Shown here: one piece after another, positions 1-62,027 of the stretch
Position numbering within the stretch: position 1 is the stretch's first letter
How the letters are laid out: each line of letters begins with the position of its first letter
Assembly: GCA_900547725.1 (NCBI GenBank)
Contig: URHR01000003.1
Location: 1 to 62,027, forward strand
Source of the DNA: an uncultured Eubacteriales bacterium
Lineage (GTDB): Bacteria > Bacillota > Clostridia > Oscillospirales > CAG-272
Direction: 5' to 3'
DNA: 62,027 bases
The notes under the pieces: generated by a model
Database searches by the model: none
What the model was told of the DNA's origin: nothing
Seen by the model: only the letters and a program-made list of their open reading frames with translations
Made by a program: the position numbers and the translations under genes

Positions 1-7
1 ACTCTGC

Positions 8-92
8 CTCCGCGCTGACCCCTGCCCCGGTTCACCGTGAGCGGGGAAGGGGAAGTAACCACCGGAAGGCATACGGTTGGGGAAACAATGTC
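8..92 (+). repeat. Bipartite ~85-nt intergenic repeat, copy 1 (partner 23033..23115)
   Basis: 14..50 matches 23040..23076 at 35/37 positions (GCTGA-N-CCCTGCCCCGGTTCACCGTGAG-N-GGGGAAGG). CGGTTGGGGA recurs after a 23-nt spacer in both copies (74..83 and 23100..23109). Both copies lie 3' of a minus-strand gene. Confidence 0.7.
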
Positions 93-115
93 ACTATGTA
101 CCCCAAAAGTATTTC

Positions 116-287
116 AGGCATCACCGCGCAATTCACGATTGACACACTCACTCGCGCCTTTTCCGTGATCCTTCACAAAAATCCTTGCCTGCAGTCCGGC
201 TACAGCCTGCGAATTTTTGTATCGTCTGACGAAAAAAACGACTCTTCAGGTTGTGATTCGTGCCATCGGAATTACGCGGTAATGCCT
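116..287. mobile_element. MITE-like 172-bp element bounded by 19-nt imperfect terminal inverted repeats
   Basis: The left end AGGCATCACCGCGCAATTC (116..134) and right end GAATTACGCGGTAATGCCT (269..287) are reverse complements at 17/19 positions. The same ends recur at 41916..41968, and a solo left end recurs at 48219..48242. No transposase is present, and the only ORF inside (96..290) looks non-coding. Confidence 0.5.
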
Positions 288-333
288 TAACATTTGGGGT
301 GCACTTCAGTTCCGCTGCGTGTTCTTCACATTT

Positions 334-2424
334 TCATATCAGGACTCCAAAGAGCCGGATGGGCGTTTTGCCACCCTCGGCGTGCCGTTCCGGATAGATC
401 CGGATTTCCCGGACGGGAATCTCTGGGCGGGGATTGGAGAGCGTCCAGCCGTACACGGTGCGTGTGCCGGTGTCGGAATCCGGCAACGGAATGACATCCG
501 TAAAGTAAGCCAGTGCGCCAATCCATTCATCGCGTGGGATGACCGCGGTCGGCCGGAAATCCGAAGCGGGGATCTCGCCCTCCGTGTCGGATTCGTCCTC
601 CACATTTTTTATGAAACCGGACGGCAGATCCGTCCCGAAGCCACCATGTAGGTCTCCGGTTACCACGCCGTATTCCATAGGGTATGCCTGTGCGATGCCG
701 TCCTCCCAGATCAGGGTGCAGAAGCCGAGGATGCGCGGCGCGGGGTCACGGAAAAACCAGGTATAAACACGGGAGAATGTCGCAGTTCCGTTCAGATCAG
801 CCGCTTGCAGCAGGGTGATTTTGGCACAGCATCGACCGACGGGAACGGTCACATGGGAATCTTCGCCGCAGAACGGAACCGACAGCCGTGTCCCCGGCGA
901 TTCTGTTCCGTCCAGAATCACGGATCCTGCCGGTGTCAGCAGCGTTTGTTCCTTCTGAGGAATCGGTGTCGGCAGTCCGCGCACCATTGCGCGAAGCATC
1001 GGCATCATCCGGTTGGTGTCGGACATCCATTCGTCCCGTACCGCATCGCAGAAATCAGTTCGCCAAAGCACTGCGGCGGAGAAGGCGAATTCAAAAAACC
1101 AGCCGTTCCTGCCGATCTCGTTTTCGTCCGCAACGCACCAGGTGGAGACCTCCGCACCTGTGACATTCGGACGGCGGGAGCGCTTTTCCCATCCTGTGAC
1201 CGTTGTGCCGTGGAAGTTCCCGTAGATCTCGCGAAATCCGCGATCGGCAAATTCCTGCTCGGAGTGGAAGGAGGAGGTATAGCACCAGTCCAGCATGGTA
1301 ATGTCCCGTGGGATGCGATCGATTGCGCCGAAGCAGGCGGGCTTTTCGTAATGCCGCCCGTAACAGCCGTCCTTCACAATCGCGTCCCCCATGCGCTTTC
1401 CGCCGGGCAGTGCAAAATTTTGCAGGGATTCACCCCACATGAACAGCCGGACGCCAAGTTTTTCATAAATGCCGTGCAGGCGGTTGATTTCGGTTGCCAG
1501 CAGTTCCGCGCCGCTGTGCGTCCGGCACTTCGGGCAGACGCCGAGAATGCGGATTTCGTCATGACCGATGGAAACACGGTCAAAGCCGATCAGGCTGTGT
1601 AGCTCGGTCGCAATGTCGGTGTAGATCCGGTAGGTCTCCTCATTCAGCGGGCAGCAGGTATCGGGGTATGTCTCATACGGAATTTCCGCGATTTCCGGAT
1701 GCGCGAGGGTCAGGTAGTAGCTGTGACTGAGCGCCTGAATTTCCGGAATGACCTCCATTCCGAGAAACCGGGCGTGGCTGACGATGCGCATCAACTGATT
1801 CTGGGACAGCACATCGCCGCCCGCCAATTCGATGTGCGTGGAGTCCTTCCACCAAATCTGCGAGCCCTGCAGTCCCTGCGGTCCGCCGGGGTAGTTTTTT
1901 GCCTCTCTGCAAAAGCGCCTCCAGGCATCGGCAAGCTCCGGGTGACTGCGGTATTCCACCCCGCCGCCGATTTCCAGAAAGACCGTGTTGTATTTCAGGT
2001 ACGCCAGAGCATCCAGGATGCGGCAGAACATATCGATTCCGTCCTTGGGCGGCAGATAGAAATGCGCGCCGCGCAGGGGGAGATACGGCTCGTCCGAAAC
2101 GGTCAGACACGGGAGCGTGCGGTCGGGGCGGATCAGCTGGGACAGGGTCGCGGCGGCAAACACGAAGCCCCGGCGACCGCTTGCCCGAACGGTTACGCCG
2201 TCCTTTCCGCAAAGGATTCGGTAAGCGTCCGTGTTCCGCGAGGAGTCCCGCTCCAGTGTCAGATTGCCTTCCCCGCAGTGAAAATCCGAACGCCGGAGGA
2301 TGTGCAGAAACGCGCGGGCATCCTCTGCGCAGTCCGGGGGCGCGGCGATGCCGCCGTTCAGTGCCGTAACCCCGTCTGACGGGGTGATGTGTCGGGGGAG
2401 AGGGAAGATCGGAGGGAGTGTCAT
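334..2424 (-). CDS. GH20-like TIM-barrel glycoside hydrolase (hexosaminidase-like), no signal peptide
   Basis: ORF 334..2454. I moved the start to ATG 2424 (MTLPPIFPL), which forms an ATGA overlap with the stop of the upstream AraC gene. The segment LRGAHFYLPPKDGIDMFCRILDALAYLKYNTVFLEIGGG resembles the start of GH20-type catalytic barrels. The family call rests on motif memory only. Confidence 0.55.
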   Translation of the reverse strand: MTLPPIFPLPRHITPSDGVTALNGGIAAPPDCAEDARAFLHILRRSDFHCGEGNLTLERDSSRNTDAYRILCGKDGVTVRASGRRGFVFAAATLSQLIRPDRTLPCLTVSDEPYLPLRGAHFYLPPKDGIDMFCRILDALAYLKYNTVFLEIGGGVEYRSHPELADAWRRFCREAKNYPGGPQGLQGSQIWWKDSTHIELAGGDVLSQNQLMRIVSHARFLGMEVIPEIQALSHSYYLTLAHPEIAEIPYETYPDTCCPLNEETYRIYTDIATELHSLIGFDRVSIGHDEIRILGVCPKCRTHSGAELLATEINRLHGIYEKLGVRLFMWGESLQNFALPGGKRMGDAIVKDGCYGRHYEKPACFGAIDRIPRDITMLDWCYTSSFHSEQEFADRGFREIYGNFHGTTVTGWEKRSRRPNVTGAEVSTWCVADENEIGRNGWFFEFAFSAAVLWRTDFCDAVRDEWMSDTNRMMPMLRAMVRGLPTPIPQKEQTLLTPAGSVILDGTESPGTRLSVPFCGEDSHVTVPVGRCCAKITLLQAADLNGTATFSRVYTWFFRDPAPRILGFCTLIWEDGIAQAYPMEYGVVTGDLHGGFGTDLPSGFIKNVEDESDTEGEIPASDFRPTAVIPRDEWIGALAYFTDVIPLPDSDTGTRTVYGWTLSNPRPEIPVREIRIYPERHAEGGKTPIRLFGVLI

Positions 2425-3260
2425 GATTGCTGTTCCTTTCCGTTGCGCATACATTGCATTTGATATTTTTTCGGTGTGACACCGGTGATTTCCTTGAAGG
2501 ATTTGGAGAAATAAGCGCTATCGTTGAACCCGCACGCCATTGCGACATCGGTCACGCGGCAGTCGTTTTTGGAGAGCAGTTTCTGCGCCGCCGTAATGCG
2601 GGTGAGCATAATGTAATCGTTCAGCCCGATCCCCGTAACTTTTTTGAATAGCTTGGATAGATAGCCGCTGCTGATGGCGTATTTTTTGGACAGGACATCC
2701 AGATTCAGCTCCTGCGAGATGTTGTCGGCAATGTATTTGGCTACTTCCATAATAATCCGGTAGATCTCCGGGTATTGGGGCGGTTCTTTTGCCTGATCCT
2801 GCCGGTAGCGGGAGATCAGGATGAGTAGCTCCTGCAGATACAACTTTTGCATTTTCCGGTAATCCTGCGGGTGTCTGCTACTTTCCTCTTCTATGAACGC
2901 CAAGAGCTTGCGAATGCAATGGAGGTACTCCGGGCGAATCCGGATATGCCGGTTTTCCGACATCTCGCGGATGTAGCGCAGATACTCCGGACCGACGAAA
3001 TCATCGTCAAATACCAAAATCATTCGGCTGATGTCCGTGTGGTTGGAGCAGTCCGTTTGGTGATAGATTCCTTTGGGGATGAATGCGAAATCGTTCTGTT
3101 CCAGATAGTAAAGGTCATTTCCGATCAGATAGGTTACCTTCCCGCGCTCCAGAAAATACAGCTCATGGTGGTTGTGAAAGTGGATCACCGGCATTTTGGT
3201 TCCAACCGGATATACCTTATGTTCAAAGAAATCAATCTTGTCCGTATGGAAAACTGCCAT
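2421..3260 (-). CDS. AraC-family transcriptional regulator (cupin sensor plus HTH)
   Basis: ORF 2421..3341. It has a C-terminal AraC HTH (SSGYLSKLFKKVTGIGLNDYIMLTRITAAQKLL...GFNDSAYFSKSFKEITGVTPKKY). I moved the start to ATG 3260 (MAVFHTDKIDFF), which has GGAG-type SD sequence upstream; the start remains uncertain. Confidence 0.85.
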   Translation of the reverse strand: MAVFHTDKIDFFEHKVYPVGTKMPVIHFHNHHELYFLERGKVTYLIGNDLYYLEQNDFAFIPKGIYHQTDCSNHTDISRMILVFDDDFVGPEYLRYIREMSENRHIRIRPEYLHCIRKLLAFIEEESSRHPQDYRKMQKLYLQELLILISRYRQDQAKEPPQYPEIYRIIMEVAKYIADNISQELNLDVLSKKYAISSGYLSKLFKKVTGIGLNDYIMLTRITAAQKLLSKNDCRVTDVAMACGFNDSAYFSKSFKEITGVTPKKYQMQCMRNGKEQQS

Positions 3261-3443
3261 CTCTGCTCCAATCCCTCCGGAGGCCGTCCGGAGAACCTTA
3301 TTGTTTCTATTATAGCACGCCTTTTTTGAAAAGTCAACCAATTTTTTGTTTTTTTCTCTGAAACAAGCCTGAAAAGTACATGAAAACAGAAAAAAATAGT
3401 TGTATAATAAGATCAGTTAGCATGGGAAATTGGAGGGTTTTTT

Positions 3444-4841
3444 ATGGTTTACCGTGACGGAAGGGCGGAACAGGTGAAAATCGCTTACATCGGCGGCGGC
3501 TCGCGCGGCTGGGGCTGGGGGCTGATGAGCGATCTCGCGTCTTGTGGGGATATGTCGGGAGATGTTTATCTTTACGATATCGATTTTTCCGCAGCGCAAC
3601 ACAATGAGGTGATCGGCAACCTTTATCGGAACGCCGAGGGCGCGCGCTCTGTGTGGAATTATCATGCGGTGCGGAGCGCAGGGGAGGCACTGACGGGAGC
3701 GGATTTTGTTGTCATCTCGATTCTGCCGGGTAATTTTGACGATATGGAATCGGATGTTCACGCGCCGGAAAAGTACGGGATTTACCAGTCGGTCGGAGAT
3801 ACCACGGGACCCGGCGGAATCGTCCGGGCAATGCGGACGCTTCCGATGTATGAGGAGATTGCCGCGAATATCCGCCGGTACTGCCCGGAAGCCTGGGTTA
3901 TCAGCTACACGAACCCGATGTCGCTTTGCGTCAAAACGCTTTACCGGGTGTTTCCGGAAATCCGCGCGTTCGGATGTTGTCATGAAGTATTCGGCACGCA
4001 GAAGGCGCTGGCGGTGGCTCTGCTGAAATGCCGCGGGGCGGAAGCCGAGCGGCATGAGATCAAGGTTAATCCCGTCGGTGTCAACCATTTTACATGGCTG
4101 ACGCACGCCCGATACCGCGACCTGGATCTGTTTCCCGTCTGGCGGGAATTCGCGGAGCGCTATGCCGCAACCGGATATACCGAAAACCTGGATAAGAACT
4201 GGATGAACAATTCCTTTTCCTGCTCCAACCGGGTCAAATTTGATCTGTTTCTGCGGTACGGTGTCATTGCCGCCGCAGGAGACCGGCATCTGGCGGAGTT
4301 TTGCGAGGGCGGGTGGTATCTGCGGAATCCGGAGACCGTCCGGGAATGGGGATTCGGTCTGACAACGGTGAAATGGCGCAAGGAGGATCTTGCAAAGCGG
4401 CTGGCGAAAAGCGAGGGCTACCGCAACGGAAGCATTTCGGTTGCAATCAAGAACACCGGCGAGGAGGGGGTGGAGCAGATGCGCGCCATTCTCGGACTGC
4501 GGGAACTGGTGACGAATGTCAACCTTCCGAACGTGGGACAGATCCCGAACCTGCCGCTGGGGGCGGTTGTGGAGACCAACGCGGTGTTCCGCTCCGGCAG
4601 TGTCACTCCGGTGTTTGCAGGGAATGTGCCCAAAGCGATTTACCCCTTGGTGGCGCGCGTGTCCGGGCAACAGGAGGCGCTGTCGGATGCCATTGCACGG
4701 CGGAACGGAAAGGATGTTTTCAACGTTTTTCTCAACGATCCGCTGACGACCTGCTCCTATGACGATGCCAGACTGCTTTTCCGCGAAATGGTCGCCAATA
4801 CAGCATCCTATCTGTCATCCTACGATCTGACGGGAATCTGA
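3444..4841 (+). CDS. Glycoside hydrolase family 4 (NAD/Mn-dependent); alpha-galacturonidase (LplD-like) is plausible from context
   Basis: 465 aa. The N-terminal Rossmann start KIAYIGGGSRGWG is typical of GH4, and GGAGGG lies 7 nt upstream of the ATG. It is followed by an LplA-like SBP and uronate genes. Confidence 0.8.
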   Translation: MVYRDGRAEQVKIAYIGGGSRGWGWGLMSDLASCGDMSGDVYLYDIDFSAAQHNEVIGNLYRNAEGARSVWNYHAVRSAGEALTGADFVVISILPGNFDDMESDVHAPEKYGIYQSVGDTTGPGGIVRAMRTLPMYEEIAANIRRYCPEAWVISYTNPMSLCVKTLYRVFPEIRAFGCCHEVFGTQKALAVALLKCRGAEAERHEIKVNPVGVNHFTWLTHARYRDLDLFPVWREFAERYAATGYTENLDKNWMNNSFSCSNRVKFDLFLRYGVIAAAGDRHLAEFCEGGWYLRNPETVREWGFGLTTVKWRKEDLAKRLAKSEGYRNGSISVAIKNTGEEGVEQMRAILGLRELVTNVNLPNVGQIPNLPLGAVVETNAVFRSGSVTPVFAGNVPKAIYPLVARVSGQQEALSDAIARRNGKDVFNVFLNDPLTTCSYDDARLLFREMVANTASYLSSYDLTGI

Positions 4842-4961
4842 AGAACCCGCAGAACGGATTGGGGGAGGTGAGAAAAGCCCTTGGCTGAATTTCAGTGTCC
4901 AGACTGCCTTGCCTGAAAAAATCAGAACCGGTCTCCGGAGAACGGAGAGAAAGGAAACAAA

Positions 4962-6428
4962 ATGAAAAAAGTAATGAGATGCCTGATAGCCCTGCTCCTG
5001 TGTGCATGCCTGTTGCCGTCCGCTGTTGCCTGCAAGAACAACAAACCTTCGATAGAATCGGGGAACTCCTCCGATGTTGAAACAAAGCCGGGAAACCTGC
5101 CGGCGGAGACGGATGAGGACGGGTATGTACTGGATGATCTGCCGGACAATCCCGCATTTGACAAGACCGTTCGAATGCTTTACTGGGAGGATGTGGAGAA
5201 TGTTGAATTTGATGTGAGCGATCCTTACGGCGACCGCATCAGCAACTCCATTTATATGCGCAATCTTGCCGTAGAGGAACGACTGGGAATCAAACTGTCC
5301 TTCCATGGGACGGCCGGCAATTACGGAAACCTGGACAATTTCCTTGCAACTGCACAGGCGGGCTCGATTTCCGGGGATTATGATCTGTTTGCGGGCTACA
5401 GCATGAGCGGCGCATCCCTGGCGATCAACGGGCTCTGCCTGGATATGAAAACGCAGAAATATCTGAATTTCGAAAAGCCGTGGTGGCCGGAGTCCCTGAC
5501 CTCGGAGACGACAATCATCGACAAGCTGTTCTTCGCCTCCGGCGACATCTCCACCAATCTGCTCCACATGATGTATGTGGTGTTCTATAACCAGGAAATG
5601 ATCGATGCCGTCAGTCTGGAGAATCCGGTGGAGCTGGTGGATGAGGGCACCTGGACCTATGAAAAAATGTTCGATATGGCAAAGGGAATGTACTTGGACA
5701 CCAATTCGAATGATATTACAGATCAGGATGATCAGTACGGTTTCAGCGCCGGAAAAATGCACTATGAGGCCTTATTCACGGGTGCCGGAATCAAGACCAT
5801 TGAGAAGAACAATCTGGGCTGGATGATTGTTTCCCCAACTTTCAACTCCGCCAAGACCACCAAACTGCTGGATGACATCTGCACGTTCGTCCACGGTTCG
5901 AATGACGGCTTTTACGGTACCACCTTTGAAAAAGGACACACGCTGTTTGCCATTGACCGCTCCTACTATGCAATGATCCACAAGGAAGAAATGTCCTTTA
6001 CCTACGGCATTGTGCCGATTCCGAAGTATGACACGATTCAGGAGGGCTATGCCACCTGTCTGGGCAATCCCTTTACGGTTTACTCGATTGCCAAGTCCAG
6101 TGTCATTCCTGATATTGCAGCGGCAACGCTGGAGTGCCTCGCCTCGGAAGCGTACCGGAAGGTGACGCCGGAGCTGTTTGAGGCAACGATGAAATACCAG
6201 TACAGTGACGTTCCCGCTTCCGCGCGGATGTACGATCTGATCCGTAATTCGGTTATCATTGATCTCGGAAGAATTTTTGATAAGGAACTGGATGGCTACC
6301 CGCACACGCTGTTCAGTAATCCCATTGCCAAAAACGCGCCCGAAAGTTTTAGCAGCAGTTACAGAACGGGTGAGGAGACCATGTTGGAACGGTTGAAAAC
6401 CAACATTAACCCGGCATTCTCAAAATAA
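4962..6428 (+). CDS. Extracellular solute-binding lipoprotein (CUT1/LplA-like)
   Basis: 488 aa. The signal peptide has a lipobox (LLPSAVAC). Its size and sequence style match large sugar-binding SBPs, and it is paralogous to 40430..41884. No permease or ATPase gene lies nearby. Confidence 0.7.
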   Translation: MKKVMRCLIALLLCACLLPSAVACKNNKPSIESGNSSDVETKPGNLPAETDEDGYVLDDLPDNPAFDKTVRMLYWEDVENVEFDVSDPYGDRISNSIYMRNLAVEERLGIKLSFHGTAGNYGNLDNFLATAQAGSISGDYDLFAGYSMSGASLAINGLCLDMKTQKYLNFEKPWWPESLTSETTIIDKLFFASGDISTNLLHMMYVVFYNQEMIDAVSLENPVELVDEGTWTYEKMFDMAKGMYLDTNSNDITDQDDQYGFSAGKMHYEALFTGAGIKTIEKNNLGWMIVSPTFNSAKTTKLLDDICTFVHGSNDGFYGTTFEKGHTLFAIDRSYYAMIHKEEMSFTYGIVPIPKYDTIQEGYATCLGNPFTVYSIAKSSVIPDIAAATLECLASEAYRKVTPELFEATMKYQYSDVPASARMYDLIRNSVIIDLGRIFDKELDGYPHTLFSNPIAKNAPESFSSSYRTGEETMLERLKTNINPAFSK

Positions 6429-6440
6429 AAGGAAACCGAT

Positions 6441-8678
6441 ATGAAATTACTTCCGGAAGGATATATTGCAGTGCAGAGCACTGCGGACGGAGTTCTGCCG
6501 GACAGCTTCCGGTTCGGCGAAACCGTTTGGGCGGTACGCCCCGGCATTAACATTTTTGCCACTGCTCAGGAGGCGGCGGATCACGCATACGCCGCCCCGA
6601 CCGAACAGCTCCCCGGCATGCCGGAGCTGTCCGGGTGTCCGACCCTGCTTTTCTCTGCGGGAGAGCACCTTGTGGACGGTCTCCGAATCAGTCGATCGGT
6701 TGCGCTTTTCGGTCAGGGGGCCGGCATCTCGCCGAACCGTTCCTTTGACGGCGAGACCTGCCCGCAGGAGAATCCGGCGCGCGGGGAGGGAGAATCCGTA
6801 CTGACGGGAACATTCTACCGCGGCATGATCGATCTGACCGAGCCGGAGGTCCGGACATTGATCTTTGACGGCTTTACCTCGCGCGACGTCCGATTCCGCG
6901 ACTTGCGGACAACGGGCGGCGAGGCGCGCCTGATTTTCCGAAACCTGATTCACCGTGGACCGTGCGGGCATACGCTGTACTACTTCTCCAAGCCGCGTAC
7001 GGATGGCGGAATCGTCAGAAACGTCATGTTCTCGGATATCCGGCTGACCGATTTCGACGATTTGGACTACGGTAACTGTTTTGTTCAGCTGACCGCTGCG
7101 CGGGCGCTGTTCGAGCGGGTCGTGATGGATCATACCGGGTTGTTCTTCGGTCTGACCGATCTTGTCGGCTGTTTTTCCAATGCGGTGACCAATGTGCCGG
7201 TGGCGGAATATACGTTGCGGGGCTGCTGGTTTGGCAATCTCGGCGGGGGCATCCGTACTGCCTGCCGCGAACTGCTGACACGGGGAGCACCGGAAGTCGG
7301 CATCTGCCTGACCGTCGAAAATACCGTATTTTATCGCGTCGGGGGCGGTGAAGAGCCGGTTCTGTCCCTGATGCTTGCCAATTCCGCCTGCCGGGTCTCT
7401 TTGCGCGGCGTGACCGTTACAGATCCGACCGGCGGGAGAGCCGCGGCAATCCGGGTCTGCGGAAAAGGCAGGGAACTGGTGATTAGAGAGGACTGCCGGT
7501 TTGACGGATTCCGGGAGCGCGTTGCCTTTGATCGGCTGTATGACGGGGCGGTTCCCGTCTGTGTGGAGACCCGTTCCGAAGCATTTCGGACGCAAACGGA
7601 GGATTCGCATATCGTGCGGGCACTGTGCGATGCCGATTTTGCCGGGTTGGAGCGGCACTACGCCGGGAAACGGGCGTATTATGGCGATCTTCATGTGCAC
7701 ACGCAGTGCGGCGGGACCAGCGACGGAACCTACCCGATGGAAAAATGGGTCGCGGAGATGGATCGGCTAAAGCTGGATTTTGCCGCGGTTGTGGATCATC
7801 GGCAGATGCGCGGGTACTTTCTCCCGGAGTGGAGCGAGGAGCGTTTTATGATCGGCACTGAGCCTGCCACACGGCTGCAGGATCTTCGCGCAGGGCGGAG
7901 CGGACAGAACGAGTTGCATTATCTGATGCTGTTCCCGCACAAATATTCCCTTGCCATGGTGCTTGCCAATTTCCCGGAGTTCCGGTTTCACGGGGATGAG
8001 CTGACGGGGCGCTTCCGGTATCCGGATTTTACACGCGAACGGATGGCGGAGCTGAGCGCATACGTTCAGTCCATTGGCGGTATTCTCGTTCACGCTCATC
8101 CGAAGGTGATGATGGCTTCGGATGACCCGTTGGACTACGATCTCGGCGAAGGAACGTTCATCGAAACGATTTACGGAAATCCCGAATCGACTGCATCTCT
8201 GAAGGATTATCAGCTTTGGGAAAAGCTGCTGGCGCTCGGAAAGCGCATCCGTATCTCCGGCGGATCGGACACACACGGCGGAGTGAGCAACCGGGCAGTC
8301 TCCACGTTTTATACGGCGGAGCGTTCTGGAAATACGTTTTTCGAGCAGATGCGTTCGGGAGATTTTACCGTTGGCGCCTTCGGCTTGCAGATGATGATCG
8401 GAGACACCCCGATGGGGACATCTGTCGCTTACCGGGACGATCTGATTCTGGCACTGCGTGCAGGGGATCCCTTCCGGCCAACCTTTTCTGCGGGAGATGC
8501 GTATGAATTGCGGATTCTGACTGACCGCGGTGTGGCGTATGCTTCGACGTGGGACGGAGAAGCGCCGCAGCGGGTGGCTTTGCAGGTTGAGCGGCGTGCC
8601 TTTTACCGGGCGGAGATTTTTGATCTGACCAAGGGCTGTCGCGTTGCCATCGGCAATCCCATTTGGCTGGATTCGTGA
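6441..8678 (+). CDS. Two-domain protein: N-terminal repetitive beta-helix-like region plus C-terminal PHP/CehA-type metallohydrolase domain
   Basis: 745 aa. PHP-like metal motifs are present: YYGDLHVHTQCGG, AAVVDHRQ, LVHAHP, GGSDTHG. There is no signal peptide. It is embedded in the uronate operon. Confidence 0.6.
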   Translation: MKLLPEGYIAVQSTADGVLPDSFRFGETVWAVRPGINIFATAQEAADHAYAAPTEQLPGMPELSGCPTLLFSAGEHLVDGLRISRSVALFGQGAGISPNRSFDGETCPQENPARGEGESVLTGTFYRGMIDLTEPEVRTLIFDGFTSRDVRFRDLRTTGGEARLIFRNLIHRGPCGHTLYYFSKPRTDGGIVRNVMFSDIRLTDFDDLDYGNCFVQLTAARALFERVVMDHTGLFFGLTDLVGCFSNAVTNVPVAEYTLRGCWFGNLGGGIRTACRELLTRGAPEVGICLTVENTVFYRVGGGEEPVLSLMLANSACRVSLRGVTVTDPTGGRAAAIRVCGKGRELVIREDCRFDGFRERVAFDRLYDGAVPVCVETRSEAFRTQTEDSHIVRALCDADFAGLERHYAGKRAYYGDLHVHTQCGGTSDGTYPMEKWVAEMDRLKLDFAAVVDHRQMRGYFLPEWSEERFMIGTEPATRLQDLRAGRSGQNELHYLMLFPHKYSLAMVLANFPEFRFHGDELTGRFRYPDFTRERMAELSAYVQSIGGILVHAHPKVMMASDDPLDYDLGEGTFIETIYGNPESTASLKDYQLWEKLLALGKRIRISGGSDTHGGVSNRAVSTFYTAERSGNTFFEQMRSGDFTVGAFGLQMMIGDTPMGTSVAYRDDLILALRAGDPFRPTFSAGDAYELRILTDRGVAYASTWDGEAPQRVALQVERRAFYRAEIFDLTKGCRVAIGNPIWLDS

Positions 8679-8749
8679 CAGAAGGAATATTTGCAGTGGG
8701 GAAGCGGCCGGGAATGCGGTCGCTTCTCTTCCAAAGGAGAATGTTACAC

Positions 8750-10078
8750 ATGAAAAAAGTATTGCAATACGGCGAGGGAAATTTCCTCCGTTCGTTTGTG
8801 GATCTGTATTTTGAAACCCTGAACCGCGAGGGCGGGGAATGGGCGGTGGAGATTGTCAAGCCGATTCCCTTCGGCTCTCTGGACACCTTTGCGCGACAGG
8901 AAAATCGCTACCATGTGATTCTGCGTGGCGTGAAGGACGGGAACGCCGCCGAGACGGTTTACCCCGTTTCGGTTGTGGAGCAGGCGATCTCTCCGTTTGA
9001 CGACTTCCCCGTATATGCGGCGTTGGCGGCCGACCCCGCGCTTGCCGTCATCGTCTCCAACACCACCGAGGCGGGCATCTGCTACCACGAAGGGGACAGC
9101 TTTGACGGCTTTGCGGAGATTACCTATCCCGCCAAGCTGACAAAATTCCTGTATGCGCGGTTTCGGGCGGGGCTTCCGGGTGTGTATCTGCTCCCCGTGG
9201 AGTTGATCGGAAACAACGCCGACGAGTTGTTCCGCTGCGTGGAGAAGTACATCGACCTCTGGCAGCTGCCAGAGGCGTTCCGCGAATGGAACCGCACCGA
9301 AAACTTCTACTGCAATACGCTGGTCGACCGCATCGTTTCGGGCTTTCCGCGCGACGAGGCTTTCCGCGAAAGGCTTTGGAAACTGGTTGGGGAGCGGGAC
9401 GATCTGCTGTCGGTTGCCGAGCCGTTCGGGCTTTGGGTCATCGAGAACAAAGGAAAGATCGCCGATCTGCTCCCCGCAGGACACCATAACATTGACATCA
9501 TCCTGACCGATGACATTGCCTACTACAAGAAGCGCAAGGTGCGGGTGCTCAACGGCAGCCACACGAATCTGGTGGCGGCCGGACTCCTGTCGGGCGCAGA
9601 GACGGTCTACGACTGCATGACAAACGAAACGCTTTACCGCTTCTTCCGCGCATCGCTGGAGGAAATCGTTCCGTTCGTTTCCTCCGACCGCAGCATGACC
9701 GAGCGATTTGCCGCCGATGTGGAAGAGCGCTTCCGCAACCCGTACCTGAACCATCAGCTGACGAGCATTGCACTCAACAGCATTTCCAAGTGGCGGGCGA
9801 GAGTCCTGCCAACCTTCCGCGATTTCTTCGCCGCAAACGGGCGGATTCCCGAACACCTGACGGTCGGCTTCTCCTGCCTGATGCACCTGTATCGAACGAA
9901 GTATGCGGAACTGAAGGACGATGCGGAGGTGCTGTCCTTCTTCGCATCGGGCAAACCGCTGAAGGACTTCCTGTCCGACCGCACGGTCTGGGGCGAGGAT
10001 CTGACCGCTTACCCGCAGTTCCTTGAAACCGTGACCGCGCAGACCGAACGGCTGGCGCGCGGGGAGAGTCTGCTATGA
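8750..10078 (+). CDS. uxaB: Tagaturonate reductase (altronate oxidoreductase)
   Basis: ORF 8663..10078. I moved the start to ATG 8750 (AAGGAGA lies 9 nt upstream). Blocks QYGEGNFLRSFVD, SNTTEAGI, YPAKLTKFLY, NTLVDRIVSGFPRDE, RKVRVLNGSHT and RFRNPYLNHQL align with E. coli UxaB as I recall it. Confidence 0.9.
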   Translation: MKKVLQYGEGNFLRSFVDLYFETLNREGGEWAVEIVKPIPFGSLDTFARQENRYHVILRGVKDGNAAETVYPVSVVEQAISPFDDFPVYAALAADPALAVIVSNTTEAGICYHEGDSFDGFAEITYPAKLTKFLYARFRAGLPGVYLLPVELIGNNADELFRCVEKYIDLWQLPEAFREWNRTENFYCNTLVDRIVSGFPRDEAFRERLWKLVGERDDLLSVAEPFGLWVIENKGKIADLLPAGHHNIDIILTDDIAYYKKRKVRVLNGSHTNLVAAGLLSGAETVYDCMTNETLYRFFRASLEEIVPFVSSDRSMTERFAADVEERFRNPYLNHQLTSIALNSISKWRARVLPTFRDFFAANGRIPEHLTVGFSCLMHLYRTKYAELKDDAEVLSFFASGKPLKDFLSDRTVWGEDLTAYPQFLETVTAQTERLARGESLL

Positions 10079-11481
10079 CAAAAGACGGACTGTTGGTCAT
10101 CAACCCGCGCGATAACGTGGGCGTAACGCTGACCGCGCGCGGAGAGATTCCCGCAGGGCATAAGATTGCACTGCGCGACATCGACGAGGGCGAAGCGGTC
10201 ATCAAATACGGCGCGGTCATCGGCAGGGCAACAAAGCCGATTCACGCGGGCGAGTGGGTGCATACGCACAATCTGCGCACCCATCTGGACGAGGCGCAGA
10301 CCTATCCCTACGAGCCGAAGCCGACGGAACAAGCCCCCGCACAGCATGGAACGTTTCAGGGCTTTCTCCGTCCGGACGGTCGGGTCGGAATCCGCAACGA
10401 GATTTACATCATTCCGACGGTTGGATGCGTGAACGGAATCTGCAAACGCTTGGAGCGTGTGTCGCAGAAGCTGATCAGGGGGTCATTGGATGGCATCTAT
10501 GCCCTGACCCATCCGTGGGGATGTTCCCAACTGGGGCAGGATGCGGCAAACCTGCGGGAACTGCTCTGCTCGATTGCGCGCAACCCCAATGCCGCGTTTG
10601 TCCTGTTTGTGGGGCTTGGCTGTGAGAACAACCGCCTGTGCGACATCCGCGAGGAACTTTCCGACCGCGACAATGTTGCCTACCTGACCTGTCAGGAGGT
10701 GGAGGACGAACTGACCGAAGGCTATCGGACGCTCTGCGATTTTGCCGACCGCGCGGCGGAACTGTCGCGGGAAACGGTGGGATTGGAGCAACTCTGCATT
10801 GGTCTGAAATGCGGGGGAAGCGACGGCTTTTCGGGACTGACCGCCAATCCGCTTGTCGGGCAGATGTCCGACCGTCTGGTCGCCTGCGGCGGGCGCGCGG
10901 TTCTGACCGAAGTGCCCGAGATGTTCGGCGCGGAACAGCGGCTGATGAACCGTTGCCGCGACCGCGAAACCTATGCGCGCTACTGCAGGCTGATTACCGA
11001 TTTCCGCGATTATTACACGGCGCAGGGCTTTCCCGTTTACGAAAATCCCAGTCCCGGAAACCGCGCGGGCGGGATTACAACACTGGAGGAAAAGTCTCTC
11101 GGTTGCATCGAAAAGGCAGGGCATACCGCAATCTGCGACGTTCTGCCCTATGCGGGGCGCGTGAAGGAATCGGGAGTCAGCGTATTGAACGCGCCGGGGA
11201 ACGACCTCATCGCCGCAACCGCGCTTGCCGCCGCAGGATGTCAGCTGGTGTTGTTCACAACAGGCAGGGGTACGCCGTTTTCTACCTTTGTACCGACTCT
11301 GAAAATCGCAACCAACAGCGCACTTGCCCAAAAGAAGTCCGGTTGGATTGACTTCAACGCCGAGCCGATGGATGCGGACGCGCTCTGGTCGCTGATCCTC
11401 CGCACCGCAAACGGCGATTATCGAGCGAAAAGCGAAGATTTACGGGAAATCGCGTTTTTCAAAACAGGCGTCACGCTGTAA
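10075..11481 (+). CDS. uxaA: Altronate dehydratase
   Basis: 468 aa. It has an N-terminal SAF-like start (NPRDNVGVTL...GHKIAL) and the length and Cys-rich core typical of UxaA/GarD. Its ATGA overlaps the uxaB stop. Confidence 0.88.
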   Translation: MTKDGLLVINPRDNVGVTLTARGEIPAGHKIALRDIDEGEAVIKYGAVIGRATKPIHAGEWVHTHNLRTHLDEAQTYPYEPKPTEQAPAQHGTFQGFLRPDGRVGIRNEIYIIPTVGCVNGICKRLERVSQKLIRGSLDGIYALTHPWGCSQLGQDAANLRELLCSIARNPNAAFVLFVGLGCENNRLCDIREELSDRDNVAYLTCQEVEDELTEGYRTLCDFADRAAELSRETVGLEQLCIGLKCGGSDGFSGLTANPLVGQMSDRLVACGGRAVLTEVPEMFGAEQRLMNRCRDRETYARYCRLITDFRDYYTAQGFPVYENPSPGNRAGGITTLEEKSLGCIEKAGHTAICDVLPYAGRVKESGVSVLNAPGNDLIAATALAAAGCQLVLFTTGRGTPFSTFVPTLKIATNSALAQKKSGWIDFNAEPMDADALWSLILRTANGDYRAKSEDLREIAFFKTGVTL

Positions 11482-11510
11482 ACTATCAGAACAACCCAAA
11501 GACAGAAGAA

Positions 11511-11598
11511 TCCCCCTTTGATGAAAGTTCCTGAAAGTCTTGAAACCTTCTTGGGGGAAGTTTTCAAGCAGGGTTTGGGGCAAAGCCCCAAGGTCTTA
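11511..11598 (+). repeat. SD-abutting double-hairpin leader element, copy L1 (partly decayed)
   Basis: ...AGCAGGGTTTGGGGCAAAGCCCCAAGGTCTTA is followed directly by AAAAAGGAGAAACC-ATG of uxaC. The architecture matches 29306..29401, 60364..60457(-) and 61955..62027(-). Confidence 0.7.
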
Positions 11599-11612
11599 AA
11601 AAAGGAGAAACC

Positions 11613-13007
11613 ATGAGTTACCTGAAACGAAATTTTTTGCTGTCCAACAAGACGGCGGAGCGACTGTACTTCGACTATGCCGAGGGGATGCCGGTTTTTG
11701 ACTACCATTGCCACCTGCCCGAGAAGGAAATCCTTGAAAACAAGCCGTTTGACGACATTGCAAAAATCTGGCTTGGCGGCGACCATTATAAATGGCGGCT
11801 AATGCGGAATTACGGCGTGGACGAGGACTGCATCACGGGCAACCGTCCGTGGGCGGAGAAGTTCGGGGCGTATTGCCGCGTGCTCGGCACTGCCTACGGC
11901 AACCCGCTTATGCATTGGTCGCAGACCGAACTGGAAACCTATTTCGGCTGTACGCTCGAGATTAACGAAAAGAACGCCGGGAAAATCCGCACACAGTGCA
12001 ATGCGTATCTGAAGGAGCATCAGGTCACGCCGCAGATGCTGATCGAGCAGTCGGGCGTAAAGCGGGTGTTTACCACCAACGAAATTTTCGACGACCTTTC
12101 AACCTTTGAAGCCATCGCAAAGAAGGGCTACGCCTTCAGGGTCACGCCCGCATTCCGCGCGGATAAGATCATGAACGCCGAAGCCGAAGCGTACCCGTCC
12201 TACATCGACCGTCTGGCAGGGCTGTGCGGGAAGATCGCCAATCTGGATGACCTCGAACGAGCCGCAGAACAGCGCCTGCAGGCGTTCATCGCGGTCGGCA
12301 CTTGCGCAAGCGATACCGCACTCGAAAGCGTTTATCCCATCGCAGACCGTGCCGAAGCGGATCGCATCTTCCGTGCCGCGAGAGAAGGAAGGGGCATCAG
12401 CGCGGACGAGGCGTGTCGCTTTAAGGGGTACTTCACCTACTTCCTGCTCGGTCTGTACGCGAAATACGACATCCGGAGCGAGTTGCACATCGGCGCAATG
12501 CGGAACAACAACACGCGAATGTTGGAAAAACTCGGCTTGGATACCGGTTACGACAGCATTGCACAGGACATCGGCATCAAGGAGCTGTCGCGCCTGCTGG
12601 ATCGGTTGGAGCGGGAAGGCAGACTGCCGAAAATGGTGATCTTCAACCTCAATCCCGCGATGAACACAGAAATTCTGACATTGCTCGGCTGTTTCCAAAG
12701 CGGGGAGGCAAAGGGCAAACTGCAATACGGCGCGGCTTGGTGGTTCCTCGACAACAAGGAGGGGATGGAGAAGCACCTGCGCGATCTGACCTCGCTCGGG
12801 CACCTCGCAACCTTCCTCGGTATGCTGACCGACAGCCGCTCGTTCCTGTCCTACCCCCGCCACGGGTACTTCCGCCGCATCCTCTGCAACTTCCTCGGCA
12901 CGTTGATGGAAAACGGGGAGATGACCGATGACATCCAAGCCGTCGGCGAGGTGGTAAAGGATATCTGCTACCGCAACGCAACCGCGTGGTTCGGGGTTGA
13001 TGGCTGA
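11613..13007 (+). CDS. uxaC: Glucuronate/galacturonate isomerase
   Basis: 464 aa. The N-terminal FLLSNKTAERLYFDYAEGMPVFDYHCHL signature is that of UxaC. Confidence 0.9.
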   Translation: MSYLKRNFLLSNKTAERLYFDYAEGMPVFDYHCHLPEKEILENKPFDDIAKIWLGGDHYKWRLMRNYGVDEDCITGNRPWAEKFGAYCRVLGTAYGNPLMHWSQTELETYFGCTLEINEKNAGKIRTQCNAYLKEHQVTPQMLIEQSGVKRVFTTNEIFDDLSTFEAIAKKGYAFRVTPAFRADKIMNAEAEAYPSYIDRLAGLCGKIANLDDLERAAEQRLQAFIAVGTCASDTALESVYPIADRAEADRIFRAAREGRGISADEACRFKGYFTYFLLGLYAKYDIRSELHIGAMRNNNTRMLEKLGLDTGYDSIAQDIGIKELSRLLDRLEREGRLPKMVIFNLNPAMNTEILTLLGCFQSGEAKGKLQYGAAWWFLDNKEGMEKHLRDLTSLGHLATFLGMLTDSRSFLSYPRHGYFRRILCNFLGTLMENGEMTDDIQAVGEVVKDICYRNATAWFGVDG

Positions 13008-13033
13008 AATTCGCAGAGAAAGAGAAACCCCAA

Positions 13034-13633
13034 ATGCGGAAACCGAATGATCTGACTGACGAAATCAAAGTTTTGCCGGTTGCGGTGATTCACAGCGCGG
13101 GCGAAACGAAACCGATGCTGGAGGCGCTCCGTGACGGCGGCATCCCGGCGGCGGAGATCACCTTCCGAACCCCCTGCGCGGCGGAAGCCATCCGCATCGG
13201 CTGCAAAGCCTTCCCGGATATGCACATCGGCGCGGGGACGGTGATCAACACAGAACAGGCAAGGACCGCCATCGCGGCGGGGGCGGAATTTGTCGTGTCT
13301 CCGGGGCTGAGCGCGGGGGTTGCGGAGGTCTGCCGCGCGGCGGGCGTTCCGTACTATCCCGGCTGTGTGACCCCGACCGAAATTATGGCGGCGCTGGAAC
13401 TTGGCATCACGACCGTCAAGTTCTTTCCTGCGAATGTCTACGGCGGCTTGGCAAGCATCAGGGCGCTGTCGGCACCTTTCCCGCAGGTGAAGTTTCTGCC
13501 CACCGGCGGAGTTGACCTTTCCAATCTGGCGGAGTACCTTGCGTGTGACCGCGTTGCTGCGGTTGGCGGCAGCTTCATGATGAAGGGGGACATCCGCGGG
13601 AACTGCCGGAGAATCCGGGAGGTGATCGGATGA
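13034..13633 (+). CDS. kdgA: 2-dehydro-3-deoxy-phosphogluconate (KDPG) aldolase
   Basis: 199 aa. Motifs AAEITFRTP, GAGTV and VKFFPA are present, and it lies in the uxa-kdg context. Confidence 0.85.
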   Translation: MRKPNDLTDEIKVLPVAVIHSAGETKPMLEALRDGGIPAAEITFRTPCAAEAIRIGCKAFPDMHIGAGTVINTEQARTAIAAGAEFVVSPGLSAGVAEVCRAAGVPYYPGCVTPTEIMAALELGITTVKFFPANVYGGLASIRALSAPFPQVKFLPTGGVDLSNLAEYLACDRVAAVGGSFMMKGDIRGNCRRIREVIG

Positions 13634-14652
13634 AAATCGTAACCTTTGGCGAACTGATGATGCGCCTGACCCCGCCCGGCTATGCGCGCCTGACGCAGGC
13701 AAGATCGTTTGAGGTCACCTTCGGCGGTGCAGAAGCGAATGTGGCGGTGTCGCTTGCCTGCATGGGCGAGGATGCGGAGTTCGTTTCCAAAATTCCGGCA
13801 AACGACATCGGTCAGGCGGCGGTCAACAGTCTGCGCGCATGGGGCGTGGGAACTGCGCATCTGCTGCGCGGCGGCGAGCGGCTGGGAACTTATTACATGG
13901 AGCGCGGCGCTTCGCAAAGACCTTCCAAAGTGGTCTACGACCGTGCCGGTTCGGCGGTTGCGCTGGCAAAGGCGGCGGAATTTGACTGGGCGAAAATTTT
14001 TGACGGCGCAGACTGGTTTCATCTGACCGGCATCACCCCGGCGCTGAGTGTGGAACTGGCGAATGCCTGCGAGGACGCCTGCCGCGCGGCAAAGCGGAAG
14101 GGAATGACCGTTTCGTTCGACCCCAACTACCGCGCCAAGCTCTGGAGCGTGGCGGATGCGGCAAAGGCAATGCGGCGGTATCTGCCGTATGTCGATGTGC
14201 TGATTACGAACGAAAATCAGGCGGCGGATCTGTTCGGGGTGCGTATTCCGGCAGGCGAGGTGTCGGGTGACGATGTGACCGAGCGCGGCTATCTGGCGCT
14301 TGCCGAGGGCATGAAGGCGCTGTATCCGCGTCTGCGCTATGTGGCGCTGACCGAGCGGCGCACCTTTTCGGCAGAGGTCAACAGCTTCTGCGCAAAGCTG
14401 TATGACGGGGAGAACCTGTACAGCTCGGAGAAATACCGCATGGAGATTGTCGACCGGGTCGGCGGCGGGGATGCGTTTGCGGCAGGATTGATCTATGCCC
14501 TGCGGAACGGGAAGAATGCCCGGGACGCGGTGCGGTTTGCAGCGGCGGCAGGCTGCCTGAAGCACACGGTGGAAGGGGACATGAACCCCGCAACCGTTGC
14601 CGAGATCGAGGCGCTTGCAAACGGCAACGCAACCGGGCGCGTGCAGAGATGA
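13630..14652 (+). CDS. kdgK: 2-dehydro-3-deoxygluconokinase (PfkB family)
   Basis: 340 aa. Motifs MKIVTFGELMMRL, GGAEANVAVSLA and VGGGDAFAAGLIYAL are present. Its ATGA overlaps the kdgA stop. Confidence 0.85.
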   Translation: MKIVTFGELMMRLTPPGYARLTQARSFEVTFGGAEANVAVSLACMGEDAEFVSKIPANDIGQAAVNSLRAWGVGTAHLLRGGERLGTYYMERGASQRPSKVVYDRAGSAVALAKAAEFDWAKIFDGADWFHLTGITPALSVELANACEDACRAAKRKGMTVSFDPNYRAKLWSVADAAKAMRRYLPYVDVLITNENQAADLFGVRIPAGEVSGDDVTERGYLALAEGMKALYPRLRYVALTERRTFSAEVNSFCAKLYDGENLYSSEKYRMEIVDRVGGGDAFAAGLIYALRNGKNARDAVRFAAAAGCLKHTVEGDMNPATVAEIEALANGNATGRVQR

Positions 14653-14733
14653 AACGGGAGAGAGGCACGGCATCCCGCGCCGGCAGTACAGGCGACAGCG
14701 GCAGACGCAATCGGTTTCCGACCCGTATCCATA

Positions 14734-14776
14734 CGAAAAAGGGCAGAAGTGCGCTGATTTTACGCGCCTTCTGCCC
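14734..14776 (-). terminator. Hairpin with a U-run on the minus strand (putative terminator)
   Basis: GGGCAGAAG(T)GCGC pairs with GCGCCTTCTGCCC (14741..14776). The minus strand continues with TTTTTCG. On the + strand no T-run follows. Confidence 0.45.
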
Positions 14777-15114
14777 TGAAAAACGGGAACGGACTTTCTG
14801 ACCGTTCCTACGTCACGTCCTCACTGTCCCCATTCCCGATTGCCTCCGAGAACCTTCCCGGTTCGGTTTTGGGAAAGATGAAAAGTGAAAAAAACTTCCT
14901 GTGCGAAACTCAGGAAGGCAGCCTGTAGACCAAAAGGCTGTCGCATTGATCAAGTACCCGCTTATATGGTATCTTATTCGCCTTCCTCTTCAAAAAAACT
15001 CTCGCCCCGCTTTTTGTGCTTCGGTGTGAGTGGTTTTGGAGTCTGCAGGTTGAGCCGGGCGGTTGAGGCCGTCCGGCTTTTGCGGTTGTCGGAATGATGT
15101 CGGCTCTCTGCCTG

Positions 15115-15834
15115 TTACAGCGCGTTCAGAATGGTTCGGGCAATGATGCGGTGTCCCTCGTTGCCGGGGTGGAGACGGTCGGTGTTGACGTTGCTGAAAT
15201 AGGCTTGCGCGCTTCCGTCAAAGAGCGGGAACAGACCGCTGTTGCGGTACAGGTCGATCAACTCAACCGACCAGATGTCCGCCGCCTGCCGCTCCGCGCG
15301 GATGTATTCATCCAGGAAGTGCCCCGATTTGTTGGAATAGAGCTCGTTCGGCTGAATGTTCGTTCCGCCGAAGTATGCATAAGCCCGGTGAAGCGGGGTC
15401 ATCAGGATGACCCGCTTGTTGTAGTACTGCCGCTTTATCCGCTCAAACACGCGGTTGAGCCTGCCGCAGAAGGTGGCGTTATCCATGATGAATTCCCGCT
15501 TGGCGCGGGTCGAGAATTCCGTGAACACACCGTCCGCATTGCTGTTGCAGGGAAACGGCTCGGAATGCACGGTCCAGAAATCTCCGATCGGAACGCCCGC
15601 ATTGAAATCGTTGGTTCCGATGAACACAAACAGCGTGGTGAAGCGGATTCCAACCTCCGCGTCCATCCGATCCATCTGATCAAACAGCCCCGTGGTCTGC
15701 GCGCCGTTCTTTCCGTAGCGGTAGACCGGAATTCCGGTCGCCTCATGAATAAAATCGATGTATGTTTTGGTCGCTCCGACCCCCTCGGTGATGCTGTCAC
15801 CCAAAAAGCAGAATGTTTCTCCGATTCCTGTCAT
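15115..15834 (-). CDS. SGNH/GDSL-family hydrolase
   Basis: 239 aa. It has block I FLGDSITEG, a GTNDF block, and a C-terminal DRLHPGNEGH (D-x-x-H). Confidence 0.75.
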   Translation of the reverse strand: MTGIGETFCFLGDSITEGVGATKTYIDFIHEATGIPVYRYGKNGAQTTGLFDQMDRMDAEVGIRFTTLFVFIGTNDFNAGVPIGDFWTVHSEPFPCNSNADGVFTEFSTRAKREFIMDNATFCGRLNRVFERIKRQYYNKRVILMTPLHRAYAYFGGTNIQPNELYSNKSGHFLDEYIRAERQAADIWSVELIDLYRNSGLFPLFDGSAQAYFSNVNTDRLHPGNEGHRIIARTILNAL

Positions 15835-16027
15835 GCCAAATTACTCCTTCTTTTTTTGTTCGTACAAAGTATAGCATAATGTTGCGTTCAAATCAAGTGG
15901 TTTTCGGTCAAAAGATCTGAAAAAACGGACTTTTTGGTTCTCTGTCTGCTTTCTCTTTGCCGGCTGCCGGCTGACAACAAAACAATAATTTACAAAAATA
16001 AATTCGAACTGGTCTAAATCATTATAT

Positions 16028-16053
16028 TATTTGCCGAAAGAATATGATACAAT
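16028..16053 (+). promoter_or_regulatory. TG-extended -10 promoter candidate with shared motif TATTTGCCGAAAG (locus A)
   Basis: TATTTGCCGAAAG (16028..16040) is identical to 41887..41899 upstream of locus B. TG-A-TACAAT lies at 16045..16053. No good -35 is present. Confidence 0.4.
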
Positions 16054-16163
16054 ACAGGTAAAGCAAGCATGTATGACCGTAAAAAGTGCCCCGGCAACCG
16101 CAACCGGGTGTCTCTTGCGGACGGTCTGACGTCTTGCGAAAAAACATTCAAGGGTGGAGGGAC

Positions 16164-17849
16164 ATGATGAAAAGATTGCTATCTGTATGCTTGACCTTTT
16201 GTATGCTCTTTGGCACGGTCTTCGGACTCTCGCTTCTGACCGAAGCCACCGGATCTGCGGTTTGGGATGGCAGTGCGGACACCTCATGGTACAACACGAC
16301 CGATACCGTTTTTACCCTGACCGACGGTGCCGACCTCGCAGGTTTTGCGGCGATTGTAAACGGCACGGCAGAAGGAATTGAGCAGACTAATTTCGAAGGA
16401 AAAACCGTGCGTCTCGGCGCGGATATCGTTCTGAACGATGGCGATGCAAAGACATGGGGAACATCGGCTGCGGGACTGCAGGCGTTTCCGATGATCGGAA
16501 ACCTGAAGGGATCGACTTATGCAGAAACCGATGAGCCGAAATATTTTGCGGGCGAATTTGACGGGCAGGGATATACGATCTCCGGGCTGTTCATCAATCA
16601 AAAAGTGAATTCCCGCGGCGAGGGGTCGGCACTGTTTGCAGCTGTATACGGTTCGGCAAGCCTGCATGATTTTTCCCTTGTCAATTCGTACATCAGGAAT
16701 CCCAACAACTATGCGGCAGCGGCAATTACGGCATATGTAATGCCGAAATCCTCCGCTGAGGCGGACGCGTTCCATATCTATAATATCTATACCGATGCAA
16801 TCGTAACCGCATCGAACAATAAGAACTTTGGCATTGGCGGCATTGTCGGACGGATCGGATATGCCTGGAGCGATGCAAAGATCAACGACTACAACACAAT
16901 CTCCTCCTGTGTGTTTGCGGGGACGATCATTCACACCGGCACGGGGCTTGCCAATGCAGGCGGAATCATCGGGGATGTCTATGACCATGGCGTCAATGTT
17001 TCGGACTGCCTGAATCTTGGAATCGTACAGAGCGTCAACAACGGAAACTACATTGGCGGCATTGTCGGAAGAGGAAATCCGAATAACAGTAAAATTACGG
17101 TAACAAGTTGCGTAAATGCGGTTACGCCGGATACCGCAAACGCAACGGCAGCCGAAATTCTTTCCATGGAGAACAAATCGCCCCGCCCGGATTTTGCAGT
17201 GAAGGATTGCTTCTATGTGGGAAACAAATATGCGGTCAACCGCGCAACGACGGATCTTGGCGCGAAATTTCCGAAGGTGATTACCGCAACCAAAGTCACC
17301 GCAGAGCAACTGACCGGGCTTGGTGTTTCCGGGGAGATCACCTCCGGACTGAGCGGATGGATTCTGCGGGACGGACAGGTGATGATTCCTGCGGGCGCGG
17401 CGGCGGTTGTTCCGTCCGAACCGTCCCATTTCGCACCGGTCACGGAGGGCGGCGTGGCGTTCCGCGGCGTACAGAATACCGAGGCAAAGGATGGAAGCTT
17501 CAACCTCCGCTTCATCGGAACGGTGGATTCCCTGCATTATTCCGTTCTCGGGTATGATTTATCCTGCACTTGGGCGGAGGGCTCGAAGCCGGAGGCGGAG
17601 TTTACGACCGATACTGTTTACAAGACCATTACCGCAACCGAGAACGGAATGACAAAGCAGTACACGGCAGAAGGTTTTTCGGCAGAATATATCTGGGCGG
17701 TGACAGTGGCAGGCATTCCGGCAACCGGTGACATGACCTTTACCGTCAAGCCTTTTTCCTGTGATCTGGAAGGAAACAAGACCACGGTCGGCGTGTACAC
17801 ACTGGTTTATCGGGACGGACAGTTTGTCAGCCTGACCCGACAGAAATAA
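16164..17849 (+). CDS. Secreted GLUG-repeat protein, paralog 1 (C-terminal beta-rich domain)
   Basis: ORF 16086..17849. I moved the start to ATG 16164 (GGTGGAGGG upstream), giving the signal peptide MMKRLLSVCLTFCMLFGTVFG. It has WDGSADTSWYNTTD..LAGFAAIVNG, FAGEFDGQGYTISGL, and repeated GGI[VI]G....C units. Confidence 0.7.
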   Translation: MMKRLLSVCLTFCMLFGTVFGLSLLTEATGSAVWDGSADTSWYNTTDTVFTLTDGADLAGFAAIVNGTAEGIEQTNFEGKTVRLGADIVLNDGDAKTWGTSAAGLQAFPMIGNLKGSTYAETDEPKYFAGEFDGQGYTISGLFINQKVNSRGEGSALFAAVYGSASLHDFSLVNSYIRNPNNYAAAAITAYVMPKSSAEADAFHIYNIYTDAIVTASNNKNFGIGGIVGRIGYAWSDAKINDYNTISSCVFAGTIIHTGTGLANAGGIIGDVYDHGVNVSDCLNLGIVQSVNNGNYIGGIVGRGNPNNSKITVTSCVNAVTPDTANATAAEILSMENKSPRPDFAVKDCFYVGNKYAVNRATTDLGAKFPKVITATKVTAEQLTGLGVSGEITSGLSGWILRDGQVMIPAGAAAVVPSEPSHFAPVTEGGVAFRGVQNTEAKDGSFNLRFIGTVDSLHYSVLGYDLSCTWAEGSKPEAEFTTDTVYKTITATENGMTKQYTAEGFSAEYIWAVTVAGIPATGDMTFTVKPFSCDLEGNKTTVGVYTLVYRDGQFVSLTRQK

Positions 17850-17862
17850 GGAGGGGAGACTT

Positions 17863-18003
17863 ATGAAAAAGCAATATTCGGCACCTGAGATGATCTGTCA
17901 CAACATGGAATGGACGGATATTCTGACCACTTCCCTCAATTCCCAAACATCCGGGGAGGGGAAATCCTACAACTTTAACGAATGGGGGATAACATCGTTA
18001 TGA
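17863..18003 (+). CDS. 46-aa micro-ORF (small acidic hypothetical protein), family member 1
   Basis: It is not in the ORF track (<60 aa). GGAGG lies 8 nt upstream of ATG 17863. The product is MKKQYSAPEMICHNMEWTDILTTSLNSQTSGEGKSYNFNEWGITSL. Its TGA (18001..18003) overlaps ATG 18000 of the next gene. A same-length, same-motif partner lies at 43453..43593. Confidence 0.55.
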   Translation: MKKQYSAPEMICHNMEWTDILTTSLNSQTSGEGKSYNFNEWGITSL

Positions 18004-19499
18004 AAAGCAAGAGCCTGATTTGTTTCATCCTGTTTTGCGCCCTGCTGGTTACGGCAGTCCTACCGGTTTCCGGAGAGGATTCCTCGCCGGTGGCTACGGC
18101 ATGGGACGGAAGCGCGGATACTTCGTGGTACAACACAACCGATAACACCTTTACTTTAACAGACGCTGCCGACCTTGCCGGCTTTGCCGCCATTGTAAAC
18201 GGCACGGCGGAAGGCATTGCACAGTCCAATTTTCTCGGAAAGACTGTCCGGCTCGGCGCGGATATCCTGCTCAATACGGGTGATGCAGCGTCTTGGACGC
18301 CGGAAACCGAGGGCTTGCAGGCGTTTCCGATTATCGGAAACATCAGCGAAAAAGACGGTGCCGCGGATGCCAGCCTGCAGTTCAGCGGGGAATTTGACGG
18401 ACAGGGACACACCATTTCCGGTCTGTACGTAAACGGTCGGTCCGACTGGTGGGAAGGTTCGGGACTTTTTGCGGCGATATACGGTCCCGCAAAGCTCCAC
18501 GATTTTGCTCTGGTCAACTCGGCGGTCTTTCAGCCCGGTCGTTACAATGCCGCTGCCGTCACAGCATATGCGTTTGTCAAGTCCGGTGAAGAAAAGGATG
18601 CCTTCAGCATTTATAACATCTATACGGATGCAATGATTACTGCGTCTGGCGAAAAAACCGGAATCGGCGGGATTGTCGGTAAAATCTCCGACCCGACCTA
18701 CAAGAGTGTGACGAACGCTTACGGATCGATCCGTTCCTGCGTGTTTGCGGGAAAGATCACCCAAACCGGAAACTGTGCGGCTTATTCGGGAGGCATTCTC
18801 GGAAACGTGAACGATGTCGGCGTGCAGATTTCCGACTGCCTGAACCTCGGAACCATTGTCAGCCTGAACAACCGGGAGTACCTGGGCGGAATTGTCGGAA
18901 AGGGTGACACCAACCACTGTACCATCCGCATCAACCGTTGTGTGAGCGTGGTGGATCCCACCTCTGCCAGCCGAAAAGTCGGCGGAATTATTTCCTTCGG
19001 CAATAAGCCGATTGACGATGACGAATTTTTGGACTGCTTTACCGCCGGCGAGCGTTATGCCGTTTGCAAGGAGGGGAACGAGGCAACCGGAGACAGCATC
19101 CGGACGGGGAAAACCACCCTGCGGGAGCTGGTCGGTGCGGATGTCCCCGAAGCCGTAAAGACAGCACTGACCGGCTGGGTCACGCGTGAGGGCGGAATCA
19201 TCATTCCTGCAGGCGTTGCCGCGCTGACGCCGCTGTTCGGCGATGTGCCAACCCCTCCGTCGGGGGAAAACACGACAGAGACGCCGACCGAGAAGCCAAC
19301 GGATGCTCCCACGAAGCCGAACAATCCGCCTACAGGGGAAAAGCCCGCGCAGGATTCTTCCACACAGGAACGGTCGGCCGGCACTGCGGCGGAAAAGCCG
19401 GCTGAAAAAGGCTGCCAAAGCGCCGTTGGGATTGCACCGCTCCTGGCACTGATACTCTCCGGCATTTACGTCGCGGAGAATAAGAAAAGAAACCGTTGA
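18000..19499 (+). CDS. Secreted GLUG-repeat protein, paralog 2 (Pro/Thr linker plus C-terminal hydrophobic anchor)
   Basis: ORF 17982..19499. I prefer the start at ATG 18000 (MKSKSLICFILFCALLVTAVLPVSGED signal peptide). The N-terminal domain resembles paralog 1. FSGEFDGQGHTISGL is present. The C-terminus is ...GIAPLLALILSGIYVAENKKRNR. Confidence 0.7.
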   Translation: MKSKSLICFILFCALLVTAVLPVSGEDSSPVATAWDGSADTSWYNTTDNTFTLTDAADLAGFAAIVNGTAEGIAQSNFLGKTVRLGADILLNTGDAASWTPETEGLQAFPIIGNISEKDGAADASLQFSGEFDGQGHTISGLYVNGRSDWWEGSGLFAAIYGPAKLHDFALVNSAVFQPGRYNAAAVTAYAFVKSGEEKDAFSIYNIYTDAMITASGEKTGIGGIVGKISDPTYKSVTNAYGSIRSCVFAGKITQTGNCAAYSGGILGNVNDVGVQISDCLNLGTIVSLNNREYLGGIVGKGDTNHCTIRINRCVSVVDPTSASRKVGGIISFGNKPIDDDEFLDCFTAGERYAVCKEGNEATGDSIRTGKTTLRELVGADVPEAVKTALTGWVTREGGIIIPAGVAALTPLFGDVPTPPSGENTTETPTEKPTDAPTKPNNPPTGEKPAQDSSTQERSAGTAAEKPAEKGCQSAVGIAPLLALILSGIYVAENKKRNR

Positions 19500-19501
19500 A
19501 G

Positions 19502-21625
19502 ATGAAAAAACTGATTACAATTGCTCTATGTATTATGCTTGCGGCAGGACTGCTTTTGTCCTGCCGCAACGGAAACGATCCGGCTTCCCCGACAGATGAC
19601 GGGACGGAGAGCAGTACCGTTGCGCTCCGCCCGGAGGAGTGGACTCTAATCCGTCCCCAAAAGGCAAGCCCGGCGTTGACGGCGGAGATTAACCGCCTCA
19701 AGCGTGCTTGGGAGTCGGCAACGGGTGAAACCATTGTGCTGAAAACCGATGCCGATCCGGAGGGGGCGCATGAGATTCTGATCGGGGAGACCTCCCGTGC
19801 GGCGTCCAAAAGCGCGCGGGATGCATTGCAGGGGGATCGGTATGCGCTGACGCATGACGGAAATCATATCGTGATTGTCGGTTCCTGTGATGCGCTGACG
19901 GCGGAGGGCGTTCGCTATTTTGCCGAGACGTATGTCGTCAGTGCCCCCGCGCTGACCCTGCCGGACGGATTGCAGTATGTCAGCGAGGAGTTGGACGTGG
20001 TTTCGCTGACCAACGGAACCCGTTTCCGGTATCCGGTCATCTTTGCGGACGGACTGGATAATACGCCGGACAAGGGGAATCAGAATCGTGTGGATTACAC
20101 CGTTCAGCTGGCGCGGGATCTGCGAAACCGGTTGGAGGCGCTGACAGGTGCCGTTCCCAACCTGAAGTCCGACTGGGTCAAAATCGGAACGGATACCGCA
20201 GACACGTATGAAATTCTGATCGGAGACACGGCGCGTCCCGAATCGGCACAGGCAAAATCCCGCTTGAGGGGAGCACAGGATTACGGCGTTTTCTTCATCG
20301 GAAACAAGATTGTCATCTCTGCATGGACGGAGCAGACACTGGGCAAAGCGGTGAACCTGTTTCTGGAGAACCTGGAACTTTGGCGCGTTTCTGCGGAGGG
20401 GCAGGTCGCGGATATCCGCCTGCGGAAAACGGATCTGACGGATGCATACCGCGGCTGGCAAACGGACATTCCGCTCCCGGAGCGCGGCAAGCTGACCGGA
20501 TGTGTGACCTGCGCAAACGATCAGCTGGAGTATGTATGGACCGATGTACGATCCGATGATTTTTCCGCCTATCGGAAGAAGCTGGAGGCGGATGGGTATA
20601 CCCTGCGGGACGAAAACCGGATTGGCGAGAATCGGTTTGCAACGTATGTCAAGGGAACCGCATTTCTGCACGCATCCTTTGTCCCGAACGGCTCGGCAGG
20701 AATGCCTGCCATCCGGGTCATTACCGGGGTGACGAACAAGGCGCCGTATCTGCCGGAACCGTCATCGGTCAGGCAGGAGTATGTGAAAATCACGGAATCC
20801 AAGCTGACGCAGATGGCGCTGGATTATCAGGCGGGCGACTACGGAATGTGCTACGTTGTTACGCTGGAGGACGGCAGCTTCCTGATTGTGGACGGCGGTG
20901 CAAATATCGGAAAGACCGACCACACCCGGCTTTGGAATCTGCTGAAGCAGCTGAACGAACGCCCGGACGGGAAAATCGTAATCGCCGCATGGCTTTTGAC
21001 GCACAATCACGCCGACCATTATCAGGTCTTTGAGGATTTCTGCGCCGAATACGGCAGTCAGGTGACAATTGAACAGTTCGTCTGCAATGTGCCGGACAGC
21101 ATTGTGGCGTATAACTCCACCGACCCCGGAACGCATTATCAGAACGGTTTTTCAAAATCGTCCCTTGCGGCAGGTGGCATTCGGAACATCAAGCCTTACA
21201 CGGGGATGAAATGGTCGGTGCGCAACGTGGAGCTGGAGGTTCTGTTCACACAGGCGGATCTGTATCCCAAAAAGCTGACGCTGTACAATGATTCCTCCAT
21301 GGCATTCCGAATGACTGTTGCGGGACAGACCATGCTTTGGCTGGGGGATATTCAGACGAACGCTTCCGATGTGATCTGCGCGATGTACGGAGAGAATCTG
21401 AAAAGCGACATGGTTCAGGTTTCTCACCACGGCGGAAACGGCGCCACCGAGCAGCTTTACACGCTGATCCGCCCGACAGTTGCATTTTGGCCGTGCGACC
21501 GTGCGAATTATCAGGGGTACATCCGCCATTTTCCCGCAAGCGACCTGCTGGCAAACCAGTTGGGTGTGAAGAAAAATATTGTTGCCGACCCTGACCATAC
21601 CCTGACTTTTCCGTTCCTTTCCTGA
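19502..21625 (+). CDS. Lipoprotein with two EILIGxT modules and a C-terminal metallo-beta-lactamase-fold domain
   Basis: ORF 19496..21625 with an ATG at 19502. The lipobox is LLLSC. The modules are HEILIGETSRAASKSA and YEILIGDTARPESAQA. The HxHxDH motif is LLTHNHADHYQVF. Confidence 0.7.
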   Translation: MKKLITIALCIMLAAGLLLSCRNGNDPASPTDDGTESSTVALRPEEWTLIRPQKASPALTAEINRLKRAWESATGETIVLKTDADPEGAHEILIGETSRAASKSARDALQGDRYALTHDGNHIVIVGSCDALTAEGVRYFAETYVVSAPALTLPDGLQYVSEELDVVSLTNGTRFRYPVIFADGLDNTPDKGNQNRVDYTVQLARDLRNRLEALTGAVPNLKSDWVKIGTDTADTYEILIGDTARPESAQAKSRLRGAQDYGVFFIGNKIVISAWTEQTLGKAVNLFLENLELWRVSAEGQVADIRLRKTDLTDAYRGWQTDIPLPERGKLTGCVTCANDQLEYVWTDVRSDDFSAYRKKLEADGYTLRDENRIGENRFATYVKGTAFLHASFVPNGSAGMPAIRVITGVTNKAPYLPEPSSVRQEYVKITESKLTQMALDYQAGDYGMCYVVTLEDGSFLIVDGGANIGKTDHTRLWNLLKQLNERPDGKIVIAAWLLTHNHADHYQVFEDFCAEYGSQVTIEQFVCNVPDSIVAYNSTDPGTHYQNGFSKSSLAAGGIRNIKPYTGMKWSVRNVELEVLFTQADLYPKKLTLYNDSSMAFRMTVAGQTMLWLGDIQTNASDVICAMYGENLKSDMVQVSHHGGNGATEQLYTLIRPTVAFWPCDRANYQGYIRHFPASDLLANQLGVKKNIVADPDHTLTFPFLS

Positions 21626-21630
21626 AAAAA

Positions 21631-21672
21631 GCGGAGCGCCCGCAGGACGCTCCGCTTCGACATTTTCTACCT
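21631..21672 (+). terminator. Weak terminator-like hairpin
   Basis: GCGGAGCG pairs with CGCTCCGC (21631..21655), preceded by an A-run and followed by TTCGACATTTTC. Confidence 0.4.
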
Positions 21673-21684
21673 GGAGGTAATCAT

Positions 21685-22575
21685 ATGTCTGTTCTTTTGG
21701 TTGCGGTGCTGATTCTCGTATACACAGCCCATTCACTGTTTGCAAGTCTGTTTTCCAAGCATTATCCGGGGGAGCACGGGGAGGCATCCCGCGTTTATTC
21801 TGTTTACTATGGGCTGATTGTGTCGCTCGCAACGCTGGCGGCATCCGGATTTGTTCCCAAAATCTCCTGGCTGACGCTTCTTTTGGGGATTGCCAACGGT
21901 GTTGCGGTCATGCTCTATAATCTGTCGCTTATCGGTGCCGCAGAGCGAGGACCGTATTCGGTTGTCATGGTATTCTCGCTGTTCGGTGGAATCCTTGTTC
22001 CGCTGGCGGTTTCGGTCGTTGCCTACCGGGAGCACCTGACTCCGGTGCAGTGGGCGGCAATTCTCATCATGTTGGTGGCATTCGTTTTTCTGAACATCGG
22101 AAAAAAAGGAGAGAAGCTGAAGGACAGCGTGAAAAAGGGCTTTTTTGCGCTCTGTCTGCTCCAGTTCTGCGCAAACGGGGCATACGGAACCCTGCTCAGC
22201 GTTCAGGAGCGGCTGACGGAGGGAACGGAAAACAACGGCATGACCGTTGTGACCTATGCGGTCGTTTTTCTGCTGTCGGTTCTCCTGCTTGCCGGCCGGA
22301 GGCGGGAACGGACGATGGCAGATCTCCGGCTGAACCGGAAATCTGTCGCTTGCCTCATCTTCTGCACCGGTTCGGTGACGGCGGGAATCATGATTCTGAT
22401 GCACTGCCTGTCACTGATGAACGTTGCGGTGCTGTATACTGTCGAAAACGGTGGTGTCCTGCTCCTCTCGGTCATTCTGTCGGCTTTCCTGTTCCGGGAA
22501 AAAATGACGGTGTCGAAGGGGATCGGAATTGTGCTGTCGGTCGTAAGTATGGTTTTGCTCGGCTTGCAGGGATGA
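21685..22575 (+). CDS. Polytopic membrane protein, EamA/DMT-like transporter (tentative)
   Basis: 296 aa, hydrophobic throughout with many predicted TM segments. GGAGG lies 8 nt upstream. Confidence 0.5.
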   Translation: MSVLLVAVLILVYTAHSLFASLFSKHYPGEHGEASRVYSVYYGLIVSLATLAASGFVPKISWLTLLLGIANGVAVMLYNLSLIGAAERGPYSVVMVFSLFGGILVPLAVSVVAYREHLTPVQWAAILIMLVAFVFLNIGKKGEKLKDSVKKGFFALCLLQFCANGAYGTLLSVQERLTEGTENNGMTVVTYAVVFLLSVLLLAGRRRERTMADLRLNRKSVACLIFCTGSVTAGIMILMHCLSLMNVAVLYTVENGGVLLLSVILSAFLFREKMTVSKGIGIVLSVVSMVLLGLQG

Positions 22576-22777
22576 TTTTTCATACAGGGAACGTCCGACG
22601 GACTCTGCCGGGCGTTCGGACTGCAGACAAAGTATATCTTCAATGTATATAATACGCTTGCGCCTGCCAAATATGCGAGCGTTGGGCGGGAGTACCGATA
22701 TTCGTTGCCGGAGACGAAGAAATCATAAACAACCGGAATGGTTCGGTTCGTATTTACAATTGAAACAGCTTGCAGAA

Positions 22778-22825
22778 GTGGCTGTGAAAACCCAAAACGG
22801 ATTTTCACAGCCACTATCTTTGTAA
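22778..22825 (+). terminator. 13-bp hairpin with a weak T-run
   Basis: GTGGCTGTGAAAA (22778..22790) pairs with TTTTCACAGCCAC (22802..22814), followed by TATCTTTGT. Confidence 0.45.
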
Positions 22826-23032
22826 CATTCGGGATAAAGCCTCTCTTGACCTGTGGTCTGCGAATTTTTTCTGCCTGCAAAGCGCTTGGGATTGAGTTTA
22901 TGTCGGCGGCTGGCTGCAAAAAGAACCCCGTCTCCGAAGAAACGGGGCAAGAATTCGTAACATTGAAAGCGGGGAGGACATCAGCAGAAAATGGGCAGTT
23001 GCAAAAAAACAATTTTCCTGCCAAGGCGGATG

Positions 23033-23115
23033 TCCGTCCGCTGATCCCTGCCCCGGTTCACCGTGAGTGGGGAAGGTGACGTACCCGCTTGAAAGAATCC
23101 GGTTGGGGAGAAATG
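23033..23115 (+). repeat. Bipartite ~85-nt intergenic repeat, copy 2
   Basis: See copy 1 (8..92). This copy abuts the stop codon of the minus-strand rpiR-like gene. Confidence 0.7.
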
Positions 23116-23117
23116 CT

Positions 23118-23987
23118 CTAATATTTTTTACTCTGCAACGCTGCCTCGGTGTTATAAATTGCCTGCTTTGCGGCTTGATCGGCGTGGAGGACGATGTAGG
23201 TATAGATGCAGTCGATGATGGCGAGCTGCGCCAAGCGGGAGTTCATGGCGAGGATGGAATGCTCGGTCTCTCTGGAGCGGGTGAACAGGGCATAGTCCAC
23301 GGACTCCGCAAGCGGGCTTTTGCCGTGGTTGGTGATGCAGGCGGTGGTTGCGCCGTAGAGCTTGCACAGCCGCATGGCGTCCACAATATCCCGTGACGCG
23401 CCGGAGTGCGAAATGCCGATGGCAATTCCGCCGCGCCGCAGATGGGAGGCGATGATGGCTTGCAGATGGTTGTCACAGCATGCCTGCGCGTCAAGTCCCA
23501 GGCGCAGAAATTTGTGCGCCGCGTCCTGCGCAATGGAGGCGGAATTTCCAAGCCCGAAAACAACGATCCGGTTGGCGTGAAGCACCGCCTGTGCCACTGC
23601 CTCCAGCGTTTTCTCGTCCAGAACCGATTCGGTTTCCCTGAGAGATTCCGAAATGGACGCGATCCGCTTCTGATAGATGCGGTAGCAGTTGTCGCTTTTC
23701 CGAATCTCCTCGTCGATCCCCGATGCCGAGCCGATTTCTGCGGCAAGCCGCACCTTCAGCTCCTGATAGCCGTTCAGTCCGAGCCGCCTTGCAAACCGTA
23801 CCACGGTTGCGTTCCCGCAGGAGCAACGCCCGGCAAGCTCCGAGATCGAAATGCCGAGGATTTCCCCGGTGTGTGCCAGAAGGTAGTCCGCGAGCTTTTG
23901 CTCCGCGAACCCCATGCGGTCGTAATTTTGCCGGATGCTGTGCAGAACCGATTCCATCATACCTCCGAAAACGGAAATTATTTTCAT
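23118..23987 (-). CDS. MurR/RpiR-family transcriptional regulator (HTH plus SIS)
   Basis: 289 aa. The HTH is GISISELAGRCSCGNATVVRFARRLGLNGYQELK. The SIS block is IVVFGLGNSASIAQDAAHKFLRLG. It is divergent from the 24105 operon. The start could instead be the internal MMESV. Confidence 0.85.
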   Translation of the reverse strand: MKIISVFGGMMESVLHSIRQNYDRMGFAEQKLADYLLAHTGEILGISISELAGRCSCGNATVVRFARRLGLNGYQELKVRLAAEIGSASGIDEEIRKSDNCYRIYQKRIASISESLRETESVLDEKTLEAVAQAVLHANRIVVFGLGNSASIAQDAAHKFLRLGLDAQACCDNHLQAIIASHLRRGGIAIGISHSGASRDIVDAMRLCKLYGATTACITNHGKSPLAESVDYALFTRSRETEHSILAMNSRLAQLAIIDCIYTYIVLHADQAAKQAIYNTEAALQSKKY

Positions 23988-24046
23988 TTATTATACCATA
24001 TCCGAAAGAAAAAGTCAAGCATTCAGAAATTATTTTCTCATCCGTC

Positions 24047-24075
24047 TTGCAAAACCCACCGTGATATGCTAAAAT
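24047..24075 (+). promoter_or_regulatory. Sigma-A-type promoter of the 24.1-34.3 kb operon
   Basis: TTGCAA (24047..24052), a 17-nt spacer ending in TGC, and TAAAAT (24070..24075). It lies 30 nt upstream of ATG 24105, which has an AAAGGAGAA SD. Confidence 0.6.
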
Positions 24076-24104
24076 GAAGACAATACGGCAAAGGAGAAAA
24101 AACG

Positions 24105-25541
24105 ATGCAATATCAAATGAACGATTTTCTGTTCTCCATGATTCTGACCGAACTGGAGGACGCGGTGGGAAAGGAAAACTGCTCCACGCGCCCGATTGAC
24201 AAGGTGACGCACAGCGTGGATTACTACTGGCTCTCGCGGATGTGGGCAGACCGGGGACAGCGGATGCCGGAGGCGGATTTCGTGGTCTGCCCGCTGGATG
24301 CGACCGAGGTCTCCAAGGTTGTGAAAATTGCGAACTATTATAAAATTCCCGTGACGGTCTGGGGCGCGGGCGGCGGCACGCAGGGCGGCGCGATTCCGGT
24401 CTGCGGCGGCATTCTGCTGGATACCAAGCGGATGAACCGGATTTATCAGGTCAATACCGAGGGAATGTACATCGAATGCGGCACGGGTGCTATCTACAAG
24501 CACATTGAGTATGCCGCAAATGAGGTGGGCAAGGCGACCATGCACTACCCGTCCTCGCTGACCTGCTCCACGGTCGGGGGCTTCCTTGCGCACCGCGGCA
24601 TCGGCGTGGTGTCCACGAAATACGGCAAAATTGACGATATGGTTCTGCAGATGGAGGTTGTGCTTCCGAACGGGGACATCATTCTGACTTCCCCCGCGCC
24701 CAAGCACGCGGCAGGTCCCGACCTCAATCAGATTTTCATCGGCTCGGAGGGAACGCTCGGCATCATCACCAAGGCGCAGATCCGCATTTTCGACCAGCCG
24801 GAGGAACGGCGCTTCCGCGCATTCCTGTTTAAGGATATGCACGGCGCATTTGTCGCGTCGCGGGAACTGCTCCAGAAGTTCAAGCCCTCGGTCATGCGGC
24901 TGTATGACGAGGCGGAGACCGCTTCGCTGATCAAAAAGGTGGTCGGCGTGGAGCGCAAGGGCGCGTTCATGAACATTGCCTATGAGGGTTGCCGCGAGAT
25001 GGTGGAGGTGGAGGAGAAAATCCTTTTGGACACCTTCAAAAAGTACGGCGCGGAGGATCTCGGAAGCGAATACGGCGAGAAGTGGTGGAAGGAGAAGATT
25101 ACCTTCTTCTATCCCGGCTACATGATGGATCTGCCGCAGATGTTCGGCACAATGGATACCATTGCCCCGTATGACAAAATCGAGGAGATCTATTGGGCGA
25201 TGAAGGAGGCGATTGAGACCAACTTCCCGCAGGCGAAGTTCATTGCGCATTTCTCGCACTGGTACGAGTGGGGCGCGATGGTCTACGACCGCTTTATTGT
25301 GGACGGCAAGGATGTTCCGCAGGACCCGGTCGAAGCGCTCCGGCTGCATCAGGCAATCTGGACCTGCGGCGTGCGGACGGCTTTGGCGCACGGCGGCGTG
25401 GTCAACGATCACCACGGCGTGGGCATCAAGCTCGGCAGACTGATGAAGGAGCAGTACGGCCCTGCCATGCAGGTGTTCGAGGGACTGAAAAAACAGCTTG
25501 ACCCGAACGGGATCATGAACCCGTTCAAGCTGGGACTCTGA
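24105..25541 (+). CDS. FAD-linked oxidase/dehydrogenase (GlcD / D-lactate dehydrogenase-like)
   Basis: 478 aa. It has an FAD_binding_4-style N-terminal half (ATEVSKVVKIANYYKIPVTVWGAGGGTQGGAIP) and the C-terminal HHGVG motif of the vanillyl-alcohol-oxidase/GlcD superfamily. Confidence 0.8.
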   Translation: MQYQMNDFLFSMILTELEDAVGKENCSTRPIDKVTHSVDYYWLSRMWADRGQRMPEADFVVCPLDATEVSKVVKIANYYKIPVTVWGAGGGTQGGAIPVCGGILLDTKRMNRIYQVNTEGMYIECGTGAIYKHIEYAANEVGKATMHYPSSLTCSTVGGFLAHRGIGVVSTKYGKIDDMVLQMEVVLPNGDIILTSPAPKHAAGPDLNQIFIGSEGTLGIITKAQIRIFDQPEERRFRAFLFKDMHGAFVASRELLQKFKPSVMRLYDEAETASLIKKVVGVERKGAFMNIAYEGCREMVEVEEKILLDTFKKYGAEDLGSEYGEKWWKEKITFFYPGYMMDLPQMFGTMDTIAPYDKIEEIYWAMKEAIETNFPQAKFIAHFSHWYEWGAMVYDRFIVDGKDVPQDPVEALRLHQAIWTCGVRTALAHGGVVNDHHGVGIKLGRLMKEQYGPAMQVFEGLKKQLDPNGIMNPFKLGL

Positions 25542-25554
25542 GGAGGTGGATGAG

Positions 25555-26646
25555 ATGAAACTGTCGGAAAAGGTCAATCAACACGTGGATTCCTGCCGGT
25601 TCTGCTGGATGTGCCATCACATCTGCCCGATCGGCAATGCAACGGGACACGAAAGAAGCACCCCCCGCGCAAGGGCTTTGGAAATTTCCCTTGTCACGCG
25701 CGGCGCGCTCCGGCTTGATGATATTATGGACAACATTTACGAATGCGCCGGATGCGGTGCGTGCGTGCAGGTCTGCGTCACCGGATGGGACCCCGTGATG
25801 TTCACGAAAGCCGTCCGTGAGCAGGCGGCACTGGAGGGAAAGCTGCCGGATTATATCCGGAAATTGGTTGCAAACTGCCTCTCAAGCGGAAACGCGTACG
25901 GAATGACAGACCCGGCAGGGGAATTGCAGGCGGCAATCGGAAGGCATTCCGCCAAGACCGATACGCTCCTGTTCCTCGGCTCGGACGCAAGATACAAAAT
26001 GCCGGAGCAGGCGGTGAAAATGATTGCGGTTCTGGAGCGCGCGGGAGTAGACTTTACCGTGCTTGCGGAAGAGCCTGCGTCGGGCGCGCAGATGGATTAC
26101 CTTGTCGGGGCACTCAGGGAAACGAAAGCGCAGATGCAGGCGTGCGCGGCTGTGCTGAACGGCTACAAAACCGTGATTGCCGCCGACCCGACCGATGCAA
26201 AGGTTTTGCGCAGAACCTACGCGGAATACGGCGTGGAACTCTCCTGCCGCGTGGTGACCTTCCCGTCCTATGCGCTGAAACTGCTGCAATCCGGGAAACT
26301 GACCGTCCGAAAGCGGGAGATGCCTGTCGTTTATCAGGATCCGTTCCAGCTCTCGCGCGACCTCGGAGAAACCGAAGAACCCCGTGCGCTCATCTCCGCC
26401 TGCGCCGACCTTTCCGAAATGCTTCTGCACGGGGAGGAGACGGTCTGGGCAGGAAATCTGCTGATGGCGGAATGGATGCCGGAGGTCATGCGGGCAGTCG
26501 CGGCAAGAAGAATCTTCAACGCGGAGAGCGTTGGCGCAAAAACAATCGTCACGGCGTGCGTGGGCGAATATGCCGCACTGAAGGCGGCGGAAACAGACGG
26601 GATGAACATCCTGTCCATAGAAGACCTGATTCTCGGAGGAAACTGA
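25555..26646 (+). CDS. (Fe-S)-binding protein, GlcF/LutA/HdrD-like
   Basis: ORF 25546..26646. I prefer the ATG at 25555 (AGGAGG 8 nt upstream). The cysteine clusters are CRFCWMCHHICP and CAGCGACVQVC. Confidence 0.72.
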   Translation: MKLSEKVNQHVDSCRFCWMCHHICPIGNATGHERSTPRARALEISLVTRGALRLDDIMDNIYECAGCGACVQVCVTGWDPVMFTKAVREQAALEGKLPDYIRKLVANCLSSGNAYGMTDPAGELQAAIGRHSAKTDTLLFLGSDARYKMPEQAVKMIAVLERAGVDFTVLAEEPASGAQMDYLVGALRETKAQMQACAAVLNGYKTVIAADPTDAKVLRRTYAEYGVELSCRVVTFPSYALKLLQSGKLTVRKREMPVVYQDPFQLSRDLGETEEPRALISACADLSEMLLHGEETVWAGNLLMAEWMPEVMRAVAARRIFNAESVGAKTIVTACVGEYAALKAAETDGMNILSIEDLILGGN

Positions 26647-26647
26647 A

Positions 26648-27487
26648 ATGCTTGTCAATCTGCAAACAATCATCGGGATGGCGGAGGCGGGCGGCTTCTG
26701 CGTTCCGGCATTCAATGTGTACAACACCGAGACCCTGATGGGGGTGATTGCGGCGGCGGAGGAAGCGCACGCACCTGTGATTGTGCAGGTCTACCCGCGC
26801 CTGATCAAAGAGGAGGTCGGTTTTTACATCTGTCCCGCGGCGGTTGCGGCGGCAGGACGGGCAAGCGTGCCGGTCTGCCTGCACCTCGATCACGGACCGG
26901 ATTTGTTCTCGGTACAGCGTTCCCTGCGCTGGGGTATGACGGGCATCATGCTGGACGGCTCTACGCACCCGTTGGAGGAAAACATCGCATTGACGAAGCA
27001 GGTGGTGGACCTTTGCGCGGCGGTCGGCGTCGGCGTAGAGGGAGAAATCGGTCATGTCGGAAGCGTCAATGATGCCGCGATGGACGAATTTACGTCTCCC
27101 GATGAGGCGGCGGAATTCGTCAGACAGACCGGTGTGACCTGTCTGGCGGTCCTCATCGGCAACGCGCACGGGCACTACAAAAAGCCGCCGAAGTTGGATA
27201 TCGAGCGGGTCAGAGCCATCCGCAAAGCTACGGGCGGCATTCCGCTTGTTCTGCACGGCGGAAGCGGCATTCCGGACGATCAGGTTCGGGCGGCAATCGC
27301 GGCGGGCGTGCGCAAAATGAACATCGGCACGGATGTCTGCTGTGCCTTTGCGGACGGAACGCAGGAAACGCTGAACGATCCCGCGCGCAGTCTGGCGGTT
27401 GACCTCTTCATGAAGAAGCCGATTGAGTCCGTCAAACGCTTGGCACTCTCCAAAATTGCCCTGACGGGAGCTGAGGGGAAAGCATGA
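26648..27487 (+). CDS. Class II ketose-bisphosphate aldolase family (IolJ / KbaY / GatY-like)
   Basis: 279 aa. Motifs VPAFNVYNTETL, LHLDHG, GEIGHVG and LVLHGGSG are present. Confidence 0.85.
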   Translation: MLVNLQTIIGMAEAGGFCVPAFNVYNTETLMGVIAAAEEAHAPVIVQVYPRLIKEEVGFYICPAAVAAAGRASVPVCLHLDHGPDLFSVQRSLRWGMTGIMLDGSTHPLEENIALTKQVVDLCAAVGVGVEGEIGHVGSVNDAAMDEFTSPDEAAEFVRQTGVTCLAVLIGNAHGHYKKPPKLDIERVRAIRKATGGIPLVLHGGSGIPDDQVRAAIAAGVRKMNIGTDVCCAFADGTQETLNDPARSLAVDLFMKKPIESVKRLALSKIALTGAEGKA

Positions 27488-28398
27488 AGGCGCAGATTGT
27501 CGGGATCGGCGCGTGTGTTGCCGATACGCTGTGGTGTCTGCCGACCTACCCGACCGAGGACACCAAAATGAAAGCGGAAGAATCGCGGCAGGCAGGCGGC
27601 GGACCTGTTGCAACGGGCTTGGTCGCCGCCGCAAAGCTGGGCGCAGATACCGCATTCATCGGGAATCTTGCCGATGATGCAAGCGGGCGGTTTCTGTATT
27701 CGGATTTTGAAAAATACGGCGTGAGGACGGATCTGATTACCACGCTGTCGGGCTACCGCTCCTTTTCGTCCGCGCTCCTGCTTGCCGGGGACAGCGGCAC
27801 CCGCACCTGCGTGTTCGACCGCGGCAATTTGCCGCCGACCGTACTGAATGCGGCGCAAAAGACCGCCATCGCGGAAGCGGAAATCCTGATGGTGGACGGA
27901 AACGACCTGGATGCGGCGGTGGAGGGCGCGGGCATTGCCCATGCCGCAGGGAAACGGGTGCTGTACGATTGCGGCGGGAACTACCCGAACATCGCGCGCC
28001 TGCTGGCGGTCTCGGACATCCTGATTCCGAGCGAGGAATTTGCGCTTGCCGAAACGGGTTGCAAAACCGCCGCCGATGCGGCGAAAGCGCTGTTTGACAC
28101 CTATCATCCTGCCGTGGTGGTCATCACGCAGGGCAGGCGGGGCGGCATCCTGTTTGACGGGACGAAACCAACCGCCTACCCGATTTATCCCGCACGGGTG
28201 GTGGATTCCAACGGGGCGGGGGACGTGTTCCACGGCGCGTTTGCGGCGGCGCTTCTGCGCGGGTATGACTTCCTGACCTGCTGTCATTTTGCGTCCGCAA
28301 CCTCGGCGCTCAAATGCACGGGCATCGGTGCGCGGGAGAGCGTGCCGGATTTTGAAACGGTCAGAACCTATCTGAAGGAGAACGGCTATGAACTTTAA
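27484..28398 (+). CDS. PfkB-family sugar(-acid) kinase (IolC-like by context)
   Basis: 304 aa. GGGPVATG and the anion-hole motif DSNGAGDVFHGAF are present. Its ATGA overlaps the aldolase stop. Confidence 0.8.
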   Translation: MKAQIVGIGACVADTLWCLPTYPTEDTKMKAEESRQAGGGPVATGLVAAAKLGADTAFIGNLADDASGRFLYSDFEKYGVRTDLITTLSGYRSFSSALLLAGDSGTRTCVFDRGNLPPTVLNAAQKTAIAEAEILMVDGNDLDAAVEGAGIAHAAGKRVLYDCGGNYPNIARLLAVSDILIPSEEFALAETGCKTAADAAKALFDTYHPAVVVITQGRRGGILFDGTKPTAYPIYPARVVDSNGAGDVFHGAFAAALLRGYDFLTCCHFASATSALKCTGIGARESVPDFETVRTYLKENGYEL

Positions 28399-29176
28399 GA
28401 AAACCTATCACCCCGCAAAGGGGTATACCGAGATCTGCAAAATTGGGGAATGCAGTCTGCACCGCCTGTCGTTCGGGATCATCGAGCTGGACGCGGGGGA
28501 CAAACTGCCGTTTGAAACGGGGGACAAAGAGACGGCGTTCGTTATGCTGTCGGGACACTGCAATGTCCGCTCCGGTGAAGCCGAATGGCGAAACATCGGC
28601 AACCGCCAAACGGTATTCGAGAACCGCCGCGCCGAGTGCGTCTACCTGCCGCGCGACTACTGCTGTGAGATTGAAGCCATCGACCGTGTCAAAATCGCGG
28701 TCTGCGCAACGCCGGTTGACCGCAAGACCGAGCCGCAGGTTCTGCGCGAGGACCATGCGGTTCTGAAACGGTTGGGACGCGTTCCGTTTGAGCGGGAGAC
28801 GAGTTTTCTGGTGGACGGCAACAGCAACGCGCTGAAACTGACAATCGGCGAGGCATACTGCACCGAGGGCAACTGGGCGGGCTTCCCGCCGCACAAGCAT
28901 GACACCGACGATATGCCGCGCGAGTGCATTGCCGAGGAAATCTACTATTTCCTGTTCGAGCCGGAGCAGGGCTTTGCGGTGCAGTGCGTCTACACGGCAG
29001 ACGGTAAGGTGGACGAAGCCTACCGCGTGAAGAATGACGAACTGGTGGAGTTCCCGTACGGCTACCACACCACCGTTGCGACGCCGGGTTACCAAACCTA
29101 CTTTCTGTGGCTCATGTCCGGTGACCATCAGGGCTTCAACCGTTCGAACGACCCTGCGCACGACTGGGTGAGGTAA
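28388..29176 (+). CDS. iolB: 5-deoxy-glucuronate isomerase family (IolB/KduI cupin)
   Basis: 262 aa. GNWAGFPPHKHD, EEIYYF, QGFAVQCVYT and NDPAHDWV align with the B. subtilis IolB blocks (GNWSSYPPHKHD, EETYYH, QGFVFQRVYT, NDPAHEW) as I recall them. Confidence 0.75.
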   Translation: MNFKKTYHPAKGYTEICKIGECSLHRLSFGIIELDAGDKLPFETGDKETAFVMLSGHCNVRSGEAEWRNIGNRQTVFENRRAECVYLPRDYCCEIEAIDRVKIAVCATPVDRKTEPQVLREDHAVLKRLGRVPFERETSFLVDGNSNALKLTIGEAYCTEGNWAGFPPHKHDTDDMPRECIAEEIYYFLFEPEQGFAVQCVYTADGKVDEAYRVKNDELVEFPYGYHTTVATPGYQTYFLWLMSGDHQGFNRSNDPAHDWVR

Positions 29177-29269
29177 GACCTTGAGGCTCTGCCTCAAACT
29201 CCGTTCAAGGAACTTTTTGAAAAAAGTTCCTTGAAAATCTTCAAAAACTTTCACTGAGGGGGGCTCCCC
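29174..29269 (-). repeat. Leader-element family, inverted and decayed copy (L2')
   Basis: TAAGACCTTGAGGCTCTGCCTCAA...CAAGGAACTTTTTGAAAAAAGTTCCTTG...ACTTTCACTGAGGGGGGCTCCCC. Its last 23 nt (29247..29269) are the perfect reverse complement of 29306..29328. Confidence 0.65.
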
Positions 29270-29305
29270 ATACAAAAGAAAGCACTGAACATGGGTTCTG
29301 CATAC

Positions 29306-29401
29306 GGGGAGCCCCCCTCAGTGAAAGTTCTTGGGGGTTCTCAGGGGACTTCTTCCAAGAAGTCCCCTGAGCAGGGTTTGGGACAGCGTCCCAAGGTCTT
29401 A
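29306..29401 (+). repeat. SD-abutting double-hairpin leader element, copy L2
   Basis: GGGGAGCCCCCCTCAGTGAAAGTTCTTGGGGGTT-CTCAGGGGACTTCTTCCAAGAAGTCCCCTGAG-CAGGGTTT-GGGACAGCGTCCC-AAGGTCTTA is followed directly by AGGAGGAGAT-ATG (29412). Confidence 0.75.
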
Positions 29402-29411
29402 AGGAGGAGAT

Positions 29412-30065
29412 ATGAGTTATCAGGAATTAAGAAAGAAAAATCCGGGACTGCCGCTGATCGATGTGTCCTCGGCAGAGTTTTCGGACTACGGGAGACTGCT
29501 GGCGCTGGACTGCACGGAGATTCTGGCGGCGGCGCGGGAGATTCCCATGCCGGAGGGCGGCTCGGTCTATCTGCCGGGGGTGGAGGCGTTTGAGCGACTG
29601 CCGATTGCGAAAACGGTTCGGGATACGGTGTTCGGAACGCTGGATACGCAGTTGGGCTACTGCTACGGCTTCAACGACCGGCTGAATGCAACCGAATGGC
29701 ACGCGTCAAGCGAGGTCAACATCGCAGTGACCGATCTTGTGCTGATTCTCGGCAGACGGCAGGAGATTGACGCACGGGGAATGCTTCATTCCGCACGCAT
29801 GAAAGCATTTTTCCTGCCTGCCGGGAGCGCTGTGGAAATCTATGCAACCACGCTCCACTTCTGCCCCTGTCAGGCACAGGCCGGTGGCTTTGGCTGTGTG
29901 GTGGGTCTGCCGAAGGGGACGAATCTGCCGCTTGACGAAAAGCCGGACGATCCGCTTCTGTTCCGCCGCAACAAGTGGCTTCTGGCGCATGAAACGAATA
30001 CCGATCTGATTGCACGCGGCGCGGTCGCGGGCATTACGGGAGAAAACCTATGCGTTATACATTAG
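29412..30065 (+). CDS. Uncharacterised 217-aa protein (possibly DUF4867-like; unverified)
   Basis: It has a strong SD (AGGAGG) and coding-like composition, and it overlaps the next gene by 16 nt. I recognise no catalytic motif. Confidence 0.5.
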   Translation: MSYQELRKKNPGLPLIDVSSAEFSDYGRLLALDCTEILAAAREIPMPEGGSVYLPGVEAFERLPIAKTVRDTVFGTLDTQLGYCYGFNDRLNATEWHASSEVNIAVTDLVLILGRRQEIDARGMLHSARMKAFFLPAGSAVEIYATTLHFCPCQAQAGGFGCVVGLPKGTNLPLDEKPDDPLLFRRNKWLLAHETNTDLIARGAVAGITGENLCVIH

Positions 30066-31525
30066 GCATCGACTTCGGCGGCGGAGCGGCGAAAGCGACC
30101 CTGCTTTGCGCGGACGGGCAAATCGCCGCCACCCATACCGTGGAGTATCCGACCGCACATCCGACCGCCCGCGCGTGCGAGCAGAATCCCGCCGACTGGT
30201 GGCGGGCGCTCTGCACCTGCACGCGGGAGGTTCTTCGGAAAGGGAACATCCGGGCCGGGGAGATTGCCGCAGTCGCATTGGATTCCGCCACGCATTCGGC
30301 GGTGGTCTGCGACGGGAATATGACCCCCCTGCGCCCCTGCATCCATTGGACGGACAGCCGGAGCGCGGAGCAGGCGGCAGGACTGCGGCAGACGCACGGC
30401 GCGGAGATTTTTGCAAAAACCTACCACAGCCCCGACACCGTCTGGACGCTTCCGCAGTTGTTGTGGCTGAGGGAAACCGAGCCGCAGATTTACGAAAAAA
30501 TTCGGTATGTTCTGTTTGAAAAGGACTGGCTTCGCTACCGCCTGACCGGAGTCCTCTGCACCGACCGCATCGAGGCGGCGGGGAGTATGCTTTACAACTG
30601 CGAACGCGGAGAATGGGATTCCGACCTGTGCGCGCTTGCCGGGCTGACGGCGGGACAGCTCCCGCCGCTCTGCGCGCCAACCGATTCCGCCGGAACCGTC
30701 ACCGCGACAGCCGCCGCAAAAACGGGGCTGGCAGAGGGGACGCCCGTCATCTGCGGAACAACCGATACCTGTATGGAAATTCTGGCATCGGGAGCGGTCC
30801 GCGAGGGGAACATGACCGTCAAGCTCGCCACGGCAGGGCGCATCTGCGTGATCACCGACCACGCCTGCCCCGACCGTCAGCTGGTCTGCTATCCCCACGC
30901 CGTGCGCGGGCTGTGGTATCCCGGAACAGCAACAAAAGCCGCCGCGTCCGCTCTGCGCTGGTATCGCGACACCTTCGGGGGCAGCTACCGGGAGATTGAC
31001 GCCGCCGCCGAAACGGTTTCCGTCGGCTGTGAGGGGCTGATGTTCCACCCGTATCTCAACGGCGAACTGACCCCGTATGCCGACCCCGCCCTGTGCGGCA
31101 GTTTCGTCGGCGTGCGCTCCACCCATACGAAAGCCCACTTTGCCCGCGCGGTACTGGAGGGCGTTGCGCTCTCGCTTCTCGATTGCTACCGCTATCTGGA
31201 AACGCTCGGCATTCCGCACGGGAATACCGCCACGCTCATCGGCGGCGGCGCGGGCAGTCCGCTGTGGGGGCAGATTGTTTCGGATTGTCTGGGATTGACC
31301 CTGACCGTCACCGAAAACAGCGATTCCTCCCTTGGCTCTGCCATGCTTGCGGGTGTCGCGGTCGGGCTGTTCGGCGGCTATGACCAAGCCGTGGCGCACT
31401 GCGTCCGCACGGTTCGGACGCTGACCCCGAATGAAGAGAACACGAAGCGCTACGCGGAACTGTACAAAACCTACCGCCGCGTGCATGACGCACTGGCGCC
31501 GATCTACAGCGGAGGGGAGACATGA
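30050..31525 (+). CDS. FGGY-family carbohydrate kinase (xylulokinase-like)
   Basis: 491 aa. It has the MRYTLGIDFGGGAAKATLL phosphate-1 motif, HPYLNGELTPY, and GGGAGSPLWGQIVSD. Confidence 0.85.
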   Translation: MRYTLGIDFGGGAAKATLLCADGQIAATHTVEYPTAHPTARACEQNPADWWRALCTCTREVLRKGNIRAGEIAAVALDSATHSAVVCDGNMTPLRPCIHWTDSRSAEQAAGLRQTHGAEIFAKTYHSPDTVWTLPQLLWLRETEPQIYEKIRYVLFEKDWLRYRLTGVLCTDRIEAAGSMLYNCERGEWDSDLCALAGLTAGQLPPLCAPTDSAGTVTATAAAKTGLAEGTPVICGTTDTCMEILASGAVREGNMTVKLATAGRICVITDHACPDRQLVCYPHAVRGLWYPGTATKAAASALRWYRDTFGGSYREIDAAAETVSVGCEGLMFHPYLNGELTPYADPALCGSFVGVRSTHTKAHFARAVLEGVALSLLDCYRYLETLGIPHGNTATLIGGGAGSPLWGQIVSDCLGLTLTVTENSDSSLGSAMLAGVAVGLFGGYDQAVAHCVRTVRTLTPNEENTKRYAELYKTYRRVHDALAPIYSGGET

Positions 31526-32901
31526 GGATTGCGGTCTGCGTGCGGCAGGGACTTGACGGCGAGTTGAACCCGTTTGACGCATCGGCATATGAGATTGCCC
31601 TGTCGGAAGCGGGTGCGGAGGTGATTCTCGTCAGCATGGGCGTTCCCAAAACTGCCGATCTGCTCCTGCACCTGACCCGTCTCGGCGCGTCCCGTGCGAT
31701 CCTGCTGTCCGATCCGATCTTTTCCGGTTCGGATACGCTGGCAACCGCCTATGTGCTGTCCCGCGCGATGGAAAAGCTGAAGCCCGACCGCATTCTCTGC
31801 GGCAGAAAGACGCTGATCGGAGACACGGGGCAGGTGCCGCCGATGCTCGCGGAGATGGCGGGCTATGAATTCCTGCCCGATGTGCTGACCGTTGCCGACG
31901 GGAATGCCGTGACACGCGAGGGAAACCGCAGACTTCCGCCCCGCGCCCTGCTTGCGGCGGAAAAGCAGGCGGTTCTGCGATTGCCGTCCCTGCTGTCCCG
32001 CGTGGGAACGGTGGAAACATGGAACGCCGCCGACATCGGGGCTGACCCCGTGCGGTGCGGGCTGAACGGCTCGCCCACACGGGTGCTTGAAACCCGGGAG
32101 AACACCGCAGGCAGACGGAAATGCCGCATTCTTCAGCCGCGCGACCTGCCGGAAATCCTTGCCGAAGCCCTGCGGGAGAGACGGGAACAGAGCGCACCGC
32201 AGGGGAACGGGGAAAAGCTTCCGTGCGTTCTGTCGGTCGGCTCGGAAGCCATGTCCTTTGCGCGGACGGTCTGCGACAATCCGCAGGAAATTCCGTTATG
32301 CTCTGCCTCGGAACTGGCAGAAGTCATTGCGCAAAAAAAGCCGGATGCGGTGCTGTTCGGGAATGATCCCGCATCACGGGAGACTGCCGCGAGGCTGGCG
32401 GCGAGGGAAAAGCTCGGACTGTGCGCCGACTGTACCGCCGTGACCGCAGAGAACGGGAGGGCTGTTCTGTACCGCCCCGCGTTGTCGGGCAGTCTGATTG
32501 CAAAGATTGTGTCGGAGACGACACCGGCACTGGCAACCGTCCGATGCCGCACCGAGCGGAGCGCGTCCCTGATCGTTGCGGCTGGCTACGGCGTGCGGAA
32601 ACAATTGGACACGGTACGAGCCATGGCGACCCGCCTCGGCGCGGACTTTGCCGTCTCGCGCAAACTGGTGGACGGCGGCTTTGCCCCGTACCGCGAGCAG
32701 GTGGGGCTGACCGGAAAGACCGTTTCCCCTGCGGTTTATCTTGCCGTCGGCATTTCGGGCGCGGTGCATCACCTTGCGGGAATGGATCGCTCCGGCACGG
32801 TCATCGCCGTCAATCCCGACCCGCACGCGCCGATTTTTGATTATGCGGATTACGGTATCCGCTGCTCATTTGAAGAATTGGAGGATTTGTATCATGCTTG
32901 A
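31522..32901 (+). CDS. Single-chain electron-transfer flavoprotein (EtfB-like N-terminal half fused to EtfA-like C-terminal half)
   Basis: 459 aa. The N-terminus MRIAVCVRQGLDGELNPFDASAYEIAL...SGSDTLATAYVL is EtfB-like. The C-terminus VYLAVGISGAVHHLAGMDRSGTVIAVNPDPHAPIFDYADYGI matches the EtfA FAD-binding signature. Its ATGA overlaps the FGGY stop. Confidence 0.75.
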   Translation: MRIAVCVRQGLDGELNPFDASAYEIALSEAGAEVILVSMGVPKTADLLLHLTRLGASRAILLSDPIFSGSDTLATAYVLSRAMEKLKPDRILCGRKTLIGDTGQVPPMLAEMAGYEFLPDVLTVADGNAVTREGNRRLPPRALLAAEKQAVLRLPSLLSRVGTVETWNAADIGADPVRCGLNGSPTRVLETRENTAGRRKCRILQPRDLPEILAEALRERREQSAPQGNGEKLPCVLSVGSEAMSFARTVCDNPQEIPLCSASELAEVIAQKKPDAVLFGNDPASRETAARLAAREKLGLCADCTAVTAENGRAVLYRPALSGSLIAKIVSETTPALATVRCRTERSASLIVAAGYGVRKQLDTVRAMATRLGADFAVSRKLVDGGFAPYREQVGLTGKTVSPAVYLAVGISGAVHHLAGMDRSGTVIAVNPDPHAPIFDYADYGIRCSFEELEDLYHA

Positions 32902-34297
32902 CTATCGGGTAAAAATCGGTCTTGTCGCCATGCGGCGCAACACCACAGACCGCCCGCGCGGAACTTTTCTGACCTGGTATTCCGCCGAACAGCGGGAGAA
33001 AAAGAATCTTGATTATATCGAAAGCCACTTTGCAGGTGATCACGTCAGCTTTACCGATCAACGCGGACTGGGACACAACGATCTGATTTTTGACGCGGCG
33101 AGTGCGCAGGCGGTCGTTGAGCGGTTTCGCAGGGAAAATGTGGACGCGGTGATGATCATCAACTGCAATTTCGGAAACGAGGAAGCGGCGGCGGACATCG
33201 CGCAGGCGCTCGGCAAGCCGGTTCTTCTGTGGGCGCCGCTGGATGACGAATACTATGCGGACGGAATGCGTCCGACCGACTCGCAGTGCGGGCTGTTCGG
33301 CGTGTCGCGGCAGCTGCAACGGTTCCGCATCCCGTTCTCGCATCTGCCGTGCTGTCGGGTGGAATCTCCGGAATTCCGGGAGGGCTTTGAGCGCTTCGTG
33401 CGCGTTGTCTGCATGGTCAAAAATTTCCGCGGGATGCGCATCGGTCAGCTTGGAACGCGTCCCGCGCCCTTCTTCTCGGTCATCTGGAACGAGGGCGAGC
33501 TGATGGAGCAGTTCGGGGTGAAGATTGTTCCTATCAACTTTGCCACGCTTGAGCAGAGAATGAAGGAAGCGCCGGAGAAGTATGCGGAGGAAATTGCGGA
33601 ATACGAGCGGTATTTCACCCACAACTTCCGTCTCGATGACCTGACCCCGCCGCAAATCAAACCCATGGCAACGCTTGCGGCAACCTACCGCCACCTGTTT
33701 GAGGAGTTCGACCTCGACGTTCTTTCCGCCGAATGCTGGACGGCAACGCCCGTGATGTTTGCGGGGCTGGCACCCTGCGCGGTCTACGGACTGCTGAACG
33801 ATCTCGGATATTTGGTTTCCTGCGAGAGCGACCTGCACTGTGCCATGACCATGGCACTCCTGAAGTGCGCAACGATGGGGGAGGGCAAGCCGCTGTTCGG
33901 GGAATTCACTGTGCGGCATCCCGAAAACAAAAACGCAGAGCTGCTCTGGCACTGCGGACCGTTCCCGCTCTCGCAGAAAGCCCCGGACAGCGAGGCAAGA
34001 CTGGTCAACCAGCGCGAATGGTTCCGCGGAAAGGACGGCGACTATACCGTGGCGCGCATTGACCGCGAGACCGGCGGGCAGTATGTCATCCTCCCGCTCC
34101 ATTGCCATACCACCGATGGCCCTTTGACGCACGGCACTTACATCTGGGGCGAATTTGAGGACCTGCAGGCAGTGGAGGACAAGCTCCTTGACGGTCCTTA
34201 CATCCACCATTTCGTCGAAATGCAGGGCGACTACCGCAAGGAAATCCAAGAGTTCTGCAAGTATTTCCCGAACCTGAAAGTCGATCGGGTGGAATGA
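32894..34297 (+). CDS. FucI/AraA-superfamily sugar isomerase-like protein
   Basis: ORF 32741..34297. I moved the start to ATG 32894 (MLDYRVKIGLVAMRR; GGAGGA upstream; 8-nt overlap with the ETF gene). At 467 aa it has the size and N-terminal pattern of short L-fucose-isomerase-family proteins. The family call is tentative. Confidence 0.55.
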   Translation: MLDYRVKIGLVAMRRNTTDRPRGTFLTWYSAEQREKKNLDYIESHFAGDHVSFTDQRGLGHNDLIFDAASAQAVVERFRRENVDAVMIINCNFGNEEAAADIAQALGKPVLLWAPLDDEYYADGMRPTDSQCGLFGVSRQLQRFRIPFSHLPCCRVESPEFREGFERFVRVVCMVKNFRGMRIGQLGTRPAPFFSVIWNEGELMEQFGVKIVPINFATLEQRMKEAPEKYAEEIAEYERYFTHNFRLDDLTPPQIKPMATLAATYRHLFEEFDLDVLSAECWTATPVMFAGLAPCAVYGLLNDLGYLVSCESDLHCAMTMALLKCATMGEGKPLFGEFTVRHPENKNAELLWHCGPFPLSQKAPDSEARLVNQREWFRGKDGDYTVARIDRETGGQYVILPLHCHTTDGPLTHGTYIWGEFEDLQAVEDKLLDGPYIHHFVEMQGDYRKEIQEFCKYFPNLKVDRVE

Positions 34298-34500
34298 AGC
34301 GGTTTTTGCGATAAACGAATCGGGAGGCAATGAGATTGTGAGGAATCCAAAAGCCTGTCACTGCCGCCGATTTCCGGGGCAGAGAAGGCGGACATCCCCT
34401 TGCCGGATACTTGGAAAGACCGTATGACCTGAAAAATTGAATCCCATACAGGCGAATGAGAAGTTTTTTCGCGTCCGACGACGCGGCGGATGAAACGCTC

Positions 34501-35364
34501 TCATTCGCCTTCTTTCAATCTGCTCTGCAAATTTCTGATTTTCCACTTAAGCGGAGTGGTTCCCGTATATTTCCGAAAGAGCTTATAAAGGTGGGATGTG
34601 TCATAAAGTCCCAATTGTTCGGATATGTCCTCCAGCGTGATTTCCGAGGTGTTCAACAGCTCCTTGGCTTTTTCTACCCGACTCCGGTTGATGTATTCCA
34701 TCGGCGAGTAGCCCAGCTGACTCCGAAAGCGTCTGCGCAGGGAGGATTCGCTGGTGGCAAAATGCTTTGCAATATCGGCAATGGACGGGTTTTTATCCAG
34801 ACCGGAGTCGATGTAGTCCAGAATCGGTTGAAGCGTATGTTCCGAGGCGGACTGATTCTGCAGATTCAGGATCAGGTGATGGATCAGGTTCAGCAACCGG
34901 CTTTTGGCGGAGAGCATCTTTTGCGTTTTATAGTCCGTCACCGCCGCTTCGAATTTCTGCCGGTAATATTCGTTGGTATCCACGGTCAGAATTTCCGGCT
35001 CTGTGCCGACCGTAATGCGACTGCCGGACGGATCGCAGAGCGAAAAATTCAGCAGCAGGGTCGCGGGCTGGGTGTCGGTATCGTCCAACAGAAATTCCAC
35101 CATGTACCGACACCCCTGCGGAACGGAAATGACCGAATTCCGCCTGCCGTGCAGAATCCTGCCGTCGGTCAGGGTGTAGCGTGCCTCGCGGCATAAAATA
35201 ATCGTCAGCCCGTTATCCGGGCGCGGCGCATCCAGATAGACGAATTTTGAATGATTTTTCCATGGCTGTCGCAATCCGACAACCGAAAAGATTTGTGCAT
35301 CTATACTGTTTAGATTGAGTAATTTTACCAGTTCCATATGAAAGCCTCTCAAAATTATTTTCAT
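34501..35364 (-). CDS. AraC-family transcriptional regulator
   Basis: 287 aa. The C-terminal HTH is IADIAKHFATSESSLRRRFRSQLGYSPMEYINRSRVEKAKELL...LGLYDTSHLYKLFRKYTGTTP. Confidence 0.85.
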   Translation of the reverse strand: MKIILRGFHMELVKLLNLNSIDAQIFSVVGLRQPWKNHSKFVYLDAPRPDNGLTIILCREARYTLTDGRILHGRRNSVISVPQGCRYMVEFLLDDTDTQPATLLLNFSLCDPSGSRITVGTEPEILTVDTNEYYRQKFEAAVTDYKTQKMLSAKSRLLNLIHHLILNLQNQSASEHTLQPILDYIDSGLDKNPSIADIAKHFATSESSLRRRFRSQLGYSPMEYINRSRVEKAKELLNTSEITLEDISEQLGLYDTSHLYKLFRKYTGTTPLKWKIRNLQSRLKEGE

Positions 35365-35436
35365 TTCGGGCGGTTATCCTATATTTTATTATAACACAAA
35401 TGACCGGATTTTACAATAAGTAAACCGAAATATACA

Positions 35437-35465
35437 TTGATTTGTCCTGCTTTTTGTTATATAAT
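35437..35465 (+). promoter_or_regulatory. Sigma-A-type promoter of the GH30-GH29 operon
   Basis: TTGATT (35437..35442), a 17-nt spacer, and TATAAT (35460..35465). It lies in the divergent region between AraC and GH30. Confidence 0.55.
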
Positions 35466-35513
35466 ACAGATGATACAATCTTAACCGGGCAGATCCGGCG
35501 GGGAGAATACAAA

Positions 35514-36884
35514 ATGAAAGCAACACAATACATAACCGGAGTCGAGTTACCGTTTGTCCGCAGAAACCTGTACCCGTCTGCCGGCATGAGCGGCGCGATT
35601 ACGGTTTCGGTGAAGGACGCGATTCTGTCGCGGGATTTTCTCGGCTTTGGGGTCGCCGTTACCGGCAGTTCCTGCCATGAGCTGAATGCAATGGAGCAGG
35701 GCGCGCGGGCGGCACTGCTGCGTCGGATTTACACCGCGGACGGACTGAACCTGTCCGTTGCCCGACTGACGGTGGGATCCAGTGATTACTCAGCGGAGCT
35801 GTACTCCTATGACGATGTCGAAAACGATCTTTCGTTGGCGCACTTTTCCGTTGACCGGGATCGCGCCTATATCATTCCGATGATACAGGAGATTCTGAAA
35901 GTTCGTCCCGATCTTTATCTGTATGCGTCTCCGTGGTCTCCGCCCGCATGGATGAAGACCGGCGGCAGCCTTTGCGGCGGGTATATGCGCAGGGAGTACA
36001 TCGGGTGCTATGCGGACTACCTGATCCGGTATCTGAAGGAATACGAAAAATGCGGCATCCGGATCCGCGCGCTGACGCCGCAGAATGAGCCGGAGACACA
36101 GCAGCACGGGCTGATGCCGGCGTGTATCTGGCATCCGGACATTGAAGCGGAATTCGTTTCGGTCCTTCGGAAAAAGCTGGATGACGAGCGGATGGACGTG
36201 AAGATCTGGATGTACGATCATAATTTTGACGGCGTCTCGCGCGTGATGTGGATGCTGGAGCACCATAAACAGCTGCCGCAGATCTGTGACGGTCTGGCGT
36301 TTCATTATTACAACGGCGGCATCGAGCGGACAGAGGCGCTGAGAAAAGCCTACCCGGATCTCAATTTGTATTTTACCGAGGGAGGGCCGCGCCTGCTGGA
36401 TCACTACGCGACCGACTGGTGCAAATGGGGAACGATGATGGCAAAGGTTCTGAACAACGGTTTCAGCTCCTTTACCGGCTGGAATCTGCTGTTGGATGAA
36501 ACCGGAGGACCGAATATCGGTCCGTACTTCTGCGGCGGTCTGGTTACGCGCAACAGTGCAAGCGGCGCGCTTTCCCGAAGCGGACAGTATCAGGCATTCC
36601 GGCATTTTTCGCACTTTTTCCGGCAGGGGGCGGTTGTTCTGCAAACGGATGTAACGGGAAACGAAGCCGGTCTGTTCCGGTTTCCCGCGGCGGAAAAAGA
36701 CATCACGGTCACCGCATTCCAAAACCCGGACGGCAGTCGGTTTGTCGTTCTGATCAATCCCGATCCGTCCGCCAAAAAGCAGGTTCAGCTTCGGGTCGGA
36801 ACCGACAATTGGTATGTGGAACTGCTTCCGGATACGCTGTCGACCGTGGTGCTGGAGGATCGGGAAAGGAAGGGCGCGGAATGA
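35514..36884 (+). CDS. Glycoside hydrolase family 30 (glucosylceramidase-like)
   Basis: ORF 35442..36884. I moved the start to ATG 35514 (GGGGAGA upstream). Motifs GFGVAVTGSSCHEL, YASPWSPPAWMKT and LTPQNEP are present. Confidence 0.8.
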   Translation: MKATQYITGVELPFVRRNLYPSAGMSGAITVSVKDAILSRDFLGFGVAVTGSSCHELNAMEQGARAALLRRIYTADGLNLSVARLTVGSSDYSAELYSYDDVENDLSLAHFSVDRDRAYIIPMIQEILKVRPDLYLYASPWSPPAWMKTGGSLCGGYMRREYIGCYADYLIRYLKEYEKCGIRIRALTPQNEPETQQHGLMPACIWHPDIEAEFVSVLRKKLDDERMDVKIWMYDHNFDGVSRVMWMLEHHKQLPQICDGLAFHYYNGGIERTEALRKAYPDLNLYFTEGGPRLLDHYATDWCKWGTMMAKVLNNGFSSFTGWNLLLDETGGPNIGPYFCGGLVTRNSASGALSRSGQYQAFRHFSHFFRQGAVVLQTDVTGNEAGLFRFPAAEKDITVTAFQNPDGSRFVVLINPDPSAKKQVQLRVGTDNWYVELLPDTLSTVVLEDRERKGAE

Positions 36885-38101
36885 CGAATCAATTCGGTAT
36901 GTTTATCCACTGGGGCATTTACGCGCAGACCGGTATTCAGGAACAGGTCTTTGCCCGGGAGGATTGGGATCGGGCGCGTTACGAGCGGCTGGCGCAAACC
37001 TTCTGCCCGTCGGATTACGACCCGGAAGCATGGGTGCTGCTGGCAAAGCGTGCCGGCATGAAATACATCTGCTTTACCGCCAAGCATCATGACGGCTTCT
37101 GTATGTGGGACACGCGCCAGACCGACTATTCCGTCATGCATACGCCCTACGGGAAGGATGTTCTGAAGCAGCTGTCCGATGCCTGCCGAAAGCACGGAAT
37201 GAAGCTGTCGATCTACTATTCCATCCCCGACTGGCATCATCCGTTCGGATACAATCCGGCGTCCACCCACCAGTGGAAAGCGGTTGCGTGCGAGCATCCG
37301 AAGCCGGAACTGTACCGGGATTATATCAGGCGGCAGATGACGGAGCTTCTGACGGGCTACGGGGAGATCCATTCGCTGTTTTGGGATATTCCGCCGGGAC
37401 TGACAGACCCTTCCGTCAATCAGTTGGTGCGGAAGCTGCAGCCGGGAATTCTGATCAATGACCGCGGATTTGACAAGGGTGATTTTTCCACGCCGGAGCG
37501 GGAGTATCAGTCGGCAGACGGGACTCGGTTTACCCGCATGACTGAGGCGTGCAATTCGGTCGGCGTGCAGAGCTGGGGTTACCGCGCGGATGAGGACTTT
37601 TACGCAATCCGGCATCTGCTGTCCTCGATTGACCGGATCATGGCGATGGGAGGAAGCTACCTGTTGAATGTCGGACCGGATGCGCACGGGGTGATTACAG
37701 AACCGTATGCATCCCGTGTCCGGGCGGTGGGGGATTGGTATTGCAGAATGGAGGGCTGTCTGGAGAATGCCGGGGCGGATTCGTTTGACTACCGGGTACG
37801 ACTTGACAAGCCGCCGCTTGCAACGGAGAAAAACGGAAAGACCTATCTGCATTTTCCGGACGGGATCTGCTCTTCTGCACTTTATCTGCGTCAGTGGCGG
37901 TCGACGCCGGAGCGAATCCGGCTGATGAACACCGGTGATGTTCTGCCGTGGCGGATCGAGCCGCTGCCGGAGTTCCACAACGGGACAACCGGGCGGGCGG
38001 AGACCGCGTACCTGCGCATTTACGGAATTCCGATCGACCGCCTTTCCGGAGAGCCGATTGTGCTGGAGGTGGAATGGAAATACGACAATTCCGCTTACTG
38101 A
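36881..38101 (+). CDS. Alpha-L-fucosidase (GH29)
   Basis: ORF 36809..38101. The start at ATG 36881 forms an ATGA overlap with the GH30 stop. Motifs FGMFIHWGIYAQ and KYICFTAKHHDGFCMWDT are present. Confidence 0.85.
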   Translation: MTNQFGMFIHWGIYAQTGIQEQVFAREDWDRARYERLAQTFCPSDYDPEAWVLLAKRAGMKYICFTAKHHDGFCMWDTRQTDYSVMHTPYGKDVLKQLSDACRKHGMKLSIYYSIPDWHHPFGYNPASTHQWKAVACEHPKPELYRDYIRRQMTELLTGYGEIHSLFWDIPPGLTDPSVNQLVRKLQPGILINDRGFDKGDFSTPEREYQSADGTRFTRMTEACNSVGVQSWGYRADEDFYAIRHLLSSIDRIMAMGGSYLLNVGPDAHGVITEPYASRVRAVGDWYCRMEGCLENAGADSFDYRVRLDKPPLATEKNGKTYLHFPDGICSSALYLRQWRSTPERIRLMNTGDVLPWRIEPLPEFHNGTTGRAETAYLRIYGIPIDRLSGEPIVLEVEWKYDNSAY

Positions 38102-38138
38102 TTTCTTTACCGATACATGAATTGGGAGAATTCCGGAT

Positions 38139-39014
38139 ATGAACCTGTCGATTAACGCAAATTATCTGGTTTGCACCAGAGATCCGAATCGCTTCCGCAC
38201 CGCAGGGGAGTGCCTTGCGCTTTGCAGACGTGCGGGTTTCCGTACCTTTGACTATTCCCCGTATCTGGACTGCGACAGCTGGGAGGAAAGCATTGACGCG
38301 GTGATCCGTGCGGCAGACGCGCTGGATGTGGAGCTGGAGCAATCGCACGCGCCCTACAATTACTATGCAAAGCGCACTCCGGAGCACTTTTCCGTGCTGC
38401 TGGATCGCAGTGTGGAGGCGGCGATCCGGATGAAGAACCGCCAGCTGGTGTTCCACATGGACGAATATCATGCGCCGTCTCCCGATGCATATGATCCGGA
38501 TGCCGCTCTGGATCGGGCATACGAAGCGCTGGCGCCGCATATCGAAAAGGCGCTGGCGAACGGTGTCCGGGTGGCGCTGGAGACGATTTTTGAGGATCGC
38601 ATCACCGTCGGAAAAACCGGGCGATCGCACTTCGGGGGAACACTTGATGAGCTGCTTCGGTCGCTCGACCGTTTCCGCCATCCGGACGTCGGGTGCTGTT
38701 GGGACTTCGGTCATGCATATCTGGCATACGGGCGGGAGGGTCAGTTGGATGCCATGCGCACATTGGGCAGCCGCATCATCTGCACCCACACGCACGACAA
38801 CTACTATACAAAGGATCTTCACCTGATGCCGTTCTTGGGAGAGCAGTGCTGGGAGCGGGTCATGCGGACGTTGGCAGAGATCGGATATCGGGGCAATCTG
38901 ACCTATGAATTTGTCTATGGCAGACTGCCCGACCGCCTGATTCCCGCATTCCTCGGCTACGCGCACGATACCGGCGAGGTGCTGATTGATCTGTTTGAAG
39001 GAAAGGAGGGATGA
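38139..39014 (+). CDS. Sugar phosphate isomerase/epimerase (xylose-isomerase-like TIM barrel)
   Basis: 291 aa. The metal-ligand pattern is HAPY...VALETIFED...CWDFGHA...HTHDN...TYEF. Confidence 0.72.
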   Translation: MNLSINANYLVCTRDPNRFRTAGECLALCRRAGFRTFDYSPYLDCDSWEESIDAVIRAADALDVELEQSHAPYNYYAKRTPEHFSVLLDRSVEAAIRMKNRQLVFHMDEYHAPSPDAYDPDAALDRAYEALAPHIEKALANGVRVALETIFEDRITVGKTGRSHFGGTLDELLRSLDRFRHPDVGCCWDFGHAYLAYGREGQLDAMRTLGSRIICTHTHDNYYTKDLHLMPFLGEQCWERVMRTLAEIGYRGNLTYEFVYGRLPDRLIPAFLGYAHDTGEVLIDLFEGKEG

Positions 39015-39018
39015 CGGG

Positions 39019-40365
39019 ATGATCAAAGGAAGAATCGGAAGATGTCTTGCGTGGCTTCTGGCGGGGGTTGTCCTGCTGGCTTCCTGCAAACCGGGGCAGT
39101 CCGATTCCCCACAGGATACTTCGAAAGAAACGTCCGGGCAGACTCCGTCCGGGGCGCTTGAACTGATCCGGGACGGGAAGGCGGGCTGTGGCATCGTGCG
39201 GCAGACCGGTATCGGGAAGGATGCGATGACGCTGTGCTCGGAGCTGTTCGACGCCGTACAGGAGAAGACCGGTGCGGAGATCGGCTTTGTCAGCGACCGG
39301 AAGAGCTTGCAGGACGGTTGGGTCGAGATCCTGATCGGGGACACGAACCGCCCGGAGTCCGCACAGGCAAAGCAGGCGCTGGGAGACGATGCATATTCGG
39401 TTTCGGTCGTCAACCGGAAGCTGGTGCTGGTCGGCGCGGATGAACGGATGCTGGAGCATTGTTTGCGGTCGTTTCTGGATATGATTGCGCAAAATGCGGA
39501 AGCGCTCGGAATGGGACGCGGGTACTGGACCATGCCGCAGGATTTCAGCCGGCGTTTCGACAGCCCGGATGAAAGCTATAACGGACACATCGGAAGGGGA
39601 TATCCGCTCAGCTCCGTGTTTACCAGAATTCCGAAGCTGTGTGCAACCGGCGGAAGCTCCTCGGTCGGGGATTACCGCTTTCCGTGGGTGCAGGGCGGCT
39701 GTACGGACGGCACTTATTACTACGCTTTCATGATTACCGACAACTCCGTAGCGCCGACCAAATGTACGATCTTAAAGTATGAGCTTGCCTCGCAGAATCT
39801 GGTAAAGGTCAGCCGGGAGCTGGAACTGGGGCACGCCAACGATGCCGCATGGAATCCGGATCGGGGCGTGATTGCGGTGTGCGGCTCCGGAATGACCCAC
39901 TATCTGATCGATCCGGAGACTCTGACGGTGAAGGAAACCGTCCGGACTGACAATCCGGGCTACACCGTGGTCTATGACTCCGTGCAAAAGGAGTATCTGA
40001 TGGCAACCTCCACCGCAGTCTATGTCTATGACAGCGACTTCCGTCCGAAACGGCAGTTTGCCATTGAAGGATTCCTTTCGGCGTTTGACGCGGGCGGCAA
40101 GGCGGCAGGGCAGGGAATGACCTGCGACGACACTTATCTTTACTATCTGGAATATTGGCAGAATTCCGCAAACGGAAAGGACATCCGTTGCAATATTGCG
40201 GTCTACCGTCTGCGCACGGGCGCGTTTGTCCAAAGAATTCCGCTGGAGATGAAGCGCGAGGCGGAGAACATCTTCATTTGGAACAACAGCTTTTATGTGG
40301 TGTGCAACAACATCTCCTGGTCCGGCTCGGAATGCTTCCGGATCGATATTGTTCCGGAAGACTGA
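39019..40365 (+). CDS. Lipoprotein with one EILIGDT module and a C-terminal beta-rich domain
   Basis: ORF 38986..40365. I moved the start to ATG 39019 (AAAGGAGGG 8 nt upstream). The lipobox is LLASC. The segment VEILIGDTNRPESAQAKQAL matches the modules in 19502..21625. Confidence 0.6.
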   Translation: MIKGRIGRCLAWLLAGVVLLASCKPGQSDSPQDTSKETSGQTPSGALELIRDGKAGCGIVRQTGIGKDAMTLCSELFDAVQEKTGAEIGFVSDRKSLQDGWVEILIGDTNRPESAQAKQALGDDAYSVSVVNRKLVLVGADERMLEHCLRSFLDMIAQNAEALGMGRGYWTMPQDFSRRFDSPDESYNGHIGRGYPLSSVFTRIPKLCATGGSSSVGDYRFPWVQGGCTDGTYYYAFMITDNSVAPTKCTILKYELASQNLVKVSRELELGHANDAAWNPDRGVIAVCGSGMTHYLIDPETLTVKETVRTDNPGYTVVYDSVQKEYLMATSTAVYVYDSDFRPKRQFAIEGFLSAFDAGGKAAGQGMTCDDTYLYYLEYWQNSANGKDIRCNIAVYRLRTGAFVQRIPLEMKREAENIFIWNNSFYVVCNNISWSGSECFRIDIVPED

Positions 40366-40429
40366 AGCTCCGGGAGCAGGACTGCCCGAACGGGCGAACA
40401 ACCGATTGAAAAGAAAGGATCATTTCACG

Positions 40430-40468
40430 ATGAAAGCGATGAAAGCGATGAAAGCAATGAAAGTGATG
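40430..40468 (+). repeat. 9-bp tandem repeat encoding (MKA)3-MKV-M at a gene start
   Basis: ATGAAAGCG ATGAAAGCG ATGAAAGCA ATGAAAGTG ATG gives five in-frame ATGs. Confidence 0.9.
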
Positions 40469-41884
40469 CAAGCATGGCTTCTGATTCTTGTTTTTGTACT
40501 GCTGGCGGTTTTCCCCTCCTGCAAATCGAAGCCTGAGGGTGGGACGCCGACCGACTCCGGAACAGGGGAGAAAACGGAAATCATTGCGGACATTCCGCAG
40601 CGAGCCTACAATACCCATTTTACCATTCTCAATCCGAACAGAAAGCTGCTGGACACCTATTACTGGTGCGAGGACGAAAAAGCCGGAACATCGATTGACG
40701 CGGCAAACTACGGACGGGAGGCGGCAATTGAGGAGCACCTCGGCATTGAGATCTTCCATGAGCTTTACGAGCTGAAGGAGGGGACGCTGTATCGCCTGAT
40801 CGAACAGCAGAACCTGACCGGAACGGAGGCGTATCAGCTTTTCCTGACGCACTCCTTTCAGGATCTGGTCAGCATTGTGACAACCGACAGCGTGCAGGAT
40901 CTCTCACAGGTTTCCGGGGTCTCCCTGAATGAGGATTACTGGAACACGCAGATCATGGAGCAGGTGCGGTTTCAGGGGCATATGTTCCTCGGGAGCAGCT
41001 CGTTCATTCTCCATGAGCCGGTTGTCATGCTGTTCAACAAAAACATGGCGGGCGCACTGCTGAGCGACGGAGGTGCGGCACAGCTGTACGACCACGTGCG
41101 GGAGAAAACCTGGACCATCGAGCAGATGCAGACCTATGCAAAAATGGTTGATACCGGCATGAACAGCAGTCTTGCCAATAAAAAAGACGGGACTTACGGC
41201 TTTGCAACCCTGTTGGACTGGGAGCTTGCCTCCTTTGCGCAGGCAAACCATTATTTCCACGGCACGGTCACCGAAGAGGGCAGCGTAAAGCTGCAGGCAT
41301 TCAACGATGATATCTTCAAAATCTTTCAGAAGGTCGTCGGGCTGGTGGATCAGGAGTACACGTACAGCTGGAGATATTCCGACATCGGAACCGGCGCGGA
41401 GCTGAGCATCAGTACCGGGCGGGTGCTGTTTGCCACCAGCGGAACGCCGGACATGATTCCGCTGATGCTGGAGAGCGAAATTCCGATCGGCGTTCTGCCG
41501 TATCCGACAATCGAAGCGGGAATGAGCTATCAGAGTCTGGATTGGGCAGGATATTTTGCCGTTCCGCGGGCGATTGCCAACACGCAGATGAGCGGCGAGG
41601 TCGCGGAACTGCTCTCCTGGTACGGTGAGAATACGATCAAGAACGAATTCTACAACGTTCTGCTGGGACTCCGGGCAAGCAACGAACCGGAGGACCGCGA
41701 AATGCTGGCGCTGATCTTCGACAACCTGGTGGCTGACCCGGCTCTGCCCTATATGAATGAGGGCGCATCACCGGTTGCCTACATCTTCTATGTCATTTCC
41801 CGGATGCTCTCCAAAGGGGAGCGCGGAATGGCGGGCTGGTACGCACAGTATTACGACCCCGCACAGGCGGCACTGAAGTTTTGA
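40430..41884 (+). CDS. Extracellular solute-binding lipoprotein (paralog of 4962..6428)
   Basis: ORF 40295..41884. The start is at the first ATG of the repeat (GAAAGGA 10 nt upstream). The signal peptide ends in VFPSC. It resembles the first SBP (for example AIEEHLGIEI vs AVEERLGIKL). Confidence 0.68.
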   Translation: MKAMKAMKAMKVMQAWLLILVFVLLAVFPSCKSKPEGGTPTDSGTGEKTEIIADIPQRAYNTHFTILNPNRKLLDTYYWCEDEKAGTSIDAANYGREAAIEEHLGIEIFHELYELKEGTLYRLIEQQNLTGTEAYQLFLTHSFQDLVSIVTTDSVQDLSQVSGVSLNEDYWNTQIMEQVRFQGHMFLGSSSFILHEPVVMLFNKNMAGALLSDGGAAQLYDHVREKTWTIEQMQTYAKMVDTGMNSSLANKKDGTYGFATLLDWELASFAQANHYFHGTVTEEGSVKLQAFNDDIFKIFQKVVGLVDQEYTYSWRYSDIGTGAELSISTGRVLFATSGTPDMIPLMLESEIPIGVLPYPTIEAGMSYQSLDWAGYFAVPRAIANTQMSGEVAELLSWYGENTIKNEFYNVLLGLRASNEPEDREMLALIFDNLVADPALPYMNEGASPVAYIFYVISRMLSKGERGMAGWYAQYYDPAQAALKF

Positions 41885-41910
41885 TATATTTGCCGAAAGG
41901 CTGATATAAA
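41881..41910 (+). promoter_or_regulatory. Promoter candidate with shared motif TATTTGCCGAAAG (locus B)
   Basis: TTGATA (41881..41886), an 18-nt spacer containing TATTTGCCGAAAG (41887..41899), and TG-A-TATAAA (41902..41910). Confidence 0.5.
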
Positions 41911-41915
41911 ATTAA

Positions 41916-41968
41916 AGGCATCACCGCGCAATTCCGACGGTGCAATCGCGAATTGCGCGGTAATGCCT
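41916..41968. repeat. Minimal copy of the MITE ends forming a 19-bp hairpin in the 5' leader of 41987
   Basis: AGGCATCACCGCGCAATTC, a 15-nt loop, and GAATTGCGCGGTAATGCCT (18/19 complementary). It is followed by AAAAAAAGGAGAAAACAC-ATG. Confidence 0.75.
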
Positions 41969-41986
41969 AAAAAAAGGAGAAAACAC

Positions 41987-43354
41987 ATGAAACACTTTCG
42001 TTTGCTCGCAGTCCTCGCAGCCCTTTGTATGCTTCTGACCCTTGCATCCTGCGCCACCCCGGACACACCGCCCACCGGAACATCGGGTACATCCGCAACG
42101 GAAACCCCGAACACCCCCACCAAGCCGAATCCGGAAGTCCCCACGTCCGTTCCGACCGGGGAGACCCCCAAGCCTGAGACCCCGACAACCGCCGGAGGAA
42201 ATGAAGGAGAGACTCCCAAGCCCCCGAAGTATGCGTGGGCAACGCAGGGCGGTGACGGAAGTGCGGATTCGCCGCTCATCATCAATCAGGAAAATTTCGT
42301 CGCGTTCTATAACTTCTATCTCCAGGGCGGCTGGAACTCCTTCGGAGATATCAAAGAGCATTTTGCGCTCGGCTCGGACATCGTTGTCAACACCGGAGAC
42401 GCGAAGACATGGGGAACTGCAGCTCCGCAGACTGTGTTTGAAAGATCCATGTGCGCGTTTAACGGACAGCTTGACGGAAAAGGGCACAGCATTTCGGGAC
42501 TGTGCATCAAGGTGTCTAATGCAACCAAAGACGACCGTGCCGCACTGTTCCATCAGATCAATAAGGGTTCGACCGTCAAAAATCTCGGCATTGTCAATTC
42601 TTATATCGAATTGAAATCGGGAGACTTCGGCTATGTCACCAGCGGCACGTTTGCCGGACGGCTGCTCGGAAACATCGAAGGCTGTTACAGCGACGCGGTT
42701 GTGGTCGGCATCGGCGGCACACCGAAAACCAACACCCTGGGCGGCATTGTGGGAATGGTGAATGAAAACGGTGTCACCGTCAAGGGCTGCGTGTTTGCCG
42801 GCTCGGTGACCTCCGAAAACGCGGGAGCAGGCGGAATTGTCGGAAAGATCAATGGCGGAAAGACCGGTGTTGTGATTTCGGACTGCCTCAACCTCGGCGA
42901 TGTGAAAACCGGATTTACCCGTTCGGGCGGTATCCTTGGGGAAAACTCCAACAATGACGATCCGGCAAACAAGATCATCAACTGCATCAATCTTTCGAAA
43001 AACATTGTCAGCGCGGCAACCGCTGAGGGCGGAAAGGCCGGCGGAGAGATTTACGGCGACAACTATGCCAGCATCCGCAAGCTGACAGTCAATACCTATA
43101 TCATCTCCGATGTCCGCGTGTCCGGCGGGACGGTTGCAAACGGCGTGACGCTGGATGAGAACGGTGCGGTTGTGAACGATGAAAAGAACGTCGGCTGGAC
43201 ATTTAAGATCGTTACGCTGAAAGCCTTCCTTGCCGGCGGAGAGAATATGCCGGAGGGGTGGTTTACCGCCGAAGGCTGTCTGCCCTGCCCGATTGAAGGA
43301 CTCCGCATCGAGCTTGCTCCCTACCTCGCGCTCTGGGGCGTGACGCTTGCCTGA
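41987..43354 (+). CDS. GLUG-repeat lipoprotein, paralog 3 (Pro/Thr-rich N-terminal linker)
   Basis: ORF 41963..43354. I moved the start to ATG 41987 (AAGGAGA upstream). The lipobox is LTLASC. FNGQLDGKGHSISGL and GGIVG...C repeats are present. Confidence 0.7.
   Translation: MKHFRLLAVLAALCMLLTLASCATPDTPPTGTSGTSATETPNTPTKPNPEVPTSVPTGETPKPETPTTAGGNEGETPKPPKYAWATQGGDGSADSPLIINQENFVAFYNFYLQGGWNSFGDIKEHFALGSDIVVNTGDAKTWGTAAPQTVFERSMCAFNGQLDGKGHSISGLCIKVSNATKDDRAALFHQINKGSTVKNLGIVNSYIELKSGDFGYVTSGTFAGRLLGNIEGCYSDAVVVGIGGTPKTNTLGGIVGMVNENGVTVKGCVFAGSVTSENAGAGGIVGKINGGKTGVVISDCLNLGDVKTGFTRSGGILGENSNNDDPANKIINCINLSKNIVSAATAEGGKAGGEIYGDNYASIRKLTVNTYIISDVRVSGGTVANGVTLDENGAVVNDEKNVGWTFKIVTLKAFLAGGENMPEGWFTAEGCLPCPIEGLRIELAPYLALWGVTLA
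42636..43246 (+). repeat. 611-bp segment identical to 44584..45194
   Basis: I compared the two stretches line by line and found no mismatch at a constant offset of 1948. The flanking 150 bp are similar but diverged, with a 12-nt indel. The ORF track shows identical antisense ORFs at 42685..43005 and 44633..44953. Confidence 0.9.
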
Positions 43355-43392
43355 AGCGATTACCGCTTCCGGTTCTGATGCCCCACAAGGCA

Positions 43393-43430
43393 GATACCGC
43401 CGCCCGATTCTGTATCCGGGCGGCGGTATC
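43393..43430 (+). other. GC-rich 14-bp perfect stem-loop between GLUG paralog 3 and the micro-ORF
   Basis: GATACCGCCGCCCG, a 10-nt loop, and CGGGCGGCGGTATC. No T-run follows. Confidence 0.8.
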
Positions 43431-43452
43431 GGAATAAAGAAAGGAGATTTGC

Positions 43453-43593
43453 ATGATGAAAAGCAGTTTTTACACCTCGCCGGAGATGCTTCTGATAGGG
43501 ACGGATGCCGACGATGTCATCCGCACCTCCGGGATACAGGCAGTCGAAAATGACGGGATTTCTGCAGTGCCGGGCATCCCGTGGAAATCCTGA
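43453..43593 (+). CDS. 46-aa micro-ORF (small acidic hypothetical protein), family member 2
   Basis: It is not in the ORF track. AGGAG lies 6 nt upstream. The product is MMKSSFYTSPEMLLIGTDADDVIRTSGIQAVENDGISAVPGIPWKS. Its stop is 23 nt before ATG 43617. It has the same length, position and motif as 17863..18003. Confidence 0.55.
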   Translation: MMKSSFYTSPEMLLIGTDADDVIRTSGIQAVENDGISAVPGIPWKS

Positions 43594-43616
43594 TCGGAAG
43601 GAGGGGCGGAAAAGAC

Positions 43617-45302
43617 ATGAAGAAATTTGTATGTTTGCTGTTGGTGACGGTACTGCTTCTTGCCGCAACGGCGGCGATCCCTGTGTCCGGTGAAGAAGCG
43701 GAGGAAGCCGCCTTTACCGCACCGGTATTTTTCGGCGTGCAGACCGCACCCGGAGACGGGGAGAACACACAGCATATCCGCTTCATCTCGGTTGCTCCGA
43801 ATGCCGTCGGAACTGCGTTCGGATATGAGATTACCGCACAGTATACGGAAAACGGCGCTCTTCGGACGGTGCGTTACAGTGCCGCCGACGGGGACGCCGT
43901 GCTTGAGGGCAACACGGTGTATCGCTCCGTTCTGACCGGGGCATATCAGGCGGAAGGGACACGGGTTACGGCGCAGGAGCTGGGAAGTCAGTTGACCCCG
44001 CCGATTCCGAACCCGTTCGGTCTGTTTGCCCTGTCGATTCAAAATGTGCCGACGAACATCGGGAACATTACGTTCTGGGTTCGTACTTACGTAAAAAACG
44101 GCGATGCGGTCATGGACAAATCGGGCGCGACCGGGGTTTCGGTGACAAACGGAACGGTTTCCGAAACTGCGGCTGCCCCGGCGTATCCTTGGGTGACGCA
44201 GGGCGGCGACGGGTCTGCCGCCTATCCCTTTGTTCTCAACGGTAAAAATTTCAGAGCGTTTTATTACTACTATTCCAATTGTACCGGCGGCGCGAAGAAC
44301 GGCTTTGCGGCAAACCGTCACTTTGCGTTGGAGAGCGACATTGTCCTGAACGCGGGGGATGCAAAAGCCTGGGGGACGGATGCGCCCGCGCTGGTCTTTG
44401 ACAAATCGATGAACGCATTCAACGGTGTACTCGACGGCAGAGGGCACAGCATTTCGGGACTGTGCATCAAGGTGTCCGGTGACCGTGCCGCACTGTTCCA
44501 TCAGATCAATAAGGGATCGACCGTCAAAAATCTCGGCATTGTCAACTCTTATATCGAACTGAATGCGGGAAGTGCGGGCTATATCACCAGCGGCACGTTT
44601 GCCGGACGGCTGCTCGGAAACATCGAAGGCTGTTACAGCGACGCGGTTGTGGTCGGCATCGGCGGCACACCGAAAACCAACACCCTGGGCGGCATTGTGG
44701 GAATGGTGAATGAAAACGGTGTCACCGTCAAGGGCTGCGTGTTTGCCGGCTCGGTGACCTCCGAAAACGCGGGAGCAGGCGGAATTGTCGGAAAGATCAA
44801 TGGCGGAAAGACCGGTGTTGTGATTTCGGACTGCCTCAACCTCGGCGATGTGAAAACCGGATTTACCCGTTCGGGCGGTATCCTTGGGGAAAACTCCAAC
44901 AATGACGATCCGGCAAACAAGATCATCAACTGCATCAATCTTTCGAAAAACATTGTCAGCGCGGCAACCGCTGAGGGCGGAAAGGCCGGCGGAGAGATTT
45001 ACGGCGACAACTATGCCAGCATCCGCAAGCTGACAGTCAATACCTATATCATCTCCGATGTCCGCGTGTCCGGCGGGACGGTTGCAAACGGCGTGACGCT
45101 GGATGAGAACGGTGCGGTTGTGAACGATGAAAAGAACGTCGGCTGGACATTTAAGATCGTTACGCTGAAAGCCTTCCTTGCCGGCGGAGAGAATGCACCG
45201 GAGGGGTGGAGCTACAGGGAAGGCTGTCTGCCATGCCCGATCGACTGGCTGGATATTGACCTTGCCCCCTATCTGGCCGCATGGGAAATTTCGGGTATCT
45301 GA
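43617..45302 (+). CDS. Secreted GLUG-repeat protein, paralog 4 (extra N-terminal beta-rich domain)
   Basis: ORF 43581..45302. I moved the start to ATG 43617 (MKKFVCLLLVTVLLLAATAAIPVSGEE signal peptide). FNGVLDGRGHSISGL is present. The C-terminal two-thirds are near-identical to paralog 3. Confidence 0.7.
   Translation: MKKFVCLLLVTVLLLAATAAIPVSGEEAEEAAFTAPVFFGVQTAPGDGENTQHIRFISVAPNAVGTAFGYEITAQYTENGALRTVRYSAADGDAVLEGNTVYRSVLTGAYQAEGTRVTAQELGSQLTPPIPNPFGLFALSIQNVPTNIGNITFWVRTYVKNGDAVMDKSGATGVSVTNGTVSETAAAPAYPWVTQGGDGSAAYPFVLNGKNFRAFYYYYSNCTGGAKNGFAANRHFALESDIVLNAGDAKAWGTDAPALVFDKSMNAFNGVLDGRGHSISGLCIKVSGDRAALFHQINKGSTVKNLGIVNSYIELNAGSAGYITSGTFAGRLLGNIEGCYSDAVVVGIGGTPKTNTLGGIVGMVNENGVTVKGCVFAGSVTSENAGAGGIVGKINGGKTGVVISDCLNLGDVKTGFTRSGGILGENSNNDDPANKIINCINLSKNIVSAATAEGGKAGGEIYGDNYASIRKLTVNTYIISDVRVSGGTVANGVTLDENGAVVNDEKNVGWTFKIVTLKAFLAGGENAPEGWSYREGCLPCPIDWLDIDLAPYLAAWEISGI
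44584..45194 (+). repeat. 611-bp segment identical to 42636..43246
   Basis: See the partner entry. Confidence 0.9.
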
Positions 45303-45305
45303 GGC

Positions 45306-46277
45306 ATGACGATGGATCAAATTTCGGAGAACAACCGGTTTCCGGACGGTGCAACGGTCTGCTTCATCGGGGACAGCATCACCTGGAACAATCTGTTCCT
45401 TGCCCATATTGCGGCATATTATCGCTCCCGGTTTCCGGAATCCGGCGTAGCCTTTTACAACTGCGGGATTGCCGGGGCGGGACTGAAGACCCTGCTGGCG
45501 GCGTTTGATACGGATGTCAGACCGCTTTGCCCGACGCACTGCGTTCTGCTGATCGGCGCGAATGATTCGCATCTGCAGAGCGGGTGCGGGGAGGATCGCG
45601 AGGCGTGGTATTCCATGCTGGAGCGGTCCTTCGGGCGATTCCGGAGACAGCTTTCGGAGTACTGCGGGCGAATCCGGGAGATCGGTGCGGAGCTGATCCT
45701 CTGCACACAGCTTCCCTATGCGGAATATCAGGAAAGCACCGTGCCGCCGCATCGGGCGGGTGCGGCGGTGATGCTGGGGTATGCGGATTTTACGCGGGAT
45801 TATGCAAGGGAAAACGGCTATCCTTTGTGCGATTATCATTCGTATTTCGCCCGCGCCATGCAGAAGGAGGTTCTGTTTGAAGCGGATCGGGTGCATCCGA
45901 ATCCGCAGGGGCAGTACCGGATTGCCGACTGCTTTCTTGCCTTTCAGCACTGCAGTCCGGGCGCTCCGCAGGCTTTGCCGGAGGATGTGGAGGCGTGGCA
46001 CCGCACGGTGCGTGTATTGCGGGACATGGTTACGGCGGAGCATTTCATTCTTGAGGATCGGTTTGACATCCCGGAGGAGCAACGGGTGGCGGCAATGAAA
46101 CGGTATCTCTCTGCGGATCACTCCAAGGAGGCGGATTCCGCCCTGCCTGTGAGGCTTGCAGAGCAATATCTGACGGAACAGCCGGGGAGACAGAACAGAA
46201 TCCGCTCGGTCACGGACTTTATGACCAAAAAGCCAACGGTATCCGGGGAGAGCGAACCCGCACGCGCCGATTTCTGA
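45306..46277 (+). CDS. SGNH/GDSL-family hydrolase
   Basis: 323 aa. FIGDSITWNN, CGIAGAG, LIGANDS and DRVHPNPQG blocks are present. The start may instead be the ATG at 45312. Confidence 0.75.
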   Translation: MTMDQISENNRFPDGATVCFIGDSITWNNLFLAHIAAYYRSRFPESGVAFYNCGIAGAGLKTLLAAFDTDVRPLCPTHCVLLIGANDSHLQSGCGEDREAWYSMLERSFGRFRRQLSEYCGRIREIGAELILCTQLPYAEYQESTVPPHRAGAAVMLGYADFTRDYARENGYPLCDYHSYFARAMQKEVLFEADRVHPNPQGQYRIADCFLAFQHCSPGAPQALPEDVEAWHRTVRVLRDMVTAEHFILEDRFDIPEEQRVAAMKRYLSADHSKEADSALPVRLAEQYLTEQPGRQNRIRSVTDFMTKKPTVSGESEPARADF

Positions 46278-46385
46278 TTCTGCGGAACACCGCAGGGAAA
46301 TCCGGTCGTTCTGCGGGAATTTCCCGAACCGGACATCGGGGAAAAACGGAACAAACGGAGTCATAAAAGAAAGGAAGATTGATTG

Positions 46386-48170
46386 ATGACATATCCGAAA
46401 ATCGGTATCCGTCCCGTAATTGACGGAAGATGGGGCGGGATTCGGGAATCTCTCGAAGCGCAGACGATGAATATGGCGCGCAACGCCGCAAAGCTCATCA
46501 CGGAGACGCTGCGCTATCCGGACGGCTCGCCCGTGCAATGCGTCATCAGCAAAACCACCATCGGTGGCGGCGCTGAGGCTGCCGCGTGCGAGGAACAGTT
46601 CTCCCTCGAAAATGTCGTTGCCACGTTGTCCGTTACGCCCTGCTGGTGCTACGGAACAGAAACCTTTGACATGAACCCCAACACCGTCAAAGCAATCTGG
46701 GGGTTCAACGGAACGGAACGCCCGGGGGCGGTCTACCTTGCCGCCGTTCTTGCCGCACACGCGCAAAGAGGCTTGCCCGCATTTGCAATTTACGGTCAGG
46801 ACGTGCAGGATATCGGGGATAGCGGAATCACACCGGATGTCAAAGCAAAAATCCTTCGCTTTGCAAAATGTGCCGTCGCAGTCGGATGGATGAAAAATAA
46901 ATCCTATGTCAATATCGGCGGCGTAACGATGGGTATCATGGGGAGCTTTTGCGATGCCGATTTGCTGCAAAAATACTTCGGTATCCGCGCGGAATGGGTT
47001 TCCATGGTGGAAATTCTGCGCCGCATGAAACTGGAAATCTATGATCACGGGGAATATGAAAAAGCCCGCGCATGGGTCAGGGAAAACTGCCGCGAGGGAT
47101 ACGACTGCAATGCGGGGGTGACCCTGCCGAAAATCGTAACCGATTCCAAGGTCATTCCGCCCGACTCGGATTGGGATTTCGTTACGCGCATGACGATGAT
47201 CGTGCGGGATATTCTGTTCGGCAACGCGAAGCTGGATGACATGGGATGGCATGAGGAAGCGCTCGGAAAGAACGCGATTGCCGGCGGATTCCAGGGACAG
47301 CGGCAATGGACAGACTGGCTTCCGAACGGAGACTTTACCGAAACGCTGATGGCGTCAACCTTTGACTGGAACGGCGCGAAAGCCCCGACCGCATTTGCAA
47401 CCGAAAACGATACGCTCAACGGTCTGGCGATGCTGCTTGGTACTTTGGTGTCGGATACCGCGCCCTGTTTCCATGATGTGAGAACCTACTGGAGTCCGGA
47501 AGCCTGCGAGCGCGTGACCGGTAAAAAGCCGACCGGAAAAGCCGGGAACGGATTCATCCACCTGGTCAACAGCGGCGCTACCGCAATGGACGGTTGCGGT
47601 CAGGTCAGAAACGCGCAGGGAGAGAACTGCATGAAGCCGTTCTGGGATATGACCGAGGAGGATATCAGGGCTTGTACGGACGCAACGGACTGGTGTCGCG
47701 CCAACTATCAGTATTTCCGCGGCGGCGGATTTTCCGCACATTTTCTGAAGCACGCGGAAATGCCGTTGACGATGGTTCGGGTCAATATCGTTGAGGGACT
47801 TGGACCGGTGATTCAGATTGCGGAAGGCTACAGCGTTGTCCTGCCGAAAGACATGGACGAAAAAATCGACAACCGCACCGACCGCAGCTGGCCGACCGTT
47901 TGGTTTGCGCCGAACCTGACCGGAGAGGGTGCGTTCCGGGATGTCTACAGCGTGATGGCAAATTGGGGCGCAAACCACGGCGCGACGGTTTACGGTCATG
48001 TCGGGGCAGAGCTTGTAACGCTTGCTTCCATGCTCCGCATTCCCGTAACGATGCACAATGTGGCAAAGGAGAACATCTTCCGTCCGCACGCATGGGCTGC
48101 ATTCGGAACGGAAAGCGCCGAAAGCGCCGACTACCGCGCGTGCCGTCAGTACGGACCGTTGTATCGATAA
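46386..48170 (+). CDS. fucI: L-fucose isomerase
   Basis: ORF 46383..48170 with an ATG at 46386. It appears collinear with E. coli FucI as I recall it (PKIGIRPVIDGR, WGFNGTERPGAVYLAA, FQGQRQWTD, DVRTYWSPEA, VMANWGANHG, YRACRQYGPLY). Confidence 0.93.
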   Translation: MTYPKIGIRPVIDGRWGGIRESLEAQTMNMARNAAKLITETLRYPDGSPVQCVISKTTIGGGAEAAACEEQFSLENVVATLSVTPCWCYGTETFDMNPNTVKAIWGFNGTERPGAVYLAAVLAAHAQRGLPAFAIYGQDVQDIGDSGITPDVKAKILRFAKCAVAVGWMKNKSYVNIGGVTMGIMGSFCDADLLQKYFGIRAEWVSMVEILRRMKLEIYDHGEYEKARAWVRENCREGYDCNAGVTLPKIVTDSKVIPPDSDWDFVTRMTMIVRDILFGNAKLDDMGWHEEALGKNAIAGGFQGQRQWTDWLPNGDFTETLMASTFDWNGAKAPTAFATENDTLNGLAMLLGTLVSDTAPCFHDVRTYWSPEACERVTGKKPTGKAGNGFIHLVNSGATAMDGCGQVRNAQGENCMKPFWDMTEEDIRACTDATDWCRANYQYFRGGGFSAHFLKHAEMPLTMVRVNIVEGLGPVIQIAEGYSVVLPKDMDEKIDNRTDRSWPTVWFAPNLTGEGAFRDVYSVMANWGANHGATVYGHVGAELVTLASMLRIPVTMHNVAKENIFRPHAWAAFGTESAESADYRACRQYGPLYR

Positions 48171-48218
48171 GCCCGACTGAGAATCTCCGCATTTTCATGG
48201 CGCACCGAACCGAAAGAA

Positions 48219-48242
48219 CGGTATCACCGCGCAATTCACGAT
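48219..48242 (+). repeat. Solo left end of the MITE-like element
   Basis: The 20-nt segment ATCACCGCGCAATTCACGAT is identical to 120..139. Confidence 0.6.
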
Positions 48243-48247
48243 CTTCG

Positions 48248-48292
48248 GCTGGGAAAATTCCGTTCGGGTTTTCCCAGCTGCCCTTTTTTTGT
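48248..48292 (+). terminator. Intrinsic terminator of fucI
   Basis: GCTGGGAAAA (48248..48257) pairs with TTTTCCCAGC (48269..48278), followed by TGCCCTTTTTTTGT. Confidence 0.8.
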
Positions 48293-48384
48293 ATCTTTCT
48301 GTACGCATAAAATGTATAAAAAATATCGTAATAGAAAACAAAAGGTTAATTTTGGCGATCTTGCAGAGCTCGGTGCATAAAATC

Positions 48385-48413
48385 TTGCAAAATGAAAATT
48401 TTTGTGATATAAT
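48385..48413 (+). promoter_or_regulatory. Near-consensus sigma-A promoter of the giant gene
   Basis: TTGCAA (48385..48390), a 17-nt spacer ending in TGA, and TATAAT (48408..48413). I verified the coordinates against overlapping ORF-track translations. Confidence 0.65.
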
Positions 48414-48498
48414 ATGTAAAGAAATGAATATACAAGCAAGAGAAAGCACACCGCCCCCCAATCCATAAACCGCAACAGGCAACACCACACGGACTGCT

Positions 48499-48525
48499 CA
48501 GACTGAACAGACTAAACAGACTAAA
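48499..48525 (+). repeat. 9-nt tandem repeat in the leader (CAGACTGAA CAGACTAAA CAGACTAAA)
   Basis: This is a direct reading of the sequence. A fourth degenerate unit (GGACTGCT) precedes it. Confidence 0.85.
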
Positions 48526-48629
48526 CTGCCTGCGTTTTTTGTACTGTCTGACGAAATCCGGACGGTGCAGGATTGGCTGAAACGAAACCCGCGACGGGAG
48601 GTAACCGCCTATGAAATTCTGAATGATGA

Positions 48630-48668
48630 GCGCAGAGAACAGATGTTTTTCTTGCGCTTTTTTGTTTC
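48630..48668 (+). terminator. Intrinsic terminator inside the 5' leader of the giant gene (attenuator candidate)
   Basis: GCGCA(G)AGAA (48630..48639) pairs with TTCTTGCGC (48649..48657), followed by TTTTTTGTTTC. It lies 60 nt upstream of ATG 48729 and about 210 nt downstream of the promoter. Confidence 0.6.
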
Positions 48669-48728
48669 TGTCCATCAGGCAGCCGGCAAAAGGCAGGCTG
48701 CAAAACCCGAAAAAAGAACGGAGGTTTT

Positions 48729-51700
48729 ATGGAAATCAGAGTCAAAAAGACCGTTATCATCATTCTCGTTGCGGCGCTTGCCGTTCTGGCGGCTGTCGGA
48801 ACCGTCATTGGCATCGTGGTGTCACGGCGCGGACAGAACCCGACCGTTACCGTTACCGTTACCTTTGTGACGAACGGCGGAAAGGAGATTGCCCCGGTTA
48901 CGTTGCAGAAAGGGGAGACGCTGACGCTCCCGACAGCGGAAAAAGACGGCAGAGTCTTTGCGGACTGGTATTACGACGGGGAATTTGCGCAAGTCTGTCC
49001 TACGGAAATCACCGTGGAAAAGGACGAAACGCTTTACGCCCGCTACGGAGCGGTTTTAACTTTTGTAACCAATGGCGGAACGGAAATCGAGCCGCGAACC
49101 TACTTCGAAGGCGAAGAAATAGGAACTCTTCCTGTATCGTATAAGGATGATTTTTCTTTCGGCGGTTGGTATTATGACGCAGAATACAGCCAGAACGTCG
49201 GCAAAAAAGACACGATAGAATATGCTCTGACGGTATATGCAAGATTTTCGGAAAAATCCGAAACGATAAGAAAACTGACGAGTGTAAAAAACGTTTCCTT
49301 ATCTCCGGCCGTCAAAGTAAAGACCGACGGTATTGTTTTGCATAATGAAAACATATCGGATTACATCTCTTTCGTTTCTTTGAGCGGAGAAACAATAGAC
49401 CTCATCTGCCGCCCGTCGGAAAACGGGGCTTTTATCGTCGAACCCAACAAAAATCTTTCGGAGGGGATGACGTACTCTGCAAGGACTTTATCTTCTTTGC
49501 TGAAATTTGTCGCCGTTGACGGAAACGACACGGAGAGCGCAGACGAAGTAACCATAACCACGCATAAAGAAGAAAAAGAAGTTATCGAGAAAAAAACGTC
49601 TGTTCATCTCACTTCAGCCGAACTTGCCGGATGGGAAGAAAACGTTTACGTTTATATGGACGCAGGACTTGAAAAGAACGTGAACAGAATTGTGGCGAGA
49701 ACGGAAAAAGAACTGAAAGTCGGCTCGATCGTAACCGTCGGCGAAAAAACGACGGCACAAGACACCGATTATATTTGCAAAGTGATCTCCGCCGGAAAGG
49801 AGAGGATGCAATATGTTGTCGGTTCGGATATTAAAGAAGATGAATTTTATGTGTTGGACGTTGTTACTCCCAACGTAGATGACGTTTATATCGATATCGA
49901 TATATACGGAGAAAAGCAGGCACAGCTTGAAGGTGTGATAAAAATTTCTGCGGAAACGATTGCGGAAAACGTGGAAAAGAACGAAGGGATCGTGATGCTT
50001 AAAAGCGCAGTCAGAAACGCCATCGCGCAGTCGCCTACGATAACCAACTACACAAACGCTCTTTCCGAGGCGGAAAAAGCGGCGGTTGTTGCGGCAATCG
50101 CAGGTTTTGAATTTCAAAAGCCGAAAGTAAAAATAGATATAACGGGAACGGTGCTTGCTTTCGGGATCGAGCTTGGCGGTGAAATCCGGGTGAAAAACTT
50201 CAAAGTGGGCGTTTCCGTTACGATAAAAAACAGAACGCAGGTGGATTATCGGTACACGATTTGCAAGTCCGGACTTGTCACGCTGAATCCGCTGTTATGG
50301 TTCTATACCGATATTCAGGTCGACCTTGCAAACGATTTTTCGATTTCACTTGCCGCAACCGTGGAATTTGCGGACGCCAAGGACGACATTCACGGGATCA
50401 TTGACATTACCGACGAAGTGGAATACGTGATGGACATCGCCAAGGACGGACAAAACAAGTTTGCCGAAGCGATCACAGGCAGCCCTCTGTGGGATGACAG
50501 CGAACTTGAATACGTTGATATTTTCAGCATACCGTTGGGGCAGATTCCGCTGCCGGTTCCGGTTGTGTCGCTTATGATGGAGTTTAACGTAGTAGGTTCT
50601 TTGGGCGCGCGGGCAGGACTGTACGTCGAATTTTCTCATCATTACGTTGAAACGACGACCCTTACGAACGGAGAAAGCGCGGACGGCAACAACGGCAAAC
50701 CCGTGATGCACAAGGAGTTCAGGTTTCTGAGAAACACGTCCGCAAACGAAATCGAGCTTTCCGTTACCCTGAAGGGGCAGGTCGGTTTCCGTTGCGGACT
50801 CGAAGCGAAACTGTCTTTGTCGGTGTTGAAACTCAACAATGTTGCCTCGGTATACGTTTCCTTCCGTTTCGGACCTTATATCGAACTCAGCGGACTCGTC
50901 AACTTCCGTTATTCTTACGATGCCGTAAACAAGATTTCCGAAACGCACCTTTACGGCGGAATGTATCTGGAGGTCGGCTTGTTCGTCAACGCGAAAATCG
51001 GGGCGAAATTCCTTGTTTACGACGTCAATACGGACATTTTCGATAAAAAAATTCCTCTGTACGGCGTAGGCGACAGACTCATTCCGTTAGGGTTCGTCGA
51101 AAAACAAAATTCGCCGGACAATCCGTATGTTATCGTGTCGCGCTACGGTGGAGTGAGAATGAACAGCGTGCAGATGAAATATCTCGATATCGTCACAGGC
51201 GAGGAGGTCGTGGACAATGCGCTCAGAAACAGATACGGGGCGCAGCTGTGGTACGAATTCGAACTTGTCGATGCGCCGGATTATCAGACGAAAAACCATT
51301 CCGACTATGTAACGATGAACGCCGGCACATTTTCCGTCAGCAAAAAATATCCGTATAAAACGCTTCACTTTGTTGTGAAAGCGAAAATGCTTCAGCGGCA
51401 CGGCGTGTATGCAAGCGGAATCGAACGGATTTTCTATGTGGAATACCGAAATCCGGACGGCAGAGATTACGCAACTCAATACAGCGAATTTATCAACGAG
51501 TATTACGTCGGCGGCGGTTCGAGACACTCGGAAGTATTGGCAAGGCTTGCATTCCGGGAAGGGGAACAAGTCTCTCCTCCCGATTTTACGGCGGAAACGT
51601 TGCCGATTCGTCAAGGATATTATCTTGACATGAATGACCTTTGGGAAAAATACTATCCGTTTTTGGACAACCGGGTAGACAGCGAATTCGACGGAACGTT

Positions 51701-54700
51701 CCCCGTGGTAACATACGAAAACGCAAATATGCTCTTCAAGGGCTACATGATCGTACACACCTGCTACTACAGACTGAAATGGAAACAGGTTACCTATACA
51801 GCCGATTTCTACTATCCGCAGTATTCGTCCGCCGATGTCGTATCCGAAAACAAATTCCTGAAATCGGCGCAAATGCTGTATGTTCCGTCGCTTCGCTCGT
51901 TTATCGTACTGACGGACAAAATAACCGCGCCGGACATTTACGGGAAAAAGTATGACGCTTTCGTGAGTACGAGCGGATTGCGCTTCACGGTCGACTACTT
52001 CAATGTAGATCCTGACAGTGATTTGTTTGCAGGTTTCGATATGGAAGCGGGGCTGTATCCGATCATTCGGGTGGATACCGATTCCGATTTGTATCGCAAC
52101 GACTTCGACATCATCAGAAACGGCGCGACGTTTGTCGCAACGTATACGGACGCAAATGTGTTTACCGAAACCTACGTTCTGGAAACGGAAACGTTCGGGC
52201 GCGTCAAAGTCGAATACAAGCCGTTCGGTTATAACGGCAAAACCATTCGTCCTTCGCCTCCCGCAGGGCTGGGAATCGGCGACGAGTTTGAGCAAAACGG
52301 AAATACCTACGTCATCACGGGGTATCGCGATATCAATCCCGCAGACGAGGCAAACAGCCGTTACTACAGCGTTGCCGATATGCCAGATGTTACGAAAAAC
52401 AGAATTTATTACGTGCTGTACGAACGCAAGGGCTTGAGCGAACTGCCGGTATATTATGTCAATATCGTCGCGAACGGACAAAAAATCGGCGATTACGGCG
52501 TAAAACAAGGCGAGCCGATCAATGTTGCGTTGCTGAAACTCAATTTTTCGGACAAAACGGTTATCAGCAGGCTTGCAGGCTATCCGCTCATGACGTTGGA
52601 TGAAACAATAAAAACCTATTCGGTCGTCTGGGACGAGGCGAATATCCCTGCGCAGATGCCCGAGGGAGACATCACCGTAAATCTGACGGCAACGTATACG
52701 TTTAACGAGCTTACCGCCGAATTTATCGTAAGCAATCCGCTTCAACGTTTTGCCGGCGGAGTGCGTTTTGAGACAAAACCGGACGGAAACAAAGTGTATA
52801 CGGCAAAAGGCAAGGCTTGGATTTTCGGCTCGGGTGACGAAACGGCATTTTATTCGCTCCCGAAGCTCAACGATTATTTTGATTCCGACGGCAAAAAATA
52901 TTATGCGTTTTACGGTTGGAAGAACGCAGGCGGAGAGGAATATCCTTACGGAATCCGCATGGCGTTTGTCAAAAACGAGGTTTATACGCCGATATTCTCG
53001 GAAAAAACGGTATTGCCGACGATTGCGTTTGTCAGCGTCGGTGACTACGGCTATGAATATTACTACAAAATAGCCGAGGGCGATTTCTTTGGCAAAACGC
53101 TTGCGGAGGTCATACAATCCGAAAAAATCGCTCCCCCTGTCCGCGGCGACGCAACCGGCATTTACGAATATCGGTTCAGGGATTGGGGGATCGATGAAAC
53201 CTCCTACGTTGTCGGTTCCGAAAAGGACGGGGACGGCAACGTAAAAACCTACATCGTGTTCAAAGCGCGGTTTAACGAAACATACAAACGGCACACGATA
53301 ACGTTCGAGGCTTTGGGCGGAGCGTTTCCGGGAGGAGAAAAAACGCTTAAAAAGGTTGGTGTTTACGGCGAGGATATATCCTCTGTCATTGCCGGGAATT
53401 ACTCCGATGAAAAAGGCGATTTTGCATTTATTTGTTGGACGACGGTTCCGTATTCTCTTGACCATAAGGTGGACAAAGAGGATTTGAAAATCGGCAACAA
53501 AGATGCAACGTATTACGCATACTATTCGCTTTCTCCCGCCACGGTTACGCTCACCTTCAAAGGGCGCGTTCAAACGGAAGAATCCGACGGCACCGGCAAT
53601 GTTTACTTCGGCGGAGACAAAACGAAAACCGAACTCAAAGTCAGCGATTTGTACGGCAGGGGTTACTATCTGACGGCGGGCGAATTTGCGGTTGACAGCA
53701 AGTCCAAAACTTTCGTTCCCGATTATCTGAAGTGGACGGTGGACGGCGAAGAACTGCGGTCTGCGTTTTATAACGACGGGTATATGGCGTATATCCCTTT
53801 CGACAGCAATGCAACGGTAGAAATCGTTTTTAAGCCTGCCACACCGAAAATCGTCAATCTTGCATTCGTCTCTGACGGAAAATGTTTCGAGCCGGACGGC
53901 ACGATCATAGACGGCGTGATTTGCAACGGTTCTATGAGCGGGTTCAGGCACGTAGCGAATTATTATGAGGCTTACGGCTCGACCATGACTGCGCCCAACG
54001 TGGATTATTACAGCGAAAACTACTATCGCTTCGACCGTTGGGAAGCAAAGACGTCGGACGGGAATTCGGTTATTTCCGTTCGGGCGGGCGATACGATAAC
54101 CTTTACCGAGGATCTCGTTTTCTACGGCGTTTACGTCCACGATACGTCGGTAAAAGTTGAACTTACTTTCCGCGCCGATGCATCTTACGGCAGTTCGGAA
54201 GGGAACGGTGACCTCGTGGGATTAAAGGTGTTTGACGACGGCAGCGTGGAAATCAAAGACTATGGCACGGCAGGCGAAAAAATCGCGTTTGATAAAATTC
54301 CGTCCTGCAAAGGTATGAAATTCGTCGGGTGGAGAACGAACGACAGCGATGAGATCATTACGCCAAGCAAACTCAAAGAGACGGTTTATTCGGCAAAAAC
54401 GACTTATTATGCGGTTTACGAACCCGATGCCGAAGTTTATAAAGTCGTTTTGAATGCGGGCGACGGAAAATTCGCAGACGGAACAACCGAAAAAGAGGTT
54501 GATCGCGTCCCGTTCGGCAGACTGACGAAAGAACTTGAAAAACCTGCGCCGAATGCGTCCGGACTTGTTTTCAGCCACTACGAAAACGAAAGCGGCTACC
54601 CCGTAACCGTTATCGAAAAAGGGGAGACGCTTTATGCCCGGTATGCAAAGCCTGTTTCGACGTTTGAGGATCTGCTGAATATTAATCTTGCACCCGAGCA

Positions 54701-55871
54701 GAACTACGTCCTGACGAATCACATCACGGCGGGCGGCGGCGCTTGGGACGAACACGGGCTTGTCAGCTGGACGGCGATCGGCGCGAACAGCCCGAGAGGT
54801 TTCTCGGGGACTTTCAACGGAAACGGGTATAAAATTTCCGTTTCGGCAAAAGGCGGAACAAAACAAAACTTCGGTCTGTTCTCTAAGATCAGCGGAACGG
54901 TTTACAATCTGTCGGTTGTAGGGTATTTCTCGATAAGCGGCACGACCGACGCGACTGCTCTCGGCGCATTTGCAAGTGAAGTTTCGGAGAGCGGACGAAT
55001 TATCGATTGCGTGAGCTTCGTCAGATTTACCGTTTCCGTAAAAGCAAATCGGAATCTTTCCGTTTCGGGTGCAATCGGCGTGAACAACGGTCTTATAGAC
55101 GGGTTTATGACTTCGGCGAGCGGAGAGATCAACATCGACAGCGACAAAGGGTTTTACGTCGGTTCAACGGTCGGTTCCAACTACGGCACGATGAAAAACG
55201 TCAATCAAAGCGGAAGGGGTGGTTCGGTTTACGTGACGCTTGCAAGAAGTCTGAATTGCAATATCGGCTCGTTCGCGGGCTACAATGCAGGCAGAATCGA
55301 ACATTGTTTCTCGGAAAGAGCGATAACGATAAATCTTTCGCAGGGCGACAACGTATATCTCGAAAACTCCGTTTTGCTCGGCGGGTTTGCGGGTAAAAAC
55401 GACGGGACTATCGAAAACTCGACCACGCTATACGGATACCTTGACTACAACGTGAGCAACCTTACGTTGCTGGGCGAAAAAGGACTGTATCTGTCCTACA
55501 TTTCGTACTCGGAAACGCCGCGTTATATCGTTTATGTTGTCGGTTCTGATAGTCAAGGTCCGACATATACCACAAAATGCGTGATCTATCTTGACGAGAA
55601 AGCTCAAAAGACCGGTTCTACGGAATATGAAGAATACACGCTTTCCGAATTCCGCAAGGCGCATCCTGCCGAAGCGGCAAAGATAGACGCGCTCAGAGGT
55701 TGCATCGTTTTCGACGCATTTGTTCCCGTAAATAACGGTAAAACCGATAACTGCTTCGTTGCGCCGGGCGTGGGAACCGGCAACGGTGTGGAACTCGTTT
55801 CAGGCTGCGGTTTCGACGAATTAAAGTGGAATTTCCTTTTGAGATTGCACAGCACTGTTTATGAACCGTAA
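48729..55871 (+). CDS. Giant (2380 aa) N-terminally anchored surface protein with Listeria-Bacteroides-type repeats and a C-terminal GLUG-like module
   Basis: GGAGG lies 4 nt upstream. The TM anchor is KKTVIIILVAALAVLAAVGTVIGIVV. Repeats are of the type VTFVTNGG..I.P......G......P....K.G..F.GWYYD. The C-terminal region has FSGTFNGNGYKISV and GG[IF][VA]G units. The gene is visibly more AT-rich than its neighbours. Confidence 0.85.
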   Translation: MEIRVKKTVIIILVAALAVLAAVGTVIGIVVSRRGQNPTVTVTVTFVTNGGKEIAPVTLQKGETLTLPTAEKDGRVFADWYYDGEFAQVCPTEITVEKDETLYARYGAVLTFVTNGGTEIEPRTYFEGEEIGTLPVSYKDDFSFGGWYYDAEYSQNVGKKDTIEYALTVYARFSEKSETIRKLTSVKNVSLSPAVKVKTDGIVLHNENISDYISFVSLSGETIDLICRPSENGAFIVEPNKNLSEGMTYSARTLSSLLKFVAVDGNDTESADEVTITTHKEEKEVIEKKTSVHLTSAELAGWEENVYVYMDAGLEKNVNRIVARTEKELKVGSIVTVGEKTTAQDTDYICKVISAGKERMQYVVGSDIKEDEFYVLDVVTPNVDDVYIDIDIYGEKQAQLEGVIKISAETIAENVEKNEGIVMLKSAVRNAIAQSPTITNYTNALSEAEKAAVVAAIAGFEFQKPKVKIDITGTVLAFGIELGGEIRVKNFKVGVSVTIKNRTQVDYRYTICKSGLVTLNPLLWFYTDIQVDLANDFSISLAATVEFADAKDDIHGIIDITDEVEYVMDIAKDGQNKFAEAITGSPLWDDSELEYVDIFSIPLGQIPLPVPVVSLMMEFNVVGSLGARAGLYVEFSHHYVETTTLTNGESADGNNGKPVMHKEFRFLRNTSANEIELSVTLKGQVGFRCGLEAKLSLSVLKLNNVASVYVSFRFGPYIELSGLVNFRYSYDAVNKISETHLYGGMYLEVGLFVNAKIGAKFLVYDVNTDIFDKKIPLYGVGDRLIPLGFVEKQNSPDNPYVIVSRYGGVRMNSVQMKYLDIVTGEEVVDNALRNRYGAQLWYEFELVDAPDYQTKNHSDYVTMNAGTFSVSKKYPYKTLHFVVKAKMLQRHGVYASGIERIFYVEYRNPDGRDYATQYSEFINEYYVGGGSRHSEVLARLAFREGEQVSPPDFTAETLPIRQGYYLDMNDLWEKYYPFLDNRVDSEFDGTFPVVTYENANMLFKGYMIVHTCYYRLKWKQVTYTADFYYPQYSSADVVSENKFLKSAQMLYVPSLRSFIVLTDKITAPDIYGKKYDAFVSTSGLRFTVDYFNVDPDSDLFAGFDMEAGLYPIIRVDTDSDLYRNDFDIIRNGATFVATYTDANVFTETYVLETETFGRVKVEYKPFGYNGKTIRPSPPAGLGIGDEFEQNGNTYVITGYRDINPADEANSRYYSVADMPDVTKNRIYYVLYERKGLSELPVYYVNIVANGQKIGDYGVKQGEPINVALLKLNFSDKTVISRLAGYPLMTLDETIKTYSVVWDEANIPAQMPEGDITVNLTATYTFNELTAEFIVSNPLQRFAGGVRFETKPDGNKVYTAKGKAWIFGSGDETAFYSLPKLNDYFDSDGKKYYAFYGWKNAGGEEYPYGIRMAFVKNEVYTPIFSEKTVLPTIAFVSVGDYGYEYYYKIAEGDFFGKTLAEVIQSEKIAPPVRGDATGIYEYRFRDWGIDETSYVVGSEKDGDGNVKTYIVFKARFNETYKRHTITFEALGGAFPGGEKTLKKVGVYGEDISSVIAGNYSDEKGDFAFICWTTVPYSLDHKVDKEDLKIGNKDATYYAYYSLSPATVTLTFKGRVQTEESDGTGNVYFGGDKTKTELKVSDLYGRGYYLTAGEFAVDSKSKTFVPDYLKWTVDGEELRSAFYNDGYMAYIPFDSNATVEIVFKPATPKIVNLAFVSDGKCFEPDGTIIDGVICNGSMSGFRHVANYYEAYGSTMTAPNVDYYSENYYRFDRWEAKTSDGNSVISVRAGDTITFTEDLVFYGVYVHDTSVKVELTFRADASYGSSEGNGDLVGLKVFDDGSVEIKDYGTAGEKIAFDKIPSCKGMKFVGWRTNDSDEIITPSKLKETVYSAKTTYYAVYEPDAEVYKVVLNAGDGKFADGTTEKEVDRVPFGRLTKELEKPAPNASGLVFSHYENESGYPVTVIEKGETLYARYAKPVSTFEDLLNINLAPEQNYVLTNHITAGGGAWDEHGLVSWTAIGANSPRGFSGTFNGNGYKISVSAKGGTKQNFGLFSKISGTVYNLSVVGYFSISGTTDATALGAFASEVSESGRIIDCVSFVRFTVSVKANRNLSVSGAIGVNNGLIDGFMTSASGEINIDSDKGFYVGSTVGSNYGTMKNVNQSGRGGSVYVTLARSLNCNIGSFAGYNAGRIEHCFSERAITINLSQGDNVYLENSVLLGGFAGKNDGTIENSTTLYGYLDYNVSNLTLLGEKGLYLSYISYSETPRYIVYVVGSDSQGPTYTTKCVIYLDEKAQKTGSTEYEEYTLSEFRKAHPAEAAKIDALRGCIVFDAFVPVNNGKTDNCFVAPGVGTGNGVELVSGCGFDELKWNFLLRLHSTVYEP

Positions 55872-55916
55872 AAGACGGCGGCAGAATTTCTGCCGCCAAA
55901 GACTGCAGACCAAAAA

Positions 55917-55966
55917 GCACTCACACCGAAGCAATAGCCGAGGTGTGAGCGCTTTTTCGATTTTTA
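55917..55966 (+). terminator. Intrinsic terminator of the giant gene
   Basis: GC(A)CTCACACC (55917..55927) pairs with GGTGTGAG(C)GC (55942..55952), followed by TTTTTCGATTTTTA. A 9-bp hairpin at 55877..55897 precedes it. Confidence 0.75.
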
Positions 55967-56209
55967 TGCGGGCGTCGTTGCGGAATCAGCTGATAAGTCC
56001 GTTTTCAATGTGACGGAACTGCTCGCTGCGGCGGCGGACGGCGGAAAAATCGCTGTTGCTGCCGGGTTTGGTCAGACTGTGCAAAATCTTTGTAAAACGC
56101 TTGTAAAATATGCCGAATGCGACGCTGTTGCACAATAAGAAGCGACAAAATGCTAAATTCTGATGTCATTCTGTTATTGAAAATGAGGTGAAAATGTGAT
56201 ATGTTATAA

Positions 56210-56449
56210 ATGAATCCCGGCGGTTTACCACGGGAAAACTTCTACGGCGCGTACACCAAGGACGATCTGCCGGAGGATCTGAACTACGGCGGGAAGACTG
56301 TTACTATCTTTGTGGATGCCGCGCACGCGGACGGTGTGCGGAAATTTGCCGTTCTGACCGATGACGCCGCCTGCAATACCTCCGACCACTGCCCGGTGAT
56401 GATTGAGTGGGAGACTGACAGATTCCCTTTTTCCAAAAAAGGAGCAGAA
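56210..56449 (+). pseudogene. Possible relic of the 3' end of an endonuclease/exonuclease/phosphatase (EEP) family gene, in frame with the next CDS
   Basis: The 80 codons end in ...FAVLTDDAACNTSDHCPVMIEWETD, which matches the terminal SDH-x-PV motif of EEP enzymes. The frame opens right after a TAA and has no SD. A strong SD precedes the internal ATG at 56450. Confidence 0.4.
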
Positions 56450-58075
56450 ATGAAACCAATGAAACCATTGTATGAAAGCCGCAAGGCAAGTTTTGAGCGG
56501 GCTGTTTACCGCCCGAATTCCAATGTCATCGCACCGCCTGTCGCCGCGGTTTTTGCCACAGGGGCGTTGGGGGAGCGGATGAAACAGGAGCCGCCGCAGA
56601 CTGTCTTTTTTCGTGTTTTTCCGGATCTGACGGTGAAAGACGGTGCCGGTGTTCCGGTCGGAACGCTTTATGACTGTCTGGACAGCACCCGAAGCGCGGT
56701 TCCGGTGCTGTACCTTGACGATCTGTCGGTCTCGCAGGCGCTGGTTTCCTTCGTCTGGGAGAATGCACTGGGAGACGCGGCGCTGTGCGTTCCGATTGCG
56801 TTGGCAAAGCAGGCGGAGGAGCTTTTTCTCCGCGTGCCGCATCTGCGCAGAATTCTGGACTGCCGCGCCGTCGGTGTCGGTGCCGACTGGTTTGCCGTTT
56901 CGGAGCGGGCGTGGTCGGTGGGGGCTGTCGGGCTGTTGATTTCGGCAGATCAGACCGATTGGGATACGCTGAATCTGCTGCACGAGCGCGGGCACAGCAT
57001 CTGGTGCGATGCGGCAGGGCAGGAGGCGGCTGCGATTTTTGCGGGGGCGGACGGCATTCTGACCGATTCCCCCGCGCGGGTATACGGCATTTTAGGGGCG
57101 CTCCCGGAGCATTCCCGCACGCGGCGCTACCGCCTTCTGGCGCACAAGGGCTACCAGGACGAATACCGCCTGCCGGAAAACTCGATCCGGGCGGTGGTGC
57201 GCGGCGCGGAGCTGGGGCTGGACGGCGCGGAGATTGATATCAAACTGACGCGGGACGGCATTCCGTTCGTCATTCATAATCCAACCACCAAAGCAATGCT
57301 GACCGGCGAGGAGCGGGTGGTGGAAACGTTGACGGCGGCGGAGCTGGAGGCACGCGAGCGTACCGATTTTCCGGGCGAGCGAACCGACCGGCTGGAGAAA
57401 ATGCTGGCTGCGGTTTCCTGCCGCCCGCACTATCCGGTGTTTGTGGAATTCAAGCCGGCACAGAAGTTTTACCACATTGAGCGGATGGCGCACGCGGTGC
57501 GGGAGATTCTTGCGCGGACGGGCACGGAACGGGGCGTTGTGGTGCTTGGCGAGGCTGACGAGATGCGCTGTCTTGCAAATCTGCTTCCGGGACAGCCGAA
57601 GCTTGCCGGCGTTTGGGAGAAGCCGCAGCCGCCCGAAACGCCCGCGGAGGCAACCGAACTGCTCTGGCGGCTCTGGAGCCGGGTTGCGGATGCGCCGGCG
57701 GGGCTTTGCGTGGAGGACGTAATGGTCAACCGGCTGTTTGCCGAGGAAGCGGCATTGCGCGGCATCCGTGTGGTGGTGTGGACGCGAAGCTGGTATTCTT
57801 CGCCTTCGCTTTGGGAAAACGACGGCGAGCGGTCGGACGAGGGCTTTCTGGACGGCTACAGCGCAACGATTTCCGATCACGCCGACAAATACCTGCACAT
57901 CCCGCTCCGGCTGGAAGCGGCGGGAGACCGTGTGGCGGCTGTCATGCGGGACGGAACGAGCCATGCGGTACCGGAGGCGGAATGGTTTGCTTTGCCGGAC
58001 GGCACGCGGATTCCGGGGGTGCGCGTTGCTCTCCCGACGGGGAAATATTTTTACCTGTTTGGGCAGGCAATTTAA
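56450..58075 (+). CDS. Glycerophosphodiester phosphodiesterase (GDPD) domain protein with a long N-terminal extension
   Basis: ORF 56210..58075. I prefer the start at ATG 56450 (AAAGGAGCAGAA upstream). The GDPD block is LLAHKGYQDEYRLPENSIRAVVRGAELGLDGAEIDIKLTRDGIPFVIHN. Confidence 0.68.
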   Translation: MKPMKPLYESRKASFERAVYRPNSNVIAPPVAAVFATGALGERMKQEPPQTVFFRVFPDLTVKDGAGVPVGTLYDCLDSTRSAVPVLYLDDLSVSQALVSFVWENALGDAALCVPIALAKQAEELFLRVPHLRRILDCRAVGVGADWFAVSERAWSVGAVGLLISADQTDWDTLNLLHERGHSIWCDAAGQEAAAIFAGADGILTDSPARVYGILGALPEHSRTRRYRLLAHKGYQDEYRLPENSIRAVVRGAELGLDGAEIDIKLTRDGIPFVIHNPTTKAMLTGEERVVETLTAAELEARERTDFPGERTDRLEKMLAAVSCRPHYPVFVEFKPAQKFYHIERMAHAVREILARTGTERGVVVLGEADEMRCLANLLPGQPKLAGVWEKPQPPETPAEATELLWRLWSRVADAPAGLCVEDVMVNRLFAEEAALRGIRVVVWTRSWYSSPSLWENDGERSDEGFLDGYSATISDHADKYLHIPLRLEAAGDRVAAVMRDGTSHAVPEAEWFALPDGTRIPGVRVALPTGKYFYLFGQAI

Positions 58076-58158
58076 CAGTTTGTTCTTCTATTGCGGGCGG
58101 GATTGTGATATGATAATTTCAGTGTACGGATTGTGAAAAGAGCAAAGGGGATGCGCCT

Positions 58159-59139
58159 ATGAAATGTTCCTATATCCGGCAGACGTCGGAATTTTCCCAA
58201 TTCTGTTATCTGAAAAGTCCCGCCGAATTCGACACGCCGGCGGACGGGCAGCGGTACTACAAAAACATGGTGTTCCTCACCAACCCGAATGACGCGGAGG
58301 CGGAGCTTTTTGTGGAGTCGTTGGGGTATGAGATTTCCGACCCGAAAAAGAATCTGATCAACCGGCTCTATCCGCATTCGATGATTATCCACTATATTGT
58401 GGGCGGTCACGGCTTTTTCAACGGCAAGCCGATTGCCCGCGGGGACTGCGTGGTAGCGGAATGCAACAAGCCGCACACCCTGCGCACCGATCCGGAGGAC
58501 ACGCTGGAATTCTATTGGGTCATGCTGCGAAGCCGTCAGACTCCGGACACCTCCCGCTGGGGGCTTCCGAAAGGACAGGAAATCTTCCGGTACGGTTTTG
58601 AGGAGGATATGCGAAGGATTTTTCGGGAGATGCTTTATTTCGACCGTCACGACTGCGAACCCTACTGGTTCTATATGGGAAAGCTGTACGAGCTGATTGC
58701 GTTCCACACTAGCGTCAGGATTGAGAAGGCGGAGGAGGAAAAGACCGACTACCGCTTCAGTCACACCATTTCCTTTGCCATGCGGATGTGGGAGCAGACC
58801 AACTATCAGCTTTCGGTGGAGGACATTGCGCGCTCGCTCGGCTTTTCACGCAAGTATTTCAGCGCTGTTTTCCGGAAGTACGTTGGGATTACGCCGCAGG
58901 ACTATGTAGTGGACCGCCGAAACCGGATGGCAAAGATCCGGCTGGATGCGGGAGAGAGCAACCTCAAAACGCTGGCGTATCAGCTGGGGTACAGCGATTA
59001 CTCCTCGTTTTCGCGGGCATTCAAGCGTGCGGTCGGCATTTCTCCGCAGGAATACCAGCGGCAGGCGCAGAACGGCACCGGGCATCCGGACTGCAGGGAC
59101 GAACGCGGGGCTTCAGCCGACAAAGAGAAGGGGAGCTGA
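58159..59139 (+). CDS. AraC-family transcriptional regulator (cupin plus HTH)
   Basis: 326 aa. The HTH is VEDIARSLGFSRKYFSAVFRKYVGITPQDYVVDRR...LGYSDYSSFSRAFKRAVGISPQEY. Confidence 0.85.
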   Translation: MKCSYIRQTSEFSQFCYLKSPAEFDTPADGQRYYKNMVFLTNPNDAEAELFVESLGYEISDPKKNLINRLYPHSMIIHYIVGGHGFFNGKPIARGDCVVAECNKPHTLRTDPEDTLEFYWVMLRSRQTPDTSRWGLPKGQEIFRYGFEEDMRRIFREMLYFDRHDCEPYWFYMGKLYELIAFHTSVRIEKAEEEKTDYRFSHTISFAMRMWEQTNYQLSVEDIARSLGFSRKYFSAVFRKYVGITPQDYVVDRRNRMAKIRLDAGESNLKTLAYQLGYSDYSSFSRAFKRAVGISPQEYQRQAQNGTGHPDCRDERGASADKEKGS

Positions 59140-59140
59140 C

Positions 59141-59260
59141 ATGAAAATCGGGGTATTTGCCGATCCGCATGATTGCGGCAGCGAGGTGCTCTGCCGAACG
59201 CGCCGACCGCGGCTTTCCTATGAAAAGGTGCGGCAGGTGATGGAGGCATCCCGTATCTGA
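59141..59260 (+). pseudogene. Truncated N-terminus of a calcineurin-like metallophosphoesterase
   Basis: It is 39 codons. MKIGVFADPHDCGSE is the canonical motif-I start of metallophosphoesterases, but the frame stops after 39 aa. Confidence 0.45.
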
Positions 59261-59321
59261 CCGTTCCCGCGCTCTGCGAGGGAGAGGCGATACCTTGCCG
59301 GATTCTGGAAATCTGAAGCAA

Positions 59322-59354
59322 AAAGGCTTTGAGACAACACTCAAAGCCTTTTTT
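59322..59354. terminator. Bidirectional intrinsic terminator
   Basis: AAAGGCTTTGAG, a 6-nt loop, and CTCAAAGCCTTT, flanked by an A-run upstream and a T-run downstream. It lies between convergent + and - transcription units. Confidence 0.75.
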
Positions 59355-59516
59355 GCGGTTATAGGGGATTGCCCGGAGTGGATGTCGGAGCGGTCGCTGT
59401 AACTGTCGCCCGAAAAAAGGAACAAAAGCCGTTCGATCTGCCGCCCGCCGATTCGGATATGCTCCGGATTTACGCCTGCCTTGTGAAGCGGCGCGGGATC
59501 GACCGCGATGTCATGT

Positions 59517-60350
59517 TCAGACGCCGCTGTAGGCGTTGAAGCCGCCGTCAACCGGGACGATCACTCCGGTGACAAAGCCGCTGGCATCGTCCGAGGCGAG
59601 CCAGAGGAGCGTGCCGATGAGGTCGCTCACCTCTCCGAAGCGTTTCTGCGGAGTTGCGGCAAGAATCTTGCCCGTGCGCGCCGTGGGATTGCCGTCCGCG
59701 TCAAACAGCAGAGCGCGGTTCTGGTTGGTCACAAAGAACCCGGGTGCAATGGCATTGACGCGGATGCCGCAGGGGGCGAAGTGAACCGCGAGCCACTCGG
59801 TAAAGTTGGAAATCCCCGCCTTTGCCGCGCTGTACGCAGGAATTTTGGTCAGGGGTCGGAAGGCGTTCATCGATGAAATATTGATGATGTTTCCGCCGGT
59901 CTGCACCATGTCCTTCGCGAACACCTGCGTGACCAGAAATGCCGAGGTGATGTTCAGGTCGAACACGAACTTCAGCCCCGATTCCTCCAAGCCGAAAAAG
60001 GACTTGACGGTATCATCGGTCTCCGGGGTCATCGTCTCATTGTCGCAGGTCGCGCGCGGATTGTTCCCGCCGGCGCCGTTGATGAGGAAATTCACCCTGC
60101 CGAACGCCTGATGCACCCGTTCCGCCGCCGCTTCAATGCTCGCCTTGTCAAGGCAATTCGTGCCGACGGCAATCGCGTTTTCACCGATTTCATCCGCGAC
60201 CGCCTTCGCCGCCGCCTCGTTGATGTCCAGAAGCGCCACCTTTGCTCCGCACGCCGCCAGCGCCCGGCAGAATTCGCTCATCAGCACCCCGCCCGCGCCG
60301 GTTACGGCAACCACTTTATCCGAGAGGTCGATTTGATACGGTAGTTTCAT
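59517..60350 (-). CDS. SDR-family oxidoreductase, UxuB-like (fructuronate reductase type) by insert pattern and context
   Basis: 277 aa. It has VAVTGAGGVLMSEF, NGAGGN, the insert FFGLEESGLKFVFDLN, and YSAAK. The SDR assignment is firm; the UxuB assignment is tentative. Confidence 0.8.
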   Translation of the reverse strand: MKLPYQIDLSDKVVAVTGAGGVLMSEFCRALAACGAKVALLDINEAAAKAVADEIGENAIAVGTNCLDKASIEAAAERVHQAFGRVNFLINGAGGNNPRATCDNETMTPETDDTVKSFFGLEESGLKFVFDLNITSAFLVTQVFAKDMVQTGGNIINISSMNAFRPLTKIPAYSAAKAGISNFTEWLAVHFAPCGIRVNAIAPGFFVTNQNRALLFDADGNPTARTGKILAATPQKRFGEVSDLIGTLLWLASDDASGFVTGVIVPVDGGFNAYSGV

Positions 60351-60363
60351 TGTTTCTCCTTTC

Positions 60364-60457
60364 TAAGACCTTGGGACTCTGTCCCAACCCCTGCTTAGGG
60401 GACTTCTTAAGGAGAAGTCCCCTAAGAACCTTCAAGACCTTCCATGAGGGGGCTTCG
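60364..60457 (-). repeat. SD-abutting double-hairpin leader element, copy L3
   Basis: In gene orientation: ...CCCCCTCATGGAAGGTCTTGAAGGTT-CTTAGGGGACTTCTCCTTAAGAAGTCCCCTAAG-CAGGGGTT-GGGACAGAGTCCC-AAGGTCTTA followed by GAAAGGAGAAACA-ATG. 60365..60437 matches 61955..62027 at 72/73 positions. Confidence 0.8.
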
Positions 60458-60493
60458 GCGTAGCTATTTTTATAATACAAATTCTGTACCTTC

Positions 60494-60724
60494 ATTCTCC
60501 CCCTCCAATCCAAACAAATTACAACCAACCAAACGAGCGCGATAGCCGCACTCCGGGAGGCATCCCTCCCAAATCCGAAAATAACTTTCCTCCCCGCGGC
60601 AACCAAATCTTTCCCAAAAGAGAGTACCACTTCAATCCCCGCACCACCAAACAGACAGTGCTGTTTGTGCGGTTGCCGTGGGGAGGAAAGTTAGGGGAGA
60701 TGAGGGAGGTTTGGAGGGAGAAGG
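60494..60724 (+). repeat. ~230-nt imperfect long inverted repeat (structured-RNA or MITE candidate)
   Basis: The inner arms 60583..60604 (AACTTTCCTCCCCGCGGCAACC) and 60671..60692 are complementary at 21/22; the one mismatch is a G-U pair only on the + strand. The outer arms 60495..60508 and 60711..60722 pair with a 2-nt bulge. There is an apical 7-bp hairpin at 60648..60667. The left arm is CU-rich and the right arm is GA-rich. Confidence 0.6.
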
Positions 60725-60775
60725 ACACCCTCCGAAAGGGGGTCCTTCTTCCTCCAAGGTCTTCCCCCTCACCCC

Positions 60776-61924
60776 TTACTCTTTCATTCTCACAGGCAAC
60801 AGCATAAACAGTTCGTGAATGTTTTCGTCCTCGGCGGGCTCAATGTTGATGGAGGTCAGAGCGGAGGAGAGAGAGATTTTGACGATGTCGGCGGAGCAGG
60901 ACTTCAGGCTGTCAATCAGGAAACGGTTGTTGAACGCAATCACAAGATCTGGCCCTTCGTGCTCGATCGGAACTTCGTCGTAAGTCTCCCCGAGCGTCGA
61001 CTGCGCCGAAATCTTCAACAGATCCCCCGCCAATTCCAGACGAACGTGCGCCCGCACACTGCCAACCACCTTTTCCTCGGTCACAAGCGCCGCGCGATCC
61101 AAAGCCGCAATCAGACGGTCGCGGTCTACCTTGATTGTGATCTTGTGATTCGTCACAATGATGCGGTCGTAATCAATGTACAGACCGTCAATCAGGCGCG
61201 AGAAGAAGATCAGATCGTCAAAGTGGAACACGATATTCCTCAACGTCTTGGTAACGCGCACCGTCGCGTTCTCGTCGTCCTTCAGCATTCTGTACAGCTC
61301 TCCCACCGACTTCGTCGGCAGAATGAACGCGTGGTTCAGCTTCGAGCCGTTCGTGTTGCCGTTCTCAATCGGAACTTCCACCGAGCACTTCGCCAGTTTG
61401 AAGCTGTCGCACGCCACGGCAAGCAGGTTGTCGGTTGTCACCTTGAAATAGCAACCGTTGAGCACCACGCGCTGGTCGTTTGTCGCCATTGCGTAGCTGC
61501 ACTTTGCAATCATTTCCCGCAGGACTGCCTGCGAAATGGTGAATCCGTCCTCGGTTTCCAGCGGTGGGAGCGCGGGGAAGTCCTTCCCGTTCAGCGCGTT
61601 CATGCGGTGCGTGGATTTTCCGCTCGCGATGCACGCCTGCAGGCTCGGGGTGACCGTCAGCGTAACGGTATCGCCTTCCATGACTCTGACCGTTTGCGAA
61701 AATTTCTGCGCGTTGAGGATATAAGACCCTGCCTCCTCGACCTCCGCCTGCACGGACAGCCGGATGCCTTTCTCCAGATCGAATGTCGTAAGCGTACAGG
61801 TGCCGTTCTCGTCCGCCTCGATGAGGATTCCCTCGATTGCGGTCAGCGTCGATTTTCCCGACACTGCGCACATGAGCGGCGCGACGGCGTTACAGATCTC
61901 CTGTCTGTTGAATACGATTTTCAT
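60776..61924 (-). CDS. dnaN: DNA polymerase III beta subunit (sliding clamp)
   Basis: 382 aa. The start MKIVFNRQEICNAVAPLMCAVSGKSTLTAIEGILIEA and the three-domain length are typical of DnaN. Confidence 0.9.
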   Translation of the reverse strand: MKIVFNRQEICNAVAPLMCAVSGKSTLTAIEGILIEADENGTCTLTTFDLEKGIRLSVQAEVEEAGSYILNAQKFSQTVRVMEGDTVTLTVTPSLQACIASGKSTHRMNALNGKDFPALPPLETEDGFTISQAVLREMIAKCSYAMATNDQRVVLNGCYFKVTTDNLLAVACDSFKLAKCSVEVPIENGNTNGSKLNHAFILPTKSVGELYRMLKDDENATVRVTKTLRNIVFHFDDLIFFSRLIDGLYIDYDRIIVTNHKITIKVDRDRLIAALDRAALVTEEKVVGSVRAHVRLELAGDLLKISAQSTLGETYDEVPIEHEGPDLVIAFNNRFLIDSLKSCSADIVKISLSSALTSINIEPAEDENIHELFMLLPVRMKE

Positions 61925-61954
61925 GGTTGTACCTCTCTTTCTTTGGGAAGGGAG

Positions 61955-62027
61955 AAGACCTTGGGACTCTGTCCCAAGCCCTGCTTAGGGGACTTCTTAA
62001 GGAGAAGTCCCCTAAGAACCTTCAAGA
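61955..62027 (-). repeat. Double-hairpin leader element, copy L4 (cut by the window edge)
   Basis: It matches L3 at 72/73 positions. It lies 30 nt upstream of the dnaN ATG, separated from it by CTCCCTTCCCAAAGAAAGAGAGGTACAACC. Confidence 0.8.

Follow-up and report, generated by a model that had tools for sequence, protein, structure and literature searches.

pepB, a 46-codon gene between GLUG-type protein genes, belongs to a large unannotated peptide family of Clostridia and may encode the precursor of an exported peptide

Closest described systems

The Firmicutes lasso peptide systems with tailoring enzymes, such as those of paeninodin (PadeA/B1/K/D) and of pseudomycoidin with its nucleotidyltransferase, are close described counterparts of the peptide family analysed here. 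[quoted passage not shown] In Firmicutes lasso peptides, enzymes of these types phosphorylate and glycosylate this residue. The family shares with these systems a short precursor with a leader of the form MKK.[YW]..P.[LM] and Thr close to the cleavage site, a small leader binder of the PqqD type as a separate protein, and a single operon with the genes for an HPr-kinase-like enzyme, a nucleotidyltransferase and an ABC exporter. In contrast, the family cassette has neither a cyclase nor a transglutaminase-type B2 peptidase and carries an S26 signal-peptidase-like protein instead. Furthermore, the leaders of the family are longer and end in ED[IV]ITTS, the tails in many cases lack the length needed for a lasso peptide, and the precursor genes are dispersed over the genome, where each adjoins a surface-protein gene.

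A second group comprises the HPr-kinase-related cassettes of Haft (TIGR04352, HprK_rel_A; TIGR04249, ScmC, SynChlorMet), in which a distant HPr-kinase-like P-loop protein is likewise accompanied by a PqqD protein and a PF14907 nucleotidyltransferase. The composition of these cassettes as a set is known from the TIGRFAMs descriptions. However, the matches of the family to these models are below their cut-offs, as the best ScmC match has an E-value of 1.1e-8 and one member scored about 22 bits against a cut-off of 125. The family cassette also lacks a radical SAM partner, and the libraries searched define no precursor peptide for the Haft systems.

The peptidase of the family cassette, p144, resembles the signal peptidases of the SipW/Sec11 type (S26B). 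It has an invariant G.SM.P motif (with the Ser), an invariant His within VLHR and an invariant GDN motif and aligns to signal peptidase I and SEC11A/C. For S26 peptidases, the -1/-3 rule is established, and the invariant Ser at the end of the conserved peptide head, with a usually small residue at -3, fits this rule. Unlike these enzymes, p144 comprises only about 144 AA without an N-terminal membrane anchor, and the matches of its profile to the PDB are weak (signal peptidase I, E=0.0015; SEC11A, E=0.013). Cleavage of the peptides by p144 is an inference.

Finally, the double-glycine bacteriocins and pheromones exported by ABC transporters in Gram-positive bacteria also combine an acidic non-Sec leader and a short hypervariable mature part with an ABC exporter of their own. 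The family differs from them in the absence of a GG/GA cleavage motif and in a cassette with PqqD, kinase-like and nucleotidyltransferase proteins. In addition, no ABC model with a C39 peptidase domain was among the best matches of the family exporter (Pfam excluded).

The pepB gene and its family

The gene pepB is located at 43453..43593 (including the stop codon) on the forward strand of the window, which is the whole stretch of 62,027 nucleotides of DNA that was analysed. Its reading frame extends from the ATG at 43453 to the TGA at 43591-43593, and the 46-AA product is exactly MMKSSFYTSPEMLLIGTDADDVIRTSGIQAVENDGISAVPGIPWKS. A Shine-Dalgarno sequence, AGGAG (43442-43446), lies 6 nt 5' of the start codon, and the stop codon is separated by 23 nt from the next ATG at 43617. 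The product consists of a conserved head, the putative leader (residues 1-26, MMKSSFYTSPEMLLIGTDADDVIRTS, encoded at 43453..43530), and a variable tail, the putative core (residues 27-46, GIQAVENDGISAVPGIPWKS, encoded at 43531..43590). The last residue of the head is the Ser that is invariant in the family. No signal peptide is present in pepB, and Arg, not a small residue, is found at -3 from the proposed cleavage site. A sister member, pepA, was identified on the same strand at 17863..18003 by its translation and by an independent HMM.

Membership in a family was assessed with an HMM built from 127 peptides on contigs of other, unrelated genomes, without any sequence from the window. Applied to the 840 ORFs of at least 20 AA in the window, it matched pepA (E=3.3e-8) and pepB (E=1.9e-7) alone, and the next-best ORF had an E-value of 4.1. 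A six-frame scan for Y..PE[ML]...D[IV][IL].TS likewise returned solely these two sites. Beyond the window, a HMMER search of the full library found 74 clusters (50 % identity) at E<1e-3, all of them peptides of 32-60 AA that matched over their first ~27 residues, and a word-indexed profile search added 489 further family proteins. A scan with a DNA pattern revealed at least 128 peptide ORFs, in 112 of 120 matches. A back-translated contig search based on the alignment of pepA and pepB returned 17 pattern matches, none of which was confirmed; this pattern was too specific for the subfamily of the window.

Members of the family number in the hundreds and come from Ruminococcus, Oscillospiraceae, Lachnospiraceae and their relatives among the Clostridia of gut and rumen. 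Cultured carriers include R. flavefaciens, Roseburia sp. AM59-24XD, Eubacterium album, Porcipelethomonas ammoniilytica and Kandleria vitulina. Close homologs of pepB (89-96 % identity) form five clusters with conserved synteny and differ mainly within the tail, and 17 clusters with 78-98 % identity were found for pepA.

The head of about 25 residues follows MKK.Y..PEM-x8-D[IV]I.T-S. In the family alignment, S26 is invariant, and Y7, P10 and D21 are kept in at least 90 % of the members. The spacing of 11 residues between Pro and Asp was found in all 18 diverse members compared, as was a GGAG-type Shine-Dalgarno sequence at the same position. The third codon position is about twice as variable as the others in these 18 members (entropy of 1.29 vs 0.68 for the first and 0.48 for the second), and the invariant Ser is encoded by TCN as well as AGY codons across the family. 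The tails are 6-42 residues long (median 15 AA), hypervariable, acidic and rich in G/D/P/E/T, with Gly and Pro prominent, and identical heads are joined to hypervariable tails. The family therefore meets the criterion of a conserved leader and a hypervariable core that applies to RRE-dependent RiPP precursors, while modification and removal of the leader are inferred. The features of the family are all found in pepB, namely P10 and D21 at a distance of 11 residues, S26 at the end of the head, the Shine-Dalgarno sequence, a length of 46 AA within the range of 30-60 AA and a gene for a large secreted protein upstream.

A chance ORF in an intergenic spacer was considered as an alternative. The ORF is short, GC-rich DNA yields many spurious ORFs, and the dN/dS among close relatives is near 0.7 (0.67 for pepB, 0.5-1.0 for pepA, compared with 0.17-0.47 for the flanking genes, based on just 6-14 substitutions). 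These values indicate that recent constraint is weak or that selection is diversifying. Nevertheless, the E-value of the family HMM, the codon-position pattern, the two Ser codon families, the Shine-Dalgarno sequence in all members examined and the hundreds of relatives refute this explanation. pepB is a real protein-coding gene and a member of a large unannotated peptide family, as established from sequence without expression data.

These results also bear on the preliminary description of the locus. The translation of pepB, its ribosome-binding site and its distance to the next start codon were confirmed by re-reading the sequence. The claim that loci A and B share a motif held as well, and so did the proposal of a real family under purifying selection on a short motif rather than a recent copy, which is supported by the relatives, the fixed spacing, the codon-position bias and the dual Ser codons. 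The absence of further members in related genomes, together with a lack of evidence for expression, had been named as a refutation, and further members clearly exist.

No model for the family was found in the Pfam and NCBIfam libraries searched, the source records give it no name, and the literature searched does not describe it. When pepA and pepB were searched against Pfam and NCBIfam, a weak lasso_cyano match for pepA was the only result. Hundreds to thousands of such peptide genes in the dominant Clostridia of gut and rumen, among them Ruminococcus, Roseburia, Lachnospiraceae and Oscillospiraceae, therefore seem to be overlooked in functional annotation. The bacteria carrying them matter for fibre degradation and host interaction.

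Neighbouring genes and the cassette

Both peptide genes are flanked by genes for GLUG-type proteins on the same strand. At locus A, paralog 1 (16086..17849), a secreted protein, ends 13 nt before the start of pepA, and paralog 2 (18000..19499), which has a C-terminal membrane anchor, overlaps the stop codon of pepA with its start (ATGA). At locus B, paralog 3 (41963..43354), a secreted lipoprotein with the lipobox LTLASC, occupies the upstream position typical for the partners in the family, and paralog 4 (43617..45302), a secreted protein with a signal peptide, follows pepB. The distance of 98 nt between paralog 3 and pepB is among the longest in the family (median 18 nt). Paralogs 3 and 4 are 75 % identical to each other, which confirms the earlier placement of pepB between two paralogs, and each shares about 30 % identity with the pair flanking pepA.

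These four paralogs are homologous to proteins encoded upstream of family peptides in other genomes (E-values from 1e-7 to 1e-32). One such homolog (L015, 4512-7985) matches Glug with 9.1e-19. None of the four paralogs had a Pfam match at E<=0.01, and the gathering score of Glug (PF07581) was not reached. PDB sequence searches with the paralogs gave no match either. An AlphaFold model of the protein encoded at 43617..45302, based on an alignment of four sequences, had a mean pLDDT of 50, with a moderately confident, beta-rich region at residues ~235-450. A Foldseek search of the PDB with this model returned nothing at E<0.3, and the long insignificant matches were parallel beta-helix proteins. 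A C-terminal module, SY.Y...KALY.Y, which occurs on many upstream partner proteins, is not present in the window.

Across the family, the conserved partner is the upstream gene. For 71 of 95 evaluable peptides, an ORF on the same strand with a length of 300 AA or more ends between -10 and 150 nt upstream, with the median gap given above, and in the first set of loci a GLUG homolog ended 13-17 nt, and up to 98 nt, upstream of the peptide. The partner types comprise BspA-type LRR, DUF285, Flg_new (Listeria-Bacteroides repeat), transglutaminase and GLUG proteins. The gene downstream is usually not conserved, and paralog 4 is a neighbour specific to the window. The preliminary description had noted that the signal peptides encoded by both downstream genes end in [LI]PVSGE[DE]. 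This observation is correct (AVLPVSGED and AAIPVSGEE), but it reflects the paralogy of the two genes and failed as a feature of the family. A downstream gene of this kind was rejected as the family partner, as most family loci have none. The search for further instances and invariant neighbours that had been suggested thus yielded a larger family whose usual neighbour is an upstream gene for a large secreted protein.

The second recurrent neighbour is a cassette of five genes, which encode an HPr-kinase-like protein, a PqqD peptide-binding protein, the S26 signal-peptidase-like p144, an ABC exporter and a PF14907 nucleotidyltransferase. The order in the operon is surface protein, peptide, p174, in some cases another peptide, kinase-like protein, PqqD, p144, ABC exporter and nucleotidyltransferase. 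At least one cassette marker was found within 4 kb downstream of 22 of 66 evaluable peptides, i.e. about one third, leaving about two thirds without. Conversely, 22 of 66 kinase-anchored loci have a family peptide within 2.5 kb upstream; with a first, narrower kinase query, all three loci had one directly upstream of the kinase gene. The link between peptide and cassette is therefore frequent, but not obligatory. Of 24 kinase-like proteins, 23 matched ScmC and 14 matched HPr(Ser) kinase, with no match reaching the curated cut-offs, and the kinase profile reached HPr kinase in the PDB at E=0.74 at best. Since these matches and those of p144 are sub-threshold or weak, the kinase-like and peptidase identities are only possible.

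No cassette gene was found in the 62-kb window. The best 80 kinase loci include none from the closest assembly found, the MAG HGM12690 (CAAGDE01). Peptide and cassette are located on different contigs in seven genomes.

An alternative reading of these neighbourhoods is that the peptide is an unmodified small partner protein. Here, the head itself would be functional, for example by binding or assisting the co-transcribed surface protein, and the cassette would be incidental or relevant for a subset only. The upstream surface-protein gene as the commonest and closely spaced neighbour supports this, as does the absence of a cassette near about two thirds of the members and from the entire window. 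However, the combination of a hyperconserved head and a hypervariable tail is the signature of a leader and a core, and many genomes have peptides directly before the operon of kinase, PqqD, peptidase and ABC exporter. Moreover, the peptide has no signal peptide while the partner is secreted, so that both would be in separate compartments unless the peptide is exported. This reading is therefore considered unlikely.

Proposed maturation and competing readings

The explanation that we favour, with moderate confidence, is that pepB encodes the precursor of an exported, modified peptide that is matured in trans by a cassette located elsewhere in the genome. It is inferred from gene neighbourhoods in other genomes; there are no data on expression, modification or export, and a cassette has not been shown for this organism. 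In the proposed pathway, the head would serve as a leader bound by the small PqqD-type peptide-recognition protein, and the peptide would be tailored by the HPr-kinase-like protein and the PF14907 nucleotidyltransferase. The soluble Sec11/SipW-like S26 peptidase would then cut after the invariant Ser and remove the head, and the ABC transporter would export the tail. Co-localisation with PqqD and the modifying enzymes applies to about one third of the family members. Since no cassette lies within the 62 kb, maturation of pepA and pepB would have to take place in trans, with both as 'orphan' precursors. This is plausible because of the seven genomes with peptide and cassette on separate contigs. 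The attachment of the peptide gene to the 3' end of a surface-protein gene suggests that the peptide is probably produced together with this protein and that both may act together outside the cell.

If this reading is correct, the family would represent a new class of ribosomal peptides that combines the tailoring half of the Firmicutes lasso pathways, namely kinase, nucleotidyltransferase, PqqD and exporter, with a signal-peptidase-like leader protease and dispenses with the lasso fold. A single cassette would serve many dispersed precursors, and the pairing with adhesin-like surface proteins (GLUG, BspA-LRR, Listeria-Bacteroides repeat) would point to an unrecognised layer of cell-surface biology. 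As cultured carriers exist, the precursor hypothesis is directly testable.

A competing possibility is that pepB is the precursor of a lasso peptide. In this case, the leader would end in T-S and the core would start with GIQAVEND, forming a macrolactam ring between Gly1 and Asp8 with Trp18 as the plug, and the cyclase would be encoded elsewhere in the genome. For pepA, the ring would be formed by Leu1 and Glu8. pepB fits the sequence rules of lasso precursors (T25-S26, G1...D8, W18), and the core of pepA would begin with Leu. Further support comes from the head, which is similar to lasso leaders (aromatic-x-x-P-x-hydrophobic, with Thr at -2), from weak sub-threshold matches to lasso_cyano in 10 of 67 members and to the paeninodin family in two of 67, and from the conservation of G1 and D8 in all pepB variants and of E8 in all pepA variants. 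In addition, the cassette PqqD (Pfam, 2.6e-14) is closest to lasso B1 chaperones (2.5e-8), and the same types of kinase and nucleotidyltransferase occur in Firmicutes lasso clusters. Nevertheless, no lasso cyclase (Asn-synthetase-like) or transglutaminase-type B2 peptidase was found in the window or in any of the compact family cassettes inspected. Many tails are too short with 6-12 AA, Gly is the first residue in just 32 %, and about half of tails this acidic would carry an acidic residue at positions 7-9 by chance alone. Since every lasso model also scored far below its cut-off, this possibility is very unlikely.

A bolder reading concerns the function of the tail, which might be neither an antibiotic nor a pheromone, but a copy of a C-terminal docking epitope that is exported in free form. 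The cassette-bearing genomes encode p174, a membrane-tethered and intrinsically disordered protein that shows the same motif at its extreme C-terminus (IELPFVPAx, 34 of 38), and p174 and the local tails vary in parallel, the exceptions IDWF, GGAGNED and LP[ED]D included. Within the window, the best match to the last eight residues of pepA among 163 ORFs was to the C-terminal ends of both GLUG proteins at locus B. If true, each large surface protein gene would have its own small ligand gene, and these Clostridia would have a peptide system to dock, release or regulate surface proteins. Such a system would parallel cohesin-dockerin or sortase anchoring, but with a soluble peptide as the ligand, which would be decorated by the kinase and nucleotidyltransferase cassette. 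We regard this reading as unlikely.

The last alternative is that pepB is a regulatory upstream ORF, i.e. a leader or arrest peptide that controls 43617..45302, perhaps together with a hairpin. The short distance of 23 nt to the secreted-protein gene, the overlap of pepA with the next start codon and the presence of a strong hairpin 5' of pepB are in line with this. Against it, the conserved partner is located upstream and there is usually no conserved downstream gene. Arrest peptides keep their critical residues near the C-terminal end. The family shows the opposite, with amino-acid conservation over 25 residues of the head and a variable C-terminus. The hairpin is missing at locus A and at most other family loci, and no Rfam family was found in the whole window, which makes a regulatory role very improbable.

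The hairpin itself, a perfect 14-bp stem reported at 43393..43430 in the preliminary description, was confirmed as a structure. It lies on the forward strand between the upstream gene and pepB and is GC-rich, with arms at 43393-43406 and 43417-43430 and a 10-nt loop. It was rejected as an intrinsic terminator because it has no U-tract, and a terminator scan did not call it. The 106-nt region around it folds with -42.5 kcal/mol (z = -3.8 vs shuffles), and in the relative L005 a single A-to-G change in the hairpin keeps the pairing as G-U.

The locus B peptide gene and its family

The 46-codon micro-ORF of locus B (pepB) extends on the + strand from ATG 43453 to TGA 43591-43593 and encodes MMKSSFYTSPEMLLIGTDADDVIRTSGIQAVENDGISAVPGIPWKS. 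A Shine-Dalgarno sequence, AGGAG (43442-43446, + strand), is located 6 nt ahead of its ATG, and 23 nt separate its stop from ATG 43617. On its 5' side lies a perfect GC-rich hairpin, in which 43393-43406 pairs with 43417-43430 to form a 14-bp stem with a 10-nt loop. In a six-frame scan of the window, the motif Y..PE[ML]...D[IV][IL].TS was found only in pepB and in the sister micro-ORF of locus A (pepA, 17863..18003, + strand). All of these elements, namely the ORF, the AGGAG, the stop spacing, the hairpin and the motif, had been reported in the preliminary description and are confirmed.

Close relatives with conserved synteny were found for both peptides, in 5 clusters with 89-96% identity for pepB and 17 clusters with 78-98% identity for pepA. 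Searching 1.84 billion representative proteins with a pepA+pepB profile (HMMER) yielded 74 clusters with E<1e-3. Nearly all of them are peptides of 32-60 aa aligned along the first ~27 residues; they share the consensus MKK.Y..PEMEIIEFE.EDVITTS, after which the tails are unrelated. A profile built from 67 family peptides detected 489 further proteins in a word-indexed search; among these no Pfam domain or informative name was found, the sole source name being 'hypothetical protein'. Scanning species-level genomes with the back-translated pattern PEM-x8-D[IV]IT[TA]S returned at least 120 stretches, and 112 of these 120 contained a total of 128 true peptide ORFs. The carriers include Ruminococcus (with R. 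flavefaciens isolates), Oscillospiraceae, Lachnospiraceae, Roseburia, Eubacterium album, Porcipelethomonas, Acutalibacteraceae and Ruminiclostridium. A membership HMM, built exclusively from 127 peptides of other genomes and applied to the 840 window ORFs of at least 20 aa, recovered pepA (E=3.3e-8) and pepB (E=1.9e-7) and no others, the next-best ORF having an E-value of 4.1.

The coding signal was assessed in 18 diverse members. All of them keep a Pro-to-Asp spacing of 11 residues and possess a GGAG-type ribosome-binding site. The entropy in the conserved blocks is 0.68, 0.48 and 1.29 at codon positions 1, 2 and 3, respectively, and four codons, TCC, TCA, AGC and AGT, are used for the invariant Ser. 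Hence pepB is a real gene and a member of this very large peptide family, which supports the reading of the preliminary description; the sole correction to that reading concerns the typical neighbour, which is the upstream gene. The alternative of a chance ORF is refuted. Among close relatives, dN/dS is 0.67 for pepB and 0.5-1.0 for pepA, compared to 0.17-0.47 for the flanking genes, with few substitutions available. Such fast recent evolution accords with a diversifying tail and leaves the deep conservation of the N-terminal part unchallenged. No family model, name or paper for these peptides was found in the libraries and literature searched, which did not cover subscription literature.

Coupling to surface-protein genes and the two loci

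Attention had originally been on the downstream gene; family-wide, however, the usual neighbour lies upstream. In the loci examined first, the peptide gene is preceded at 13-17 nt, sometimes 54-98 nt, by the end of a gene for a homolog of the GLUG-type proteins of the window. In a larger set, 71 of 95 evaluable peptides have an ORF of 300 aa or more on the same strand whose end lies between -10 and 150 nt upstream, with a median gap of 18 nt. These partners are large adhesin-like proteins, 39 out of 69 having a hydrophobic N-terminal signal-type segment. The 57 scanned for domains contained BspA-type LRR_5 (15), LRR_8 (10), DUF285 (7) and InlB-type repeats (7), and others carry transglutaminase, Big_2 or SLH domains. 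Many share the C-terminal motif S..SY.Y..L....L.N..KALY.Y..AA..Y, for example L065 4848..8000 and L130 888..3416 from the loci L035-L154 of other genomes. It occurs on N-terminal domains as different as LRR_5, GLUG and transglutaminase, could be assigned to no Pfam family, and is absent from the window proteins, in which it was sought. Coupling to surface-protein genes is shown, for pepB as for the family.

A regulatory uORF acting on the downstream gene is very unlikely, even more so than a lasso precursor. The conserved partner gene is located upstream, what is conserved in the N-terminal part is the amino-acid sequence, and the hairpin belongs to locus B alone, locus A having no equivalent. 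The hairpin region has a folding energy of -42.5 kcal/mol (z = -3.8). No U-tract follows the stem of 43393..43430, and it was not called by the terminator scan. In the relative L005, a single A to G change in the stem keeps the pairing as G-U. The hairpin, located between the upstream GLUG gene and pepB, is conserved in relatives and very stable. Instead of terminating transcription, it could possibly stabilise the 3' end of an mRNA or mark a processing site.

In both loci the micro-ORF lies between two genes for large secreted proteins. The paralogs at locus A (16086..17849 and 18000..19499) are 52% identical and those at locus B (41963..43354 and 43617..45302) 75%, while the flanking genes share ~30% identity between the loci. 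Since pepA and pepB, with 28% identity, are about as diverged as these neighbours, an old duplication of the whole unit of peptide and flanking genes fits the data and is a possible origin. Both loci are also present in the closest public assembly, the human-gut MAG 'Clostridia bacterium HGM12690'. The remaining window encodes sugar catabolism (GH20, GH4, uxaC, KDPG aldolase, kinases, GH30, fucosidase and fucose isomerase), AraC and RpiR regulators and dnaN. Peptide-modifying enzymes are missing from it, be it an Asn synthetase, a PqqD protein, a transglutaminase-type peptidase or a radical SAM enzyme, and an Rfam search of the window found no family.

Head, tail and the associated cassette

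pepB has a head and tail architecture. Family heads comprise ~25 acidic residues without Sec-type features and end with an invariant Ser. The tails have a median length of 15 aa (range 6-42), are rich in G, D, P, E and T, contain 0.7% Cys and start with Gly in 32% of members. Within a genus, identical heads are combined with very different tails (N[DE]LP..GI..P, ETPFVP... or a Trp near the end). pepA and pepB are divergent members with long, Trp-containing tails of 22 and 20 aa, respectively.

About one third of the members directly precede a compact, overlapping operon, hereafter the cassette. Its order is surface protein, peptide, p174 and a second peptide (in some loci), followed by an HPr-kinase-like protein, PqqD, p144, an ABC exporter and a PF14907 nucleotidyltransferase. 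The PqqD protein has a clear Pfam match (2.6e-14), its nearest relatives being lasso B1 chaperones, under their cut-off. The kinase-like proteins matched TIGR04249 (ScmC) in 23 of 24 cases (best E-value 1.1e-8) and HPr(Ser) kinase in 14 of 24, all under the cut-off. The S26 signal-peptidase-like p144 has the invariant motifs G.SM.P, His and GDN, and its profile aligned with signal peptidase I (E=0.0015) and human SEC11A/C (E=0.013), the catalytic Ser and His being in register. Species-level genomes contain at least 596 homologs of the kinase-like protein. A family peptide lies just upstream in all three loci of a narrow kinase query (A4), and within 2.5 kb upstream in 22 of the 66 evaluable among the best 80 loci of a broad kinase scan. 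Family members are thus frequently adjacent to the cassette. In seven genomes, the peptide locus and the cassette locus are on separate contigs. Because one cassette with dispersed precursors is a common arrangement, the 'orphan' state of the window peptides is unremarkable. The cassette is very widespread (loci L155-L234), being present in Clostridia, in Kandleria vitulina and in a few MAGs labelled Bacteroidales, Alistipes or Atopobiaceae, for which mis-binned contigs are possible.

A lasso precursor is very unlikely. The core rules are satisfied in pepB (G1-D8 ring, W18), and E8 is present in pepA, but acidic residues are so common that D/E at positions 7-9 is uninformative, many family tails are too short, and the cyclase and B2 are missing from the family cassettes. 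No family member had a curated-threshold match in the profile libraries. Matches to NCBIfam models far under the cut-off (lasso_cyano in 10 of 67 members, the paeninodin family in 2 of 67) reflect the aromatic-x-x-Pro start common to family heads and lasso leaders, of which rumen Firmicutes examples are given in Table 3 of PMC7533575. The system is most similar to that half of Firmicutes lasso pathways which carries out tailoring and export, to which it adds a putative leader protease of the signal-peptidase type. A search for the defining cyclase, in the window and in the cassettes inspected, gave none, and for this reason it is not a lasso system. A further resemblance is to Haft's HprK-related cassettes with PqqD and PF14907, a comparison based on sub-threshold matches. 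To our knowledge, no substrate has been defined for those cassettes. The family system would be a kind of RRE-dependent ribosomal peptide system, unusual in its genome-dispersed precursors, each paired with a surface-protein gene.

The reading favoured, moderately and by inference only, is pepB as an orphan precursor of an exported, modified peptide. The head would be a leader bound by the PqqD protein. By analogy, the HPr-kinase-like protein and the nucleotidyltransferase may decorate the peptide; in the paeninodin and pseudomycoidin pathways, enzymes of these types modify the linear precursor at its C-terminal Ser, first by phosphorylation and then by glycosylation (PMC8498205). p144 would cut off the head after the invariant Ser, and the ABC transporter would export the tail. 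Family heads carry a small residue at -1, and in most cases one at -3 as well, in agreement with the known S26 rule. A simple transfer of this model to pepB is weakened because its C-terminal Ser is not conserved in close homologs and its position -3 is Arg. An unmodified small partner of the surface protein is a less likely explanation than this precursor, but it cannot be excluded because two thirds of the members have no cassette nearby.

Tail similarities and further observations

p174 has a membrane anchor at the N-terminus and a long disordered linker rich in acidic residues and lysine, and in 34 of 38 cases it terminates in IELPFVPAx. It occurs at L013-L021, L028-L030 and ~25 of L035-L154 (e.g. 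L015 8217..8822, L065 4228..4695). Neighbouring peptide tails mimic this C-terminus and co-vary with it within each locus, as for GELPFVPAE and IELPFVPAF (peptide and p174, L052), ...EPIELPLVPLR and ...KPIELPLVPLR (L142), ...EIDWF and ...LPIDWFEE (L108), and ...GGAGNED and ...GGAGTED (L057); at L047 the similarity covers ~20 residues. For the last eight residues of pepA (NEWGITSL, 17980..18000), the best C-terminally anchored matches are the ends of both locus B GLUG proteins, ALWGVTLA and AAWEISGI (43331..43351 and 45279..45299), at ranks 1 and 2 of 163 window ORFs of at least 100 aa (shuffle p ~0.017). In all three, Trp is exactly six residues from the end. No such match was found for pepB among the window ORFs. 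These sequence similarities alone suggest that the tail may be a recognition epitope, presented by a membrane-tethered protein and also released in free form, a tentative reading that remains unlikely.

A ~100-residue region with the motif F.GVQ...LRF, likely a beta-sandwich domain, forms the C-terminus of 16086..17849 and the N-terminus of 43617..45302, and adjoins the peptide gene on opposite sides, before pepA and after pepB. Anchoring differs among the GLUG-type paralogs: the C-terminus of 18000..19499 is a hydrophobic helix with KKRNR after it, and 41963..43354 carries the lipobox LTLASC. A 2380-aa ORF (48729..55871) includes a GLUG-like region (jackhmmer E=2.6e-10). The 1278-aa antisense ORF 43470..47306 (- strand) was rejected as a gene; it overlaps three real + strand genes and is a shadow ORF typical for GC-rich DNA. 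The signal peptide of ORF 40295..41884 opens with MKA-MKA-MKA-MKV, encoded by a 9-nt tandem repeat at 40428..40473 (~5 copies of CGATGAAAG). As each repeat unit contains an in-frame ATG, this N-terminus may vary in length or have alternative starts.
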